Assembly: GCA_965637545.1 (NCBI GenBank) | Contig: OZ281496.1 | Location: 14,384,001-14,448,000, forward strand | DNA length: 64,000 nt | Direction of reading: 5' to 3' | DNA from: Phallusia mammillata | Lineage: Eukaryota | Shown here: positions 1-64,000 of the stretch, piece after piece | How the letters are laid out: each line of letters starts with the position of its first letter | Position numbering within the stretch: the stretch's first letter is position 1 | The notes under the pieces: generated by a model | Databases searched by the model: none | What the model was told of the DNA's origin: nothing | What the model saw: the letters and a program-made list of their open reading frames with translations, nothing else | Program-made: the position numbers and the translations under genes

Positions 1-91
1 TTTAGTTAAAAATCTGACAAAAAAATACAATTGTTGTTGAGTGTCCGCGGGCCGCATTGGAGAGCTCCGAGCCGCGAGTTTGACACCCCTG
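1..91. mobile_element. Right end of a hAT (Charlie-like) MITE
   Basis: gtttgacacccctg at 78-91 is the reverse complement of CAGGGGTGTCAAAC, a typical hAT terminus. Bases 1-40 resemble the MITE end at 56390-56440. Confidence 0.65.
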
Positions 92-159
92 GTTTAAAAG
101 AAATTGTTTGATTGTTTGTTTGAATCTGCCTGTTTTGAAAGAGGTTAAATATTTTTTTT

Positions 160-320
160 CGACTTAGAGTTGGCGATTTCAATTTAGTTCAACTTGGAAA
201 TTTGCGCGGAATGAAGCAATGCCGTTTAAGTTTCTTGCTCAGGGAAACACAAGCGACTGAAAAAGGATTGGAACCTACAACCTTGTGAATACAAGGCGGT
301 TGCACTAACCATTCAGCCAT
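160..320 (-). mobile_element. tRNA-derived SINE
   Basis: Minus strand has an A box (TGGCTGAATGG) and B box (GGTTCCAATCC), followed by GTGTTTCCCTGAGCAAGAAACTT, a common core of deuterostome SINEs. Confidence 0.7.
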
Positions 321-468
321 TTTGACTATTTGGTTGATGATTTAAAAGTGAAAACGTTTTATGCCATATAGATATCTCATTTATGGCATCATATGTAGCC
401 ATCGGTTCATGGTTTTACACAAAAGATTTACGATGCAGACATTAACTCAACTTTGTTCCTTCTAACAG

Positions 469-799
469 GAAACTGTGCAACTGACGAATTTGAATGCGCA
501 TCTGGAGCTTGTATTTCCACAATTTTGAGTATGGGATTGTGTGAATGGAGATGATGAGACTGGTTGTCTTCCACATGATTATGTCCAAGGCAAGTTTCAG
601 CCAACAAAGTCCAAAAATCTCACATGTACATTGGTGCTTGCAAATCCATCCATGTACATCAGAGACAACCGCTCTAATATGTAAAGTTGTGCACGTAACC
701 ATAGCAACTTTGTAATTTTATTTTGCAGATATTGATAACTGCACTGCACATCAATTCGTTTGCGCCAGTGTCACGTCGATTTTGCCGGCGACTGTTTCG
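469..799 (+). pseudogene. LDL-receptor class A repeat exons, frameshifted
   Basis: Exon 469-589 reads NCATDEFECASGACISTIL, then after a frameshift WDCVNGDDETGC. Exon 729-799 reads DNCTAHQFVCAS, then after a frameshift CHVDFAGDCF. Both have AG acceptors, and both have small deletions in the middle of the LDLa module. Confidence 0.65.
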
Positions 800-1791
800 G
801 TAATAAACATTAAATAATATGGACTTGACTAATTCGGTAACGAAACTTAAAAAAACGAAAAAGACACAAATTTTTTTTCTGAATTTTTTTTGTTCAATAT
901 TTGAGAATTGACAGACAATAGACAATATATGTGAGAATAACTCATGGGTTCAAGGCTAAAAAATCAAATAACAAATGTTGGGTACCCATGTGTTTCTGTC
1001 TAAACCAAGAAACGACAAAACATTACGACAATTGTGACCACTGTGTAACGTAACATGGCAAATGACATATACAAACGTGTTATTTTCCAAATGTTAGAAA
1101 AACAATACGTTTATCAATGAAATTGATTTGAAGGCTCTCGTATGTAATTGGCCTCTGCGTTTTAATTAATCTTCTGTTAATTTCTGTTGCCATTTATTGT
1201 AAAGGTTTTGTGGTCACTTTGATCTGACTAGGAAAAGTATTTCCACTACCCGCTGAGTCATCTAGAGAAGCTGTATGGCATTAAAAACAGTCAATCTTTG
1301 ATTTAAAAAAAACAACAATTTGTTTGGTCTTTTAATGATCACAACCAACTGCACAACATCCGGAGTTTCGGCCAGGTATGTTCTAAACTAAAAAATATAT
1401 ATTTTTGTCCTGAAAGTGCCACTAATATTTATAGCAAGTGTAAATGGAATTTTTGGGGATTCCAATTTCTATTATACTTTCGTTTGTTTTCGCAGCCTGT
1501 CAGGAGGTTATGTACGATGTTTCCTCCACGGCAATCAAAGGGATTTATTACAAAACAATGTTACATGTTTTCAAGCGAGACCAGGTAGTATAGGCACAAT
1601 TGACAAAAACTACACACAGAACAGGACCAAAAACTTTTTTGTAGGTATTTTCTCAGTTTCCACCAGTATGTAGGTTGAAGCAAAATGAAAAAAAAAACGT
1701 TTGACAATTAGGGTTACTAAAATACCAAATTCTGTACACAAACACACACATTACGTAACCAAATCACCTGTTAAAGACAATCCGGACTACA

Positions 1792-3030
1792 TTACGTTGC
1801 AACAATTTCAATGCCTTTGCAGTTGTGTGTATTGAGGCAAGACGCTGAAATGAAGTTCTTTGTACATTTAGGGCAATGAAGTTTTTTTAGCTTTGTTTTT
1901 CCATGTTCTGTCTTCATGTGTTCTTGAAACTGTTCTATTCTTGGAAAGCTAAGAGGACATTCGGTGCACTGATGACGTTGCGCTGTTGTGTGAATTTTCA
2001 TGTGACGCAACATGTTTCCGCGCTGACAAATTTTCTTCTCGCAATACTTACAAGCGAATGGCAACTCGCCGGTATGGAGCAGCATATGGTTGTGCAAAGT
2101 TTGACTATATCCGAAACTCTCTTTACAAACTTTGCATTGGTAAGGTTTTTTCTTACAATGAACTTTTTCCTCGTGGGTCGTCGCTTGTGATTTTGTAGCA
2201 AAAGTCTTTGTGCAGACGCCGCAATTGAACTGTTTATTTCTAGTATGCATCACCATGTGACTTTGAAGATGATGCTCTCTGCGGAAATTTTTTTCACAAA
2301 CGTCACATCGGAAAGGTTTTTCGTCATTGTGGACTCTCATATGGGCGATCAAATTGTGTTTGAGGTCCGAAGAGAAAGTGCATTCTGAGCACTGGTGGCG
2401 CTGTTGCATGGAGAGCCCGGGATGTTGTGACTTAAAATGCCAAACTGCTCTTCGCACTCGATGCACTTGTGAAGCGTATCTGTGAAAATGTCGTCGTTGT
2501 ATCGTGGTTTAGAGCAGAAGCAATGTTACCATATTGATAGTATTATTTCTGTAGTAAATAAGGGTAATTTTGTTAATAACATAAAAAGAAGTTTATGCAG
2601 TCCGATTCAAAAGATATTTTACTCTACCCATAAAAATATAAATTTGTAATCCAAAAAGCATTTAAAACAAACCTTCGTGATTTTTTTCGTGAAGTCTACA
2701 AGTTCCTGCTCGTGCAAATTGCTTGTCACAAAACTTGCATCTGTACGGTTTTTCTCCTGTGTGGCCATTTAAATGCTGTTCGTAACTGAATTTCCATTTA
2801 AAAACCTTTTGACAGAAACTACAGACAAACCCCTGTCCTTGATTATGCATAGATCGCTTGTGACTTTTCATGGCACTTGACTGGCTAAACTTTTTCCCAC
2901 ATAAGTCACATTTGTACGGTTGTTCAAAAGTATGCGTGCGAATGTGAAGTTTTAGATGTTCCTTTCGCTTGAATCGTTTCTCACAAATTTCACACGAAAA
3001 CGGGCGTTCCAGATTTTCCTGAAGTGACAT
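1792..3030 (-). pseudogene. Multi-C2H2 zinc-finger gene (~12 fingers), two exons, frame-disrupted
   Basis: ORFs 2662-3030 (4 fingers) and 1792-2466 (7 fingers) have HTGEKP-type linkers. A phase-1 intron at 2480-2672 gives HE-D-TLHKCIECEEQF, but that finger changes frame near 2410-2450. Confidence 0.75.
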
Positions 3031-5008
3031 TTTCCAGCAGTGATCGACTTTATACCCACAAATTTCTTAAAGAAGCTGAAACTGTAGACTTCTGCACAAA
3101 ATGAAATACTTAGCTATTTGGTATGCGTTTTTGTTCAAGCAATGACTAATTTGACCAAAAGAGCGCTTTAAGCACACTAGTTATCAACATTGCACCTATT
3201 TTTTTCTCTTGCAAACTAACCTCCTAAACAGTAGTTCGAGAAAACCGATAAGACATCGCACTTTGTCGCAAAAGAACACGCAAGCTAGATAATGACTGGC
3301 AATTAACACCTTCTCCATTGTTATTTTCAGGCCATACACAAAAGAAGGCAGTTGGAAACAAGCAGCTGCGTAAATGGCCAACAAGACAATTGTTACCACA
3401 ACTTTATTTAGAATTTAATGCGGCTTATTACATTATTACCGCTGTAAAAAGCCATTTTTCACATTACACTTTATTTGCTAAAAAGCTTACAAATATTTTT
3501 AAATATGGTGTGAAAGATGTCGGTAATTTTGGTAACAATTGAATAAATAAAATGAGGCCCTTGTCTTAGTCATTAAGCCATGAAATATTCAGTAGTAGGT
3601 GCATGCTTTATTACAAGAATTTTGCGACAGGCTAGTTAATCTCTCAAGACACACCGGTTAAAAAACACGCCAAGCTACGTTGCATTGAAAATAGAAAGTG
3701 TGTATTGGCGTCCCAATTCTTTCGTTTAAATGTGAAAAAATCATTCTGCACTACGGCAGGGACTAACTTTTTTTGTAAAATTACCACAAGATCTCTAGTG
3801 AAATACATTTATAGGTTTGAAGAATTCGGGCCAAATGTTCATAGTTTGCAGATAAGAAAAAATTTTTTTTTCAGCGATGTTAAACAAAGAAAACCGTAAT
3901 GTGCGCCGCAACTTAAGTATGCCACAAGCTGACAGGGTACAAACTTGACACCACTACGTACAACTTTTAAAACTGGAAGTTCTTTATATGTTTCCTAATC
4001 TTTATAACATAGATGGCGAAATAAAACCAACACCAATCTTCAAGTAAAACCATATCTGTTTCACATACTTTTCACACTGCCTACCACATTGAGCGACACT
4101 GACGAAATTTAAAATTAATTCTTGTCGTAGACCAACTAAGTCACTTCCAAAATAACTGCTCCATCGGGTATTCAAGTGGTACTTCGCATATCGTTGCGTA
4201 CGCATTTGCAAAGTCATATCGTAAGTCTAAGTTTCATGCAACTTACATCCAACCCGGTTTTCTATGTAGTAAAGTTTTCCAAAACCTTTCCTTGCCTTTC
4301 CACACAGAACAAGTCTATCGTGTGCGGCGAACGCAGGCGTTCTTGTCAAACAGGAAGCAATTCAATTCACGTGGGGAACCAGAGCACGTAATGTGGGGCG
4401 GATTAAAGCAGCGGCCGTCAAATGAATCGGGGTATCTTTAGTGTGTTTCCATGGCACGTCTATAGTGGTTAACTGGTCTGTTTTTCGACGCAGGTTATAC
4501 TTTTAACTACAAGTTATCCGATAAAGTTGTTTCGTACACTCCTTATACTGTATGTTCTTTGGAATAAAACTGTGGTTTTAATGTAAAAGTGGCAACAGGC
4601 TTTGTGGTCATTTTTTGCCAAAACATTATTTTAACTTCAACAAACTTTAACGTGAAATTCGAAACTCCTACAGTTATTCTTAATATGGTTTAAAATACCA
4701 ATACGACAGCGATGTAGAACCTTACGCTTTAATATAGCAGTAAGTATGAAAAGCATCAATATTTTAAACCATGTTATGAATAACATACGGATTTCCTGAA
4801 CTCGGTCTTTATCAACTGCTCTACAAAAATAATGAATGTGGTATACACTTTCTTTTCCTAGTCGTACCTTTCCATAGTTCGCGCCACGCAATATAAGGCG
4901 TTTGTGCAGCTACTGCTAATATACAATCGGAAGCAATTTAGTTGCCCGTTTCTGACCACACTTAGTGTCGAAAGCATATGAAGAAATACATTTTAAACTC
5001 TGTGAGAC

Positions 5009-5459
5009 CAGGGCTACTCAAATTTTCTTGCTCTGCGACCCCATTTTGAAACAGAAATTTCTACGCGACCCCTTGATGGGTATGCTGTAAAGAAATATAC
5101 TTATATATATACCATCTCATAATTCCTAAAAAGCCTAACTTTTTTCTGACTTGATACACAGCATGACAGTCTTAGTTTTTATGACGTAATAATCTATATT
5201 GTGACACTTGTGGTATCTGCTTTTCCGCATTGTTTGCGCACAATAGGCATGAAAAAGTCTGGCGCATATGGCTACTAGGCTGGCAATACTCTTTGAAGTT
5301 CTGCAAAATGTGTTTAGAGCAGTTAGAATAGACGGGAATGATGTTTAAACAATAGATGTACGCACGTATACTATTTACTGTGACTGACATAATAACCCAT
5401 AATGTTTCGCGACCCCAAAATTATATTTCGCGACCCCAATTGGGGTTTGAGAAGCCCTG
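5009..5459. mobile_element. hAT MITE
   Basis: TIRs cagggctactcaaa / tttgagaagccctg. 8-bp TSD tgtgagac / tgttagac (7 of 8 match). The internal part is shared with 56060-56170. Confidence 0.85.
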
Positions 5460-5867
5460 TGTTAGACGATGATAGTTTATTTTCTTTGTCGCCATTTGCC
5501 TGCTATACCCAAGTCCAACATTTTGAGGTGTTAACTCAGTATAGCTTTATTACGATACTTGTTAAAACATTCGTTTATTTACGTCTAAGTAGATCTCCCG
5601 AGTCTGTTTGCGGTGTTATATAATAACAGAAAAATGAGGAAGAGAAATTATTTAACCGCTTTTACCTTCATGAAGTCAACTGTAAGATTCTAGGAGATTA
5701 TTCCGTCTTGGGCCCGAAATTTTTTTGTTGTATGTCAGTGCTGTTATTTTGATAAATAATTTCAGGAGCGATATACACATCATACTAAACTGGTAACATA
5801 CAAACACAATTGAAATAAGTTCGTTCAACAACAAACAAAAAAAATGAGATTTTACAGAAAGCAAATC

Positions 5868-7350
5868 CTAATACACTTTTGGCGAAAAATTGAAAATTTT
5901 TACGAAAGTTTCGGAAACTTCGCTGACAATTAAATCGCCCAAATTTGTCGCAGTGACGTCATGAGGTCGCCATAGCTTGTGGTCACGCTTGGTTAATGTC
6001 GCTGCCCTGAACTCACAATCAGAGTTGAACTGCAAAACTCGGTGATTCCCCACATCACAAACAAACACGTTGTCATGACAATCGCACGTGACGCCGGCCG
6101 GGTACTTCATCTCGTACCCACAACCGCTTAGGGGGCGGATCAGGTGTATGGGGTTCCCATAAGGGTCAAAAACCACCACCTGGTTTTCAAGGTGGTTTGG
6201 CACCACAACGTGGCCTTTACTGTTGCAGCAAATCCGCAGGAGGTCGCCCTTGATGCCCGGATTAAAACTTTCCAAGAGTCTGCTATCTTTTGAACACGTA
6301 GAAATCCGCATCTTGCGTCTGCATGACAGAAAAATCAAATGTTCAACCTTATCTTCCCACAACTGCAATAATGTTACGTTATAAGTTCAACATTCTTTAC
6401 AAATCATACTTATATTCGTTATCCAGACTTATAGATGGGCTGAGTTTATATTTCTTCTATTCACTGGCCTGTTACCATTAGCAACAAAAGTTAAAGAATA
6501 CTGAGAAAAATTTTCAGCGAATGTACAAACTTAATTGAATGTGCTCTTAATTTGAAACTTACCTGTCAATAGCAACAATTCGGTCCATATTGACTACAGC
6601 GATACAAGATGTTGAACCAATCACACCCGGTCCGAAGCTGCTTATTTTTCGGCCTTCGGGAGAGAAAATCCCAATCCTCGAAGTCCCGTCAAAACCAACG
6701 CAATTAATACATAAGTTCCCGTCCCTACAAACCTGGACACCTTGCGCTTGGAAGTTAAATCCTTTCATAGTGGTCGGAAAGGAACTTCTGTAAAGAAGAG
6801 AGAATGCGAGACCAAGATCATACATTTTTGTTAAATTAATTCTTTTTTTTACACCAACAATTAACAACTGTTGAATTAGAGTTCGTAACTATCGTAATGT
6901 TCGGTGTTTTAAACTTAGCTACTCACATTGGTTTTCGCTTTAACAGGTCAATAACCTGTACGCGTTTGTTCCAAAGGTCACATACATACAGGATTTTGCC
7001 ATCCTTGCTAGTGGTAAAATGTTGTACCCAGCCCCCGAACTGACCTGGGGCCTTTCCTTTTCTCCCCACCTATAAAGTGTGTGCGGTTTAAGTTAAACTA
7101 AGCAACTTAGTAATGCAAACTTCACATCAATATTTTTACATTAGCGAAAGTTGGATAGATTTCAATGAACAAAATTAGCAAGATATGGGTATGTTTATCC
7201 TACCTCAAAATTGTAGTTCACATAACCCTGAACAGGAATAGGTTTTGCAGGTGGGACTCCCACTTCTGAATAGGGATCTTCCCCTGCTTGTAAACCATCA
7301 TACGAGAAACTCCTAAATTGTATGACATCATCAGGTTTGAATCCACCGAA
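5868..7350 (-). pseudogene. NHL-repeat (TRIM-NHL-like) gene, probably disrupted
   Basis: Exons 7350-7204, 7069-6927, 6787-6563 and 6362-5868 carry NHL motifs (GRKGKAPGQF, LYVCDLWNKRVQV, YPAGVTCDCHDNVFVCDVGNHRVLQF). The phase-2 donor at 6562 does not join the phase-0 terminal exon in frame. Coding-like DNA upstream (7460-8380) contains stops. Confidence 0.7.
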
Positions 7351-8666
7351 CTAATAAAGTTTTACTTAGCATAAGAAAATGCAACCAAAAAAAGTAACAT
7401 AGTTGTTTGTTTCGCGCTTTACGTTAAATAAAACCTGAAAGGCTGCACTTGTTTTTACCTGTCTCAGAAAGAGCGTCCAAATCAATATAGAAAAATTAAA
7501 CACTTTCTTTACAAGCTTTTAGATTCTTTACATGGCTGTTACTTGAGTGCATGCTTCTTTCAAACGCTTTGCTTCAATGTGAACAAGTATAATATGGACA
7601 TGGACGGTTGTAAAGCTGTGTTACCATTTTTCTAGACGACGTCATGTTCCTGTGACGCTCTGCCGGTAAACGCAAAGTGGACGGATATCAGAAGTAAACT
7701 AACAATGGCATAAAACTGTTAAGCGGTATGTAATAAATACACAACCTGTAGGCTCACAACGTCATACATGCAATTTGCATAACTGTCAGTGCCGTTTTTA
7801 TTGTGGTTACTAAATGCCACACAATAGTGTCAACAACAAAAAGTTATTGCAAACTGATTCCAACTGCAACATATGACCCTTGCTCTATATCATAAATGGA
7901 ATCGCAATATACATTGCCGTTTACACAAACTTAACAAATTTTCCCTTTTTACGAAATATCCTAATAACAGACTGCACAACTTCGCCTGTGAGTTGCCTTT
8001 TCTTATAACAGCAAGCACAATACAACCACGAGTTTACACACTGTTCGATGCTTGAAACGTTTAAATCAACACAGAACAACACCTGTGGGAGGCATTTGCA
8101 GGTTCGACTGATTGTTACGTCACTGAGAAGCGGAAACGTCGCGTCATACAACTGTGTGTCATGTAGTACGGCTATGTATTAAAGTATTCGAATGATAGCT
8201 GGATGTTCTATTAAATATAGTTTTGCCAACTAATATGATTAAACAATCTAATGCGAAGATTGTGGTACCTGCTGTAATTGTTGCGACATGGAATATTAAC
8301 GCTTTGTTAAAACATCCGTCGCTTGAAATCAAAACATAGATTGCATTGATAACATTCAAGTAATAGTGATTCACTAGCTGATTTGAAACATCATTTTCAG
8401 TATAATTTACATATTAACTGGTAAGTGAGTTTTTACTTTTTTGCACTTGGTTCAGCGTTTCAACGTTTTCAGGGTGCAAGAAACTAACAGTTTGGTTGAA
8501 TTGCGCACTTTATAACACAGATTGCCACAATGTACAATCAGTACAATATTCACAAAAAAACTTATTGTAACGAAGTTGCCTTGTCTGCCTATGCGTGTGT
8601 TGTTCGGGTTAATTGTTCGTCCCCGAAAATCGACAATGATATTTAAAGTCGATAATGACATTTTCG

Positions 8667-8870
8667 CTACATTTGAGTTCGCAAGGAAGATACTTTTTTT
8701 GTAAACGCGACACTTTCGTTCCATAATCTTTCTCCGAAAACCTCATCCTTGGCAAACTCTCACAGTTCCTCTCGAGTACAGTCTGTAAAGTACTTTCCGC
8801 TCATTTGAGTAACATCGTCATATGAGCAGTATAAAAATGTTTGAATACGTCGGTTTCCCGAGTTGTTAAT
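8667..8870 (-). pseudogene. Short-chain dehydrogenase/reductase (RDH11/12-like) C-terminal fragment
   Basis: IQTFLYCSYDDVTQMSGKYFTDCTREEL*EFAKDEVFGERLWNES matches the GxQTxLYC / SGKYFxDC / RLWxxS SDR tail. Premature TGA at 8760-8762. Confidence 0.7.
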
Positions 8871-9294
8871 ATTTTGCGTTAAACTTAACAAGTGCCTATG
8901 AAATCTTAGGTCACCTCTTTTACAAAATCTCGATTGTTACAAATACTCTTTATATTTGGGAACGACAGTTATTATTTTATTAATGCCTTGGTGTTGTTTT
9001 ATCGCAATCGTTAATTTTTGCCAAGGTTATATTTTAAGTTGTCTACCATTTATAATCATATGCATTTAGTCACTAAATGCACATGGGTATCCAATAAAGT
9101 TGTTTAAAGGTTGGAGCCCTTCTCCTGTTTGATTGAACGGGAAATGGATGTTAAAGCTGCAGCAATATCTGATGTGATTCAAACAAGCTTCTGCAAATAG
9201 ACCGTCGCATCGTCTCCATATGGCCGGATAAATTGCGTGTACTCTGTGGTACGCACAGAACAATGCAATAAGCCAGCTTCCTCTTTATCGTACC

Positions 9295-10592
9295 CATAGG
9301 CGCCGAACACGGGTATGCCGGGTATGCCAGGCATACCCGGACGAAAACCTCGGGTATGCCGCATACCCGAGAATTGGACCAACGTTAGTCATGCATTTGT
9401 ATAAATTATTGTAATACGAACAAATACGTGACAAAAACAAAGCGTTCATTATTTCACAACCAATGAATTTTTCGCATTGATTACAATTGTAACGTCTTCA
9501 AGAAGCATTGGAATTTAAACATTAAAGGGTGGTAAAAAGCACAACAAAGGTTGGCGTGCGCTTGCGGGGGAGGGCAAACGCCGCCATGGGCGCCGCCACG
9601 TAGGGGCAAGAGAGGGCACTTGCCCCCCCTTGGAATTTCAGTGTGCCTCAATTTAACATATTTAGCAGCAAACCTAATTAAATTGGCAGCGCGGGGATTC
9701 GTGACATCGTTCAATGCTTTAACTTTTAGGCAACTCAATTGTGAAGTACACGATTTATGGCTTCATATGTAACAAATTCTTGATGCGGTAAAGTATCAGC
9801 CAAAATTTGCCCCCTCTTGCAAAATTTTCTGTCGGCGCCCATGAACGCCGCTGTCCCGGGTAAAACGTCGATGACCACGTGATAAAAAAAACTTTAGAAT
9901 ACAGTCCAATCTTTTGTTCTGACAGCTTCTGCCGCCAGGACAACGACTGTCTAGTTTCAACCGAAAAAACAACAACGCTTATTGTTACGTCACAAACGTA
10001 TAGGTTGGTATTTTTCCCAAAATTAACGTGTTATATTATCGAAAGTTTCTGGCTGTTTAGGACATCGTTTGAAGTACACTAAACTTTTATATTTAATAAT
10101 GCGTCACAAATAACTCACTGGATTAAATATGCGAAACGTTGTAAACGAATCAAGCGTTTTTAAAACGTATAAAACGATTTTTGTGATGACTAGACAAGAA
10201 GTATGTGCGCTTTGTAGCGTGAAGACAAATCTTTTTTGTGATAGGTATTACAGAGAAAATATGAGTTAAACATTACAGCAGTTTGCGACGTAAGGTGATG
10301 TCCGAGCAAAAGCTATTTTATCTTTATTGTTGCGCCTCCCCGTAATTTCGGTAAATGGGTCCAATTTTTTACAATGTGTAACGCAGTGTTACAGCGCACA
10401 AACATGCGTTGAATTGCAAAAGAAGCAGAAGAGCCTGGTGGTTAAATTACTATGTGTAAACTCATATACTGCAAGAATTAACGTCATCCCACCATATGTG
10501 GCCACAGGATTTGAATTTGGCATTTCGTGACGTAATTTTGTGACGTCATATAATATGGCATACCCGGGAAAAATTTAAAGTCGGCGCCTATG
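9295..10592. mobile_element. Non-autonomous hAT element (1.3 kb)
   Basis: Perfect TIRs CATAGGCGCCGA / TCGGCGCCTATG. Perfect 8-bp TSD atcgtacc (9287-9294, 10593-10600). Subterminal ggcataccc motifs. Confidence 0.9.
9585..9843. mobile_element. hAT MITE nested in the previous element
   Basis: TIRs catgggcgccg / cggcgcccatg. Perfect TSD aacgccgc (9577-9584, 9844-9851). Confidence 0.9.
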
Positions 10593-11207
10593 ATCGTACC
10601 GAAGGAAAAAAAGGCAGTGCTGTCAACTGCCACATAAGACATAACGTTCTACAAACTTGATATTATGCCTGGTAACAACAGTTTATACATAGACATGAAG
10701 TATTATTTGCTCTTTGTGCATTTATCTTTTTGTAGTTCGTTGTTTTGTGACAATATGTATGAAGAAACCTGGGCCATTTTTGGTACCCTTTTTGTGATTC
10801 CATGGCGTGTTGTTTAAAAAGCACAGTTATAGAAGACAAACGAGTCGTCCTAAGGTAGTATCTTTCACAAATAGTCTGTTTCATGTTGGAAACACTTTCG
10901 AAGCATCAAATTGTACAGCACAAAACACGTTTAGGTACGAATGAGAATTAAACTTATTTAGAGAAAGTTTTTGGGTTAGGTATTTGGGTAATTAGAAGAC
11001 AATAATGCGCTGCATCAAACTGGAATACAATCGAACAACAAAAACGCGGTCATCATGCATGAAATAAATAGTTTACTAAATTAAAATTTCGTGTGTACCT
11101 TCTCTCACTTCAATCTTTCTTAATTTATAACTTTTCTTGTGTTAACTTTTTCTGTTTAACGGTGTGGATAAAAAGCGCCCCGATCATAAAAGTTGTCATG
11201 CTCTAAT

Positions 11208-13529
11208 CTAAGAGATGTACATAGGCTCTTTCCAACCGGGGAGCATGCATTTTCCGTTATTTTCAAACATATAATCTTGCAACTCCGCTTTTAGTGAGGA
11301 GTTTATGATTACACGAGGCGATAAACGATTAGGTTTTACAGGTGACGGCTTATTTTGTCTATGGCGTAGTATTTCCAAATCCTTTGCCATTTTATCCCGT
11401 CCGTACGTGTCAACGCGTTTCCAGAAGGTTTTGTTAAAGTAATCGTAAAGCGCAATGTCCTGAAACAAAAAGAAAACGTTACCACTACGTTACTCAGAAC
11501 CTTCAAAACAAGCCAACGAATTGAGGTAAAACACGGAATTTAGTTCTAAAACTTTATCGCTTGACTCTTCTTAAACAGCAGTAGCACGTAGCAGTTTACC
11601 ACTTCTGCCGTTGCATGTAATTTAAAGAGTAGAAGCTTTTTTTGCGAAGCGTGTAACAGTTAAGTACAAATATCGGATTCCAGAGATAGTATTACAAAAC
11701 TTATTTTGTTCTTACGTACAATGTTATAGAGTTGCTGAAAGTTTTTCTTTTCCTGTTCGTCAATTAGGGATTTTCGATTGTAATTTCTTTTTTTCTCTTC
11801 AAAAATATTGCTTACAATATCCCAATCGCAACAGAGTAGATCCTTACACAAAAACATTTTTTTGTTTGAAACACTCTGCAGTTTAACATCAAAATATTAT
11901 TTTCGGGCAATAAACTCAATTGTCTTTTATGATTAGCAGCAAATCGTTTGATAACTGATTTCAAAAATGGGTCGGATGGAAACAAAGCTATTGAAGTTGG
12001 AACGTTTCATTACGACAAAGAGTCAGAAGTCTATGCCAAACAAACCTTAAGCAGTATTAGAGACTCCTCAAGATATTCAAGTAGCATTACTAGAGCCATG
12101 TTTTTATCCAATTCTCGTATCTGTCTTTTAATTTCTTTTTCATCGTCCAACATTGAGTCAAAGCCTAAATCGTAGGATTGAGAATTTCGGTATCTGCAGA
12201 AAAAGTAGGTTTCATTGAAATCCAGTGTTTGTGACAGGTCCACAAGTAATTAAATTGTGTTCAAACAATTTGGTTACCGCATTTGCGCAAAACTCACCTG
12301 AAATAAAAAGGAACCGACGAATTGAGCAATAATACAGCTTTTGAAAGGAATTGAGCCGTGTCGGCCTCTGCACCCTGATTGACGTATATTGATGGCATTT
12401 GGTCGCAGTGGAACGTACGCGTTATCAGTTTGGGGAAAAAGTTATAAGAAGAGAGGAAGTTGTCCCACGGCTTTCGAATTATTGTAAAATACCTATTTCG
12501 AAGTAAAAAGTTGCGAGCTTTTTTACCTCGTTTGCGAAGTTGGTTTACTTAAGGTACAACACATACTACCCTACATAAAACTAGCAACTTATGGAGTATA
12601 CTACCTTGTATCGGGATGAAAACATCTTTTCATTTCATCTGCATCAAACCTCGTGTGAAGAACATTAATTGTAGATCCTTTGGGAAAACTGAACTTGCAC
12701 TTGAAGCGACCGGGATACCCCCCTACTGTAGATTTCGGAAACCCCGCAGTCTGCAACTGCATAATGCGATTACATGACATGCAGAACCTTTTTTTATCTA
12801 TTATAAACAGAACTGCGTACCAACTTTACACTTAAGTACCAAAATCGGCAAGTTTTTTAATTAATAAGTTTGTACGTGCCGTTTGCTGCCGTTTGTTTTA
12901 GGTGTTACTAATAGGCATTGACAATCAGTAGGGGCCTTGTAGTTCGCGTTGAACTACTTTGCGAAATCCTTTGTTTTAACAACTTAAACAAACATTTAGA
13001 GTTTGTGGTTGTGGAGGTAATTATGATAGTATTTCAGCCAACAAAACGAAATCTACAACTAAATCATTCGTTAAAGCATCACGTTAACTAAAGTCAAAAA
13101 TCTCACCTGTGACACGTTATGTTTGTTCATGAACTTGTAGAGAACCTTCTTCGTAGTGGTGGAACCAGTTTTATGAGTTTTTATAAACACGAACTTGAGG
13201 ATAGGTTTGGAACATTTCATATTCTGCAGTTTGATTACTGGAGTTGTATTCACGTGTTGTTTTAAGAACGGAAATTCAATAAGTTGAAACAGTGGCTACC
13301 AAAAACAAATAGACACAAGCATGAAGTTATCTAAAATAAATGTACACATACACCAAATTAGAACAAATAATGCGATACGCACCTTTTCGTTGATTATCTT
13401 TTGGACAAGATCTGTGTCAAATACTTGTTTCGTCGTTGTAATAAGCAGTGAATTCAACCAAAACATTGCGGCTAATGCCAGAAAAGCCGAAATACTAAAA
13501 CCGATACGACACAACCCTGGCCTGTACAT
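11208..13529 (-). CDS. Galactose-3-O-sulfotransferase (GAL3ST family), 7 exons, ~401 aa, apparently intact
   Basis: Exons 13529-13383, 13295-13107, 12756-12605, 12492-12298, 12193-12046, 11842-11720 and 11459-11208 join in phase with GT-AG introns. N-terminal TM segment, 5'-PSB motif FVFIKTHKTGSTT, YFTIIRKPWDNFLSSY and LYDYFNKTFW. Alternative ATG at 13559. Confidence 0.88.
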
Positions 13530-15007
13530 TGTAGTCCCTACAAAAAAATAAACACCCATTGCTAAAAGTTTAGCATACCAGGCTTTTTGTGTGCTGAACT
13601 AGCCTTTGCTACTAACGTTATTCACATATCTTTTGTTCAGTTCAGTTTTCCACGCATCCGTTCTTAATTGGGCACAGCTATTAACGTTTCACACATCCAA
13701 GTTTTGTCAGTGCTGACGGTACATTGGTTAAATTGCTACTGCTTGAAGCCTTTTCGTAAGTATTTTAGTTTAGTCTGTTTAGTTTGAGGCATTTTGTCAT
13801 ATGAACCAACTCTTCAAAATACGTTTCATCCGCAGCAAAAGCGGATTAAACTTTAATGCTGCATACAGTGTAATCAGAAATAAATTTATCACCGCACTAC
13901 AATGTTTGATTGCCTGCTTTTGATAACAATATACAGTAAGCGCGTAATATAATGAGCACAGGAACTAACTTGTCAATAACAGAGCTAGATTACATGCTTT
14001 GTCACGAAGGCATTTTGCGGTCATTCGTAAAATAGGGAGTTGTGGTGCTGCCGTCATAGCTAAAAGGTTCTGCAACCCTTAATGTTTTTATTATTCTACA
14101 ATGGATTAGAAATTAATAATCTTTTTATTCCCTACTTCATTGATTCAAACCAGGGGCTAGGGAATAACCAAGACATACGAAAACGACTGTTCGAGACCAG
14201 TTTCTTTAGACTTGTGATGAGCTTAACCTCAATGTTTTAATAAACCAGCGATTATCTTGAAAAAAATACTGAATTTGAAGATAAACTGAGTGCTAACACA
14301 ACTGACACCACTAGCTCCCGACTGTGACGTAACTAAATAAACGTAAACCAAAGCATGATCAGGAGTTACTGGACATAAATTAAATTATTCGTTTTTTTTT
14401 CATTTCCTTCTCTAACCAAAGCAGAAAACTCGCATACGTATTGTTACATAAAGACCTTAATATATATTTTTGCGATCTAAATTGGTGTAGCAACCACCTA
14501 TTTGTCTTTCACATACAACTATAAATTGCTGTCAGTAGGTGTGCGAGCCCTATACACAAAGCGTATATATTCTCCTGCCTATTTGTTGCAGTGCAGATTC
14601 AAACAATTGCTAATCTCGTAGAACGATGTAAGCCATTCAAAGCGGAAATCAACTGCTTTGTCGCAAAACGTACAACGTCCGGTTGGTGCATTGACATGTT
14701 ATAAACGCGTAGGGGATTAGATACTAATTTCATTATTTGGGGCACGAAATTTAACAGTTTAAAAACACAGGTTTAACCAGTAAATGTTTTTGTAAATTAG
14801 GTCTGTCTCGACAAGTAGACCAAAAATTAACAAATAAATTTACGCACAAGCTTATAAATTAAGTACATATTAGTACAAGCTTATAATTTAACTTGTTTAC
14901 CACTTATAGTTAGTCCGTTTCTATACGCACATGGTATGCACATAAAGATCGTTTACAAGGAATAGATAATAACATTCGACCCATAACTTTCTTTGTTTCG
15001 ATTAAAG

Positions 15008-15774
15008 CAGTGGTTCTTAACCGGGGGACGCCAGACATTTCGAAAGGGGGGCGTGAGCCTAAAGTTACATAACCAAATTTATTTAACTTTGGCCCCACCT
15101 TCTCCTAAAATTAATTTTGCAAGTGTAGTGTATTGTTTGCGAGCACCACGTAATAGAAACGAATATTATGATGCAATACCTTATGGCAAACACATAAATT
15201 TTGAGACACAAGACAAAGTTTTTAGTTTTTAATGCGGGCCGGATAATTTTAATAATCACGCTCGAGAGCCGCGCGGGTTACAGACCCTGACGCAACTGGC
15301 ACTCGCGAGGCGATTTTGACCAGGCCACAAAGGGTTCATGTCGTCCCACGATCTTATCCGTATTCAGATGGTGCCGCTGTTTGATTGCAAAATTATGAAA
15401 AATACAAAACTGTCACATATACCAACCAATGCACGTTTATTCTACCACAAAGAACTAAAAAGGCAATTGTTCGCACACACTTACTATTCTTTGCTTTAGT
15501 CTGTGACGTAACAAACTGCTTTTGGGTGATACTTACGCCTTGTAATCCTGTTAGACAAGGTAAAATTATTACTAAATTGTATAATGTATGTTTGCACATT
15601 TAACGCCCCCGGACCGTAATTAAGTGATCCCTGGTTTACAACATAGGCAACAGAGACTTCTGGTAGTTCCATTGCTGCATGTGTTCAAAAAATGTAGTTT
15701 TTTGCCTGTTTCAGGGGGGCGTGAAGTGCCCGACAAACACCTTAGGGGGGGCGTGGACAAAAAAAGAACCACTG
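15008..15774. mobile_element. hAT MITE containing nested hAT ends
   Basis: Termini cagtggttcttaacc / aagaaccactg. Perfect TSD gattaaag (15000-15007, 15775-15782). Internal hAT-like ends near 15290 and 15633. Confidence 0.85.
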
Positions 15775-16129
15775 GATTAAAGAGAAAATCCTCTTCATGC
15801 TGAAGAAAAAAGGCAGTGCTGTAAGTATAATTTGCTGAAGCTTATCGTTTTGTGAATCGCTGTTTTTAGCTTAGTGACAGCTAGGCCCTCTTAGTTTATG
15901 TAATTCCAATTTCCGCGGCGTTTTGCTTAGGTTTTTTTACTAGTTTCATTGGCTAACCTGCTCACCTGGTTTCAAACCACTGTTGAAAACAATAAACGAG
16001 TTGTCATAAAGTCATATTGTACAAAAACAAACAGTCTTTATTGTTGGAGATGTGTGTTACAATGAAAAGCATTCACAAGCACAAGTGTACTATAGTCGTT
16101 TGCAAAATAAATTAATACGAACCTACCAT

Positions 16130-17300
16130 AACTAACAATCATCATATGACGGCGCAGCATCTATGTCTGGGCAACATAATGGCGTGCAAAAGTATGTCCG
16201 AGACAAATGTCCAAATTCTGTTTACGTGAATTGTGCGTCACACAAACTGAATCTCTGTCTGGCCAAAACTTCAAATGTGCCACCAATATATGCGGCACTA
16301 GCCACTATTTAATCTACAGCCGTAGTTTTTTCTGATTTAAATAAAAGGATGGCCTCTCTGCAATCGTTTATACGATCTGTTTGTCCGGAAAGCGCTCACA
16401 CAAGACTCCAGCAACACTGTCAGACACGATGAGTCGAAAACAGACTTTTAATATTCAGAGAGTTTATCCTGCTGTTTTCGCAGCATTAGATTCTTTGACT
16501 TCGTGTCCTCGCAACGGAGATAAAGCGCTGATGTTAATGAGAGCTATCAGTGAGCAATCATTGTTAGTTGCTTTTGAGGTTACTGCAAGAGTTTTGGAAG
16601 TTACTAAACCGTCAGCAATGCTCCTCCTAACTGTCTCTTTGGATTTGCGTAAGGCTGCAGCATATGTAAATAACTGCGTTGAAACATTAAAGCAGATGCG
16701 AGAAGATGACACATTTTCAATGCTATTTTCGAAGGTCGAGGCACGCCATGGCGGTCCTATAACCCTGCCCCGAATTATTAGACGCCAAGTTAACAGGGGA
16801 AACGCAACGGCCGATTCTCCAGCGTCGCACTACAAGCGAAATGTTTTTATCCCTTCATTGATACTGCCAAATCACAGCTTCGTGAACGGTTTAATGAACA
16901 CTCTGCCAAGGCATTGTCCATGGCAGTCTCTTCTTCCGCAGTTCTAAACGAACCGTTTGGGCGGATCGAAGCTGCTGTTGAAGAGTTTGGTCGATTCCTT
17001 CCAGGACCGAAAGATGTGGTAGATGTTGAGTTTTTCGATGGAAAAACCACTGGAAGCGCCAAGAAGTCAAACCAACAAATCTAATTGATGTGATGAAAGC
17101 AGAAAGTGAACTGCAGACATTTCCCTGCATTTCGAAATTGCTGCAAATATTTGCGACCGCATCAAGTGAGCGTTCATTCAGTACATTAAAGTACTTAAAA
17201 AATTACCTGCGTTCTACTATGGGTAAACCTCGATTGAATGGCCTTGCGTCTTTATTTATTCACCGCGATGTTAAATTTATACGTAATTGTGGAATTTTCG
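16130..17300 (+). mobile_element. Degenerate hAT transposase (ZMYM1/THAP12-like)
   Basis: SYDGAASMSGQHNGVQ, CASHKLNL and dimerisation domain SERSFSTLKYLKNYLRSTMGKPRLNGLASL. Multiple frameshifts. Confidence 0.85.
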
Positions 17301-17691
17301 ATAAAATAGACGTATAGACTTCATGCAGATAGTGTATATTCCCTGTGTCGTATCACGTATGTGTACATTTTCTATTTCTTCCATTCTTTATTCGTTCTTG
17401 TTAAGAAAAACATACCGTCACATGCATACGATCGAATCGTGACTATCACGTTCGCTATTTACAGCAACAGTAAGGGCTTCACGGGCCCTTAGGCTAACCA
17501 GCATTTAATTGATATTGTGAGTTAAGTAGGCACAACAGGTGCTAACAGAGAGACACAGTCTGCCACCAGGTGGAATATATTTTATATTGAGCCCGGGTCA
17601 GTAATTTTATTTTAAAGTAGCACAAGATGGGACTGTATCAAATTAACGAATTCGTTTTTGGCTTGTTTAGCTGAATCAAATAGTTTAAGTT

Positions 17692-18183
17692 ATGAAAGCA
17701 GCAACACCACCAAGACTGGCCGCTAGTGACTATGTGTTAGTTCGGAGAGATACACACCGTCCAGCACTGACAAAGCCATATGACAAGACTTTTACATTAA
17801 AGAGAAGGTGGTATCGATTGACCGCCTTTAAACCTACAAAGCTTGACCTGACTCTGCCAGTTGTTGTTAAACAACCTCTCGGCGCGGCAGGCCACTCTAA
17901 AAAAATCATAGCGTGCAACAAGAACAACCACATTTTTCGGACAAAATACAATTTTTTTGTGTTGTTTTTCTTGTGAAAACTAATCGCTCCTGGAGGGGGT
18001 TCTGTAGCGGCTCCTGTCGCCTATCCATTTCTCACGAAGCGTGGCGTATGCCTTTTTTCTGATTGTGCGCGTGTTTGTGCCTTTTTTCTTTAGTTGCGCG
18101 TGTTTTCGAGGGTTGTAATTTGCGAAATTGCAATTGCAAGAGCCGTAACTCAATACTTATTCCTTGCATCGAGCCTTGTGACA
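17692..18183 (+). mobile_element. Gypsy 3' remnant: integrase tail, PPT and LTR
   Basis: DYVLVRRDTHRPALTKPYD..TFTL resembles a Gypsy integrase C-terminus. A purine tract ggaggggg precedes a TGT...ACA segment at 18003-18183. Confidence 0.65.
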
Positions 18184-18259
18184 AAACAAAGGACACGTTT
18201 ATCTCTGTGACCGCACAACAAACGAGATGGAATTAGTTATTCCTCTAACTTATTGACAG

Positions 18260-19297
18260 ATGAAAGCATTAACTCTAAGCCTCAATCCAATTAGCGATAA
18301 TGGAGCAGAAGTGTTAGCAACCTGCATACATAATATTCACCTACTTGATCTTGAATGGTGTGATATCAGCAGCATTGGAACAAGAGCATTGTCATCAGCC
18401 ATCAACAAACTGTCGAAACCGGTAGGAGTGTTGTGAATTCTTTGTTAACTTTTATATGCTGCCAAGGTTCGCGCAACTTAACAATTTATAAACAATTAAA
18501 GGTTAAATTTACTATTTAGATGGCGAGCTTATCTCTGCGGTACAATCCAATAGGAAACGACGGAGCAAAGTATTTGGCGACTTGCATTCATAATATTGAT
18601 GAACTTGATCTTTGCAAATGTGAGATAACAGATGATGGAATAGTTGAGTTGTCATCAGCAATCTACAAACGTCCTTATCCGGTAGGCCCTTTCTGAAGAA
18701 GTAACATAGCAAAAACTGAATATACGCTTACAAATATGTAGTTGAACAATAACTATAGCATCGACAGGTTAATTAATAATTTACCCCTAAATATCCATGT
18801 TGAAAAAAATACGAAAAAAATATTAGTAAACTTGTCAAGTGTCTTATTATTTGAGTGTACTGGGTATGATCTGCCGATGGATCGCCACCGACCGCATTCA
18901 GCAGTGGACGACCCCATAGGTTCTACTCGTCAACTAAGGTACCATGCCTTTGTCCGTTGAGTTTGAACCCATTAATTTCAAGCATATAATTTCTTAGGAA
19001 ATTTAATTTCTTAATTTGTGAGCAATTATATGAAAAAAACAGCTGAATTTAAAATGCTGTTTGTTATTTTTCATTTCATACGTGTTAACATTCGCTTTAA
19101 ACATAAATATTTCTTAACACGTGTATTTTTAGATGAATTGCATTGATTTGTATATAACTGAGATTGGCAAGTCAGGCGCTGAACACTTTGCTACTTGTCT
19201 ATATAATATAAAAGAGCTACGACGCTACCGGCACTTGGAAATGCCCAAAGAAGTGATTGGAATTGTAAAACCCACAATACAGTGGCTCGAAGATTTA
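18260..19297 (+). pseudogene. RI-type leucine-rich-repeat exons (NLR-like gene 3' part)
   Basis: Phase-0 exons 18260-18421 and 18520-18681 (162 bp each) and 19133-19297 encode LxLxxNPIxDxGAxxLAxCIHNI..LDL..C.I...G. No 5' exons are recognisable beyond the Gypsy LTR. Confidence 0.75.
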
Positions 19298-20069
19298 GTA
19301 AGTTTTGTCACACTTCGCTGATTTTGTATTTGCTCGCTTTGTTGAATAACATTAACTGAACGATTATCACTAAAATAGCAATGCTTTCATTGAAAAACTT
19401 ACCCACAGTCATGGATTGCTTTGCAACATGTTAAATTAACAAAGCCAGTTTTACTGCAATTAACGTTATATTTTGCAATCAGTTTCAGAGGGTCCGCGAA
19501 AGGAAATATGCAGTTTCTGAGGATTTTTAACACTTAGGCTTTAGCAAATGTTTTAAACTTTATCCCCTGTTTAAACAATATCTGTCATCATTATTGGTCT
19601 TTTGTTATGCTTTATTATTCGATAACCTCGCATGTTTTAGGTTTTCTCTTATGACATCATAAAGCATATATTATGCTGTACTACCTACAATCAGTGAATC
19701 GTTCGCATTAGTTAGAAAGGAGTTTCATTAGAAAGAATCGTGACTGCGCTAGTGTACCACGAGATGTAGATGTAGTAGCAAACTGAGTTGGTTGCATTTA
19801 GTAGTTAGAAGAGTTACTGTCAAGTGGCCTTAAACGTCGTCGTCGGAACCATTCTTACTTCTTGTAAAAAGCAGAGCTTGGCTCCTTTGCAAACCTTAGC
19901 TCCTGCATATTTTCAGCTATTGAATTTAGTCCTATTTATCATTTTTTGTTAATGTTTTTCAGTAAATTATATTATTGGAGCAAAGTGTTTTGAAGCATTT
20001 ACCCTGAAAAAGTATACAGCCCGGTAACGAACTCGTCGCGGACCGGTACCGGCGGGTGCCGACCACTGT

Positions 20070-20280
20070 TTTGAAGGACCTTTGAGCCGATGTCATTCTT
20101 GGGCAAGATTTTCTCGAGAGACATCAAGAAGTGACTTGCTGTATAGGAGGCACTAAACCACCGCTTCGTTAGATGCCTGTCCTCTACCTAAGATTGAGGG
20201 AATCGTAAATTTAATTGCTCAAGATCGACTCTACAGTTGTTTTGATCTCCGATCTGCTTACCACCAAGTTCCTTTGCTGG
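20070..20280 (+). mobile_element. Gypsy pol remnant (protease joined to RT by an internal deletion)
   Basis: DVILGQDFLERHQ is followed directly by PLPKIEGIVNLIAQDRLYSCFDLRSAYHQVP. Confidence 0.75.
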
Positions 20281-21892
20281 AAGTCAATTCTTTTTAGTCA
20301 AAATAAGTTATAAAATTTGCGTCTACATGAATATAGTGCTTAAAAAGCAGGTAACATTTTGACAGAAGAAGTTGCGACTGTTGTGCACTCACCCGTAACT
20401 AACAGAAAAACAGATGCACAGTCCACAAGATTGCAAGTACGAGTGCTGGACACCCATCTCATTCGTGTGGGCAACAGTGTAGTAATGCACATAGTCATTT
20501 GATTGTCAGCCATGCAAGCAGAAAACATATTTCATGACACAGAGGTTTGTCTTTGCTTCAGAGCGGGGTAGTAATAATTCATTGAAGAATTCAGGGTGTT
20601 ATATACATTTTTTAGGTTTATATCAAGACAATAATGCCGCGGTGTATGTAAATTTGGTACTTCACGTTAAACTCAGTGAATTTGTGTAACATATGAGCCG
20701 TGTGTTAGTTTACAATTACTTTATGGTAACGCGACAAAAAAAAAACAATGGGACGATTGCTGCAGGTCCCATTTATTGTTCGTCTTTTTCTATTAAATGC
20801 AGTCTTAAATTTTTTTACGAGCAAAAAAATATGATTAAATAAAAACTACTCTTTGTATATGTTAAGAAGAGGTGATATTGCTTCGGCTTGTTGTTTGTTT
20901 GTTTGAAACAACAATTTTAGTGAAAACATAATTTTAGTAATAATTGATATTTCGTAATTCCTGTTCAGCAATTCAACAAAGACGTCAGTGATCATGTGAT
21001 TTTAATTTTAGGCGAGAAGTGTTTAATGCATAAGTTTTGAAAGTACAAGTTTCATGAACGCACAAGTTTTAAAACCTGTGATGGCTCTTTGCGTTTTTTT
21101 TTTTTTTTTTTTTGAAGCGCTGACCACAGAAAAGTATTGGGAGTTTGTAAAACCACTCTTCGCATTATGTTTTTTGCTTTCAAAAGTGATTACATGTTTA
21201 AGAAAAATATTGTTACGTATTGCATTGAACTTTTTATTTTCCTTCAAAAATATTTTGCTAAGTCACGTGCCATACAGGCCGAATGTCAAAATCCCGACAG
21301 ACAAAAATTAAAATAACGATAGGTAAATATTAAATTCCGATAATCACTGGAATCTAATCGACGATGATTGATATTCCTATATTAGCGAGTTAAACACCAC
21401 CCACCAACGAATGGGTTAGTTTACTAGCTAATGAATTTTGTCAGTTCCCAATCTTTTAAAATCACACTGGTTTTATAGACTTTTTTTGTACATCCGGCAA
21501 ATTTGTGCAAGTCATCTCGCTACAATCGAGACAGGGCCTCAGAGTATGTATCGTCGGAGAGACGGGCAGGTTTCACTACGCGCCTGAAGGAACAGCAAAG
21601 ATACGTAACAAAGGGATGTCAGGAAATCGGCCATGTTGCTGTAATTGCCAAGAGACAGGGTACAGAAAATGCTGGTTTTTAGAATCTGAAACTCACGCGC
21701 CAAACGATAAACATAAAAACAAATGTTCTAATGCCGATAAGCTATCTTTTACACCCCATAAACACGGAATTTATCTACGTGATCGCCGTTTTTTTCCCTT
21801 TTTTTCACCCTCTTGGTGTTATAACAACGAATGTGTTGGGTAGCTGACATTAACCTCTTGTAGGACGTCAACACGTCTGATAACTTGTACTT

Positions 21893-21908
21893 ATTCTATT
21901 TTAAAAAG
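21893..21908 (+). other. Genomic relic of the ascidian spliced leader at the retrocopy 5' end
   Basis: ATTCTATTTTAAAAAG matches the Ciona SL ATTCTATTTGAATAAG at 14 of 16 positions. It lies at the 5' TSD junction, 33 nt before the ATG. Confidence 0.8.
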
Positions 21909-24900
21909 GTGACATAACTAAGTAAGGTAATTTGATTGAAAATGAATATGAGTAAGATTTTGTTACCTGGAAGTACTGAGAGTTTACAAACTTCCTCACA
22001 TCAGATGTTTTCTACCACACAAAAGTCTGAAGAAAGTATTCACAGTGGGGTTGAAAACAGTCATCTACCTATTCAAATTCCCAAAGAAGAAACAAAATTA
22101 AATAAAGTGAAGAAATTTGGGTCAAACGTCAGCTTGGGAAGAAACAAGGTGGAACCTTTGTTTGATGAAAATCGGCCAACATCAGCATCAGTTGGTGGAT
22201 TTACTCTGCAAAATAGGCCGAAAACGGCTATAGATGAACTTCGTCATCAGCAATTCTATCACAAACTAAAAAAAACCTCCCCTGTTCAATCCACCAACAA
22301 GCCTAAGGAGCAATCAGCACTGATTAAAGAAAAAGAGCCTGACTTGACACAAACTGATGTGTTTCATGAAACAGCATATATTCCATATGAGTATGCTCAT
22401 GCCATGATTAGTAGAATTGTTGATGATATGAAAAGTATGAAACTGAATCATCTCTCAATTGTTGCTAAAATTGAAAATCAGTACCAATCGATTGAAAATG
22501 AAACTCAGACCCAGTTTGAGACATTTCTTCATGCATTACAAGCCAAGCATCAGTCAAAAATTGATTCTTTTCACCATGTGATTAGTATTTTAAAGTCACG
22601 ATTAGCTTCCTCAAGTCAAAGTTTGGACACCATTGACAGCCTGAAGTTGGAAAATAAACAGTTATTACAAGAAAAAACATCATCTTTGAAAGCTAAAAAA
22701 GAAGCAGCCCAAGAAATTTTTTTCATGCCACTTGTAAATGATAAAAAAGAGGTACCTGGGGTTGTGGAAGAAACTGATGAACAAGGGGAAAAGATTGCTG
22801 ATGACTTACAACAAACAGAAAAGTTATTACAACCAATCGCAGAGCAAAATGATGAAGCTGATGCAATTGTCAAACCTTTGAAAACAAATGCATCTGGAAA
22901 AATATTACCAGGTGACTTCACTGCACACCAAAAGGACCAGTCAGGTTTAGATGAGCAATTTGAAGCTCTGAAACCCATGGACGAAGTTAACAGACAAGTG
23001 GATATTGTTGAGGACACAATAGATGTTGATTCTATACTTAAATCTGATGATGTAACACAGTTTCTAGATGAAACAGAAGATGACATCATGAAACCTATTT
23101 AGAAGATTCAAATTATGATCCAGAGAAAACTTCAGAAGGTTTTATATCTATGAAAACAACGGTTGCTGCTGTTGCAATAATGATTGGAGACGGAGATTAC
23201 GAATCTGCACCAGCGGCTAACTTATCAGAAAAAGATGTCTCGAATGTTAAAATGAAAAGACCCAAAACAGCAGAAAAACGTGGGGTAGACCAGCAACTGC
23301 AAAAAAGTCGCAAAATGCTGGTCGAGTTAAAGAAACAGAACGATGCATATTCCAAACAAATACAGTCTCTCGAACGGCAAATTAACTCTGTTGGTCCAAC
23401 AACAGGAAGTTCGGCTGGTGGTGTTGACAAAGACAAAAAGAATGGAAAAGCAAGTTAAGGATTTGGAAAAAAAGCTTGAGTTCGAAAGCAAAAAGCTGGA
23501 AAAAATGAAAATGTCCAACACTGATTTACAAGGCAACTTACAAGCATCCTCTAAGGAATTGGCTGACCTGAAAAAAAGACTTACAGCCCGAGAGCAGGAA
23601 TGTGCACATCTTCGCGAATCTGCTGGTGCTGGAGTGGTGGCGCTACAGCAGGTGCCCGTATTACAAAGCCAAGTCAAAGATTTGACAAATATGAACAAAA
23701 TCCTGACAGAAAACTATAATTCCGAAAGAATCTTAAGAAAAAAGTACTACAACATGGTTGAAGACATGAAAGGAAAAATTCGCGTGTATTGCCGTGTACG
23801 TCCGTTGAGTTCCACTGAAAAGCAAAACAAAAACAAGAGCGCTGTGTTTTCCCCCGATGATTACACGGTAAAAGTCGAGCAAGCCCGGGGAGACCTGAAA
23901 GAGTTTCAATTTGATCAAATATTTACAGAGTCGAATAGTCAAGAAGACATTTTCGAGGATACAAACAGTCTGGTCCAGTCAGCGGTCGACGGATACAACG
24001 TGTGTGTATTTGCAAACGGGCTCTGGAAAAACGTACACCATGCTTGGCGACAAGGAACAAAAAAATCCTGGTATTGCTCCTCGAGCATTCAGAAGAATTT
24101 TTGATCTGATAAAAGCGAACCAACAGAAGTTTAATTTTCGGATTTCCTGCTACATGCTTGAATTGTACAACGAAAAACTGATAGATCTCTTGGGTAAAAG
24201 TCAAAAGTCCGACGTACGACTGGACATAAAAAAGACAACAAGGGGATGGTATTTGTCCAAGGATGCACAGTTGAAACAGCTGAATCTGCCGATGGTTTAT
24301 ACGAAATTTTTTCGAAAGGATCTGAAAGTCGTCATATTGCTTCGACAAACATGAACAGTGCAAGCTCTAGATCCCATCTTGTCATCGGAGTTGTAATCGA
24401 AAGTACAAACTTGGCAACTGGAGCTGTAACACGTGGAAAGTTGAGCTTGGTTGATTTGGCCGGGAGCGAACGTGTAGGCAAAACCGGAGCCACTGCCACT
24501 CAGCTTAAAGAAGCAAATTCTATCAACAAATCTCTCTCAGCTTTGGGAGACGTGATTTCTGCCTTGTCGAGTGAACAAGGGTTTATTCCCTACAGAAACA
24601 ACAAACTTACCATGCTGATGCAGGATTCCCTCGGTGGAAACGCAAAGACACTTATGTTTGTGAACGTTTCACCTGCTGACTACAATTGTGCGGAGAGCAC
24701 AATTTCCCTGACTTACGCATCGCGAGTAAAATTAATTACCAATGACGCCAGCAAAAATGCCGAAATGCGTGAGGTTGTCAGACTGAAACAAATTATTGCC
24801 AAACTGAAAGCTGGAGAGTCGGTTAATGATGTCGACAGTTAAATCTGTGCCAATGCATCATTTTCAAAGTTTTTATCTGTGTACAGCCATATATAACACT

Positions 24901-24981
24901 GCAGTTGTTTTTTTAGTTTTTTTGCTCTCTCACTTGCAGTCACACCGCGTAGTTATTACTGTGCTTATGTACGATTTAGAC

Positions 24982-25503
24982 CGTTGGTTCTTAACCGGTG
25001 GGAAATTTGTTGCATTCAGAGGGAAATTTTGTAAGACGGGAGTAACCACACTCCAGCCCTCCGTCGAATCCGGCCTTAAATTAACTGTTAAAGTTAATTT
25101 ACTACATTTTTTGCAACATCATGTAAGATTAATTTCACCTAATGTTAGAAGGTCATTTGTAACATCACAGACATGTCTAAAATGTCAATGCTTTTGTTAT
25201 TGTGCGCGAATAAATGCCTTTTCTTTGTTGATTTTGATCAAAAAATGAGTAATGCAACAGAAAGGACATTTCAATATCCCACACACTTTTGCTTTCTCAC
25301 GGTAGCACTATTCAAACTAAATAACATTGTAGTAAGCCTATATGGTCCCAACCAAATTGCTTCACAAAAGTATTTCAATCAAATCATTTTTTTGTTTACG
25401 TCGACCACAAAACATCTTTATGAAAAAAAAAAACAGAGGGGGAAATTCGAACTTGGTGATCGGCTTTAGTGGGAAACTATCCCAAAAAGGTTAAGAACCA
25501 CTG
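24982..25503. mobile_element. hAT MITE in the 3' UTR of the retrocopy
   Basis: Termini cgttggttcttaacc / ggttaagaaccactg. Perfect TSD atttagac (24974-24981, 25504-25511). Confidence 0.88.
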
Positions 25504-25826
25504 ATTTAGACCATTCTAAAGCTAGACTCAAGGAAGATTTCTACGCTGTTATATTTGTCAACGCACAAACGTGTCATTCATTTCATTCTTCAACAAAATG
25601 TGTTTAACTTTTTGAAAACAATATACTTGAAAAGAGGTTACACCATATCACTGAATTACTCAATTTTTCAAAAGGTTGTTGTATTTAATAATTGAGTTGT
25701 TTTACAAATCTCCTATTCCTTGCAAGGTCTGGCCCATGTCTTCACAAATTGTTTTGATCTTGCACTTTTCCGAATAAAGACAATCTGCGATTTTAGACAA
25801 AAAAAAAACTTGTACTTATTTGCCGG

Positions 25827-25967
25827 ATTCTATTTTAATAAGAAAATATGTATTTTTTCTTAATAACAGTTATGCTTTGTGGCATCAAGGTTATGTGAAC
25901 TGATTGTTACCTAAAAGAAAATATGATGGAAAAGTACGAAAAAGTGAAGGTTGTTTGGAAAGGGAGC
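25827..25967 (+). pseudogene. Second SL-headed mRNA fragment: 5' UTR plus NEK8-like kinase start
   Basis: ATTCTATTTTAATAAG at 25827-25842 (15 of 16 to the Ciona SL), an 80-nt UTR, then MMEKYEKVKVV(+1 nt)GKGA, similar to NEK8 MEKYERIRVVGRGA. Cut off by a hAT end. Confidence 0.6.
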
Positions 25968-26021
25968 AAAATATCTATGGGGTGCTGCAACTCCGCAGCC
26001 TACTTGCACGAGCCGCCCCTG
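25968..26021. mobile_element. Terminal fragment of the ZMYM1-like hAT family
   Basis: aaaatatct..ggggtgctgca..gcacgagccgcccctg matches the termini at 46288-46339 and 62580-62630. Confidence 0.75.
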
Positions 26022-26032
26022 GTAGAGCTACT

Positions 26033-26137
26033 GACACAGGACCTCACAACACACCGGTTTGGGAATTTTTGAATCAGCAATTATTGTCACCGTAAACGCC
26101 TGTGGAAATTCCAAAACCGGCGTGTTGTGAGTTCGGA
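26033..26137. mobile_element. Small hairpin MITE with 9-bp TSD (Mutator-like)
   Basis: Inverted arms ctcacaacacaccggtttgggaattt / aaattccaaaaccggcgtgttgtgag. Flanking direct repeat agagctact (26024-26032, 26138-26146). Confidence 0.55.
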
Positions 26138-26591
26138 AGAGCTACTTACACCATAACTCACTTTCACTGTTAGCAAAATTGGGTAACTAACACCCAAAAT
26201 CATTGGGTACTTCTATGCCAAACAGGGTACATTCGTGGGGACACCCAATATATTTTTTTGGGTGATTGATACCCAAACCAACTTGGGTATCATACTTACT
26301 TACCCAATTTTCGTTTTTGGGTATGATGATTTTCCACCCAAACGCTATATTGGGTAGCTGTGGTTTGTACCTTATTTAATGTTCTGGGTACATTCGTGGG
26401 GACACCCAACTTTGTTGGGTAAAGATTACCCAAATAAAATTCTATCCAGCTTTCACCACACAAATATAGAAAAATGTGTATTTAAAAGAACAGTGCTGGA
26501 AAAAAAAGTGTATTTAAAAGAACAGTGCTGGAAGAAAAACAAACAAACAAACAAACAAACAAGGAATTGTTAAAGAAATCACTGCAAAGCA

Positions 26592-28709
26592 TTAAACAGT
26601 TAGGCCTATTTTCATTGCCAATTCTTTGACAGAATCATTAACACCTGCTGTCTGGATACCTAACCAATAGGTTTGAAGAAACTGAAGTGCCAAATGAACA
26701 TGAGGACAATATTCATAGTTAAACACGTAGTAGTATGCAAACAAAGCAATATATGCCTGTGTTAGGCTTTTCACTTCTATCAGTGGTTGTTTTTCACAAA
26801 AAGGCGGATTTTCTTGACTTCTTCTACACTGCCAAATACTGCAATGAATGGCTGGTGGCGATCCGGAACAGCTTTAATGATGTCATCTATAGTTGTGTTT
26901 TCCTACAAAAGTAAAATATGTCGTAAGACTGAATTCAAAGAAGACCTATTCAATGTCTCAACAACAATTTATTGCCACCACAACTTACCGGGTACAGATC
27001 AAGCAGATACCTCTCAGTGCAGTATTCCTTTTTGGTGTTTGACCGAATAATATTGCACAAAAGCCAAGATCCAAAAATGATCTGTTGATCTATAAAAATA
27101 AATTGTCGAGTGAATACCGTTGTTGGTAATATGATGTCAAACGAAAATGAGCATGTAATTTTGACATTTTTTTTAAAAGTTTTTTTTAATAAAACCAAAT
27201 ATCTTACCAACTGGGAATTGCTCTTCATTGTTTAATGGGATCTTTTGCAAAATTCGTTTGACCTGCACAGATGTGGTCTTTTGTTTGGCATAGTTGACAA
27301 TGCTCATGAAAATGTTGGACTGCAGATAACTCTCTTTGTCGAAGCGCTGTATCTTTTTAAATTCTCTAACCAACTGGAAAACAAAAAACAACAAATCAAT
27401 TATAGTGCTGCAGCCGTAGAAAAGAATGTATTTTTTACCATTTAAAACACACATATAAACACATACAAACAACACAATGCCGAAATAGTCATTGTTACAC
27501 TAAGAGTATGACAGAATAGATATGATGGAGAGTTATTTACCTCATTATACCCCGACAAAGCTGGCCATTCTTGACATGCAATTTTTGGGCTAGGATTAGA
27601 AGAAAAATAACTCCTTCTCATAGAAAACGTTTGATCCATCATATCAGAAATTTTGCGCTGATTTCTCATGCCAGCTTGCTTTTTGAACTCTTCTTGCAAC
27701 ATCTGGAATAAAATCAGTTTTTGCTCAAAAAATATTCATGGTAGCGGTTTAAAAACTGCTTTAAGGAATGAGCTATGCTTGGTCACACAACACGGAATAT
27801 TCAAATGTTGCAATTCAAAACAACGCAAACTTACTTTTTTTTTTTCCGCAACCAAAATTTCTAAAGCAAAAGAAATATACATTAAATAAATATACACACA
27901 AGGTATATACAATGTCAAATTCTACCTTGGCATCTTCTTCATTAAGGCCCAAAGTTGCCTTTCCAAGTTTTATAAATGAGGTTAACGCTGATTTTTTTGT
28001 TGATCTGGTAGGGAAGCTATAAACAAAACATCAATTACAACAGATTATAAACTATATTGCAACTTAAATTCTTGTACCTTTCATACTTTTTCATAACACG
28101 TATTATCTCGGTGGTGACTTCCCGCTTGCCCTTTTCTGTAAGTGTACCAGTCCGTATAAGCTCTTTTGCATGAAATCCGAAATCACACATTTCTATAGGA
28201 AACACTTTGGGGACAGTCTTTGTTAGATTTGGACGATCTTCCAAATCATGGTTTGAGGTTGAACTTTCTGCACTGGTGGATATTTCACTTGAGTCGTCCA
28301 AGCTAGTGCTTGAACTTGACAATGACATGTTGCCAAGATCAGACTTCTCAGAATTTGTAAGTTCCTGATAAACTTTCAGCAAACTTCCTTTTGGCAAATT
28401 CGGAAATATTTTAAACAATATGTCAAGCTGACTGACAGCTCCAAGCGCCTTCCCATCAATTTTGTTGTCTAAAAATTGCAGTAGCCTATATTAGCAGGAC
28501 ATACATATTTTTTATTCTTCTCCAAAATTTAGCAGCAGAAGTAAAAACACTATATTTGTGACTGACTGATTTGGATTATGACACATTGGCTTACCATAAA
28601 AGGCTTTGCAAACATTTTCCCGTTCGCTTTCATCTTCGTCTTTCAACGCCAAGGACACTATGTCTACAACGTCTTTAACACTGAGGTTCATAATTTCACT
28701 AATATTCAA
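26592..28709 (-). CDS. CACTA accessory gene: SAM-domain (SAMD3-like) protein, multi-exon, possibly disrupted
   Basis: SAM-like ENKIDGKAL..L..IFP, TFSMRR..WPAL and C-terminal LFAYYYVFNYEY..LQFLQ..LGI. A poly-A run near 27835-27845 may break the frame. Confidence 0.7.
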
Positions 28710-28848
28710 GGTTCAGATGTTTAAAAAGGTTAATTTCCTGTGCAAACAAACAGAAAATATCAATAAAGTTTAAAACCACGCGGCACAGTCAGAAATTCGC
28801 AAAGGAATGAACTTCCTGGGCAAGATTTTTGCCGCGCAAATCTGGGTG

Positions 28849-28911
28849 TGACGTAACTTTTCGCGCCGAGTTTCCGATTTGATTTTATACTCCTAAACTT
28901 TTCGCGCCAAT
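28849..28911. promoter_or_regulatory. Candidate E2F/CRE/CCAAT motifs in the CACTA bidirectional promoter
   Basis: aacttttcgcgcc occurs twice, with TTTTCGCGCC at 28858-28867 and 28899-28908. TGACGTAA at 28849 and CCAAT at 28907, all between the two divergent genes. Confidence 0.45.
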
Positions 28912-29129
28912 CGATTCTTTTTAATTTGTGAAATTAAAAAGTTACAAAAGATGAAAAAAATAAACGTTTTGAAGATAAACTAATGAAGTTGAAAATCTTT
29001 TTAAGTGAAGATCAGAAAGTAGCGAAACGTAAGGACGTTACGCTCATCCGAATTTAACTAAACAGGTTTATTTTGGCTGAAACTGGTTCACTTCATATGG
29101 TTCATAGTCATAAATCATGATCAGTTGAC

Positions 29130-32100
29130 ATGTGTAGTACTAGTGTGGAAAGAATTTTGTTCAAGTGCACATTTTGTGCTAACTGTTTTAAAAGTAGAAT
29201 GGCTTTAAAAAGGCATGTGTTTTCTTCCCATTGCTATGACAATACTTTCAAGCTAATTTGCAACATAGATGGTTGCTCGATGCAGCTAAATGACAAAGTT
29301 TCATTGCGACAACACATTAGAAGATGGCACTGCGGGAAGTCCTGGCATATGCCGACTTGTTGGTACAGATACTCGTCCAGCAACACTGCCTCCAACATAG
29401 AAGAAATTACCGTTCCAAATGACACACCAATGGAAGAAGAAACTGGTTCATGTGGTAGTGATTGTGACACTACTACTTGCAGTGATGCAGCTTGTGAAGA
29501 TTCTTGTATTGATCAGGACATTATTACTTACAGAAACACAATAAAAAACTTGCACAAAAGAAAGCAGTTAATGGCTCTTTCACTAACCAAATTAAAGGTT
29601 GATTGTAATTTGACTGAGTCGGCTTTACATTTAGTAGAAACGTGGGCAGAAGGCCTACTAGAAGAGAGTATTCGAACTATAATAGGAGGAATTAAGGCAA
29701 CGCCACCATTGTCTTCAAGCCATAAGGAGTTATTTCAACTCGCAATGGGATTAGCCAACCCCTTTCATGATATTGTGACTGAATATCAAAGAAAAAAACT
29801 TCTTCCAACATAGGTGGTGTACTGACCCAGTGGGTAGACAATTAAACACTCCGTGTATCTGACTCTAATAATTAAACTATCGCTGCCTAAACAAACCTAA
29901 CAAGACGCAAAGCTAAATTAACGTTCCCACATTATATTTCAATAAAGCATGCCACGAAAATGCCTCTTACGGCTAAACACGCAACACAAAAGTCACGACG
30001 CCAACGCGTGAGCTACACCCAAGCAAGCTACTGTAACTAATAAACTTGGTAACTTATGTACTGAAGTTAAATCTAAATTGACGCGGTTTATATAGCGACC
30101 AGGTCAAATGTTGTTATGTAAGCGCAGTCGTAAAAACGTACGCCCGAGAAGATGAACTAAGTTCTAAACCGCAATTATTCTTTAAATTGCTTTACAGAAG
30201 TGTCACATATAACATGGCTGGAGGTTAATTTAGACGTGGTTCTTGTTAACACGTTAAAAGCGATACAACAATAGCCTTAAGCCAGTATATGACCAGCGTG
30301 GTGATTAGAAAACAGGTTTAAAAGCCGGTCAAGCTTTTGTGTAGAAAAAAGGTGAGGTTTGACCGAGTTTGACCGGGACAATATGACACGACAATTATAC
30401 GAATTAAAATGTTTTGAATTAAAAAGTCCAAAGTCCGATACAGTGGTAAGTGTGATTTGCCATGGTTGCCAATATTGTATTTTTTAACTGAAGTATACTT
30501 AAACAGACTCCTATACGACATATATTATTTGAATGTCCGAAAGATGGTTCGAAAGAAGGCGTGGAGTACCATTCACTTGAGTATATTTCACTTATTGCAC
30601 TTTTAAAAACATTGCTGGAAAATTCCAGTCTCTATGACTGGGTAAGTATATTTGCAGCATTAGATTATACAAAGTGTGCTTCGTGGAAAATATTCATCTC
30701 TAAATTTAACTAAGATCATCGAATCAGAAGAGGATTTGGATGATGTGGATGCATATCAAAGTTTTTCACATGGAGAGTATGCAAATATGCATCCTCTTTT
30801 TTCTGAAGCAAGACCAAACTTACAACTTTTATTTTACTATGATGGATTTGAGGTTGTTAACCCGCTTGGATCCAAAACAGGCACACACAATATGGGTACA
30901 ATAAGCAGTTTTGTTTGTTGTATTTCGCATTCAAGTCTTTTTTGTTTCTCTTTCAAGGTGCAATATATTTTTTGATACTCAACACTCACCCCAAACTTAC
31001 ATCAGCTGTAACTAGAATTTTTCTCAGTACCCTATTTTATACTAAAGATTTAAAACACCCTCAGATTGGTTGGGAAAAAATTTTGCAGCCACTTAATCAG
31101 GACATAAAGCAACTTGAAACAGTAAGTAAAATGTAGTGACAACTGTAACTTAATGTATATATATTTCTGTGTGTGTGTTTTGCAGATGGGTGTTCAGTTC
31201 AATTATAAGGGTTCAGAAGTGACTGTTCGAGGGACAGTTGCACAAATATCATTGGATAATTTAGCTGCACACTCCTTTCTAGGCTTTACCGAGCGATTTT
31301 CAGGGTTAAATACATTCGTATCAAGATACTGTACGTGCACTGGAAATGACATTCAGACAAAGGTAAAAGGCTTTTTATGTGTTGCTTATTAAGTAAACTA
31401 TTATAAAAACTTTTCGTTTGCAAAGTGTTTAAATTTGTTAGCATAAAGTGTTCTCCAAATGTTTTAAACAGAATTCCTACAAACAATGTCAACTACGAAC
31501 CCCAGAAATGTACAACGAGTCAGTAGTAGTAGCACAGGCAACAGGGAAACCTCATCACGGTATAAAATTTCGATGTCCATTGTTATCTCAGTATTTTCAC
31601 CCAGCAGAAAATTATGCTGCTGATGTCCATCATGATTTATTTGAGGGTGCAATTCCATACATTCTTAAACTAACTTTACAGGTAGTTCGATTGTTAGCAT
31701 ATAATCATGAGTACATCTTGCCCTAAACTTTTTTTTCTTTTAAACAGAATCTGGTAATTAAAAAAAGACTGTTAAGTCTTGATTGTCTGAATAACAAAAT
31801 TGATTGCTTCAAGTATGGTATTGACCTAAAAAACAAACCATCTCATATTTCTTATGGCAAGTTGATTGATGATTCAAACAAAAATTTGCGCCAAATCGGT
31901 ATGACATGTGTGTATGTTTGTTCAACCTAGTTTATTTTTGCTGTATTTGTTGTTTTGTCAGCATCACAATATTGGTGTCTATTCCGATGTTTGCCAATGT
32001 TGATTGGAAGCTACATTCCTGATGAAGATGAAGTTTGGGAGTTATATACAATGTTTTGTGGAATTGTTGACATATGTTGCGCACCATTTGTTTCTGGGAC

Positions 32101-32830
32101 CACAGTAACTGAACTGGAGTTAGAATTGCAAAGTTTTTTTAAAATGTTTCATGCCAGGTATCCTGATGCAACAATTACGCCAAAATTGCATTTTTTACTA
32201 CACTATCCAAGATTAATTAAAAAAATTGGTCCTCTAATACATTTTTCATGCATGAGATTTGAGGCCAAGCATAAAAGTTTAAAGCAAATTGTCACCAGGA
32301 GTAACAATTACATTAATGTTCCACACACCATTGCTGTCCAGCATCAAGTGAAATTAGCATCAAATATTATTGAAACTGACATATTTTCATGCTCTTTCGA
32401 AATTAAAAAGTTTACAACTGTAAATTCACGTGATGTGTTTGGATCAAGTAGTAGCCCCACTGATGAAACTTATGTTAAAAAAACTGACAACCTCGTATTT
32501 GAAGGGATAACATACTCTGTACCTTGTGTTGTATGTGTACATGTTTGTTCTGATGGGGTGACAGATTTCCTGTCAGTAGATGCTGTTTATTTGAGTTCAT
32601 CATGTGGTCCAATACTTGTAGGGCAGTTGCTTTGTGTTAATTATTACAATGAACATTATCATGCATGGTCCGTAGAACCCACATCAGTGAAAGCGTATGT
32701 TCTTCAAAAAAAATTATTTTATCCTCACCCTTTGTGCATAGTTTCCCCATTCGGTGTATTTGAGAAATTTGTGTGTCCAAAATTTAGATTAGAGCCATTG
32801 AAATGTTCTGCCTGTATGTATTTGAGTTAA
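29130..32830 (+). CDS. CACTA/EnSpm transposase with N-terminal C2H2 fingers, multi-exon
   Basis: YYDGFEVVNPLG, DNLAAHSFLGFTERF, DVHHDLFEG, ITPKLHFLLHYP, SCMRFEAKH. Most introns join in phase. An in-frame TAG at 29811-29813 precedes an unexplained ~690-bp interval. Confidence 0.85.
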
Positions 32831-33261
32831 CTGAATTGTGTGGAAATAAAAAAAATATTTTAGGATCATGGTTGCCATGTGGGAGAAACAATGGTTGTGA
32901 TTTTGCATTAGTTTGCTGCAGCTGCAATAACAGACATTTTTTGGTTAGCAATACCCAAGTGTCTGAAAATACTAACGATTTTTTTTGGGGTACCTGTTGA
33001 CCATACCCAAACTATTTTTTGGGGTACAAAACCTGAGCTGAATATTTGGGTAAAAAAGCCGACTACCCAAAAAAAACTTCTCACACAATTGGGTGGTACA
33101 ATTTTCTACCCAATGTTTAATTGAAGTTATTTTGGGTAATCATACTACCCAACTATACTTGGGTGAATTTTAACGATACCCAAAATATTTCCGCACTTTT
33201 TTGGGTAAACAAACACACTACCCAAAACTTTAAAATTTTGTACCCAACATTTTTGACAGTG

Positions 33262-33480
33262 TTCGATAGGTGACGCAGGAGCTGAATTATTTATTTAGCG
33301 GCTGAATGGGGGTAAGGTGGGGAAGTAAGGTTTTAAAATTTTACATTAATAAGTAAATGTTTGGGTTATTTTCATTGAATTTTTGATCATAATACCTAAC
33401 CCCAACAGCCCTAACCGTAGGCATGGTTTGAGATATACCGTTTTCAATCGGATATGTGCTCTTTGCGCCACCTATCGAAA
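33262..33480. mobile_element. MITE with TIR ttcgataggtg(a/g)cgca
   Basis: TIRs at 33262-33277 and 33464-33479, internal cctaacc motifs. The CACTA element sits at the tip of its left TIR. Confidence 0.75.
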
Positions 33481-33865
33481 ATTTGCTGAATGTGCGGCTG
33501 AAGTGAATTATGGTGTTAGTAGATTTTGCTGTGAGTTTTTGTGTTAGTAGCTCTACCATCAAATTATACGTTGTTATTTGAACTGTCGCGAGAAACTACA
33601 TTAACGGTGCGACTTAAAGTCCAGAAGTATGGCAATAAACTGTGGACCTAGCATCAAGGCAAACAACACACAGGCATACATCTGGAACCTGTCCTACAAA
33701 TGAGACTATGGGCGCTAATGGGTTTAACTAATCACTTGGATTGACATTGCAACCCTTTTTGGTGTGTTCGTAAAAGTGAGGAGATTTTGGCTACTTGTCG
33801 TGTGTGGCCTCGTAATTCACAGGCATGTTGCTTTACCATTGCGACAAGCTTGATTGATTCGTTAC

Positions 33866-35960
33866 CAGTGGCGGCTCGTGCCTGACATTTCTGGGGGTGC
33901 TGCTCCAAATTTTAACCTTTATTTAACATATATAAGTTGGCAATATATAGAAAAGCCACATTTCTAGATTTCCAGCCATTGTTTGTGTAGAAAAACGAGT
34001 AATACAAATCTTAATTAGTAACTCCATTGTAACGTAATTTTCGTTACGCATTAATGTACACGAGTGTAAACAGCAGACAGTGTATCACTGGGGAGTTTTG
34101 TTTACTTGCATGGCAACGGGCCAAACTCAACAACATGCGGTAATAATGTGGCACAAAAACACACGTGACACAGATTCAAAATAAAGCGAATGTTAATACG
34201 GCAAAACACTCACAACAATATATTGAACAAAATAGTAATAATTGGTCGAAAAGTATTTCAGTTAGACAACATTTAAGAATAACTGGTTATAACAATGACC
34301 ACTAAGTAACACACCTGCTATTCAGTCATTAATATGGTCATGTTTCATTTGAGTAACTTATAGTCACAGTCATTGTTTCAACGCATCTTTTTGACACTTC
34401 ACAGATTATTGCCACACAAAAAACTAGCCACAAATTTTTATTGGTATCATAACTGACAAATTTTACAACCACATTACATTTGTGCCGGAACTTGGTTATT
34501 TAAACATATTTTCTTTAAATTTTTGTGTACAGACTAACAATTGTCTTTCAGTTTGCTTATAATTTCCTTTTTTAAAGTGCAATACTCCTCCAAGCTTTTA
34601 AATTTACAACAATCTCACGTAAATTTGACCCATATGATGAAACCTTGTGCTTCCTTTTTACAACCAAAATGAATCAGAAAGTTATAGTTTGGGCAAAATA
34701 ATTGATAGCTAAGAAACTGTTTGTTTCAATTTAGTGCTAGCACTGCAAATACAAGTTATTTGGTGTCCTTAGAAAAGCTTGCATCCTTTTCAGTGTTGAA
34801 AAGAACCGTTTTGCCTTAAGGACTCATGGAAATTGCAAAAAGGATTTTTCATCTTAGTAATTTAACTTGTCAAAACATCATCGAGATTATTTTCAAAGTA
34901 ATCATGAACATCAGATCTACAGAAACATCTTTATTTCAGTAACTAGCTTTTCTTTGTCAACAATAGGATATGCTTGGTGGCCACTACTATCTCCTCTGTA
35001 GAATGTTCATTCTTAAGAAACACTTCCTGTGAAGCAATTTTGCAGCTACTGTTTAGAGAAACAGTACATGTCCAGTATATCAATACACATGATTGCATTT
35101 GGTTGCAAATACTGTCCACATGGTGTGTTAAGAAGCCAAAACTTTAAATGGTAATCACTCAGTTATTTCAAAATTCCTGTTGGTTCTGCATTTGATATTG
35201 CCTGAATTTCAGTGAGGCATTTAACTTCACAGTCACAGAGCTATTTTTCTTTGGTAGCATTCAGAACTAAAACTGAGTATTTCTTGTTGTTGCCTATTCC
35301 TGCATGACATATTTGGAATAGCAGATGTTTTATCCCATTCTGTCTTAAAACTTTTTAATTCAGTTATTTATTATCAATGTTTATAATAATGTATTTATCA
35401 TAAAGGTTAATCGTGATAACTGCAAAAACTGAAGCCCACTAACAGTCATCTTAAAAAGTCACGACTAACCTTCAAACAAATAAATTGATAGATGGCAAAA
35501 TAGTTATTTAACTATACTCACTGCCGAACTTAAGAACATAGTACACGGGTTTTGCTTTGGCACACAATAAAACCCGGAACAGACGAATACATGTTGGATT
35601 GCCGGCTCACACGCTACGTGATTAATGGAGCTGCGCCAGCCGCAGCACCCTGTCGCCTATTTCGCCCGGCATGTAGCTTTTCCAAGTGCGCACAGCGACA
35701 AAACGTCACGAAACTGGAACTGCAGCTTACTTATTCAGCATAGATCACTTATTAGTTTCATATTTTTTTAAAAAGGTGATCAAGGGGCAAATTATGCTTA
35801 TCATATATTGCCAACGAATAAAAAAATAAAAGTTGTATGTAATATTATAGTAGGAGGTAAAAATAGGTAAAGATAAAAATAAAAAATAAAATAAAAATTA
35901 GGTAAAAATACACAAAATAAAAAGCTATTCACTAAACCTATTTACCAGGTGTATTTAAAA
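33866..35960 (-). mobile_element. Degenerate ZMYM1-like hAT element
   Basis: Terminus cagtggcggctcgtgc at 33866. Eroded dimerisation motif near 34760-34830. Segments 35020-35090 and 35540-35870 are homologous to 45240-46290. Confidence 0.6.
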
Positions 35961-36961
35961 AATCTGTGCGTGAAAAGAGCAGGTGGGGCTATACCACTAT
36001 GCCAAAGAAAGTTGGTCGTGGTAATACATATTCCAGATGTTGAATCCAGGGCGAGTGACTTACAAATAAAAGAAGCACTCAAGGGTATATAAATTTTGGA
36101 CGGATATTACGTATGACTGCCCTTTAATCTTCAAAATTCCCAAAATCTGCAGTTAAATTTTACAGCACAATTTTGATGAATATCATGCATAAATGTCACC
36201 ACATTGATGACAAAAATGGTGCCTTACATCAAAACAAACTGAACCCAGTTGCAATTTTAGGCCACCCTGTAATATTTCTTGTAACCAGAAAGGTGACTTT
36301 CCTATACATTTCAATTTTATATGTTGGTACCCCTTCTTATCACTTTACTATATACACCATTAGATTGTTTTTGCAAGCAAAAACGAATGGGTCCCCACAC
36401 CTGTGTTTAAAAAGCGATTTAGTCATGGTAAACAATTCTTTATTTTTAGATTCCTTTTTTAAAAGGACAAATCAGTAGAAAGCATCAACTCAAACATTAA
36501 AAGGTTTTGTCCTGTTGACATTGTATTGTCACATATATACAAAAGTAGTAAAAAAACCCATAAAGAATACTCCCAATCTGTTTACATTTCAGCACACAAG
36601 GGCTTGTATTGATTACCTAACACTGGAAAAGCTAAATCAATTTTTTGAGAGTTTAAGGGGTAAAAAATGGGTGAATCCAATTCAAAGTTACAAAATTCTT
36701 TAGAATACCTTACATTGCACAAACCAACAAAGCATGAAACTCCTAGATCATATACTTTAGTCAGAATAGCCATTTAAATACAAATGTTTTGGGGGTCCTG
36801 TAGGTGAACCGCTGGGTCATTTGGTGTCGAACTTTAAAGAGGATCAAGCTTGGATCATTACCTTACATCTGTGTAAATTTGAAGCACTTTTTCTCAACCA
36901 AATGCATTAACAAACCAGCATTAGACAGAAGAAAGAAAACATTACAAAGAAAAACAATAAA

Positions 36962-37270
36962 CTATACAAAACTATCCATATAATTAACAAAACCATCTCC
37001 ACAGGCAATTACTTCTATCATTGAGTTGGACATTTTTTCAAAGGTATTAATATGCACAGGAATCGTTATTGTCAATGAACATGTGCTCACAGTAGGCAAA
37101 CAGTTGCATTTGGTACCATTCTGTGATGTCATGCACCCATGTTTAAACTCAACGGTAACATCATGTGGAAGCCCAAGTGAAGGTTTTCCGGCAAATCCAG
37201 TGAAGAACTTGATGAATTCCTTAAATGACACTGGTGACTTTTCTGTGATAAAAACACAAATTAATCGGTT
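36962..37270 (-). pseudogene. HECT-like (G2E3-type) E3 ligase C-terminal exon
   Basis: FIKFFTGFAGKPSLGLPHDVTVEF..LPTVSTCSLTITIPVH..M.EVI.CGDGF matches the G2E3-like HECT C-lobe with the catalytic STC. Upstream exons are eroded. Confidence 0.65.
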
Positions 37271-38479
37271 TTGTGGTGAACTATTGTAATGTATGTAATA
37301 ACATACAATTTCAATCATCTTTCAGCATACCGTCATAATAGCATGATTTCATAAGGTCCAAAAACACTTTGTTGCATAACATTAGCAAACGTTTTAGAAT
37401 CCTTGGGTATATCTTTGTGTTTGTTAAGAATATGACTTTTTAACCCCAAAACAACCACCTTACATATACACACTGACTCCCCGTAAAAGTCTTATAATTT
37501 GCTAACTTCTGTCTTTTTGCAAAACTATCGTAGAAAAGTCTTCTCTAAAATACCTGGATGCTTCTTTCTACGACGTGTTGCATTGGTAAACATGTCACTA
37601 CAAAATGGACATCGTCTGACTTTCCTCCCAGAGTTTTGGACCCTAAATTGCGTACATCCTATTTAGCCCATCTGCTTGTGTGACAATTTACAAAAAAATT
37701 CTGATGAATTTATGTGACAGGAACAACAATATAACCAGTTTACCTCATTAAATTAGACTATGCGAAGTGATCCGTATAATAATTTTGAAATTCTGAAATA
37801 CTTTTAAAGATATATAGCAGCTCAATATCCACAGTTTACCTTCCATGAAACTGTGAAGCACTACCGCTGCTGGAAAACCTTGCTGGTTTGTGTCCAATAT
37901 GATGTGATCTGTATGATTATAGCAAACACAATTAACATTACAAAATTCTGTGATAAAAACATAGAACTACAGTTTACATTATACGCGACAGATAAGCACT
38001 ACTACTTCTAAAACACCTTGACTGTTTGTGTCCAAAACGAAGTGATTTTCATGATTACAGGAGACACATTTAACATTCTAAGTAGCAAAGTATCCACAGT
38101 TTACCTTCTTAGAACATGAAGAACTGACGCTAAAAAATCTTTATAATAAAACTTTAGACTGTATCTGCTATTGACATAAAGTTATAAATAACTCTATCGC
38201 AACCATTTTACCTGTGTGCAAATGAAGAGGCACTGCCTGCTGCTTCAAGATATATTTAGGCCATTATAACTATCATATCTTTATAATACAAACCCGTTAA
38301 TCTGGATAGCTTGTTTTTTTTTTGCATTACTTCTTTGTAAATTGGTATATATATCTAAACCTTCACATGTTATTACAGGTACAAATACCATAAAAATAAA
38401 GTCATGTTATAACTTCACTAAACAAACTACCTCAACGTATTATTATCACCGGTATCTGACCAGCTAAAATGAACCTACC

Positions 38480-38760
38480 CTGTCTGTTTGGCGTTACTGT
38501 GTGTACAAACAATAGCTTTTCTGCATATCGTTGCAGAAGTTTGTTTCTTCTGTCTTTATGTACTGTTCCTGCCTCGCTGAACATACGTTTACTGAAAACG
38601 GATGATGGCGAACAAACGTGTTTTTTGCAACCGCCAAAAGAAACGGAAAGGTAGATCCATTATTTTTCCATCACAAGTTGGGATTACTTGCTCTTGGTAT
38701 TATAGGTAATGCTAGAATCGACCGTAGTTCTGAACTGATTTTGGTTAGTTTATTTTGTTC
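38480..38760 (-). mobile_element. ZBED/Ac-type hAT transposase dimerisation-domain remnant
   Basis: SELRSILALPIIPRASNPNL*WKNNGSTFPFLLAVAKK, then after a frameshift SSVFSKRMFSEAGTVHKDRRNKLLQRYAEKLLFVH. Confidence 0.7.
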
Positions 38761-39495
38761 CGGAGTTGATGTCGATTTCCGCTTAATTTTGAAACCAATT
38801 CCTCATCACACACAGTTTCGTTGAAATACGATCAAATGTCAGTGTCAGTTTGGTACGTCTCCCTACAGGCTGTTAAATGTTGCACTTTATTTTTTTAGGA
38901 AAACAAGGATTTGGAAACACTTCAAAGTGTCAAATTTGCACTTCCTGTCTTTCATGGATATAGACATACTTTAGAGTTAGACTGTCAGGTAACATAAAGG
39001 GAATTGTGTTTAAAGGTAATCGATTTAGCCACGAAAAACCTTTGAAAATCGATTTAGCCACGAAAAACCGAAAAACCAACCAAACCTTTGGTTGTGGATT
39101 GGCAGATGGAGAAGGAACGGAAAGACTACGGTCGTATTTTTAAGAAACAAAATTACCAAGTAACTAAGAGCAGGGCACCGAACTGGTCTGCTAATTGATG
39201 GTTTGCTCCTTCATGCAGAACAACAAAATAGTTGTTTGTACCTGTGTTTTGTTTATTGCATCAAACTGTAGTTTAGGATGTAAAGGATGGTTTAAGGCCG
39301 GCTGCACTACCACTGCTCAGCGCGCGACCAACGCCTGAAAAGCTTCTCGCGTCGTAAATTTCCTACGCGTGATGAGCGAAAAAATCGTGTCTGTCGCCTT
39401 GTGCGCCTGATGGCTGCCAACGTTGCGTACTGTCGACTGGTTTGTGACAAGTGTCTTCACTGTAGCCTCTGATCATCTTTTCATACACAGGTAAT

Positions 39496-40840
39496 ATGGA
39501 TTTAATTCAAAATGAACAGTGTATTTTGGAAGTTGAAAAATACCCAAATCTACATAATATTACACTTCATTCATATCGTGATCGAAAAAAAAACGGGAGA
39601 AAAGTTGAGAGGAGATTGCGAAGGCTTTTAATATTCAGGGTATGATAAAACTCATTTGTAGGTTCTCTGAGCCACAAACATTTGGAAAAATACAGATTGT
39701 GGTGAATGTTATTTCTATGTTGTGTTCCGGTTTACCTTGTTCCGTTTTTCCTTTCCGTTACGCCCCGTTACTTCCTTCCGGTCATTAGTGTTTTGTTTAG
39801 TTAGCGGTAGGATGTCTAGTTTTCTTGCGTATGGGCTTATTTGTTTTCTACATTTCCTGAGTCATTTATTGTTTGTGTTGCAGATACATTGCTGTATTTT
39901 TACTTTAATAAAGCCAGAGTTAAATTAACTCCTCAATGGTCATCACACAGATAAAATTTATTTTCTAGACTCTGACAGAGTACAGCAATGTATGTCTAGA
40001 TGGAAATCGATTAGAGACAAATATGTGAGAAAGAAAAGGAAGTTGGAAGAAAGTTTTAAAAGTGGTGCGGCAGCATCACATACAGCAGTTTGGCCAATGT
40101 TTAATATTTTGGAGTTTATTTCTCCGTCGTCAGCCAAGAAGGTAGTATTTCTAAACATGTTTAAAATATTTGACATAAAATTTCTGTACATTTTAGAACA
40201 TCATCAACTTCAGCCAGGCTGAAAATAATGAGATAGAAGTTGGGTCAGACTTTGTCATATTAGAAGACAATACTGGCAGTCCCAGTAGTGAGAACACAGG
40301 TGAGGGCCTGAAGACAGATTTGACATCACCCCAGTTCATACAGCAGACAATGATTAAAAAGTTTTGCAAAATGTGTTTTTGTATATCTGTATATACCTCA
40401 TCAGTGTGAAATGTTCCATCACATACCAACACATATCTACTGTTTATGTCTACACATGTTTCTTCACCAAACAAGAGAAGACATGATGATGTTGCTGAAA
40501 AACTACTTGAAGTGTTAAAAGAGCCTCCTCCAGGTATGAATATTATATGGTCAAATATATTAAGAGTGTACTTTAGTCAAATACTTTTTATATTTATTCA
40601 AACAAGTTGTAATTGCAGTTTTATGTATAGGTAAGTTACTTATAAATGAATCAGCACATACTTGCTGCAAAATGCTGTCACCATGAATTGTTGAAATATT
40701 GTGTTGCAAACATGACTGATATATATTTATTTTATTTATTAATTCACAATGATGAAGATGAACTGTTTGTGTCGCCCTGTTCGGTGAAGCGGTTGCATTG
40801 CACATGTGGTGTCCGGATGGGCAGACACTTCTTGACTTAG
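39496..40840 (+). pseudogene. Harbinger MADF/Myb-like DNA-binding protein gene
   Basis: ILEVEKYPNLHN..., CMSRWKSIRDKYVR..WPMFNILEFI and BESS-like DEDELF. Spliced, with frameshifts. Confidence 0.75.
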
Positions 40841-41346
40841 ACAAGACGAATCAATCTCATCACGCAGAAAATTATGCAAGATGGTGCATGCTTTGACAAT
40901 ATCATCGACGCGCGATGGATTGACCGCTATCGGCCTGCGAAAAACTCGAAATCTGGATGCCATAATGCCAAACGCGTTTTCCACAATGCGTCGAGCCCGT
41001 GACAATCTATAATTAAACACTTTTTTGTCGTAAAATCTTGTGGACGCTCCGCTCTCATTTCCTGCACCAGAGTGTGAAATTCACCTTGAAATAAAAACCG
41101 CTTACAAAAACCTAAATGTATGATTTACATTTCACAACATAACAAACCTTTTTGACTTCTGCGTTGCAATATAGGGTGAACCCAAAATTGTCTTTGTTTT
41201 CTTTTGGAAAGCAAGTAGCAGCATGCAATGACTTTACGACGGCGATTTTGCCACACTACTAAATTATTACTTTTGTACATTTTGTACCCTGTTTGTAGTG
41301 GCTGCAGTTGTTTACAAAAGAGAACAATCAGGTCGTCTTGCTTCAT
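40739..41346 (-). pseudogene. Harbinger transposase, internally deleted
   Basis: FWVHPILQRR and GEFHTLVQEMRAERPQDF jump directly to FNYRLSRARRIVENAFGIMASRFRVF..ACTILHNFL. The DDE core is missing. Confidence 0.85.
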
Positions 41347-42699
41347 TAATTTTTGTGTTCTCGTCGTGTAAACACCCTTCGCGTCAGACGCGCAGATCGC
41401 ACGCGCGCAGAGGATCACTGTGTAAACCGGCCTTAACCCAGCAAAAGCAGTGGGCAACAGCCATTAGAAAGTGAAACCCTTGCAGCAACAAAAGATTGAA
41501 AAAGTCTTTGCCACTTTATAATGCCCTTTCAAAGTTGCGTATGAAAATTCGATGATAATTTTAAGATGTGAGCAGATGCTTTCATATAACTGCGCGAAAA
41601 AGACAGAAAAAGTCGTGATAGAATAATGATTAAGATGACTGATGGTTTTATTGAGGGCATCAATCAACTTTCGCAGCAGCCTGCTGTTGTGGTGCAACTT
41701 GCTGACCCACCGAAAACAGTGTGATTACTGACTACGACTGTGTTTTTTTTATATGTAGACTTCTTTGTTTAATTTTTTCCTTCATACCTTCGTTTCAACT
41801 GATTATTTTTAAAACACTGTACTTCTGCAATTTTGCTCTGTACTACTGTGCCCATTTGTATACTTAGTTTTTTTTTTTTTTCTCATGCAAAAATTAATAC
41901 CATTGTGAACAAACACACACCTCACTTGTTTAGGTTAAATTTTTGAGACCGTCGCGGGGGTTGGGTTTGAAACAAATGTTCCTCTATGGCAGGGGTCACC
42001 AAACTACTTACGTCATTTAATCCGGCCCGCGACCACATTTTTTTGGTTTGTCAAATCGCATTGATAACTTTGTAACATTTAAAAATTAATCTACTTCTTA
42101 CGAAAGTTTTCCTGTCGCGATGTAGAACTAACACTTGTCGCGATCTAGAATTGATATTAGCACATTACCTTGTTTTATGGGATTGTAACGCCCAGGATTG
42201 ACCCAAAGCCAGTTTGTTACGACACAAACAAGACTACAAGTGTTAATTGTTCCCAAACAATTGCTTTCTTTGATCACTTGTGATGTAATATACAAGCATT
42301 GCTTGTAGGATGTGACTAACTTTACAATTTAAGTCGCATCAGCAGATTTTAATGGGATTATAGAAAGACCATGGCGTCCCTATTAAAATCGCCTTGCGGG
42401 CTAAGTTCGGAAAGACGGTGCTAGGGCATGTAAAAACACTGGTAGGTTCAACCTCAAGTGGCCGTGTGTATGGTTGTACAAGCATTGTGCTCTTGTTCAC
42501 AAATATTGTGAAGCGCACATTATGTATGGAGCCAGTTGAAATTAACAACATCATTTTCCCAAAGTATTTTTTGGTTTTACATTTGCTGACTTTTCTCAAA
42601 GCATTAAAGAATTTGGGCAGTTGGTTGCATTGATGGCAGTCATATTGCTGTAACACCACCAAGAGTTGGGTGAAAAGGATTACACAAACCGAAAAGGGT

Positions 42700-43170
42700 G
42701 GGATTCCCTTGTGCATAGAGTGTTAAGATTTGTGGTTAGATCATTATATGATAAAATCATTCCTGCAGTTTATGTTAAAAAACATTCCAATAAAAGTTTG
42801 GTGTGGTGATTTTGCTAGCTTTCGTGATGTCAGCATTAAGATGTCAGGAGGTTGTCATGATGCAGTTGTATTGAAAAAATTATTCACTACAGGTTTCCCA
42901 AATTAGTTTTTATAAAACAGATTGCTTTATAGCAGAAGTCAAATATAGTATGTTACTTAGGCACCACCCTAAACAGAAGGTGTTGATGTGCCATTGATGC
43001 TTTTTGGTGACCCAGCCTATCCACTTTTGCCTTGGCGCTGCAAACCATTCATAGGAAGTAAGCCAAGCCCAGTTCTAGAGGAAAACATACTCGCATCTGA
43101 GGAATTGTTGGCTAACAACGCTGCACCATCTAGCGAAGGTGCACTTTATCGTCAAGCTCCTTAAATTATT
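42700..43170 (+). mobile_element. Eroded Harbinger (HARBI1-like) transposase
   Basis: DVPLMLFGDPAYPLLPWRCKPF at about 42985-43050, with degenerate GFP motifs upstream. Confidence 0.6.
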
Positions 43171-44544
43171 CTAACTTTTTCAAATTTTTGTTTATTTATT
43201 TTGCTCGTACAATATTTAGGTTGCAATAACGTGTTTATTGAAATAAACTAACAGTTGAAAATAAAGAAACTAACAAAAAAGCTTTACAAAAGTCTTCAAT
43301 GTTTTTCTAATAATTGCAATAACTTTTTTTTATGATCGTCGAAGCAATTACGCATCAAATCCATTAACCGAACAAAACGCACCATCTTTTTCGCTTTTCA
43401 TTCGTTCCATCTCCGTTTGACCTTTAAACAGTTTTTTAAAAATCCTACTACTGCAAAAGTTAGTACAACAGACTACCTCTTCTGTGTCGTCATCTAGCCG
43501 GGGTTTCCTCCTGCGCAGATGTAGCTTCCGAAGCCGAAGAGGAGGTACCGCGAGTTGCAGTTCTATTAGACCTGGCTTTGACTTAGGATACCAAGAAAAT
43601 TCCAGCGAGAATGTCAAATCGAAGCCTTGCACATTCAAGTAATATTTATTTGTTAAACTTACAATACTTGTATGTTATAAATAACCTTACACATTTTTAC
43701 AGAGCTTTGAAGGCAAGACAAATCCATTAATTGTTGCCAGCATTCACAAAATAAAGTAGGAATACAAAGTTCTCCGAAACAAAATGCCAACATGCGTTTC
43801 AATTTTGGAACTTCTGAGCAGTTACTTTAATAAAAATCCGTCACAAATTTTAAAAGGCATTCAAGTAAGTATATATTTTGTACCATCATATATCTACTTT
43901 TTTACAGGACGGCTGACTGCTGCGGGACACAATTAAAAATGGTGACCAAAATCCATTATTTGATCTGATGATGTGTTGCATTACAATTCCAGGCCATTTT
44001 TCAGCATCAGCCAACAGGTTCTTGCTAATTGTTGAAAGAAACCAATTTATGAATGCTGTGACTATTTTACAATTTTCGCTGGCCTCTTTTGTTCATTCTA
44101 AGTGTTTAACATACAGATCCTCGAAGTTCACAGGCATCTGACGTGATGCTTTCAGCGTGCTACAGGTACCTGCTCAAAGATTAGAGACGCAATCATTCGT
44201 TATCGCGGGCTGTTTTCGTTGCGTTGTGACGTGCTTGCGTTTATAAATTATGTAGACCTAAAAGGGGCGGTACAGGGAAAAAAAGTTGAGAAACACTGAC
44301 TTAATCAAACTGGGTTGCAACCACTGATCTCTATAAACCCTGGATTGCGCTACTGGCCGTCACGGTTGAAGCAAATTGAAGCGTAATGGCGGCTGAAAAG
44401 GAAGCCCCAAAAATGCATTGCGGGCAATGGGGAGAGAGTGGAAAAATGACGATAATTTTTATTTTAGGCATCTGTATAGCGATTTTTGCAGATGTAATTT
44501 TTGGTTAATAGGACGAAGCGACCTGCGCCTTTATAACGACCAAC

Positions 44545-45149
44545 ATGACTCATCCCTTGGAGAGGATAGCCAAGACAGAGGATGAAAGGCCCATGAAGCG
44601 CCGTTTCGTGCAAGCGGAGTGGGACGAGAAGTGTGAACCTCCTACGATATTAAAGAAAATGAGGATCGAATCTAGCCTTACAGATGAACTGGTTATTGAT
44701 CAAGCAACCGAGATCCATAAAAAAAGCACAGAGGGACGGGGAATAGAATGCAGTATGCTTGTAACAGAACACATAGATTATATTACAAATTGGATGGAAA
44801 TATGGAACGACGCCAGTTCAGATGAAGAAAGCGACCAAGAAGACAATGAGAAGAACGAAGCCCCTTGCGAGTGGGAGAACAATAGCCACGAAGAAGAGCA
44901 GAGGAAGAAATAGCAGGCCCAAGCCACAAATCACCAAAGAGAAAATCAGTGGGGAATACAGATGAGGAAGCAACGCAACGATATCCCTTCATCAATGGGC
45001 CAGATGGAGTAGAAGCACTGTACCTACCACTTACACCGGACCATGACTGGGATAGCAGAACCTGTCACCACAAGGGATGTCAAGCCCAGTGCAATTGTGA
45101 AGAAGACCTATTAGAAGCTGCAATGGCAGAAATATTCGAGGGGCAATAG
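44545..45149 (+). other. Orphan acidic coding-like region (122-aa ORF plus frameshifted 66-aa continuation)
   Basis: ATG-initiated, purine-rich and intronless, with a TATA-like tttataa just upstream. No family recognised. Confidence 0.35.
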
Positions 45150-45159
45150 TGTCAACACT

Positions 45160-45231
45160 ACACTACTTAAACAGTGTAAAGTGTCTACACTACCTAAGCA
45201 GTGCAAACAAAAAACACTACTAAGGCAGTGT
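45160..45231. repeat. Three imperfect palindromes at 27-bp spacing
   Basis: acactacttaaacagtgt (45160), acactacctaagcagtgc (45187), acactactaaggcagtgt (45214). Confidence 0.75.
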
Positions 45232-45239
45232 AGTGCATT

Positions 45240-46339
45240 CTTAAGAAACACTTCCTGTGAAGCAATTTAGCAGCTACTGTTTAGACAAACAGTACATGTC
45301 CATTATATCATACTCATCTTTTTCATCATGTCCACGTAAGGTAGTTTCAAAGTTTCCACAGAACAAAATGCAGTCTATTATTTTGGACAAAATTTCACGA
45401 TTTCTTTTTTCACTTTTTTGTTGTGTTCAATAATTGAAAGTCTATATACGCCTCACTAAGTTTTTCCTTAACATTTATAGTTCCCGTGAAACATCATTGT
45501 CCACATGCTTCTTTGACATCTCATGTTTTTCTGCTTTCTCACCTATTTTGGCTACATTTGTAAAACCATCTTTTGTCCGTCATTTTTCATCACCTCCAAA
45601 CAGCAAACATGGAAAACAGAACAGTGCATTTTTAACTTCACAACCACAAAACCATTTTTTCTTTTGATACCATTTAGAATTAAAACAGCGTATATATTTC
45701 TTGTTGTGGCTCATTCCTGGCTGACAAAGTTGAATATCAGGCGTTGGACGCTCTTTTTTCTTTATACTTACCTTTTCAGCACTTGATAACTGCGAAATCT
45801 TAAGTTGCTGAAGCTCACTTACAGTCACCGAACTAGAATCTTGAAAAGCCATGATTAACCTTTCAATCAAAAACTGTAAAAATGATTAAAAAAGAATAAC
45901 TGTCGTACTGTACTCATTGTCGAACCTGATGGTACACGTGATTTGCTTTGGCACACAATAAACGCGGAACAGACAACTACTTCCGGGTGCCAAGGTCACA
46001 CGCTACGTGAATGGTGGAGCTGCGCGAGCCGCAGCACCCTGGCTCCTATTTCGCCCAGCATGTAGCTTTTCAAAGTGCGCATGCGCAGAACCGCAAAACG
46101 TCATGAAACGTCAGAAAACTGGAGCTGCAGTTCCAGCATAGATATACATTAGTGTTTCCCCAAAAATTTTTTTTAATGACAAAAAAGGTGATTAGGGCGG
46201 AAATTATGCTTGTTATATATTGCTAAGGAATAAAAAATAAAAATAATGAAAGTTATTTGTAATATTATGGTAGGTGTATTAAGTAAAAATATCTAGGGGG
46301 TGCTGCAGCTCCGCTGCACCCTAGCACGAGCCACCCCTG
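45240..46339 (-). mobile_element. Non-autonomous ZMYM1-like hAT (TTF zinc-finger 5' part)
   Basis: RPTPDIQL..YIRCFNSKWYQKKKWFCGCEVKNALFCFPCLLFGG. Terminus gcacgagccacccctg ends at 46339. Closely similar inverted copy at 62580-63342. Confidence 0.85.
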
Positions 46340-46519
46340 AACAAACCAAAACATGGCGGCCGCCACCGTGCTTTAAAAACCCAAGGTGGGGACGCCACTC
46401 GCCGAGGCAATTGTCGCTTGCTTTCGCCTATTCTGCACGCTTTAATGAGATGAGACAACAGCGGCGAGCTTGTTATTGAAGACAAAACAGTGCAGTTCAA
46501 GTTCCGCATAAGTACCTTG

Positions 46520-47130
46520 CTACTGTTATCCTTTCCAGAAGTCTTCATGGAGGCCTACTACTGTGAATCAATTTATCAACCTTATTATCATCATGTTTGT
46601 GAACAACTTAAAAGTAGGTTTGGAAGTCGAATAAAAAAGGCTGTAGCCATTAGCCATATGATTGCCTATTTTTTTATTTTTTTTATTCATTTTAAAAAAA
46701 TTATTCATTTTCAGTAACATAATTGTTTCAATTTTAAGGTTCTTCAAACGCCGGGTGCAGGAACTTGTTGAGTTTATATTCTGACGACGTGGAAATATTT
46801 CCTATCGTCTTGGCTAAGATGGAAATGTGATACAAAAAGTGGAACAAATTGCAAAACTAAAAAGACCAAAGAACAATAAAAAACGCAAATCCGGATTTTT
46901 TTCAAAATCTACGTGTTCTTTTGGGTATTTGTTTACGTTTAAAAGTATTTATAATCGCTAAGCTTCATTTATTACAAAACCAGATATTATCGAAGCTACC
47001 CGTCAGTACAGCTTTGACTGAACGGTCTCTTTTCAATTCTTCGTCGACCAAAAACTCACTTGCGGAACACAGTTGGCGAAGGCGACAGAATGGCTCACAC
47101 TTCCTAATGTACATCGTAAAATTGAAGTGA
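46520..47130 (+). mobile_element. Eroded hAT transposase C-terminal part
   Basis: EAYYCESIYQPYYHHVCEQLKSRFG and LPVSTALTERS..KTHLRNTVG. Confidence 0.6.
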
Positions 47131-47513
47131 TTGACATGTTATGTGTAAAGAAAAGCCGTAGGCCCAATTTGATATTGTGAGGTGTATTTTTTGCATTTCA
47201 AAGAATTTATCCGTCTCGGCACGTTTTAGGTCTAGAAAACACAAGTTGTCCAACCCATTGTTACGCGAAAGAACCCCATGGACGCCATTTTGTGTTAGTA
47301 CAGCAGGTATAGGCAGAAACGCATATTTTTGTTAAATTTAAATAACTGTAAAGACTAGAAATAAATTCAACGGCCTAATTTTTTTTAAAAATATGCTTAA
47401 TTGTTTTCCATGTGGTAAGGTAGCCGAAAAGGCTTACGCTGCTGATTTTGTATCACTATAAAAGTGTATTTTTAAGGTTTTAAAATTAAGTATTTTACTG
47501 CTGAAATTGCGTA

Positions 47514-47870
47514 ATGGGAGGATGCTCAGATCCAAACTGTTGAAAAAAACAGAAGCAAATGTGGGATTCGGATGTTTAGATTTCCCATAAATGCGCAGCT
47601 CCGACGACGTTGGTTGCAAAATTATCGTCTGAATAAGTGGGCGCCCAACAAAAACAGTCGCTTGTGCAAGGTTAGAGTAGCATATTTTTTTGGCAGTTGA
47701 GCATTAAACATTAACCTGGTTTAATTTAGACCCGTTTTGAGTCAAATCAATTTGAAAAAAAGAGCAGACAAGTTTAAAAGGCTTAAGTTGGGAGCGGTAC
47801 CCACGCTTTTTAGTGTCCCGAACTGTCCAGCAAAACTTTCCAGCGAGAGACGCATGGATGAAAGTGTCTC
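47514..47870 (+). mobile_element. THAP domain (P-element/THAP9-like transposase N-terminus), degenerate
   Basis: MGGCSDPNC, then after a frameshift RMFRFPINAQLRRRWLQNYRLNKWAPNKNSRLCK, an intron, and KRLKLGAVPTLF (THAP AVPT box). Confidence 0.75.
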
Positions 47871-48018
47871 TCAAGGTAAAAACACATACAAAACCAAACA
47901 TTTAATGTTGGTAAAGAAAATTGTATTTGGAACCTAATCACGACCACAAGTTATGCAAAAAAACTAGAACTAGAGGGAAAATAGAAAATACAGAAGAGAA
48001 CAAGAAGAAGATATAGAG

Positions 48019-48510
48019 CAGGGGTGGCCAACCTGTTAGACGTCAGGATCGACAAAAATTTTCTTAATTGCAGGCGATCGACTGGTAGTAATTTAGGCTC
48101 CCACTAACGTAAAGCAATAACGCATATTTCATGACATTTGATTGGCAATTACCACATGTTTATAGTCATGAGTTTTAGTTCTTACAACAATAAAACGTCT
48201 CATATGTACACATTTTTCATCAAATTAGTCAGAGGGAACTTTTAAATCTCCCCAAACAATTGCAACTGCTTCGTTAACACCCAAGTTGTAACGACAAACA
48301 TTGTAGTTGTTACGACATAATGTGTCAAAATAACAATTGTTACGCAACAAAGAAATTAAATTTACATAATTATTGTCTCATTGCACATTTGTGCTTTGTG
48401 TCAGAAGTGCTGTTTTATATTTTTTTACTTGTTTTTAAATTATTAATAAGCTTTTGATTAGTAGTAGAGATTTTAGTGCGATCGACCAGTCGATTTTAGT
48501 GCGATCGACC
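48019..48510. mobile_element. hAT MITE, right end truncated
   Basis: Starts caggggtggccaacc, with repeated gcgatcgac motifs. Confidence 0.65.
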
Positions 48511-48552
48511 ATGAATTTTACAGAGTCATCTTAGTACAAACTGCATGCTGTA

Positions 48553-50860
48553 GTGATGTCACGGCAAAAATTATTTACTGCTGATGAAGCTTTAGATAAA
48601 TTGTTTGCACTAACAGAAAATTGTAGTGATTCTGAAGCAGAGGGTGATCTAGTAGAGGAGGAAGAAGAAGTTTTAGCTGAGTCAATGTTCTGTGCCACAC
48701 CAGACAAACAGGAGGAGGTCACCGTTGAAGTGATATGCCCCAGTAACAGCATTGAAACAAGACATAGTGCAAACAAAAGTACACTAGTCAAGATAAAAAA
48801 GCGGAAGTTGCTAGCTAGAGTAACAAGAAAAAGGTCACATGATCAAACAGAAAGAACAGATGTTGATCTTAGTTTGTTTAGTTGAGAGGAGGATGGAGAA
48901 AATGTACAAACCTCAGATATAAAAGACAGAAACACTGTTGACGACAATGGTTGGTCTTCAAGACCTTGTTCTTTCTTTGATGAACTCCCAGATTTTGGTT
49001 CTACATCAGTTTCTACTAGTGCCACCCATGACTTTGGGTCTGACACACTTTCAGGACATTTTTTGAGAGATTTTTCAATGATACGCTGTGGAACTTTTTG
49101 ATCAAAGAAACTAACAAATATGCAGTTCAGAAGGGAATTAAATACTGGTCCCCAGTTTCAGTTGATGAGATGAAAGCATTTGTGGGGACATGCATTTTGA
49201 TGGGAATCCACAAATTGCCTTCAGTTGATTGCTTTTGGTCATGAGATCCAATATTACGTGTTGAGTCCATTCACCAAGTAATGACATGTAAACGTTTTAA
49301 AAAAATCACTGAGGCTCTTCACTGCAATGACATTACAACTGCAATCCAGAGAGGAAATTCAGGCTATGATAAACTTCATAAAGTTCGACCACTTATTAAT
49401 CATTTTGATAACGTTGCACAGTTTGAAAATAGGCATTCATCTTTTCAGTCTATTGATGAGTCTATGATTTTGTTCAAGGGGAGAAATGCAATAAAACAGT
49501 ATATGCCACTAAAACCAATAAAGAGAGGATATAAAGCTTGGGTAAGAGCTGACCCATTAACCGGTTATGCATCTCAGTTCGAAATTTATACTGGCAGATC
49601 ATCTGAATCTGGTAAACCAAGTGATTCATTTGGTAGTAAAGTGGTGAAATTACTCAGTAAAACTATATGTACTGAGCAATATGAGAATCATCCAATACTT
49701 CTTGTTTTTGATAATTTTTTCACTTCATTTGAATTGTTAATGTTTTTGCATGAGGCAAATATGTTTTCAGTTGGCACTGTTCGGGCAAACAAAAAAAGCA
49801 ATCTTGTTCGTGGCGAATCAAAGTCTTCAACTATAGAAAATGTTTGTGCAATACAATGGAAAGACAATCGAATAGTAAACCTGCTTACTACTGCAATACA
49901 ATGGAAAGACAAATCGAAGGACACAGAAAGATGGATCAAGAACAAAGTTATCCTGCCCAAAAGCCATTAAAGATTACACAGCATATATGAGAGGAGTTGA
50001 TCGATTTGATCAGCTTAAAGAATATTATTCTGTGTCAAGAAAATCAAAGAAGTACTGGCATAGACTGTTTTACTTTATTTTGGAAGCAAGTTTAGCCAAC
50101 TCTTACATACTCCACCAGGGGTGACACTAAAACGCTGAATGGGCGGGATGGGCGGGACGTCGCGGAAACCGCTCAATATCGGGTAAATTGCTGACGGTTA
50201 GTGCTGTTAGGGTTAGGTTGAGGTTTTATAATAGTATATGAATCAAAAAATGTCCCTGCCTAAAACTTATTCAACTATTTCCTGACATTAGGCAAAAATG
50301 CTATGGCGGGACGTCGCGGGAGATGGCGGGACGTTTCGGGCGCGGAATGTAGTGTTCGGCGGAATTTTTTTTAATGATTTACTATTATAAAACCTTATCC
50401 CAACCTTAATAGCTCCAACCGTCAGCAATTTAACCCGATATTTAGCGGTTTTCACGACGTCCCGCCATCTTCCGCGACGTCCCGCCCTCCATTCCGCCCA
50501 TTCAGCGTTTTAGTGTCACCCTCCACCAGGTTTATTATGATGGGCATAACATTAAGCCAAAATCTTCCCATTTGCAGTTCAATAAACAGGTTGCCCTGTA
50601 TTTGATTGCCAACTTTAGCTCAAGAAAAAGAAAAGTTATTCACCCATGTTATTATCTCCATAAAAAATCTGCTCATGGGAAGAAAATTTGTGTCCCACCT
50701 GAAATTCGATTTCAAAATGTTGGGCAACATCTTCTACAGGCAGTTGAAACTTACGGAAGGTGTAGATTGTGTTCAAGTGTAAAAAAAGACAAAAGAAGCA
50801 AAATTATTTGTCCTACATGTATGGTTCCCTAGTGTATTGCACCTTTTTTTCAAGTTTTGT
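48553..50860 (+). mobile_element. piggyBac (PGBD4-like) transposase pseudogene
   Basis: DKLHKVRPL, SIDESMILFKGR..QYMPLKPIKRGYK, FDNFFTS, YMRGVDRFDQ and C-terminal GRCRLC..CPTC. Stops and frameshifts. Element ends not found. Confidence 0.9.
50119..50521. mobile_element. Foldback MITE with GG termini and 8-bp TSD (Merlin-like)
   Basis: 28-bp perfect TIR gggtgacactaaaacgctgaatgggcgg, extended imperfectly for more than 100 bp. TSD tccaccag (50111-50118, 50522-50529). Inserted in the piggyBac CDS. Confidence 0.85.
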
Positions 50861-51049
50861 AAAAATAAAAGCAGTTCAGGTTTTGTAAAATAAAAGGTGC
50901 ATTCTTGCTAAATGTTTATTGGTAGCGAAACACATGTTAATTTTGCCAATGCAAACTTCCTTCGTGAAGTAGTTTGCTAAAGCATCACGAACAACTGTGC
51001 ATCAGCAGTGCTTCTACGAATGCCAGAAAAAGGTAGTAGGGTGTTTGTC

Positions 51050-52230
51050 CCAACAATATCTCTTCATTTAAAATTTTGTTCGTCTGTTCTTGTTCCATTC
51101 GCAGTCAATTATGTAGGACACAAATTGCTTTAACTACATGATCAGCATTGTGTGGTGCCATTCTGGTAGGAGCCCGGAGAACATGAAAGTGCCTAACCAA
51201 CATATCGAATGCATTTTCCACACGCCCACGTGCTCTTGAATGTCTAAAAGTAGGATGCATATAAACTTTAGGTTGGGATATGTTGACAGGTACTTGGGCC
51301 CTTGGGTTGGGAGGAGAAAATGTTAAAAAGTTTTTTTTTTGTAAAATACTTTACAATTATATTTGGGTAATTGGGGTAAGTATAACATAAATAATTAGGC
51401 ACCTGTAATCATATAATTTCTTTTGTCTTGTTTGGTTTGCACCTCCATAAGATTTACATGCAATCCAAATGCAGCTTCTACAACAGACACATAAGGAACT
51501 TTTGGAGAAGTTGTACCAGGTAGGCAGGTAGTGCCTTCGGCTCTGGCAAATTAAGTTGACCATTTTCCGAAAAACACCAGCATCACCCTCACGACCATGA
51601 CTACCAACAGCTACCATAATGAAATTGTAATGGGCCTCTACCACTGCTAGTAGCACAATGCTGAAACTTTTCTTGTAATTAAAATAACTGTGATTCACAT
51701 TTTACAGGTGATTGAATAGCACAATGTTTTACCCCTGTGACATAATTTCGTGTAAAAATATCATTGTTAATAGTTTCTAAATGTTAACTTACCATCAATT
51801 GAGCCAACACAATGAGGAAAATGCCAAATTGTTTTAAAACCATCTGCTATTTTAGTCCAAGCTGTCTGGTCAGGTAATGTTAAGTATTTATTGTGAAAAA
51901 CGTCCCATATTGCAGCACAAGTCTCAACAATAATCTTTTGGACTACTTTCTTACTCATTCTGTATGAGTAACCAATATTTAAGTAGGTATCTTCAGTTGT
52001 CAGATATCTATAAAAATGAATAGCATACATTCAGAGATGTAACAAGTATATTAGCCGGAATAAAATGCAAATATTTACAACACACTTTGTTATGAAAAAA
52101 AAAAACCTTATCCATGCTCTGCAACAAAAAATAAAAGAAAAAGTGTATGCAACATTTAATTTGACAAGTAGGAGTTTACACAAAATTGCTTGAGTTAGGC
52201 CAGTAGAAATGAAAGCCAATGTTTTACAAA
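51050..52230 (-). mobile_element. Degenerate spliced Harbinger transposase
   Basis: WHFPHCVGSIDG, FNYKKSFSIVLLAVV..VGSHGREGDAGVF, SRARGRVENAF. Confidence 0.85.
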
Positions 52231-53880
52231 ACCAGGATCACACTAGAGATGAGCTACCATATTTTTAAACATGCCTAAAAAAATAACAAATTACCATCTG
52301 CTAAAATAATAGAAACAGTTGAGAATGACAAGCATATCATGACAATTGACAACAACTTACCATGTATCATTGCTTTTTAAATCCAATGTCCCAAGTCCTT
52401 CATTTGATTGTGTGCTAGGCCCTAGTTTGCTTCATGAAGCACTAGAAATGCTTCCCCCACCCTGAATTGTCACTTTTCATTACTCCATTTGTTATCAGAA
52501 CATGGATGCCTATAAGATACAACAACCTTGGCCTATTTTGTATTTTACAGTTTACAATCGAGGAGAATCTGGTACTGCTATTTCACTGCTTAAAATGCGT
52601 TTGCTTTTGCCACAACAGTTCACATTTAACTGCCAATTTCATGTAAAACCCATTTCACCTGCGATTATTTCCAAAGAAACTATAATATTTTTCAATAAAA
52701 AATAAATTTATTGCTTCACTACCCTTGCCTATAAAATCGGGCTGTGTTATAACAAATGTTCTAAAATTATAACACCGCCCGATAAGAAACGGGGATTTTT
52801 TCATAACACAAGCGCTTTGAATCGGGCACTTGTTGACGAATCGGGTAAACGAACAGAAACGTGTCACAAATCGGCAATAATACGCACATTCGATATGGCC
52901 GGTAAACTTACACTTAGGAATATGTCACGTTAAGAAAGTCAATACTTCTTAAGTCATACACAAATAGTATTACGACATTTAACTTATACAATTTGCACAT
53001 TCCATTTACGTACCAACCAGTTAGGAGTGCAGGACTGAATTACAGGCACTTTGACGAACTAAGACGTTTCAGCATTTCAATTACTTAATCAACTATGAAC
53101 TGCGACAACTAAACTGCTGCTTACAGCACAGAAAGAAACTGTAAAACGTGGTCAGTACAAGATTGCGACACTAATGACATTACACGTTACGTTTGGAGAT
53201 TTCTTACCAATCATGGTAGACGCTTTGTTACGTCATAGTCACTGAAGTCAGATTACTGACACGAACTAGTAACAGGGAAAGAAAGCACATGCAAGTCATT
53301 TCTCACTGTAACAGCGTCCTTATGATAGTTGTGTGAAATAAATAAGACTCATCTACTAGCTGATATTCGTTAAGACAAAACATTATGTTCATCACGGCGC
53401 TACAACCAGTAAATGTTTGTAAAATTCCGCTGGTAATTAGTCTAATCCCCGTGATTTGTTATTTTTCATTGTTGTGAGGGCTTCTAGGCATTGCTCGGTG
53501 GTCAATTTTCCGCTTTTTTTCTCGTGTAGTGTTGGACAAGCTATATTATTAATGTAGTGGTATATTTTTTTAAAGATTAAAACATAGGCCTTAGATAAAA
53601 CAAGACATAAAACAATTCAGAATACAGCATAAAAACCAGGTAACAGGCTGAAAAAGACAAAAAAAAACACCAGAAAGTTAAAAAAAAACTAGGGTCTTGC
53701 CAGCTTTTCACAGGTGTTACCTTTAGGCTTTCCAGGCGTTGCTGGGTTTGCAAGGTTTTTAACGATTTTGTGTTTGGCGACACTCGCGTTGTTGAGTTGC
53801 TTAGAACATTGTGTTTGTTTTACATTCTTGATATTTTGGTGTTGATCTATTGCGTTTTTCAGGAACTGATGATGCCATTA

Positions 53881-54700
53881 TTAGGCGAAATATATATTCC
53901 TACTTTCTAATTTACTGACTGATTCTGTTGGCAGTTGAGACAGTCCTCTCAAATTTCGAGTATATTTTACCAATAGTGCAGAGTAGTTTTTGTTCGCGCT
54001 GTACATCGTTTTAAAATACTCTTGAAGGGTGCGTAAAATTGTGGTTTGGTCTGTTTCTATCTTCGAAGTCAGGTTTAGTCGCTTAATTGCTTTCTTTTCC
54101 ACTGCGTTTTTCGAGGTATAGCAAGTATGCAATATTTTTACCTCTATATTCCACCCACCGAGCTTTATTTCCTACTATTGCGCTTTTGCTATACCTTTTA
54201 ATAATCTCATCATATTTTTCTTGTGTTACCGCGATTTCGCTAGTTATACGCTTATCATGGGGTCGGGGTAATGTTTCCAGCTCTGTTGTGCTTTAGCCTG
54301 TCTTTTTGCTTGCATACTTTATAATGCAACCGCAAAGGTTGCATTTCAGTGCTTCCCATAGGATTTGGGGAAATAAATCTCCGATGTTTAGCTGCTATTT
54401 CATCACTATCTTTGCTCGTTGTGCCACCAGTCTGCAAAATTGTCTGATGTGAGTAGGTCTAGCATATTTTTCGAGCGTACATGTGAATGCTTACTTAGGA
54501 TTTTTCGTAATGGCGCCGTTTAAAACGATGCTTTCAGCAAACATGATTTTTTACTTTCAGCGGCCTTCTTGGATTCCAATCCAAACGCAGTCGGCCGCTT
54601 TAAGCAGATTTTAATACAACAAATCTTCAACCCGCATTCATTAAGAAACGTACGAATCAGGTTTTCAGTGAAGTTAATGCGATCATTCCCTTTAGCGAAG
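53881..54700 (-). mobile_element. L1/Tx1-clade LINE ORF2 fragment
   Basis: LWEALKCNLCGCIIKYASKK, KARWVEYRGKNIAYLLYLEKR and ILRTLQEYFKTMYS, from the region between endonuclease and RT. Confidence 0.7.
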
Positions 54701-54920
54701 TCATACAGCAATACGACTGTGGAACACCTAACATTTACAATGCCCGCATGTTTGTGCAATCACGTTATTGCTAGCAAGAAGTAGAAACCGAAAATGCGCA
54801 ACAAAGGAAAGTTTCAAGAGGAAACGAAGCAACAGAAACTATTATACAAAACTAGGGTGGATGAAATATGCGAGCAAACAGTTTCAAGAATGGTCCAATA
54901 ACAGTTAAGTGAAAAATAAA

Positions 54921-55811
54921 TCAATGTTCGATATCAACTGTTTCAAGCCTTGTGAAAGGTGAAAAGGGATATTTCAATATATCCTTCCAAGTTTCGAACG
55001 TTAAAACAAGAGCTAATAGGTTGCAAGCAATTGCTGCTGCAAATAGCTCTAACTCCACATACAAGTTACTAAGTATTGCTACAATATCAGTTGAAATGCA
55101 AAGGAGGGACATAAAAGCTGTTCGTTTAATCATTTGTAACCCGGCAATGCCATTTACTCCTTGCTGGGCGCATTTAAATGGATAGAGAAAAAGAAAGAGT
55201 AGTAAGCACTGGCCACCAAAATCAATTGCACTTCCCCCTATTAAAGGCCACACAGCATTTCCATCAACACGTTTACACCCATACCCAAATGACTGAAATC
55301 GTTGAGTAATGGAGTATCCAATGCAAGCAGTAAATATGCCCGAATTCAGAAAGACAATGCTCGACCAACTTAGTACTTTAATCCAACATTTGTAAAGGTG
55401 ATTTAAAAGCGAACTTTTGTAGAAGCATCGTTGTTTGTACCACAGAAATGTGTAAACTGTACATACATTAAAACCTAGCACCATGGCCATGACTTTTGTT
55501 AAAGTTTGACATGTTTTCGTTGATCCTAGAAAGTAACCAACATTTATAAAACATAAGTCAAGCACGGTGTATATGACGACTAGGATGGACGCTGCACTAG
55601 TCAACATATACATAACCCATACATTTCTGTCTCCACTTGTATACTTGTTGTGTGAACAACCATAAGAAAATATTGCAATAGTCAAGTAAATGGTAAAGCA
55701 TAATCCAGTTGCATCTATCGTCTGCCAAGCAATTTTTTGAGAAGAAAATTTGGTTGCACCCTTCGTTCTTTCTTCGATGTCCGCGAGAGTGGAAACGTTT
55801 AATTCCATCAT
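54921..55811 (-). CDS. Intronless seven-transmembrane (GPCR-like) protein, 296 aa
   Basis: Intact ORF with about 7 hydrophobic segments, an N-terminal NVS glycosylation site, Cys at the start of TM3 and in ECL2, and FLWYKQRCFY after TM3. Confidence 0.8.
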   Translation of the reverse strand: MMELNVSTLADIEERTKGATKFSSQKIAWQTIDATGLCFTIYLTIAIFSYGCSHNKYTSGDRNVWVMYMLTSAASILVVIYTVLDLCFINVGYFLGSTKTCQTLTKVMAMVLGFNVCTVYTFLWYKQRCFYKSSLLNHLYKCWIKVLSWSSIVFLNSGIFTACIGYSITQRFQSFGYGCKRVDGNAVWPLIGGSAIDFGGQCLLLFLFLYPFKCAQQGVNGIAGLQMIKRTAFMSLLCISTDIVAILSNLYVELELFAAAIACNLLALVLTFETWKDILKYPFSPFTRLETVDIEH

Positions 55812-56039
55812 TCAACAAAATCCAAAATTAAACTACAATTTTCAATCAATAATAATCTGCCAAACCAAGCCCGGTTATAACGGCATACAATGTCAACCGC
55901 AGTTATAAGCAGCACAGCGTATAAGAAACCATACTCCCTTCTTTAACGGTAAGATCTGATTGTGAACTGTATCGGTCCGACAATGAACTGAAACTCAGAA
56001 GTGACAGCCCGAAACTCTTATGCGTAATATATATTGTGA

Positions 56040-56440
56040 CGCTTTTGGTGCATGTTTTTTCGCATTGTTTGCACACAATTGGCCTACAAAAAGTCTGGCG
56101 CATATGGCTGATAGGCTAGTAACACTCTTTTTTCAGTAACACAAAATCTGTTTAGAGCAGTTTGAAAATCAAAATTTTGCCGAAGGAATTGTATTTGCAT
56201 CACAACCGCCCGTACATCGTCTTAAAGAACATAAGTTTACGGCCGCATGTGGCTGTGAGGTTTGAGGAACGGTTTAATATACTATCGTTTCTATTCATAA
56301 CGTATTAATTTATGTTTGTAAATTAAATTTCTGTAAATGCCTAGTTAAATATTAGCTTTCACTTTAAAAAGTGAGAAACGAAATTCATTGTAATTAGATA
56401 AAAATCTGACAAAATACTAAAATTTTTGTTGACACCACTG
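56040..56440. mobile_element. hAT MITE, left end unclear
   Basis: Right terminus gttgacaccactg ends at 56440. Internal homology to 5225-5335. Confidence 0.6.
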
Positions 56441-56630
56441 ATCTACGGCCTCGTGTCACAGGAAGCAATTAAGTAGTTCCGGGTTACATGTTAAATGTAG
56501 GTTTAAATGCATATAAACGATTTTAATATGGTGATTGCATGCGCAATATAAGGGCAGTAAAAAAATCAAACGAAATGCATTGTTTTTACATGAAGCAATC
56601 GTGCTGTCAAAAGACCACTAAATCATTGTT

Positions 56631-58650
56631 TTAGATTTGTAGCAGAATTAATCTTACTTTACAAAATTTACATGCTGTTTTCCAACTAACGCGCCTACTC
56701 CGTTTGCTGCCAGGACGGTGATTACGTTTACCAGAAATTTTTACTCTACCCTCAACTTTATCGACATACGACCAAAATGTAACAACATACTTCACTCCAC
56801 ACTCCACACTGGCATAATTCACATCGTTTATGACCACAAGAAAAGTTTACCCAACCCTCTTTGAAACAATTATCACAATCAACAATGTCCATGACCCTGT
56901 CAACGCTAAAAAGATAGTTATTACCAATGTTTGGAACACAGGCACTGTATATTTTTCTAAGATGTCTAACTGTAATGCCAACATACACGTCATTTGAAAA
57001 ATGATTGGGCTTTCTGTTCTTTACCATACAACGCCATTCTTCCAATGAAAGAACAAACGAAGCATTTACATCAACTTCGTCGCAGTGTTTAAACAGTTGA
57101 GTATCAGCGCCAATCCCAGCTACTTCATTTAAAACTTCGTTACCCGAGTTTTTAAAGCAGTTATTTCTACATCGTCAGGTGGGTTGGAATCATTATCAAA
57201 GAACACGCGGTTATCACTGTTAGATTGTCCGGGTCTACAACTAAACTATTACTACTATGCTAATTGTTTTCTACCACAGTACTGTCAGAATCGTAGTTAT
57301 CAGTCAAACCATTGACAACACTTGAGTTATCATCGCTTAGTTGTTGGACGTTTGCGTTAGGAGACAGACCGTTCTTGAGTGGACATGTTTTGCTTGTCGA
57401 TTTATGGACGTAAATACATAAAAAACCTGATCGGGATTTGTCCCCGGGAGTGTAAAAAAAATTACTTGATTTAAGATTTGTACCCGGACAAATCAAATGT
57501 AACCCATTCCAATCTTTAGCTGAAAATGTTATAGCTGCGCATAACCTATCAAACACACACCCGGGATGAAACCATTGACCACATGTTTCACACTCGACCA
57601 TTAGACCTCCATCGTAGGGAGTATTACAAACGCAATAAAGTTCAACGGTATCTGATGACGATTCACAGGGAGACAACGGACTGTCAGAAATAGGTGTTGC
57701 GTTAACCAATCCATTTATTTCATTATAGTATTGTTGTATAGCTCGTCGGAAAGAGGTTTCCATTAACCATTTGCGCTTAATAGTTAGAATGTTAACGTTG
57801 TTCACTTTCTTTTTTCGAGCTGTAAGAAAGGATTTAATAGCTTTGCGGGGCAAAAATTAAGTATTCGGAAACGAGTCTAAACAACGAACCAGTGAAGGTA
57901 ATGTGCGAGTCCATGTTTGTTCTGGAGTAAGTTCAGCATCGACAATCGAACTGCGACCTAAACTATCTTTTATTTCTGTTTGGTGCGACTTGCAAAAGTT
58001 TTGAAGCTTTTTAAGTCGTTTGAGAAAACTCCCCCCCTTCCAAGATTTATTGTTGCTAAGAAATTTTACGTCATGAGTTTTATCAAAACTGTTTTTTCGT
58101 GTAATTGCAGATATTGACATATCGACTCAACCATTTTCTTAGACTTAGGAAACGGTGATCCGCCATTTTTCACGCGGAGCGAGGAAAGACGCAAGCGCGG
58201 AAAAAAATCGCAACTTCTTACCATTATGATCAATAAGTCGGCAGCGACGTATGGTCCGGCGTAGAAGCATTGATTTAATAAAACTGCTCTTTCGATCTTA
58301 AGGCTTGCTAGAAGGTTCCGCAACCACTGCATTATTGCCCCTTGATCGACCCTTAGCCTTGCTTGGTGGCTTTGTAGCATTTACTGCCTTGCCCCTTGCT
58401 CGACCCTCAGATTTGCTTGGTGGCTCCGCAGCACCTACTGCATCCTTGCCCCTTGCTCGACCCTTAGCCTCGCTTGGTGACTTCGCAGCACTCACTACCT
58501 TGCCCCTTGCTCGACCCTCAGCCTTGCTTGGTGGCTTCGCAGCACTCACTGCCTTGCCCCTTGCTCGACCCTCAGCCTTGCTTGGTGGCTCCGCAGCACT
58601 CCCCGGCTTGCTCCTTTCTTGACCTTTTGCTCCTCTGGCAGTTGGACTTT
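56631..58650 (-). pseudogene. Disrupted gene: basic repeat, PHD finger and Cys/His-rich domain
   Basis: Overlapping ORFs in shifting frames. PHD LYCVCNTPYDGGLMVECETCGQWFHPGCV lies in 57260-57853. The repeat exon has an in-frame TAA at 58298-58300. Confidence 0.6.
58325..58603 (-). repeat. 54-bp coding minisatellite, about 5 copies
   Basis: Unit ttgccccttgctcgaccctcagccttgcttggtggcttcgcagcactcactgcc encodes AVSAAKPPSKAEGRARGK on the minus strand. One copy has an extra codon. Confidence 0.9.
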
Positions 58651-58792
58651 CAACCTAAACTCCGATAGAGGGTCTTGTCTCTACAATACATTGAAAAGGA
58701 AGTAATTTACACCCGGAGATATAAAAAATGATCAACAAGTCGTATGCTTATATAGAGTAATGAAACAGCTTTATTCTTAAGATGTTTACCTA

Positions 58793-59459
58793 CTACACTC
58801 CAAGAGCATTAACATGAGCTTCGAGACTGGTCATGTAATAACCGAATCCAACGTCGGAGAGGTGAAAGCGGTCGCTCCAAAGCTCCCTTCTGTTGCCGAT
58901 GTTAAAATCAAGAAAGCTCACGCCGTACTCGCTGGCGAGATCACGTAGCACCCTGTTGGTCCCAGGTACACGGCAACCGTTTGTAGTGTTCTGCTGGAGA
59001 ATTCCAGCTAAAACGACCTACAAAGTTTTATTATTGTTTTGAATAGATACATAAAAATGTTTTGTTGTGCATGTGACTCAAATCTACCTGGGCCCTTGTG
59101 TACACGTCTAAGCAGATTTGAACCAAGTTGCGGAAGCGGGCTTTAATAGAGGCGATGGAAGTGCCTGAATTTATGTCATTGGTCCCGAGAGCCAGAATCA
59201 CGATGTCAATGTGATCAAACTTCCGCCCCAACTTCAATTCGATTGACCCGTGGTTGATACAACCTCCTGGATTAGAAATTGCATTTAAAGTAAAAGCATC
59301 ACTGCTGGAAGATACCACCAGTGGATAAACCAGGTTCCTTCCGTTGCTGTCGGTCACCAACAACACAGAAGGAATTGGTGAAGCTTCAGCACGGAGGTAG
59401 GCTGTCTGCTTCCCGCTGACACCGTATCTGTACTTAATAAGAGTCGTTCGTTTTCCCAT
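58793..59459 (-). CDS. SGNH/GDSL hydrolase, 2 exons, 198 aa, apparently intact
   Basis: Exons 59459-59088 and 59017-58793, separated by a 70-bp phase-0 GT-AG intron. Blocks I (VTDSN), II (PGG), III (LGTND) and V (DRFHL) are all present. AATAAA lies just downstream. Confidence 0.85.
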
Positions 59460-61270
59460 CCTTATAGCTTGTTTGAATTGAATATTTGTTTGCAGTAGAA
59501 TTGTTTCTGAAAATATATTTAAACAAACAGAATCTTTTAGTACATACGTCAAGCAATCCGAGAGGAACATAAATACTACAACTAAAGTGTATACAGTGCT
59601 GCAATCACTGGCGAGTGTGTGAGTACGTTTGTTCAGTTTTGCTTATTTTAAGTCGTGTTTGCAGAGGAAGCTCAAACGCGTTTGTAGTCAAACAATTGAT
59701 CGAGGACGTTCCTTAACCTTTCTCCTGCCGACTATAGAATTTCTTTTGCAATCCAATGTATTTTTTCAACATAAGTGTTGTATTCATGACACCAAGTAAA
59801 CGGAAATAAAATAGAATGATTTAACTCAACATGCGCAGCATTATATAGGCAACGATTATCCATTTACATTCCACGGAAAACACGCCAGATTAGGAATAGT
59901 GTGCTTGCGGACCATACTTGAAATGTAAGGAATGCTGCACTGCGCTGAAGGCATACAAGGCTCGAAATAAGGTGCTAATTGAAACACAACGTTGGAAATT
60001 ACAAAGCAACAATAGAAATCCTTAACAATATGTTTGTCATAGCATAAAGATGTTACGCAATTTTCAAAAGTACGTTCTATTTAAGGAACCACGGCAGGAA
60101 AAAGGTTAATGAGTCCGTGGTCGAGCTGACAAGACTAGTTCTTTTCGAATTATTTTTTTTATGTATGGTCTCAATTTACACAAAGCTCAAGTCAAACGAT
60201 TTTCAAACCGCGAGAAGCAGCAATTTTTTGTATAACTTAGGTGGTTCATCCTAACAAATGGACATGATTAATTATTCTTTATATCCATGTTCCGTTTGCA
60301 ATGTAATTGACATGTTGAAAGGTAATTTGTATTAAAAAACACGCAAAGAATTACTGTAATTATTTGAATTGTTAACACAATGTTCTCTGCAACATATGAC
60401 TCGCCGTTGGGTAGTTAGGCTCACAAAAACCCTGTATTATCTTCAAACGTAACTTTATAACGCAAAACCTGCAGTGTCTAGTCACTTGGTGAGTTTTACC
60501 TTATTCTACCACAGACAAACTTATAGTAATAGTCATCAGTCACAATGAACATGTTGTAAAGGACAGTTTCTCTTCCACTCCATCGGATAGAGTTGAGATG
60601 ACGGATGAGTTACCTTCTATCACTTCAGTAACAAGTGAAGACACCTTAAGTTGACCTTTGATACAAAAAGCCCGAAGCTATCAACCTATGGCATGTTTTT
60701 TTTGTATTTGACTAAATCATTTGGCTAATTGGTATGATACTAAAAGGTAAAAAAATCTGAGAAAAAAATAGGAGCAAAAAACAAAAGTAAAACTTGTCGT
60801 CCTGTGGTATTTCATCCCACACTTGTAGTTTTGGTCTTAAGCTAAGTAATTTTGTCACTGTGCTGACGTAACAGGTTTTATTGGATTGGCAAAAAACGAA
60901 GGGTAAACTTTGGGTCTTTCTTTTCGGGGTTTATAGTAATCCTCTCCGATCAGAGTCATGTGCAATATTAATAACCTTCAAAATGCGCCATCATTCGAGC
61001 TTTGATCAAATCGCGTGTTGCAGAAAACACGAGATCAAACAATCTTAGTTTGTCAGTTTTCCTCTCCGCAGATCAATGATTACCTCCAGGTTTCTGGAGA
61101 AAGACTGATTCAACTCGGGAAGGCCAGACTAATGTGGGTCATTATGTTAATTCTCCGAATCTTGTCAAATGAAATTTAATCGAAAAATATTATTTTGTGT
61201 TTGAAGGTTCAATTGAAAAATTATGATGTAAAATGAGCAGCAAATTTGTTAAAGCATTTAATGCGTTTCT

Positions 61271-62577
61271 TTACATTAAATGCGTTTCTTTCTTTCTTGC
61301 ACTTAGAAATACATTTTCCTTTTTGCTAAGTGTTTCTTCAGTATTGTTGTCTTTTGATGCCACCATGACACCACTTTTCGCAAACTTTTTTCGCCGACTT
61401 GCACGTTTTCTGGAGGAATACCCAAAACAAAAAGCGACTGCAAACATTGAAAAAGGACCACAATTTTCAGAAATCTTTGATTGTTTAGTAACACCAGGAA
61501 AAATACAATTTAGCTGTTTATGTGTACATGAAACAAGTTTGGATAAAATGAACTGATCGCAAAGGCCATACGGCGCTTTAGGGCCGCTGTCATAAACAAC
61601 AATCGTTTGCTTGGTGAACAAATATTAGATACAGTTACCCAGTGATTTCCGTCTACATTAACAACGATTTGGACTACCCGCAAAGTTGGAGAAAGCCAAA
61701 CAACTTTGTAAACCCATAACATTCGAAAACTGCTGTGCCAACATGTGCATTGCCGAGTGTATGTGCGAATCACCTAACCATTCATCTGCTTGCAGCAAAT
61801 CCGAATAATCTAAAAGAGAATACATTGAAAAATCTGGTATAAACTTTTCAGCACAGCAGCGTGTCGCCAAACTCTTTTTTACTCGTACAACCCCGAATGT
61901 CGTTTGCAGGGGCCTGCATATACTTGCCTGGATTTTTATTTGGAGTCGCTAGTTTTGTTCGCTTGCTCGACTTTTCCTCAGGCTCTGACGACTGTTTTTG
62001 TTCTCTACAAATTTGCCTGACCACTTTCTTAACACACCTGGAAGCTTTTCTCCGAAACTGTTTTCTTTCTGCCTATCAAATTTTTTTTGCAACGCCCTAA
62101 TCTCGCTTTGATCTAAAACCCGTGTATTTATGGCTTCATGTCGTGCTTTCTTTAACACTGTCTCATTTGAAGTTGCCTGACTCAAAAACATTATCAGACA
62201 GTTTATTAATGCTTTCCGAGTATTCATCACGAGCTGCAGCATTTTTTTTGCTGATGCAAACCTTTCAAGGGACAAGCCACAATTGCTTTGGTGTTTTATT
62301 CCCCAATTTTTTTCGAAAAGTTTTTCACGCACAAAGTGTTGTTTTCAATACGGTTTGGTGAAAAGTGAATTGGCTTGCTAACCGAAACAACGGTATCGGT
62401 CACGCGCTTAGCATCACATGAATTATTGCCTCAAGAAACATGGAATTTGGTCTTCACAACCAGGCGACTGATATCATCGGTGATACTCCTAAATAGTCGC
62501 CCGGGGTTTGTCCTTATTTGACCGGGATTTCGCTATACGTTGTTGGTTCCAAGGGCCAAAACCACAACATCGACCCG
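61271..62577 (-). pseudogene. Ulp1/SENP-like (C48) protease preceded by a second SGNH fragment
   Basis: WLGDSHIHSAMHMLAQQF..GLQ, NVDGNHWVTVS, VVYDS and Q...NCGPF(S)MFA across frameshifts (61271-61870). RVDVVVLALGTNNV at 62533-62577. Confidence 0.75.
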
Positions 62578-62579
62578 AG

Positions 62580-63342
62580 CAGGGGCGGCTCGTGCTAGGG
62601 AGCTGCAGCACCCCCTAGATATTTTTACTTAATACACCTACCATAATATTACAAATAACTTTCATTATTTTTATTTTTTATTCCTTAGCAATATATAATA
62701 AGCATAATTTTTGCCCTAATCCCTTTTTTTTCATTAAAATTTTTTTTTTTGGAAACACTAATGTATATCTATGCTGGAACTGCAGCTACAGTTTTCTGAC
62801 GTTTCGTGACGTTTTGCGGTTCTGCGCATGCGCACTTTGAAAAGCTACATGCTGGGCGAAATAGGAGCCAACGCCTGATATTCAACTTTGTCAGCCAGAA
62901 ATGAGCCACAACAAGAAATATATACGCAGTTTTAATTGTAATTGGTATCAAAAGAAAAAAATGGCTTTGTGGTTGTGAAGTTAAAAATGCACTGTTCTGT
63001 TTTCCATGTTTGCTGTTTGGAGATGATTAAAAATGCTGGACAAAAGATGGTTTTACAAATGTAGCCAAAATAGGTGAGAAAGCAGAAAAACATGAGAAGT
63101 CAAAGAAGCATGTGGACAATGATGTTTCACTTTCACTTTGGGAACTGTAAATATTAAGGAAAAACTTAGTGAGGCGTATAGACTTTCAATTATTGAACAC
63201 AACAAAAAAGTGGAAAAAAATCGTGAAATTTTGTCCGAAATAATAGACTGCATTTTGTTCTGTGGAAACTTTGAAACTCCCTTACGTGGACATGATGAAA
63301 AAGATGAGTATTGATATACTGGACATGTACTGTTGTCTAAAC
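62580..63342 (+). mobile_element. Non-autonomous ZMYM1-like hAT, inverted copy of 45240-46339
   Basis: Terminus caggggcggctcgtgctagg. TTF finger WLCGCEVKNALFCFPCLLF and PLRGHDE. Extra internal deletion near 62870. Confidence 0.85.
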
Positions 63343-63564
63343 CAGGGGTTCCCAAACTTTTTTGGTCTGTGGCCCAAATGTCTATTTTATAGCGATTCGT
63401 GGCCCACCACGTGCTGTAAATTTGGGCACAAACAAAAATAACTCAAAAACTGGCGAAATTATCCAGCAATTTATTTTTAATGAGATACATGCTCCTGAAC
63501 TTTGGCTACAAGATTCAGAATTCTTTGCAAAAATTACGTTTTTCAAAACAAAGCGCATAACATC
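63343..63564. mobile_element. hAT MITE left part
   Basis: Starts caggggttcccaaac, inserted after gtctaaac within the previous element. Confidence 0.7.
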
Positions 63565-63566
63565 TA

Positions 63567-64000
63567 CAGTAGGGGAAAGTAGGGCAAAGCGGGACACGAG
63601 GCAAAGAGGGACAAGGGATTATTTTCGCAGATATTGTCGTTAGCGTCCCCTAACCATTTTTATGCAAAGTCGGCCATCTTGTCCAGCAGTTGATGGAAAA
63701 GTTTGAAGAACTGGTTTACATTCGTTCAGTTATGAAAGAAATACTCCTTTAGCTTAATTTACTATAAGAAAAGGTTTCAGAAATCATCTAAGTTAGCCTA
63801 CGCGTGCATAAAAGTTGAACTTGGCTATGTTCCATCAGATACACTAGAACATGGTGATCAAACATTGAAAAAGTTGTTTTGCTAAACTCTTGTTTAGTTT
63901 TTCAAATATGGTAATTTCGGAGGCTGTACTTTGGGGGCAAATCGGGACAGAGAGATGGGGACAAAGCGGGACATTGTCCTAGCCTGAGCTTAGCCTAGCC
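63567..64000. mobile_element. Probable pogo/Tigger-like element end
   Basis: TA followed by CAGTAGGGG. Repeated ggg(g/a)caaa..gggaca motifs near 63582, 63600, 63934 and 63958. Confidence 0.5.

What the first reader, a model, noticed from the sequence alone, without database searches (positions are those of the whole stretch)
21882..25820. Full-length retrocopy of a trans-spliced mRNA with the spliced leader fixed in the genome
Seen: a 14-bp TSD (aacttgtacttatt) brackets ATTCTATTTTAAAAAG, a 33-nt UTR, an intronless ~2.9-kb kinesin CDS, a 3' UTR, AATAAA and A10. The first 3 nt (ATT) of the leader overlap the TSD, a 5' microhomology typical of target-primed reverse transcription. Known: the Ciona SL is ATTCTATTTGAATAAG and is added only at the RNA level. 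Relic SLs from retroposition are well known in dinoflagellates. Inference: a LINE copied a complete SL-capped chordate mRNA up to its cap. I am not aware of such SL-retrocopies being catalogued in tunicates.
Basis: partly seen in the sequence, partly recalled or inferred. Interest (0 to 1): 0.9.

Follow-up and report, generated by a model that had tools for sequence, protein, structure and literature searches.

The report
Kinesin retrocopy carrying the spliced leader
A dead, intron-free copy of a kinesin gene in this sea-squirt-type genome still starts with the 16-base spliced leader that cells add only to RNA. It was therefore copied back into DNA from a finished, trans-spliced mRNA, which is well known in dinoflagellates but which I did not find described for tunicates.

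Summary
Window 21882-25820 is a processed copy of a 26-exon kinesin-14 gene on another chromosome (C7:14237649-14301883).

- **Structure.** All introns are gone. The copy ends at the parent's poly(A) site, 21 nt after AATAAA, in an A10 run. A direct repeat brackets it.
- **Leader junction.** The copy begins with the leader exactly where the parent DNA has a pyrimidine tract plus an AG acceptor. The window's leader has two substitutions. A sister copy (C3, 12.63 Mb) keeps the canonical ATTCTATTTGAATAAG.

- The reading frame is broken by four frameshifts, so this is a pseudogene.
- The ancestral target-site duplication was 13 nt, not 14.
- Only 4-6 of the A's are untemplated.
- A 530-bp inverted-repeat element sits in the 3' UTR.
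- The locus was later copied as DNA at least six times on C3. One copy (15.08 Mb) still has a 945-codon frame.

The leader pattern occurs 4,019 times in the genome, against 14 for the control. It heads at least two LINE families and other gene copies, including a NEK-like fragment 6 bp downstream.

No RNA contig reached the parent's 5' end, so there is no RNA-level proof. I found no tunicate report in the held papers. Verdict: a new member of a known kind, of moderate interest.

The parts
21882..21895 (+). 5' target-site duplication. It is 14 nt as it now reads; the ancestral length was 13 nt (21883-21895). The last 3 nt (ATT) are shared with the leader.
   Evidence: Exact repeat of 25807-25820, with 0.12 expected by chance. 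Sister copies have G at the first position.
21893..21908 (+). Genomic copy of the 16-nt spliced leader, with two substitutions from the canonical sequence (G10T, T13A).
   Evidence: The canonical 16-mer is at the same place in sister copy L040. The parent DNA has a pyrimidine tract plus AG acceptor here instead.
21909..21941 (+). 33-nt 5' UTR, matching the start of parent exon 1.
   Evidence: Alignment to C7:14301786-14301883.
21942..24842 (+). Intronless, disabled coding sequence of a kinesin-14 with a C-terminal motor. Frameshifts lie near 23096 (-1), 23439 (-2), 24012 (-8) and 24228 (-1).
   Evidence: The ORFs are split over several frames. Pfam Kinesin and Microtub_bd. Colinear with 26 parent exons at 94.1% identity. 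The closest solved motors are KCBP-type, then KIFC3.
24843..24972 (+). 3' UTR, proximal part.
   Evidence: Contiguous with the distal part in the parent and in sister copies.
24973..25502 (.). Later insertion of a ~530-bp dispersed repeat with terminal inverted repeats (GGTTCTTAACC / GGTTAAGAACC). It is flanked by a 13-nt direct repeat.
   Evidence: Absent from the parent and from sister copies. More than 30 other genomic copies at 73-97% identity. Repeats found; the 530-nt gap appears in the alignment.
25503..25798 (+). 3' UTR, distal part, with the AATAAA signal at 25773-25778.
   Evidence: 93% identical to C7:14237649-14237948. The parent match ends at the A run.
25799..25808 (+). A10 poly(A) remnant. 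Four A's could be templated by the parent and two overlap the duplication.
   Evidence: Conserved in all five copies aligned at this junction.
25807..25820 (+). 3' target-site duplication.
   Evidence: Conserved in sister copies.
25827..25967 (+). A second leader-headed retroposed fragment: the leader with one substitution, then the 5' UTR and first codons of a NEK-like kinase. It is cut off by a repeat at 25968.
   Evidence: The leader is canonical in the four sister copies aligned there. The parent exon on C1 (~12541070-12541194, minus strand) is preceded by ...ttgcAG| at the same base and followed by a GT donor.

Best explanation
This is a processed pseudogene, made by target-primed reverse transcription of a mature, spliced-leader trans-spliced and polyadenylated kinesin-14 mRNA.

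The parent gene on chromosome C7 is transcribed. Its outron is replaced by the 16-nt leader at the AG in front of exon 1, 25 introns are removed, and the RNA is cleaved about 21 nt after AATAAA and polyadenylated. These steps are inferred from the DNA.

A LINE endonuclease and reverse transcriptase acting in trans nicked a site on C3, primed on the poly(A) tail, and copied the RNA to (or to within 3 nt of) its 5' end. That left a 13-nt target-site duplication with a possible 3-nt ATT microhomology. The hallmarks are shown; the enzyme is inferred. At least two LINE families in this genome also begin exactly with the leader.

The insertion lies 6 bp upstream of another leader-headed fragment (NEK-like). 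The order of the two insertions is unknown.

The retrocopy seems to have kept an open frame for some time. The whole locus, flanks included, was then copied as DNA at least six times along C3 (11.9-16.7 Mb). After that the copies decayed independently. The window's copy gained two leader substitutions, four frameshifts and a 530-bp transposon. The 15.08-Mb copy still has a 945-codon frame.
For: **Intron loss and parent.** Exon-by-exon matches to a single C7 locus. The spliced model gives one 970-aa ORF with GT-AG introns.

**Exact leader/acceptor junction.** Parent ...cattttAG|ATGATATAAC against retrocopy leader|GTGACATAAC. The canonical leader is present in sister copy L040.

**3' end.** The parent match stops at the A run, 21 nt after AATAAA. 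A10 is followed directly by the repeat of the 5' flank.

**Different chromosome from the parent**.

**DNA-level duplication.** At least 1.4 kb of 5' flank and 345 bp of 3' flank are shared by the copies.

**Independent decay.** Frameshifts are copy-specific.

**Selection.** Parent versus the copies' common ancestor: dS 0.128, dN 0.027, ratio 0.21. After duplication the ratio is 0.5-0.9. With an outgroup, 5 amino-acid changes fall on the retrocopy stem and 9 on the parent lineage.

**The leader in this genome.**
- 4,019 genomic hits against 14 for the reversed control.
- In 30 sampled sites the downstream sequences are unrelated to each other.
- Candidate SL RNA genes read leader + GT + an Sm-like GTTTTGG/GCTTTGG motif. 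They have a 'ttaaggca' upstream motif like Ciona's 'taaggc' (PMC7986045).

**Machinery.** L003 and L008 are unrelated LINEs (coiled-coil ORF1, APE-like start of ORF2) whose copies begin at leader base 1.

**A second case 6 bp away** shows the same acceptor logic.
Against: - There is no RNA-level evidence that the parent mRNA is trans-spliced at this AG. The four runs laid are contig sets of uncertain type, and the nearest contig starts at 21920.
- The poly(A) remnant is very short, with only 4-6 untemplated A's.
- No empty site was found, either in a paralogous segment or in another individual (not tested).
- The LINE family responsible is not identified.
- The low dN/dS on the stem could partly reflect old allelic divergence of the parent gene, which is large in ascidians, rather than selection on the retrocopy.
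Confidence: 0.93

Rival explanations
1. The 16-mer plus the following GT is an SL RNA gene or pseudogene that happens to abut a 5'-truncated kinesin retrocopy.
For: GT follows the 16-mer. SL-related sequences are abundant in this genome. SL RNA pseudogenes are said to be rife in Ciona (PMC7986045, citing Yeats 2010).
Against: - The bases after the 16-mer are kinesin exon 1 from its very first base. The G of 'GT' is an A-to-G change relative to the parent's ATGATATAAC.
- No Sm-like motif follows. The candidate SL RNA genes continue GTGCTGATGAAG....
- The duplication brackets leader + kinesin + poly(A) as one unit.
Confidence: 0.01
2. The leader was not on the mRNA. The reverse transcriptase reached the 5' end of an unspliced or differently started kinesin RNA and switched template to free SL RNA, making a chimeric cDNA.
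For: Template switching by LINE reverse transcriptases is established (for example U6-L1 chimeras in mammals; my own knowledge). SL RNA is presumably abundant. No RNA data here show the leader on the parent mRNA.
Against: - The junction falls exactly at the AG acceptor behind a pyrimidine tract in the parent.
- The same holds for the independent NEK-like fragment.
- A switch onto SL RNA would be expected to bring in the SL RNA intron part, or a variable junction, rather than precisely the 16-nt exon.
Confidence: 0.03
3. The 5' end comes from the parent's own outron (...gcattttag) rather than from the leader, and the resemblance to the leader is chance plus indels.
For: A local alignment can pair the parent's 'cattttag' with the window's 'ctattttaaaaag' if a 4-nt gap is allowed.
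Against: - Sister copy L040 matches the canonical leader at 16 of 16 bases and does not match the parent's upstream sequence.
- The window's form is two point substitutions away from the canonical leader.
Confidence: 0.01
4. An assembly artefact (cDNA contamination), or a DNA-level gene duplicate that lost all its introns.
For: None specific.
Against: - There are six diverged copies with shared genomic flanks.
- There is a copy-specific transposon insertion and copy-specific frameshifts.
- A poly(A) tail, a target-site duplication and the leader are all present.
Confidence: 0.01

Closest known systems
Relic-spliced-leader retrogenes of dinoflagellates (DinoSL-tagged retrogenes; PMC5585692, PMC6050394, PMC12014239)
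   Same: The leader is added only to RNA, yet it is found in DNA in front of an intronless gene copy. That marks reverse transcription of a mature trans-spliced mRNA and can be used as a tag for retrocopies.
   Different: - A chordate-lineage host with a 16-nt leader.
- Classical LINE hallmarks (target-site duplication, poly(A) remnant) are visible.
- This locus has a single leader, not stacked truncated relics from repeated rounds. Stacked partial leaders do occur elsewhere in the genome (L004-L006).
- This copy is a pseudogene.
LINE-1-type processed pseudogenes of mammals
   Same: Intron loss, a poly(A) tail at the parental cleavage site, a 13-nt target-site duplication, insertion on another chromosome, 5' microhomology, and decay by frameshifts.
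   Different: - Mammalian mRNAs have no spliced leader, so full-length copying cannot be read from a universal 5' tag.
- The responsible LINE clade is not identified here.
Spliced-leader-gene-specific LINEs (SLACS/CZAR of trypanosomes, NeSL-1 of C. elegans; my own knowledge)
   Same: LINE copies sit next to spliced-leader sequence. This genome has LINE families whose copies begin with the leader.
   Different: - Those elements insert into SL RNA genes.
- Here the leader heads a host mRNA copy at a site unrelated to SL RNA genes.
- The upstream flanks of the leader-headed LINE copies are not shared.
Retrocopy surveys of Ciona intestinalis (PMC3136929)
   Same: RNA-based gene duplicates are catalogued in a tunicate.
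   Different: That paper never mentions trans-splicing or a leader. Leader-tagged copies were not described there.

Membership tests
Processed pseudogene / LINE-mediated retrocopy | All parental introns are absent and the copy is colinear with the spliced mRNA. | tested here: met
   26 parental exons align in order with no intron sequence.
Processed pseudogene / LINE-mediated retrocopy | A poly(A) tract at the parental polyadenylation site. | tested here: met
   The A10 run starts where the parent match ends, 21 nt after AATAAA. Only 4-6 A's are untemplated.
Processed pseudogene / LINE-mediated retrocopy | A target-site duplication brackets the insert exactly. | tested here: met
   A 14-nt exact repeat (13 nt ancestrally), with 0.12 expected by chance.
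Processed pseudogene / LINE-mediated retrocopy | An empty (pre-insertion) site exists. | tested here: inconclusive
   Flank searches found only filled paralogous copies. Other individuals could not be examined.
Spliced-leader-tagged retrocopy (as in dinoflagellates) | The leader sequence in DNA is joined at the base where the parent gene has its trans-splice acceptor. | tested here: met
   Parent ...cattttAG|exon 1 against leader|exon 1. The leader is canonical in L040.
Spliced-leader-tagged retrocopy (as in dinoflagellates) | The 16-mer is this species' own leader and is carried by the parent mRNA. | tested here: inconclusive
   Indirect support:
- It is identical to the Ciona leader (PMC7986045, PMC1488885).
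- It heads candidate SL RNA genes.
- It occurs at 4,019 dispersed sites.

The RNA contigs did not reach the parent's 5' end.
SL RNA gene | The leader exon is followed by a GT donor, a short intron-like part with an Sm-binding motif, and a repeated gene unit. | tested here: not met
   The sequence after the leader is kinesin exon 1, and no Sm-like motif is present. Compare the candidate genes.
Functional retrogene | An intact reading frame, purifying selection, and expression. | tested here: not met
   - The window copy has four frameshifts.
- The sister copy at 15.08 Mb keeps 945 codons.
- The dN/dS ratio on the stem is 0.21.
- Contigs with retrocopy-type bases occur in 2 of 4 runs of uncertain type.

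Function is therefore possible for a sister copy or for the ancestor, but not for this copy.

The most novel reading that the evidence does not exclude
A leader fixed in DNA ends in a pyrimidine-rich stretch plus AG, so it could itself act as a trans-splice acceptor. Any read-through transcript across a leader-headed retrocopy could then be re-trans-spliced at that AG, regenerating the original mature mRNA without a promoter of its own.

That would explain how this retrocopy stayed under purifying selection before it was duplicated. It would also make the head-to-tail kinesin-to-NEK pair, with only 18 nt between the poly(A) run and the next leader, an operon-like unit created by retroposition.

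More broadly, leader tagging would give ascidians a built-in route from retrocopy to expressed retrogene. It would also explain why LINEs in this genome carry the leader.
Probability: 0.15. Interest if true: 0.8.

Novelty: new member of a known kind. Interest (0 to 1): 0.58.

Why it matters
The leader is a natural 5' tag. It proves that the template was a mature mRNA, and it shows that reverse transcription ran to the RNA's 5' end.

In this genome the tag is on host-gene copies and on LINE families alike. Retrocopies can therefore be found and dated by a simple motif, as is done in dinoflagellates. The motif also locates trans-splice acceptor sites of parent genes without RNA data.

It opens a testable question: do DNA-encoded leaders help retrocopies to be expressed by re-trans-splicing?

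For annotation, dispersed leader 16-mers should not be read as SL RNA genes.

Tried and rejected
1. **RNA proof of the leader on the parent mRNA.** Four runs were laid on the window. They are Logan contig sets of uncertain type. Coverage of this gene is fragmentary, and the 5'-most contig (X2) starts at 21920, 12 nt after the junction.
2. **Finding the species' own parent protein in public assemblies, to reach a transcript contig.** The best hit was a 74%-identical relative, not the parent.
3. **Empty site.** Searches with both flanks found only filled paralogous copies.
4. **SL RNA genes.**
   - A pattern with a RNTTTTGG Sm motif gave nothing.
   - A looser TTTGG pattern gave six hits, four of them one family on C2. 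The same leader+GTGCTGATG start recurs at two more C2 sites. I treat these as candidates only.
   - The three leaders 264-281 bp apart on C1 are not a tandem gene array; their downstream sequences differ.
Within 1.5 kb only one weak candidate was seen.
6. **Hammerhead ribozymes after the leader, as noted by other readers.** Rfam found none in seven sampled loci at gathering score or in five at E<=1. A leader + N3-9 + GATG pattern accounts for only ~209 sites.
7. **The idea that most of the 4,019 leader sites are host mRNA retrocopies.** Rejected. The sample contains LINEs, other repeats and tandem duplicates as well as gene copies.
8. **Yeats et al. 2010 (SL RNA genes of Ciona).** Not held in the library.
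Full report
**What is in the sequence**

- AACTTGTACTTATT is at 21882-21895 and again at 25807-25820. These are the only two matches in the window, with 0.12 expected from shuffles.
- ATTCTATTTTAAAAAG is at 21893-21908.
- A 33-nt untranslated stretch follows, with ATG at 21942 and TAA at 24840-24842.
- AATAAA is at 25773-25778, and ten A's lie at 25799-25808.
- The body carries Pfam Kinesin and Microtub_bd domains.
- The motor is closest to KCBP-type kinesin-14 structures and then to KIFC3.

The frame is not open. The ORF list splits the coding sequence into five pieces in different frames.

**The parent gene**

A DNA search of the window's own genome (240 Mb; the window is C3:14384001-14448000) found exon-by-exon matches at a single locus, C7:14237649-14301883 on the minus strand.

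Splicing those pieces at GT-AG boundaries gives one uninterrupted 970-codon frame from 26 exons. The retrocopy is colinear with that mRNA at 93.8% identity.

Differences from the parent mRNA:
- frameshifting deletions of 1, 2, 8 and 1 nt, near 23096, 23439, 24012 and 24228;
- four in-frame indels;
- a 530-nt insertion in the 3' UTR.

The insertion (24973-25502) has terminal inverted repeats and a flanking 13-nt direct repeat. It has more than 30 other copies in the genome and is absent from the parent and from the sister copies. It is therefore a later transposon insertion.

**The leader junction**

In the parent, the first matching exon is preceded by ...ttttgtttcctgcattttAG, then ATGATATAACTAAG... 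In the retrocopy the same exon (GTGACATAACTAAG...) is preceded by the 16-mer. The 16-mer thus replaces the outron at the base where the parent has a pyrimidine tract and an AG.

The window's 16-mer differs at two positions from the published Ciona leader ATTCTATTTGAATAAG (PMC7986045 and PMC1488885). A sister copy of the locus, L040 at C3 12.63 Mb, has the canonical 16-mer at the same place. This removes the alternative that the 5' end is outron sequence.

The GT after the leader is kinesin exon sequence with an A-to-G change. It is not an SL RNA donor.

**The 3' junction**

The parent match ends at the A run. After the cleavage site the parent DNA reads AAAAcatatg, so four of the ten A's could be templated and two overlap the repeat. 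The A10 and the repeat are conserved in all five copies aligned at this junction.

At the 5' repeat, the four sister copies that cover it have G where the window has the first A. The original duplication was therefore 13 nt.

The last three bases of the duplication (ATT) are also the first three of the leader. The cDNA either was complete and joined by microhomology, or lacked three bases. The two cannot be told apart.

**History of the locus**

There are six copies on C3, at 11.88, 12.62, 14.40 (this window), 14.92, 15.08 and 16.68 Mb. They share the retrocopy, at least 1.4 kb of upstream flank and 345 bp of downstream flank. This points to one retroposition followed by DNA duplication.
- The copies differ from each other by 1.1-2.4% and from the parent by 4.2-5.1%.
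- Frameshifts are copy-specific.
- The 15.08-Mb copy keeps a 945-codon frame, with one in-frame 29-codon deletion.

Selection measures:
- Parent versus the copies' common state: dS 0.128, dN 0.027, ratio 0.21.
- After duplication the ratios are 0.5-0.9.
- With a 74%-identical outgroup protein, 5 amino-acid changes fall on the retrocopy stem, 9 on the parent lineage, and 31 cannot be placed.

This fits a retrocopy that was constrained for a time and is now decaying. Old allelic divergence of the parent, which can be large in ascidians, could produce part of the signal.

In the contig sets laid on the window, two runs (X1, X3) carry parent-type bases across 24343-24715. Two others (X2, X15) carry retrocopy-type bases at 12 of 13 diagnostic sites. 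Whether those runs are RNA is a guess, so expression of a family member is only suggested.

**The leader in this genome**

The pattern ATTCTATTTNAANAAG occurs 4,019 times, against 14 for the reversed control. About four-fifths of the listed hits are the canonical 16-mer.

In 30 sampled sites the downstream sequences are mostly unrelated. After collapsing local duplicates, about 21 independent sites remain. Among them:
- L003 and L008 are two unrelated LINEs, each with a coiled-coil ORF1 and a start of ORF2 weakly matching the Exo_endo_phos endonuclease family, just below Pfam's cut-off. The leader lies 23 nt (L003) and 54 nt (L008) before their ORF1. Other copies of L003 begin at leader base 1.
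- L021 is an intronless relative of a tandem gene family.
- L004-L006 carry stacked partial leaders inside a repeat.

The leader therefore heads retroposed units of several kinds. The 4,019 sites are not all gene retrocopies.

Candidate SL RNA genes lie on C2 at 7.99-8.85 Mb. They read leader + GTGCTGATGAAGTTAAACGCGTTTTGG (GCTTTGG in one copy). Upstream is ttaaggca, reminiscent of Ciona's taaggc and of its Sm motif AGCUUUGG (PMC7986045).

**The neighbour**

Six bases after the 3' duplication a second leader begins at 25827-25842. It has one substitution here and is canonical in the sister copies. It is followed by 125 nt that match a C1 exon.

That exon is preceded by ...ttgcAG at the same base. 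It encodes MEKYEKVKVVGKG (NEK-like) and ends in a GT donor. In the window and in the 15.08-Mb copy the fragment is cut off by a repeat.

This is an independent example of the same junction logic.

**Mechanism, and what is inferred**

Shown:
- intron loss;
- the exact acceptor-site junction;
- the polyadenylation-site end;
- the target-site duplication;
- later DNA duplication and decay.

Inferred:
- that the parent mRNA is trans-spliced at this AG (no RNA contig reached it);
- that a LINE enzyme acted in trans. LINEs with the same 5' tag exist here, but the family is not identified.

**Literature**

Searches of the held library found leader-tagged retrogenes only for dinoflagellates (PMC5585692, PMC6050394, PMC12014239). 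A retrocopy survey that included Ciona does not mention trans-splicing (PMC3136929). A Caenorhabditis survey only speculates that trans-spliced transcripts could be retroposed (PMC3532220). No paper combining spliced leader, retrotransposon and tunicate describes this. The library is incomplete, and Yeats 2010 is not held.

Other readers of this scan noted leader-headed LINEs, LTRs and repeats in the same genome. I confirmed the LINE and NEK cases myself. I did not confirm the hammerhead reading.

**Verdict**

It is a chordate-lineage instance of a phenomenon known from dinoflagellates, made by the ordinary processed-pseudogene route. Its value lies in the leader as a genome-wide tag, and in the open question of whether DNA-encoded leaders help retrocopies to be expressed.

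Noticed in passing
window 25827-25967: A second leader-headed fragment (5' UTR and first codons of a NEK-like kinase) begins 6 bp after the kinesin retrocopy's 3' duplication, in the same orientation. The parent exon on C1 has an AG acceptor at the same base. The fragment is truncated by a repeat at 25968.
   Followed up: yes
window 21902 and 25836: Both leaders in this window copy carry the same G10-to-T change, while sister copies have the canonical G at both places. This could be coincidence or a short gene conversion between the two leaders 3.9 kb apart.
   Followed up: partly
window 24973-25502: A ~530-bp non-autonomous element with terminal inverted repeats (GGTTCTTAACC...GGTTAAGAACC) is inserted in the 3' UTR of this copy only. 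There are more than 30 copies genome-wide at 73-97% identity.
   Followed up: partly
window 25532-25784 (equivalent to the parent 3' UTR on C7): Contigs at depth 350-700 in all four runs match this part of the 3' UTR at ~94% identity. They leave it at 25784, where the opposite strand would have an AG acceptor. The likely cause is a highly expressed convergent neighbour gene overlapping the parent's 3' UTR.
   Followed up: no
L003 (C1:990145) and L008 (C1:2615372): Two unrelated LINE families (coiled-coil ORF1, and a start of ORF2 weakly matching Exo_endo_phos) carry the canonical leader 23 nt and 54 nt before ORF1. L003 has copies at 97-99% identity that start at leader base 1 with different upstream flanks.
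   Followed up: partly
L004-L006 (C1:1154677, 1550020, 2181258): A dispersed repeat in which the leader is followed by one or two further partial leaders (for example TCTATTTGAATAAG). This resembles the stacked relic leaders of dinoflagellate retrogenes.
   Followed up: no
G000:C3:746149-746244: Four head-to-tail 24-bp units, each the full leader plus GATTGATG or GAACGATG. This is a small tandem array of the leader itself.
   Followed up: no
G000:C2:7992716, 8523395, 8558719, 8635119, 8815520, 8831835 (L052-L054): The best candidates for real SL RNA genes: ttaaggca(gat/act) + leader + GTGCTGATGAAGTTAAACGCGTTTTGG (GCTTTGG in one copy). They are embedded in longer repeated units 16-500 kb apart, not in a short tandem array as in Ciona.
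   Followed up: partly
L007 (C1:2319418): The leader is immediately preceded by an inverted copy of itself, forming a long hairpin. Rfam gives only sub-threshold plant-microRNA-like hits, and no hammerhead.
   Followed up: partly
window 26165-33262: About 7.1 kb is present here but absent from the 15.08-Mb sister copy. It starts with a 1.68-kb repeat that has copies on C3, C4 and C5.
   Followed up: partly
window 25968-26024: A ~57-bp high-copy repeat, with dozens of hits at ~90% identity on all large contigs. It cuts off the NEK-like fragment.
   Followed up: no
window 49281-49970 and 1792-2466: A PiggyBac-type transposase ORF (DDE_Tnp_1_7, E 6e-34) and a C2H2 zinc-finger ORF on the minus strand.
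   Followed up: no
L034 (C3:15084310-15089307), positions 518-3355: A sister retrocopy with an uninterrupted 945-codon kinesin frame (one in-frame 29-codon deletion) and a 22-bp deletion inside the leader/5' UTR. It is a candidate live retrogene.
   Followed up: partly

What the first reader, a model, noticed from the sequence alone, without database searches (positions are those of the whole stretch)
25807..25967. A second SL-headed mRNA copy (NEK8-like) begins 6 bp after the first retrocopy
Seen: after the 3' TSD and tgccgg comes ATTCTATTTTAATAAG (15 of 16 to the Ciona SL, not followed by GT), an 80-nt UTR and MMEKYEKVKVV(+1)GKGA, which is then cut by a hAT end. Inference: two independent SL-capped mRNAs were inserted head to tail at almost the same site. 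That suggests a retroposition hotspot, or that an existing SL relic helped the second integration. Both genes are plausibly expressed in cilia or germline, which would explain heritable copies. The kinase call rests on only ~14 codons.
Basis: partly seen in the sequence, partly recalled or inferred. Interest (0 to 1): 0.8.

Follow-up and report, generated by a model that had tools for sequence, protein, structure and literature searches.

The report
Spliced-leader-tagged NEK8 mRNA fragment relic
A dead 141-base DNA copy of the very start of a sea-squirt NEK8 kinase mRNA, still carrying the 16-base spliced leader, sits at a broken transposon end 6 bases from a full kinesin retrocopy. The pair arose once and was then duplicated six times, so it gives no evidence for a retroposition hotspot.

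Summary
Window 25827-25842 matches the ascidian spliced leader (SL) at 15 of 16 bases. It is followed by the 5'UTR and first 14 codons of a kinase. The parent gene is on another chromosome (C1, about 12.541 Mb, minus strand). Its exon 1 starts exactly after an AG acceptor at the base where the SL is joined in the copy, and its other exons encode a kinase domain plus RCC1 repeats, so it is NEK8-type.

The interpretation needs correction in three ways.
- Only the SL plus 125 nt of exon 1 is present. There is no poly(A), no target-site duplication and no other NEK8 exon.
- The fragment does not stop at a hAT tip. It is joined 54-57 bp inside the right end of a non-autonomous hAT. The flanks on both sides of "SL-NEK8 + hAT stub" are contiguous sequence of a Penelope-like element tail. 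I therefore read the fragment as RNA-derived filler laid down when the hAT's left end broke. A classical retrocopy later truncated by a deletion is the main rival.
- The whole composite, including the kinesin retrocopy and its duplication, occurs six times on chromosome C3 at 93-97% identity. It records one ancestral pair of events.

The SL G-to-T change and the frameshift are private to this copy. This scan had already noted SL-tagged retro-sequences elsewhere in this genome.

The parts
21634..21881 (+). Remnant of a Penelope-like element (PLE) tail with a degenerate hammerhead-type motif. This is the host sequence into which everything below was inserted.
   Evidence: It matches many loci at 70-93% identity. 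It aligns with intact relatives in L020(-)2172 and L003(-)1988/L023 that carry CTGATGA...GAAAC. Rfam gave no hit.
21882..21895 (+). 5' target-site duplication (AACTTGTACTTATT) of the kinesin retrocopy. Its last ATT overlaps the SL.
   Evidence: The same 14 bases recur at 25807-25820.
21893..21908 (+). SL relic heading the kinesin retrocopy. It has 2 mismatches here and is the exact SL in the two copies held in cE.
21909..25808 (+). Processed, frame-broken retrocopy of a kinesin with a C-terminal motor, ending in a 10-A tail. It contains a window-private MITE at 24986-25502.
   Evidence: Pfam Kinesin and Microtub_bd. The parent lies on C7 at 14.238-14.302 Mb and matches in more than 20 separate exon-sized pieces at 89-97% identity. 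The MITE-free site is seen in copy cD.
25807..25820 (+). 3' target-site duplication of the kinesin retrocopy.
25821..25826 (+). TGCCGG, the continuation of the PLE tail. Its last G is probably the only surviving base of the hAT's left target-site duplication.
   Evidence: Joining 25821-25826 to 26023 onward gives TGCCGGTAGAGCTA. The PLE relative reads TGCCGGAAGAGCTA, a 13 of 14 match; 28 of 20000 shuffles score as high.
25827..25842 (+). SL relic with 1 mismatch. It is the exact SL in all five other copies (shown directly by the pattern match for the sixth, unread, copy).
25843..25967 (+). The first 125 nt of NEK8-type exon 1. The 5'UTR is 25843-25925 and the true ATG is 25926. There is a late ATT-to-ATG change at 25923-25925 and a private extra T within 25954-25956. 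Base 25968 (A) could belong to either side of the junction.
   Evidence: Parent exon 1 is at C1:12541066-12541196 (-). The consensus of five copies matches the parent at 116 of 119 aligned bases, with 3 indels.
25968..26021 (+). The last 54 bp (positions 2224-2277) of a 2277-bp non-autonomous hAT element, ending at its terminal inverted repeat tip.
26022..26029 (+). GTAGAGCT, the right-hand 8-bp target-site duplication of that hAT and the resumption of the PLE-tail-like sequence.
   Evidence: The same octamer follows an independent hAT copy in L027. Contiguity test.
26166..33261 (.). A 7.1-kb insertion private to this copy, with CACTG...CAGTG termini and TTGGGTA subterminal repeats. It is context only.
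   Evidence: Copies cB, cC, cD and cE join 26165 directly to 33262; the empty site was read in cB and cD.
33866..35854 (+). A second, older hAT copy (positions 1-2212) that lacks its last ~65 bp. Its left flank is different (TTCGTTAC).

Best explanation
Window 25827-25967 is a non-functional DNA copy of the capped 5' end of a trans-spliced NEK8-type mRNA: the 16-nt spliced leader plus the first 125 nt of exon 1.

Shown:
- The RNA origin.
- The identity of the parent gene.
- The absence of the rest of the mRNA, of a poly(A) tail and of a target-site duplication.
- The position of the fragment, between a Penelope-like element (PLE) tail on the left and the last 54 bp of a hAT transposon on the right.
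- The presence of the whole composite in six paralogous blocks on one chromosome.

Inferred order of events:
1. A hAT inserted into the octamer GTAGAGCT of a PLE tail.
2. The hAT's left end was later broken, most simply by transposase. The break lost 7 nt of the left duplication and hAT positions 1-2223.
3. The gap was bridged by DNA synthesised on a NEK8 mRNA. Synthesis was primed at about nt 125 and ran off at the 5' end of the leader. This is filler or endonuclease-independent cDNA capture.
4. Separately, a kinesin mRNA was inserted 6 bp upstream by ordinary target-primed reverse transcription, giving a 14-bp duplication and a poly(A) tail. The order of steps 3 and 4 is unknown.
5. A block of at least 20 kb containing all this was then duplicated to six sites between 11.9 and 16.7 Mb of chromosome C3.

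This copy later acquired the SL G-to-T change, a 1-nt frameshift, a MITE and a 7.1-kb transposon. The fragment has no function. Its value is as a record of trans-splicing and of an RNA-derived repair or insertion event.
For: RNA origin and parent gene:
- The parent locus reads ...ttgcag|AAAATATG...GGAGCATTTGG|gtaggt. The copies read SL|AAAATATG...GGAGCA.
- RNA contigs confirm a 177-nt GT..AG intron right after that exon.
- Downstream exons hit Pkinase and RCC1.

Only the 5' end is present:
- blastn and tblastx of the whole parent gene against the window hit only 25841-25968.
- No downstream repeat of the left flank and no A-run were found.

The neighbouring hAT:
- The full element is 2277 bp with a 16-bp terminal inverted repeat starting CAG.
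- Four of four full copies have 8-bp target-site duplications.
- The window stub covers positions 2224-2277 only.

The flanks were once contiguous:
- TGCCGG joined to TAGAGCTA matches the PLE tail relative at 13 of 14 bases, and 28 of 20000 shuffles score as high.
- An independent hAT insertion at the same octamer exists in L027.

Single origin:
- The same junctions occur in four other sequenced copies.
- TGCCGG+SL occurs in exactly six places, all on C3.
- The blocks are collinear over window positions ~20000-40600 at 93-97% identity.

Ages are similar. The NEK8 fragment consensus matches its parent at 116 of 119 bases. The kinesin retrocopy matches its parent exons at 89-97%.
Against: - The capture step is inferred from anatomy alone. 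The left copy of the hAT duplication is represented by a single G, so the earlier complete hAT insertion is deduced, not seen.
- Microhomology at the NEK8/hAT junction is only 1 nt.
- A second hAT 750 bp downstream is broken at almost the complementary position (1-2212). The model does not explain this.
- No read-level evidence of the SL on the parent mRNA was obtained; the contigs run unspliced through the acceptor.
Confidence: 0.6

Rival explanations
1. Classical retrocopy, later truncated. A full-length SL-NEK8 mRNA was inserted by LINE target-primed reverse transcription next to the hAT. A later deletion then removed everything from NEK8 nt 126 through its poly(A), its duplication and hAT positions 1-2223.
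For: Hundreds of SL-headed sequences exist in this genome. A full-length one with poly(A) and a duplication lies 6 bp away. Full-length copies ending at the first SL base are what this pathway gives. A single deletion explains the right junction.
Against: The retrocopy's 5' junction would have to fall by chance within the 7 nt between the PLE flank and the hAT head, because the PLE sequence is intact up to the first base of the hAT duplication. No trace of the 3' part exists in the window. No other strong match to the parent gene was found among the 40 of 365 genome candidates that were scored.
Confidence: 0.25
2. Hotspot or single complex event. The PLE tail, or the SL relic, attracts retro-insertions, or both cDNAs were captured in one repair event. 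On this view the 6-bp spacing is not a coincidence.
For: Two different host mRNAs ended up within 20 bp of each other inside the last ~45 nt of a PLE tail. Under uniform insertion of about 700 relics in 240 Mb, my estimate of the expected number of pairs within 20 bp is about 0.04. Listed SL relics on C1 show 7 neighbour gaps under 20 kb against 1.3 expected.
Against: This is only one ancestral event, since six copies arose by duplication. The kinesin insertion has standard hallmarks and its junction microhomologies do not involve the SL relic. The clustering on C1 is partly periodic, which points to duplicated units. Of ten other SL-headed loci examined, none sits behind a convincing PLE tail.
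Confidence: 0.08
3. The leader belongs to the PLE, not to the NEK8 mRNA. Some PLE relatives carry an SL downstream of their hammerhead-type motif, and NEK8 exon 1 might have been joined to it in some other way.
For: In L020 a PLE tail is followed after 11 nt by an exact SL and then CTAACACC. L003 and L023 have an SL-like remnant at the equivalent place.
Against: TGCCGG followed directly by the SL (up to 1 mismatch) occurs only in the six block copies. The SL is joined to NEK8 exactly at the parent's AG acceptor, which only trans-splicing explains.
Confidence: 0.04
4. Chance resemblance: an AT-rich 16-mer and a short open frame with no RNA origin.
For: The region is AT-rich, and only 14 codons of coding sequence are present.
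Against: Shuffles give 0.10 matches per window against 2 found. The reversed control finds 0 against 681. A parent exon matches at 116 of 119 bases and starts at an AG acceptor.
Confidence: 0.01

Closest known systems
Spliced-leader relic retrogenes of dinoflagellates (DinoSL relics; PMC6050394, PMC5585692)
   Same: A DNA-encoded spliced leader at the 5' end marks a sequence as reverse-transcribed from a mature trans-spliced mRNA.
   Different: This case is in a chordate, an ascidian-type genome with the 16-nt Ciona-type SL. It is a dead 141-bp fragment, not a gene, and there are no stacked leaders. My searches of the held library found no paper on SL relics in tunicate retrocopies.
Endonuclease-independent (non-classical) LINE-1 or cDNA insertion at double-strand breaks (Sen et al. 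2007, PMC1920257)
   Same: There are no target-site duplication and no endonuclease-type hallmarks. Target DNA was lost at the site, and a role in break repair is suggested.
   Different: The inserted RNA copy is a host mRNA 5' end rather than a LINE. The break is inferred to be a hAT end. The enzyme that did the copying is unknown.
Filler DNA in Ac/Ds-type hAT derivatives (PMC3260210)
   Same: A hAT element has lost internal sequence, foreign DNA stands in its place, and that DNA is occasionally gene-derived.
   Different: Here one terminus is lost as well, so the product cannot transpose. The filler carries a spliced leader, so it is RNA-derived rather than copied from genomic DNA.
Classical processed pseudogene made by LINE target-primed reverse transcription
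   Same: This is the neighbouring kinesin copy: a full-length mRNA copy with an SL head, poly(A) and a 14-bp target-site duplication.
   Different: The NEK8 fragment lacks poly(A), lacks a duplication and lacks its 3' 95%.

Membership tests
SL-tagged copy of a trans-spliced mRNA | The leader is joined exactly at the AG acceptor of an intron-containing parent gene. | tested here: met
   The parent reads ttgcag|AAAATATG and the copy reads SL|AAAATATG. RNA contigs confirm intron 1.
SL-tagged copy of a trans-spliced mRNA | The leader is identical to the organism's own SL RNA exon. | tested here: met
   The genome has more than 3000 SL+GT sites, including 553-bp tandem arrays. The exact SL is present in the five other copies.
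Classical LINE-mediated processed retrocopy | A 3' poly(A) tail. | tested here: not met
   The fragment ends at exon-1 nt 125, directly on hAT sequence.
Classical LINE-mediated processed retrocopy | Flanking target-site duplication. | tested here: not met
   The left flank is not repeated downstream.
Endonuclease-independent or break-repair cDNA capture | No duplication, a 3'-truncated insert, and loss of target DNA at the site. | tested here: met
   Seven nt of the hAT duplication and hAT positions 1-2223 are missing, while the flanks are otherwise contiguous.
Endonuclease-independent or break-repair cDNA capture | Microhomology at the junctions. | tested here: inconclusive
   One shared A at the NEK8/hAT junction and one possible A at the PLE/SL junction.
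hAT superfamily (the adjoining transposon) | 8-bp target-site duplication and short terminal inverted repeats starting CAG. | tested here: met
   Four of four full copies have 8-bp duplications. The repeats are CAGTGGCGGCTCGTGC and CAGGGGCGGCTCGTGC.
hAT superfamily (the adjoining transposon) | hAT transposase. | tested here: not met
   The 2277-bp element has no ORF over 161 aa, so it is non-autonomous. No autonomous partner was searched for.
NEK8 (the parent gene) | Kinase domain at the extreme N-terminus followed by RCC1 repeats. | tested here: met
   The gene starts MEKYEKVKVVGKGAFG. Exon-by-exon Pfam gives Pkinase and then RCC1.
NEK8 (the parent gene) | Orthology to NEK8 rather than NEK9 shown by a tree. 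| not tested
   Only exon pieces were searched. NEK1 is the third-best PDB hit. The joined protein was not built.
Penelope-like element tail (the host sequence) | Hammerhead ribozyme in the tail. | tested here: inconclusive
   The CTGATGA...GAAAC core is present in relatives and degenerate in the window. Rfam gave no hit in the window or in L020.
Penelope-like element tail (the host sequence) | PLE reverse transcriptase and GIY-YIG endonuclease in full-length members. | not tested
No full-length member was fetched.

The most novel reading that the evidence does not exclude
A natural germline case of mRNA-templated repair of a DNA-transposon break in a chordate. After the left end of a hAT was cut, synthesis primed from the remaining hAT stub copied a NEK8 mRNA up to its capped spliced-leader end, and the product was ligated to the flank. 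The spliced leader would then serve as a built-in tag. With it, RNA-derived filler at repair junctions could be counted genome-wide in tunicates and separated from ordinary LINE-made retrocopies.
Probability: 0.35. Interest if true: 0.6.

Novelty: new member of a known kind. Interest (0 to 1): 0.38.

Why it matters
The fragment gives independent DNA-level support that this NEK8-type gene is SL trans-spliced at a defined acceptor. It adds a 3'-truncated case without a target-site duplication to the SL-tagged retro-sequences of this ascidian-type genome. The leader lets RNA-derived DNA be recognised even when poly(A) and duplications are missing. A census of such fragments could therefore measure how often mRNA copies are used as filler at DNA breaks in an animal germline. 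It also carries a warning: adjacent SL relics must be counted once per duplication family before any claim about hotspots.

Tried and rejected
Ideas tested and dropped:
- Helitron 3' end. A hairpin followed by CTGG|T suggested this. It was rejected once full copies showed terminal inverted repeats and 8-bp duplications.
- LINE or SINE tail. Rejected for the same reason.
- One hAT split in two. I asked whether the hAT stub (2224-2277) and the downstream hAT (1-2212) are one element split by a large insert, or permuted by tandem duplication. This was rejected because the flanking octamers differ (GTAGAGCT against TTCGTTAC) and sequence beyond the block's left end in other copies does not match the window beyond 40595.
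- SL RNA gene promoter. I compared the sequence upstream of the SL with ten SL+GT loci and found no shared flank.

Searches that gave nothing useful:
- Rfam and tRNA scans of 19000-41000 found nothing. Rfam on L020 and L015 also found nothing.
- The genome search for other NEK8-derived DNA was swamped by an intronic repeat. Only 40 of 365 candidates were scored, so the blank is weak.
- The RNA runs are contigs only. They confirm intron 1 but cannot show the leader.
- The protein atlas returned only a generic kinase label.
- The literature searches found no tunicate SL-relic retrocopy paper.

Limits on the work:
The sixth copy (C3:11.878 Mb), the SL tandem array and the block ends could not be read.

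Full report
**1. Observation.**

The window is G000:C3:14384001-14448000 of a 240-Mb genome. Its SL RNA exon is the Ciona-type 16-mer. SL+GT occurs more than 3000 times, including 553-bp tandem arrays.

- a 10-A tail at 25799-25808;
- the 3' copy of a 14-bp target-site duplication at 25807-25820, with its 5' copy at 21882-21895;
- tgccgg at 25821-25826;
- an SL-like 16-mer at 25827-25842 with one mismatch, followed by AA;
- 80 nt to an ATG at 25923;
- an open frame that translates as MMEKYEKVKVVWKGS.

SL-like 16-mers are not a by-product of AT-rich DNA. The window has 2 matches where shuffles give 0.10. The genome has 681 exact SL copies not followed by GT, against 0 for the reversed pattern.

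**2. Parent gene.**

The 125 nt after the leader match six places in the genome. One of them, C1:12541066-12541196 on the minus strand, is a normal exon.
- It is preceded by ...ttgcag and begins at exactly the base that follows the leader in the copies.
- It is followed by a gtaggt donor.
- RNA-derived contigs from four runs skip 177 nt there with GT..AG ends, which confirms intron 1.
- These contigs run on unspliced upstream of the acceptor. They therefore do not show the leader itself.

Downstream open stretches of the same gene were searched one by one by reference. They hit Pkinase and then RCC1 repeats. NEK1 is the third-best solved structure for one kinase exon. A kinase that starts at residue 4 and is followed by RCC1 repeats is the NEK8 (or NEK9) architecture. 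The N-terminus without an extension fits NEK8; that point rests on my own knowledge.

blastn and tblastx of the whole gene against the window find only 25841-25968. Only the leader plus 125 nt of exon 1 is present, stopping 5 nt short of the exon's donor.

**3. One event, six copies.**

The other four matches all lie on C3. Each carries the same kinesin 3'UTR, A-tail, duplication, tgccgg, exact leader, NEK8 piece and right-hand junction. The blocks are collinear with window positions ~20000-40600 at 93-97% identity. The exceptions are two insertions private to the window: 24986-25502 and 26166-33261.

The string TGCCGG+SL occurs in exactly six places, all between 11.88 and 16.68 Mb of C3 and in both orientations. 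The sixth place lies beside a sixth kinesin copy.

The leader's G-to-T change and the extra T that shifts the frame are private to the window copy. The ATT-to-ATG change that gives "MM" is shared with one other copy only.

The consensus of five copies matches the parent exon at 116 of 119 aligned bases, with three indels. The kinesin copy matches the exon-sized pieces of its parent gene on C7 at 89-97%. The two RNA-derived pieces are therefore of similar age, and both predate the block duplications.

**4. The right-hand junction.**

The sequence from 25968 onward is the end of a high-copy repeat, with 470 first-look candidates. I first took it for a Helitron end because of a hairpin followed by CTGG|T. 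Full-length copies showed otherwise.
- The element is 2277 bp long.
- It has 16-bp terminal inverted repeats beginning CAG.
- Four of four copies have perfect 8-bp target-site duplications.
- It has no long ORF.

However, the window holds only positions 2224-2277. NEK8 is joined to an internal point of the element, and the element's tip, at 26021, faces away from NEK8. No NEK8 sequence follows the tip. This is not a retrocopy interrupted by an insertion.

**5. The left-hand side.**

The sequence upstream of the kinesin duplication (21634-21881), the duplication itself and tgccgg all align with the tails of a repeat family. Intact members of that family carry a CTGATGA...GAAAC hammerhead-type core followed by a ~50-nt distal part containing ...CTGCCGGAAGAGCTA.... 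Rfam gave no hit, so I use the name with that caveat.

The key point is a contiguity test. I joined the base run left of the leader (...TGCCGG) to the bases right of the hAT tip (TAGAGCTA...), counting the G once. This reproduces the PLE tail at 13 of 14 positions without a gap, and only 28 of 20000 shuffles score as high. The "SL-NEK8 + hAT stub" unit, about 195 bp, therefore sits in an otherwise continuous PLE tail.

GTAGAGCT after the hAT tip is the expected 8-bp duplication. An unrelated locus, L027, has another hAT copy at the same octamer. Of the left copy of that duplication, only the first G remains.

**6. Mechanism.**

The most economical history has five steps.
- A hAT inserted at GTAGAGCT in a PLE tail.
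- Its left end later broke, at the place where a hAT transposase cuts.
- Seven nt of flank and 2223 bp of the element were lost.
- The gap was bridged by 141 nt copied from a NEK8 mRNA, ending at the first base of the leader by run-off at the RNA's 5' end.
- The product was ligated to the flank.

This has the hallmarks reported for endonuclease-independent retro-insertions at breaks: no duplication, no endonuclease-type site and loss of target DNA (PMC1920257). It also resembles filler DNA in Ac/Ds derivatives (PMC3260210). All of these steps are inferred from anatomy.

The main rival is a full-length retrocopy, later truncated by a deletion reaching into the hAT. That history needs the retrocopy's 5' junction to have fallen by chance within the 7 nt next to the hAT head.

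The kinesin copy is an ordinary target-primed insertion. It has a 14-bp duplication, an AA microhomology at the A-tail and an ATT microhomology between the leader's first bases and the target. Its second-strand cut lies 6 bp from the NEK8 leader, but nothing ties it mechanistically to that leader.

**7. Hotspot question.**

The six copies descend from one arrangement, so there is a single observation. Under uniform insertion of about 700 relics in 240 Mb, my estimate of the expected number of pairs within 20 bp is about 0.04. The spacing is therefore mildly surprising, but insertions are not uniform.

Among the 49 listed relics on C1, 7 neighbour gaps are under 20 kb against 1.3 expected. Several of these are periodic, at about 5.9 kb, which indicates duplicated units.

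Many SL 16-mers also belong to repeats rather than to gene retrocopies:
- a small cluster of SL-gene-like units in L015;
- a PLE-type family carrying GATTATAC-SL-CTAACACC in L020.

A proper test needs the full coordinate list with sequences, and I could not fetch that.

**8. Comparison and novelty.**

Leader relics as tags of retroposed mRNAs are well described in dinoflagellates (PMC6050394, PMC5585692). My three searches found no such report for tunicates, though the library is incomplete. This scan has already noted several SL-tagged retro-sequences in this genome (s1-375384, s1-375378, s1-375379, s1-382245).

The present item is a new member of that kind: a dead 5' fragment. Its one interesting feature is that it looks like RNA-derived filler at a transposon break.

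**9. Limits.**

- The RNA evidence consists of contigs only.

Noticed in passing
window 33866-35854: A second, older hAT copy covers element positions 1-2212 and lacks its last ~65 bp. This is almost exactly complementary to the 54-bp stub at 25968-26021. Both breaks fall in the A-rich AAGTAAAAATAT stretch. After the break, hAT#2 continues into an A-rich microsatellite-like run. The flanking octamers differ, so the two are not halves of one insertion. The coincidence is unexplained.
   Followed up: partly
window 26166-33261: A 7.1-kb insertion private to this copy. It has CACTG...CAGTG termini, a 2-3 bp duplication and many subterminal TTGGGTA repeats, which looks CACTA/EnSpm-like. One ORF (29130-29813) has a weak C2H2 zinc-finger hit.
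   Followed up: partly
window 24986-25502: A 517-bp MITE private to this copy, inside the kinesin 3'UTR. Its inverted repeats are GGTTCTTAACC and it has a 10-bp duplication, GATTTAGACC. The empty site is seen in copy cD.
   Followed up: partly
L021:2223-3234 (-), i.e. C1 about 12.533-12.534 Mb: An uninterrupted 337-aa ORF that looks like an Aurora-type kinase lies about 1.6 kb downstream of the last NEK8 exon, on the same strand. It could be an intronless gene or the downstream gene of an operon.
   Followed up: no
L005:1626-2600 (upstream of the NEK8 acceptor on C1): RNA contigs in four runs continue unspliced for at least 1 kb upstream of the trans-splice acceptor while splicing intron 1. 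This fits an outron or an upstream operon gene.
   Followed up: no
L020 (-)2172..2113 and (+)1298..1330 (C3 about 12.612-12.613 Mb): A Penelope-like family carries an exact SL 8 nt after the predicted hammerhead cleavage site (GTC|GATTATAC-SL-CTAACACC). One copy starts exactly at GATTATAC after an A-run, as expected for a cDNA of the ribozyme-cleaved RNA.
   Followed up: partly
L015 about 1250-1800 (-) (C1 about 31.416 Mb): Four SL-like 16-mers lie within 550 bp in tandem units of ~130-280 nt, with a conserved upstream ...ggttgcaatga.cgtcctgaa. This looks like a small dispersed cluster of SL RNA gene variants. One unit has the same G-to-T variant as the window.
   Followed up: no
window 45233-46339 (+) and 62580-63342 (-): Two more 5'-truncated copies of the same 2277-bp non-autonomous hAT family. 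The family had at least 775 first-look candidates genome-wide, and scored copies are 92-96% identical to the window copy (most 94-96%).
   Followed up: yes
L023 about 426 (-) and about 1750 (+) (copy cC, C3 about 16.675-16.677 Mb): In copy cC only, the kinesin 3'UTR carries a 1.6-kb insertion. Within it are two hammerhead-bearing PLE tails in opposite orientation.
   Followed up: no
window 26023-26165 + 33262-33551: The sequence after the hAT tip starts with a PLE-tail-like motif (TAGAGCTACTGACAC). The motif recurs directly at 26137 and inverted at 33536-33551, around a ~96-bp palindromic core. It may be a MITE-like derivative of the PLE tail.
   Followed up: partly

Follow-up and report, generated by a model that had tools for sequence, protein, structure and literature searches.

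Positions 58126-56685 on the minus strand of the 64-kb window (the whole stretch of DNA analysed) very probably represent the broken 5' part of a single transposase gene, cut off before its catalytic core, and this truncated copy is a remnant deriving from a MULE-like element. The remnant runs from a helical region through a PHD finger and a linker to a Cys/His domain, and both order and identity correspond to the N-terminal part of long relatives (tblastn), which upholds the original prediction of a mobile-element remnant with Mutator-like elements among the candidates. Residues 3-237 of P0001 align to 58081-57479 (29% identity, E = 6e-22, tblastn), from the N-terminal helical segment (57857-58126, identified by tblastn and ending at an in-frame stop at 57859) into the following segment (57260-57856), where helical region, PHD finger and Asn/Asp/Ser-rich linker were recognised by Pfam, tblastn and the family profile. 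The PHD finger (57667-57476) matches Pfam PF00628 above its cut-off of 24 bits (27.1 bits, E = 4.2e-6), residues 494-554 of P0003 (47% identity, E = 2e-14, tblastn) and the family PHD profile (iE = 1e-21). The Cys/His zinc domain (56685-57174), putatively WRKY-GCM1-like, has 21 relatives at E<=0.001 in a search of 1.84 billion representatives and is 40-42% identical to relatives by tblastn; despite these, a word-index search with this region among longer proteins gave 29 candidates, none of which scored. Both domains had thus been recognised correctly from the sequence, but as separate cargo, and they are N-terminal domains of the transposase itself. Homology to the relatives ends at 56685, ahead of the helix-turn-helix and the DDE core, and neither tblastn nor HMM searches matched a DDE catalytic core in the 64-kb window, in agreement with the claim that no catalytic transposase domain is present. 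Two in-frame stops (57859, 57262) and frame changes near 57200 and 56805, the latter inside the zinc domain, break the reading frame. Because the copy is truncated and the DDE core is absent from it, we file it as a remnant; it is unable to transpose by itself.

Three long relatives (P0003, P0022 and P0023; 1,735-2,074 aa) share the domain order PHD, Cys/His domain, helix-turn-helix, D(ATG)...D(GS)...CxxH...E, Ulp1-like and USP. All three conserve the DDE triad (D986/D1060/E1327 in P0003), a D1-D2 spacing of 74 and, after the second Asp, a CxxH motif of the form C-[FYL]-S-H, which is not MULE-specific because it is common to hAT too. A PHD finger was found in 6 of 23 transposase relatives with a profile that three of the six had built, and a PDB sequence search with the family profile returned USP and PHD matches. 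The Pfam MULE profile, which divergent members can escape, matched none of the three long relatives at E<=10. GTDB scans gave 62 pattern matches for the transposase alignment and 36 for the SGNH alignment, none confirmed, and tblastn of P0003 against plasmids gave no match.

Motif spacing in the sequences and weak matches of the models to ISCth4 (IS256) and Aft2 point to the Mutator/Rehavkus group. In a relative's model the strands follow an RNase H-like order, interrupted by a helical insertion, and the best seven Foldseek rows were all DDE transposases, ISCth4 at the top. The scores were weak (no PDB match at E<=0.001, best Z 5-7, core pLDDT ~55), and in a wide fold search small helical bundles came first and ISCth4 was not among the best 50 listed. 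The Cys/His domain of the relative's model has pLDDT mostly 80-94, and its match to Aft2, described as a MULE-derived WRKY-GCM1 protein (PMC1702500), reached Z 5.4 (rmsd 3.0, 69 aligned), a score that unrelated beta-sheet folds equalled. The D1-D2 spacing of 74 is close to the 69 and 66 reported for Aedes Muta1 and ISCth4 (PMC5225508, PMC7780238), which also share the CxxH motif and a helical insertion, whereas the relatives' insertion is longer (D2-H 49 versus 24; D2-E 267-269) and PHD and protease domains are added. By described features, Rehavkus/Mutator-Foldback (MULE) elements are similar in the PHD of the transposase, the DDE with CxxH seen here in the relatives, the large size and a minisatellite; published accounts describe Rehavkus transposases with PHD and Mutator transposases with Ulp1, and give element lengths of 4.9-18.5 kb. 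In contrast to Rehavkus, the PHD here sits N-terminal to the DNA-binding domain, the relatives end in Ulp1-like and USP domains, and the minisatellite in the part of the element at hand lies 5' of the transposase, where Rehavkus has one before the 3' TIR; the portions of the Rehavkus literature available to us do not mention SGNH genes. Ginger1 and Mutator transposases with Ulp1/PHD (PMC2836005) likewise join protease and PHD to a DDE transposase, but Ginger has a Gypsy-like integrase core with C-terminal Ulp1 and PHD, and the sections of that source at hand mention neither USP nor SGNH.

Upstream of the transposase lies an SGNH gene on the minus strand that had been called intact and proved so, although spliced (ATG 59459, stop at 58793, 198 aa). 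Exon 1 (59088-59459, 124 aa) holds blocks I-III, exon 2 (58793-59017, 74 aa) holds D-x-x-H, and splice-site reading places a 70-nt GT-AG intron of phase 0 between them (59018-59087), with the residues of all four blocks complete (T-D-S38, G65/66, G-T-N94-D, D173-x-x-H176). Pfam Lipase_GDSL_2 matched the two halves under its cut-off (E = 5e-4 and 1.3e-3), and a PDB sequence search gave just a weak match to 9otv (E 0.039 and E 0.76). P0025 and P0026 are 58% and 56% identical to exon 1 over 100% of the query, share its start and both lose similarity at the same Gln, the apparent intron position. The esterase may be the sole part of the copy still working. Texim of fish Helitrons, ORF1 of CR1/L2/RTEX and ORF3 of bdelloid LTR elements, compared by description, likewise pair a catalytically intact SGNH with a mobile element, Texim also with introns; the neighbour here is instead a DDE transposase, with no Rep/helicase or reverse transcriptase alongside. 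No Helitron Rep/helicase was found in the ORFs scanned, up to 64000, and the LINE ORF1 esterase (CR1/L2/RTEX), intronless and upstream of endonuclease/RT, was not matched, given the GT-AG intron and no RT family in ORFs or frames of 55.8-62.6 kb.

Two further protein-like pieces on the minus strand are putative assignments made at motif level only. A second decayed SGNH piece (62434-62577) starts at block III, its 5' side cut by an insertion at 62580; it shows the block-III motif only, identical to that of the intact gene at 8 of 13 residues, and a three-sequence SGNH profile has no better non-self match in the window (iE 0.007). Four frame pieces at 61290-61820 resemble a decayed Ulp1/C48-like cysteine protease, with W/H/D/Q/C motifs in order over three frames (61780, 61644, 61594, 61483, 61462; H-D spacing 18, D-C 43). 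The window contains this motif chain a single time and none of 200 shuffled strands contains it, but the patterns were drawn up with the sequence already in view. Neither Pfam nor PDB sequence search, hhalign or folding lent it support: the single-sequence fold reached pLDDT 35, and comparison with the family's own Ulp1 detected no similarity (hhalign probability 0.06%). An SGNH fragment running into a Ulp1-like protease had been described; the pieces can be made out by motif, in the protease's case unaccompanied by profile, PDB or fold matches, and stops and frame changes intervene between them. The Lys/Arg-rich repeat of the original prediction was recovered as an Ala/Lys/Arg-rich 18-aa tandem repeat at 58298-58654 (minus strand), a 54-bp minisatellite that TRF resolves as 5.3 units at 58335-58624, with 23.5% K+R and open in just one of six frames. 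It is in the frame of the transposase start, four stops intervening.

All of these pieces were found where described, on the minus strand within 56631-62577. Inside this stretch lies a nested small element (59713-60109, no strand assigned) from the inverted-repeat search, with TTAA at each end and short inverted arms (21 nt, 90% complementary), which we take to be a piggyBac-type MITE. A later insertion on the plus strand (62580-63342) bounds the feature from outside; its 93% identity to 45279-46339 makes it a genuine repeat. We presume it to be hAT-like, as had been claimed, with no Pfam match at 1e-4. No TIR/TSD pair, including an 8-11 bp target-site duplication, was found within 55830-62579, so that termini remain as invisible as first described; the element may no longer have its ends, or they may lie past the insertion at 62580. 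Rfam gave 0 matches on 54-64 kb, NCBIfam none above cut-off on 8 proteins, and Pfam none of meaning on 15 read-through frames (55.8-56.7 and 60.1-62.6 kb); an apparent Tudor-like resemblance at 60400-60700 was discarded. CpG content did not cleanly separate the region from host-like genes.

We give an even chance to the reading that the whole 6 kb comes from the interior of a single large Mutator/Rehavkus-like cut-and-paste DNA transposon, now dead. It is just as evenly balanced whether the transposase's element carried, as accessory genes, the SGNH gene upstream, the decayed SGNH/Ulp1-like gene and the basic repeat. In favour of one element, the pieces are contiguous on a single strand with no host-like gene in between, the repeat shares the frame of the transposase start, and there are two SGNH copies inside 3.5 kb. 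Somewhat short of an even chance is the alternative that the Mutator-like part is confined to 58126-56685, whether or not the basic repeat is counted with it. The neighbouring SGNH and Ulp1-like genes would then be unrelated to it, either as a small esterase family (host or domesticated) or as the cargo of another element, e.g., Helitron- or Ginger-type, brought together with it in a transposon-dense region. Adjacency is indeed cheap evidence, because the window from 26 kb onward is packed with unrelated transposon fragments. Unrelated neighbours would also fit the intact, spliced SGNH gene with start and intron position conserved in both relatives, the nested insertions at 59713 and 62580, the absence of SGNH from the 23 transposase relatives, the dissimilarity of the window's Ulp1 to the family's, and reports of independent SGNH capture by Helitrons and retroelements (PMC4021074, PMC5408684). 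Among those 23 relatives, compared as proteins, none resembles 58130-62580 save for an 18-aa opposite-strand match (E 0.018). Contigs with SGNH matches (lengths 1,923 and 1,451) differ in length from those with transposase matches (13,575, 232,517 and 3,537,570). Two further findings weigh against a single element: repeat-unit differences are mostly non-synonymous (34 versus 3 pairwise), and under uniform decay an intact esterase amid broken neighbours has P ~0.05-0.13 by hand estimate. Against unrelated neighbours stand the tight packing on one strand, where the transposase starts ~670 bp after the esterase stop, the second decayed SGNH adjoining a protease type typical of transposons, and a search for a terminus between the SGNH/Ulp1-like genes and the transposase that found none.

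It is very improbable that the host has domesticated the PHD-Cys/His gene as a chromatin factor, derived from a transposase by loss of the catalytic half. Homology does end close to a donor-like GTAAGA near 56660 that could lead to more exons, and WRKY-GCM1 domains have reportedly been domesticated repeatedly from MULEs (PMC1702500), but the stops and frame changes break the gene, zinc domain included, and no family-matching downstream exon was found in the window. The suggestion of an endogenous virus, which we regard as extremely unlikely, found no support beyond a relative's model matching best in BFVD to the uncharacterised bracovirus protein O92526 (E 2.4e-6, TM 0.16), presumably a case of a transposon inside a bracovirus segment, an entry route on record (PMC2646287): the region has a spliceosomal intron, the relatives are DDE transposases, and Pfam on its scanned ORFs and frames revealed neither the capsid, polymerase or packaging ATPase families of a Polinton-like or herpes-like DNA virus nor a retroviral-type integrase.

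The feature is thus a remnant of a known kind of transposon, possibly with an esterase cargo unreported so far; no DDE transposon paired with an accessory esterase, lipid or acetyl, was found in the literature searched. By analogy with the relatives and with MULE/IS256/hAT chemistry, the intact enzyme would bind the element ends through its WRKY-GCM1-like zinc domain and helix-turn-helix, use a DDE RNase H core and its CxxH motif to cut and join DNA, read histone tails with its PHD and strip SUMO and ubiquitin with the Ulp1-like and USP domains at its own C-terminus, probably loosening silencing or steering repair. More tentatively, we envisage a giant Rehavkus-like family whose transposase combines a histone reader with SUMO-type and ubiquitin-specific proteases and whose cargo includes spliced SGNH genes, of which one is fused to another Ulp1-like protease, the family's second. 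The main value of this dead fragment is as a pointer to transposases that unite PHD, Ulp1-like and USP domains in a single chain; such a family could serve to test how transposons counteract SUMO- and ubiquitin-linked silencing. If the esterase is cargo, Mutator-like transposons would join LINEs, LTR elements and Helitrons as known captors of SGNH genes, and this would argue for an SGNH role independent of RNA particles.

Three-frame translation of the minus strand, the basis for the order of all pieces, revealed ORF fragments with a PHD and a Cys/His region at 58126 to 56685. A phmmer search with 56800-57087 against 1.84 billion representatives found 21 related proteins at E ≤ 0.001 (best identity 45%); the long relatives were P0003 (2,074 aa, the longest) and two more proteins (3 matches among 3,909 candidates, the query counted). 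These three have a common order of PHD, low-complexity linker, Cys/His domain, conserved core, Ulp1-like block and USP domain. The Ulp1-like block, with WL..VV.A, HF.L, DS and Q...CG motifs read off the alignment, had no Pfam match, while the USP domain matched Pfam UCH (E 1e-19) in two of the three, the third protein ending within it. By tblastn, the relatives map onto the window in the same order as their domains: residues 3-237 of P0001, another relative, on 58081-57479 (E 6e-22), and P0003 residues 494-554 on the PHD, 748-839 on 57057-56779 and 829-868 on 56804-56685. The PHD occurs in 6 of 23 relatives and 8 extend beyond the Cys/His domain (profiles built from three of the 23). The PHD and Cys/His pieces of the original prediction are present on the minus strand, but the order shared by the long relatives identifies them as the front end of one transposase.

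Stops at 57859 and 57262 interrupt this remnant, and its reading frame changes near 57200 and 56805. Against the six-frame window, profiles of the family core, Ulp1-like and USP domains gave no convincing match (best iE values 2.5, 0.022 and 0.083, respectively), with just one match inside the feature (iE 0.55), so the window copy ends before the catalytic core, in line with the earlier observation that no catalytic transposase domain is visible. Just 3' of the break lie unassigned repeats at 56018-56166 (matching 5179-5328 at about 80%) and 56394-56432 (matching 2-40 at about 87%), which may be short repeats of their own or part of the element's end.

Core motifs D(ATG), D(GS), C-x-S-H and E are spaced by 74, 49 and 267-269 in all three long relatives. 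Muta1 is reported to have D214/D283/E419 with H307, CxxH being common to MULE and hAT (PMC5225508), and ISCth4, which belongs to IS256 and resembles MULEs, to have D175/D241/E348 with CxxH (PMC7780238). An AlphaFold model of P0003 748-1382, built from 24 rows (mean pLDDT 56, high for the first 150-170 residues only), opens with three strands in an RNase H-like arrangement and also shows a helical insertion, which is long, and a helix late in the chain. Foldseek returned no PDB matches at E ≤ 0.001; its best seven rows all belonged to ISCth4, P element or Hermes (E 2.2e-3 to 6.5e-3), and RAG1 and Transib ranked lower. The VIA-align alignment with ISCth4 (Z 5.0, rmsd 13.1, 170 aligned) stops at its residue 348, model residue 576, four residues short of the proposed Glu. 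In a wide fold search, Aft2, described as a transposon-derived WRKY-GCM1 protein (PMC1702500), matched the model at residues 1-112 (Z 5.4), while the SETMAR HTH matched it at 121-183 (Z 5.0); both ranked below unrelated helical bundles. These model-based scores are weak; together with the motifs, they favour a DDE transposase that has a helical insertion and is most readily seen as Mutator/Rehavkus-like. The family may also resemble the Drosophila NOF protein. Rehavkus elements are reported to have 9-bp TSDs, a minisatellite in subterminal position and, like the long relatives and the window remnant, a PHD inside the transposase (PMC6446971); they are 4,934-18,501 bp long (its supplement table). 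The best viral fold match to a relative's transposase model was the uncharacterised bracovirus protein O92526 (BFVD, E 2.4e-6), which may be a captured transposase of the same group.

Upstream on the same strand lie, in 5'-3' order, an SGNH block-III fragment (from 62577), a basic stretch, a Ulp1-like remnant (61820-61290), 1.8 kb with no assignable ORF, an SGNH gene (59459-58793) and a basic repeat (58654-58298). A small element (59713-60109) with TTAA at each end and arms 90% complementary is nested in the stretch that separates the Ulp1-like remnant from the SGNH gene. Among 17 stop-free ORFs, the PHD (E 4.2e-6) was the sole Pfam match exceeding its curated cut-off, and both SGNH halves matched Lipase_GDSL_2 below threshold. 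The Ulp1-like remnant shows WLGDSHI, HW, YDS and Q...CG motifs in order, with H-D and D-C spacings of 18 and 43 residues, near those of the family's own protease (17 and 45-47). The window has this chain a single time and none of 200 shuffled strands has it, the patterns having been set post hoc. The remnant had no similarity to the Ulp1-like domain of the transposase family and was unconfirmed by Pfam, PDB and folding alike; we take it to resemble the Ulp1 type of animal DNA transposons. Ulp1 and PHD are reported on Ginger1 and Mutator transposases (PMC2836005).

The SGNH gene proved intact, as predicted: removal of a 70-nt GT-AG intron yields 198 aa with all catalytic blocks, and the second SGNH piece holds block III only. 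Two of eight candidates scored as relatives (58% and 56% identity), both with the same start Met and losing similarity after the same Gln, a pattern consistent with a spliced gene that is conserved and stands alone; the contigs of both relatives are shorter than 2 kb. No bacterial or archaeal SGNH relatives were confirmed. Within 58790-58655 (minus), a strong donor-like site directly follows the stop codon of the SGNH gene, an acceptor-like site directly precedes the basic repeat, and this repeat may be an exon.

The window has introns of spliceosomal type as well as kinesin, C2H2 and NHL genes, which place its host among the eukaryotes. The kinesin motor gene (21936-24842, plus), with a long N-terminal coiled region that appears to contain frame changes and few introns, if any, is possibly a retrocopy or affected by assembly errors. 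A 296-aa intronless ORF (54921-55811, minus) with several hydrophobic segments is 7TM receptor-like by eye and had no Pfam match. A repeat family starting CAGGGG, which we assume to be hAT-like, has several copies (62580-63342, 45279-46339, 35051-35854 and 25968-26021). Transposase-like ORF fragments, presumably of EnSpm/CACTA type and with no Pfam match at 1e-4, occur with a HECT fragment (E 1.4e-7) at 28035-32830 and 36962-37321; Harbinger-type DDE_Tnp_4 and piggyBac-type DDE_Tnp_1_7 fragments at 40739-41080, 49245-50124 and 51105-51701; and nested inverted repeats at 50119-50521.

That all pieces belong to one element, with the upstream genes as accessories, has an even chance in our judgement: they are tightly packed on one strand, the basic repeat (54- and 57-nt units) is in frame with the transposase start, SGNH is present twice and a Rehavkus-sized element has room for all of them. 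Against these points, the upstream genes and the transposase remnant may be chance neighbours, a serious alternative that we rate somewhat short of even, since element termini were looked for and none found, 58130-62580 has no similarity to any of the 23 relatives, the basic repeat lacks synonymous bias, unrelated transposon remnants are numerous nearby and the esterase is intact beside broken neighbours. By hand estimate, the 5-6 lesions in the 1.47-kb transposase stretch would lead one to expect 2-2.4 in the 0.6-kb esterase, where none occur (P near 0.1, or near 0.05 counting other remnants), which is only suggestive of a separate origin.

SGNH cargo is known in Helitrons (PMC4021074) and retroelements (PMC5408684; see also PMC3905857). 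Among the papers listed by searches of the open literature, none describes this domain order or a Mutator-like element that carries an SGNH gene, and PMC13359780 and PMC8277862 held nothing decisive. The family or element may already be catalogued. Overall, adjoining an intact esterase gene whose link to the element is only putative, the window contains a real, dead Mutator/Rehavkus-like transposase remnant.
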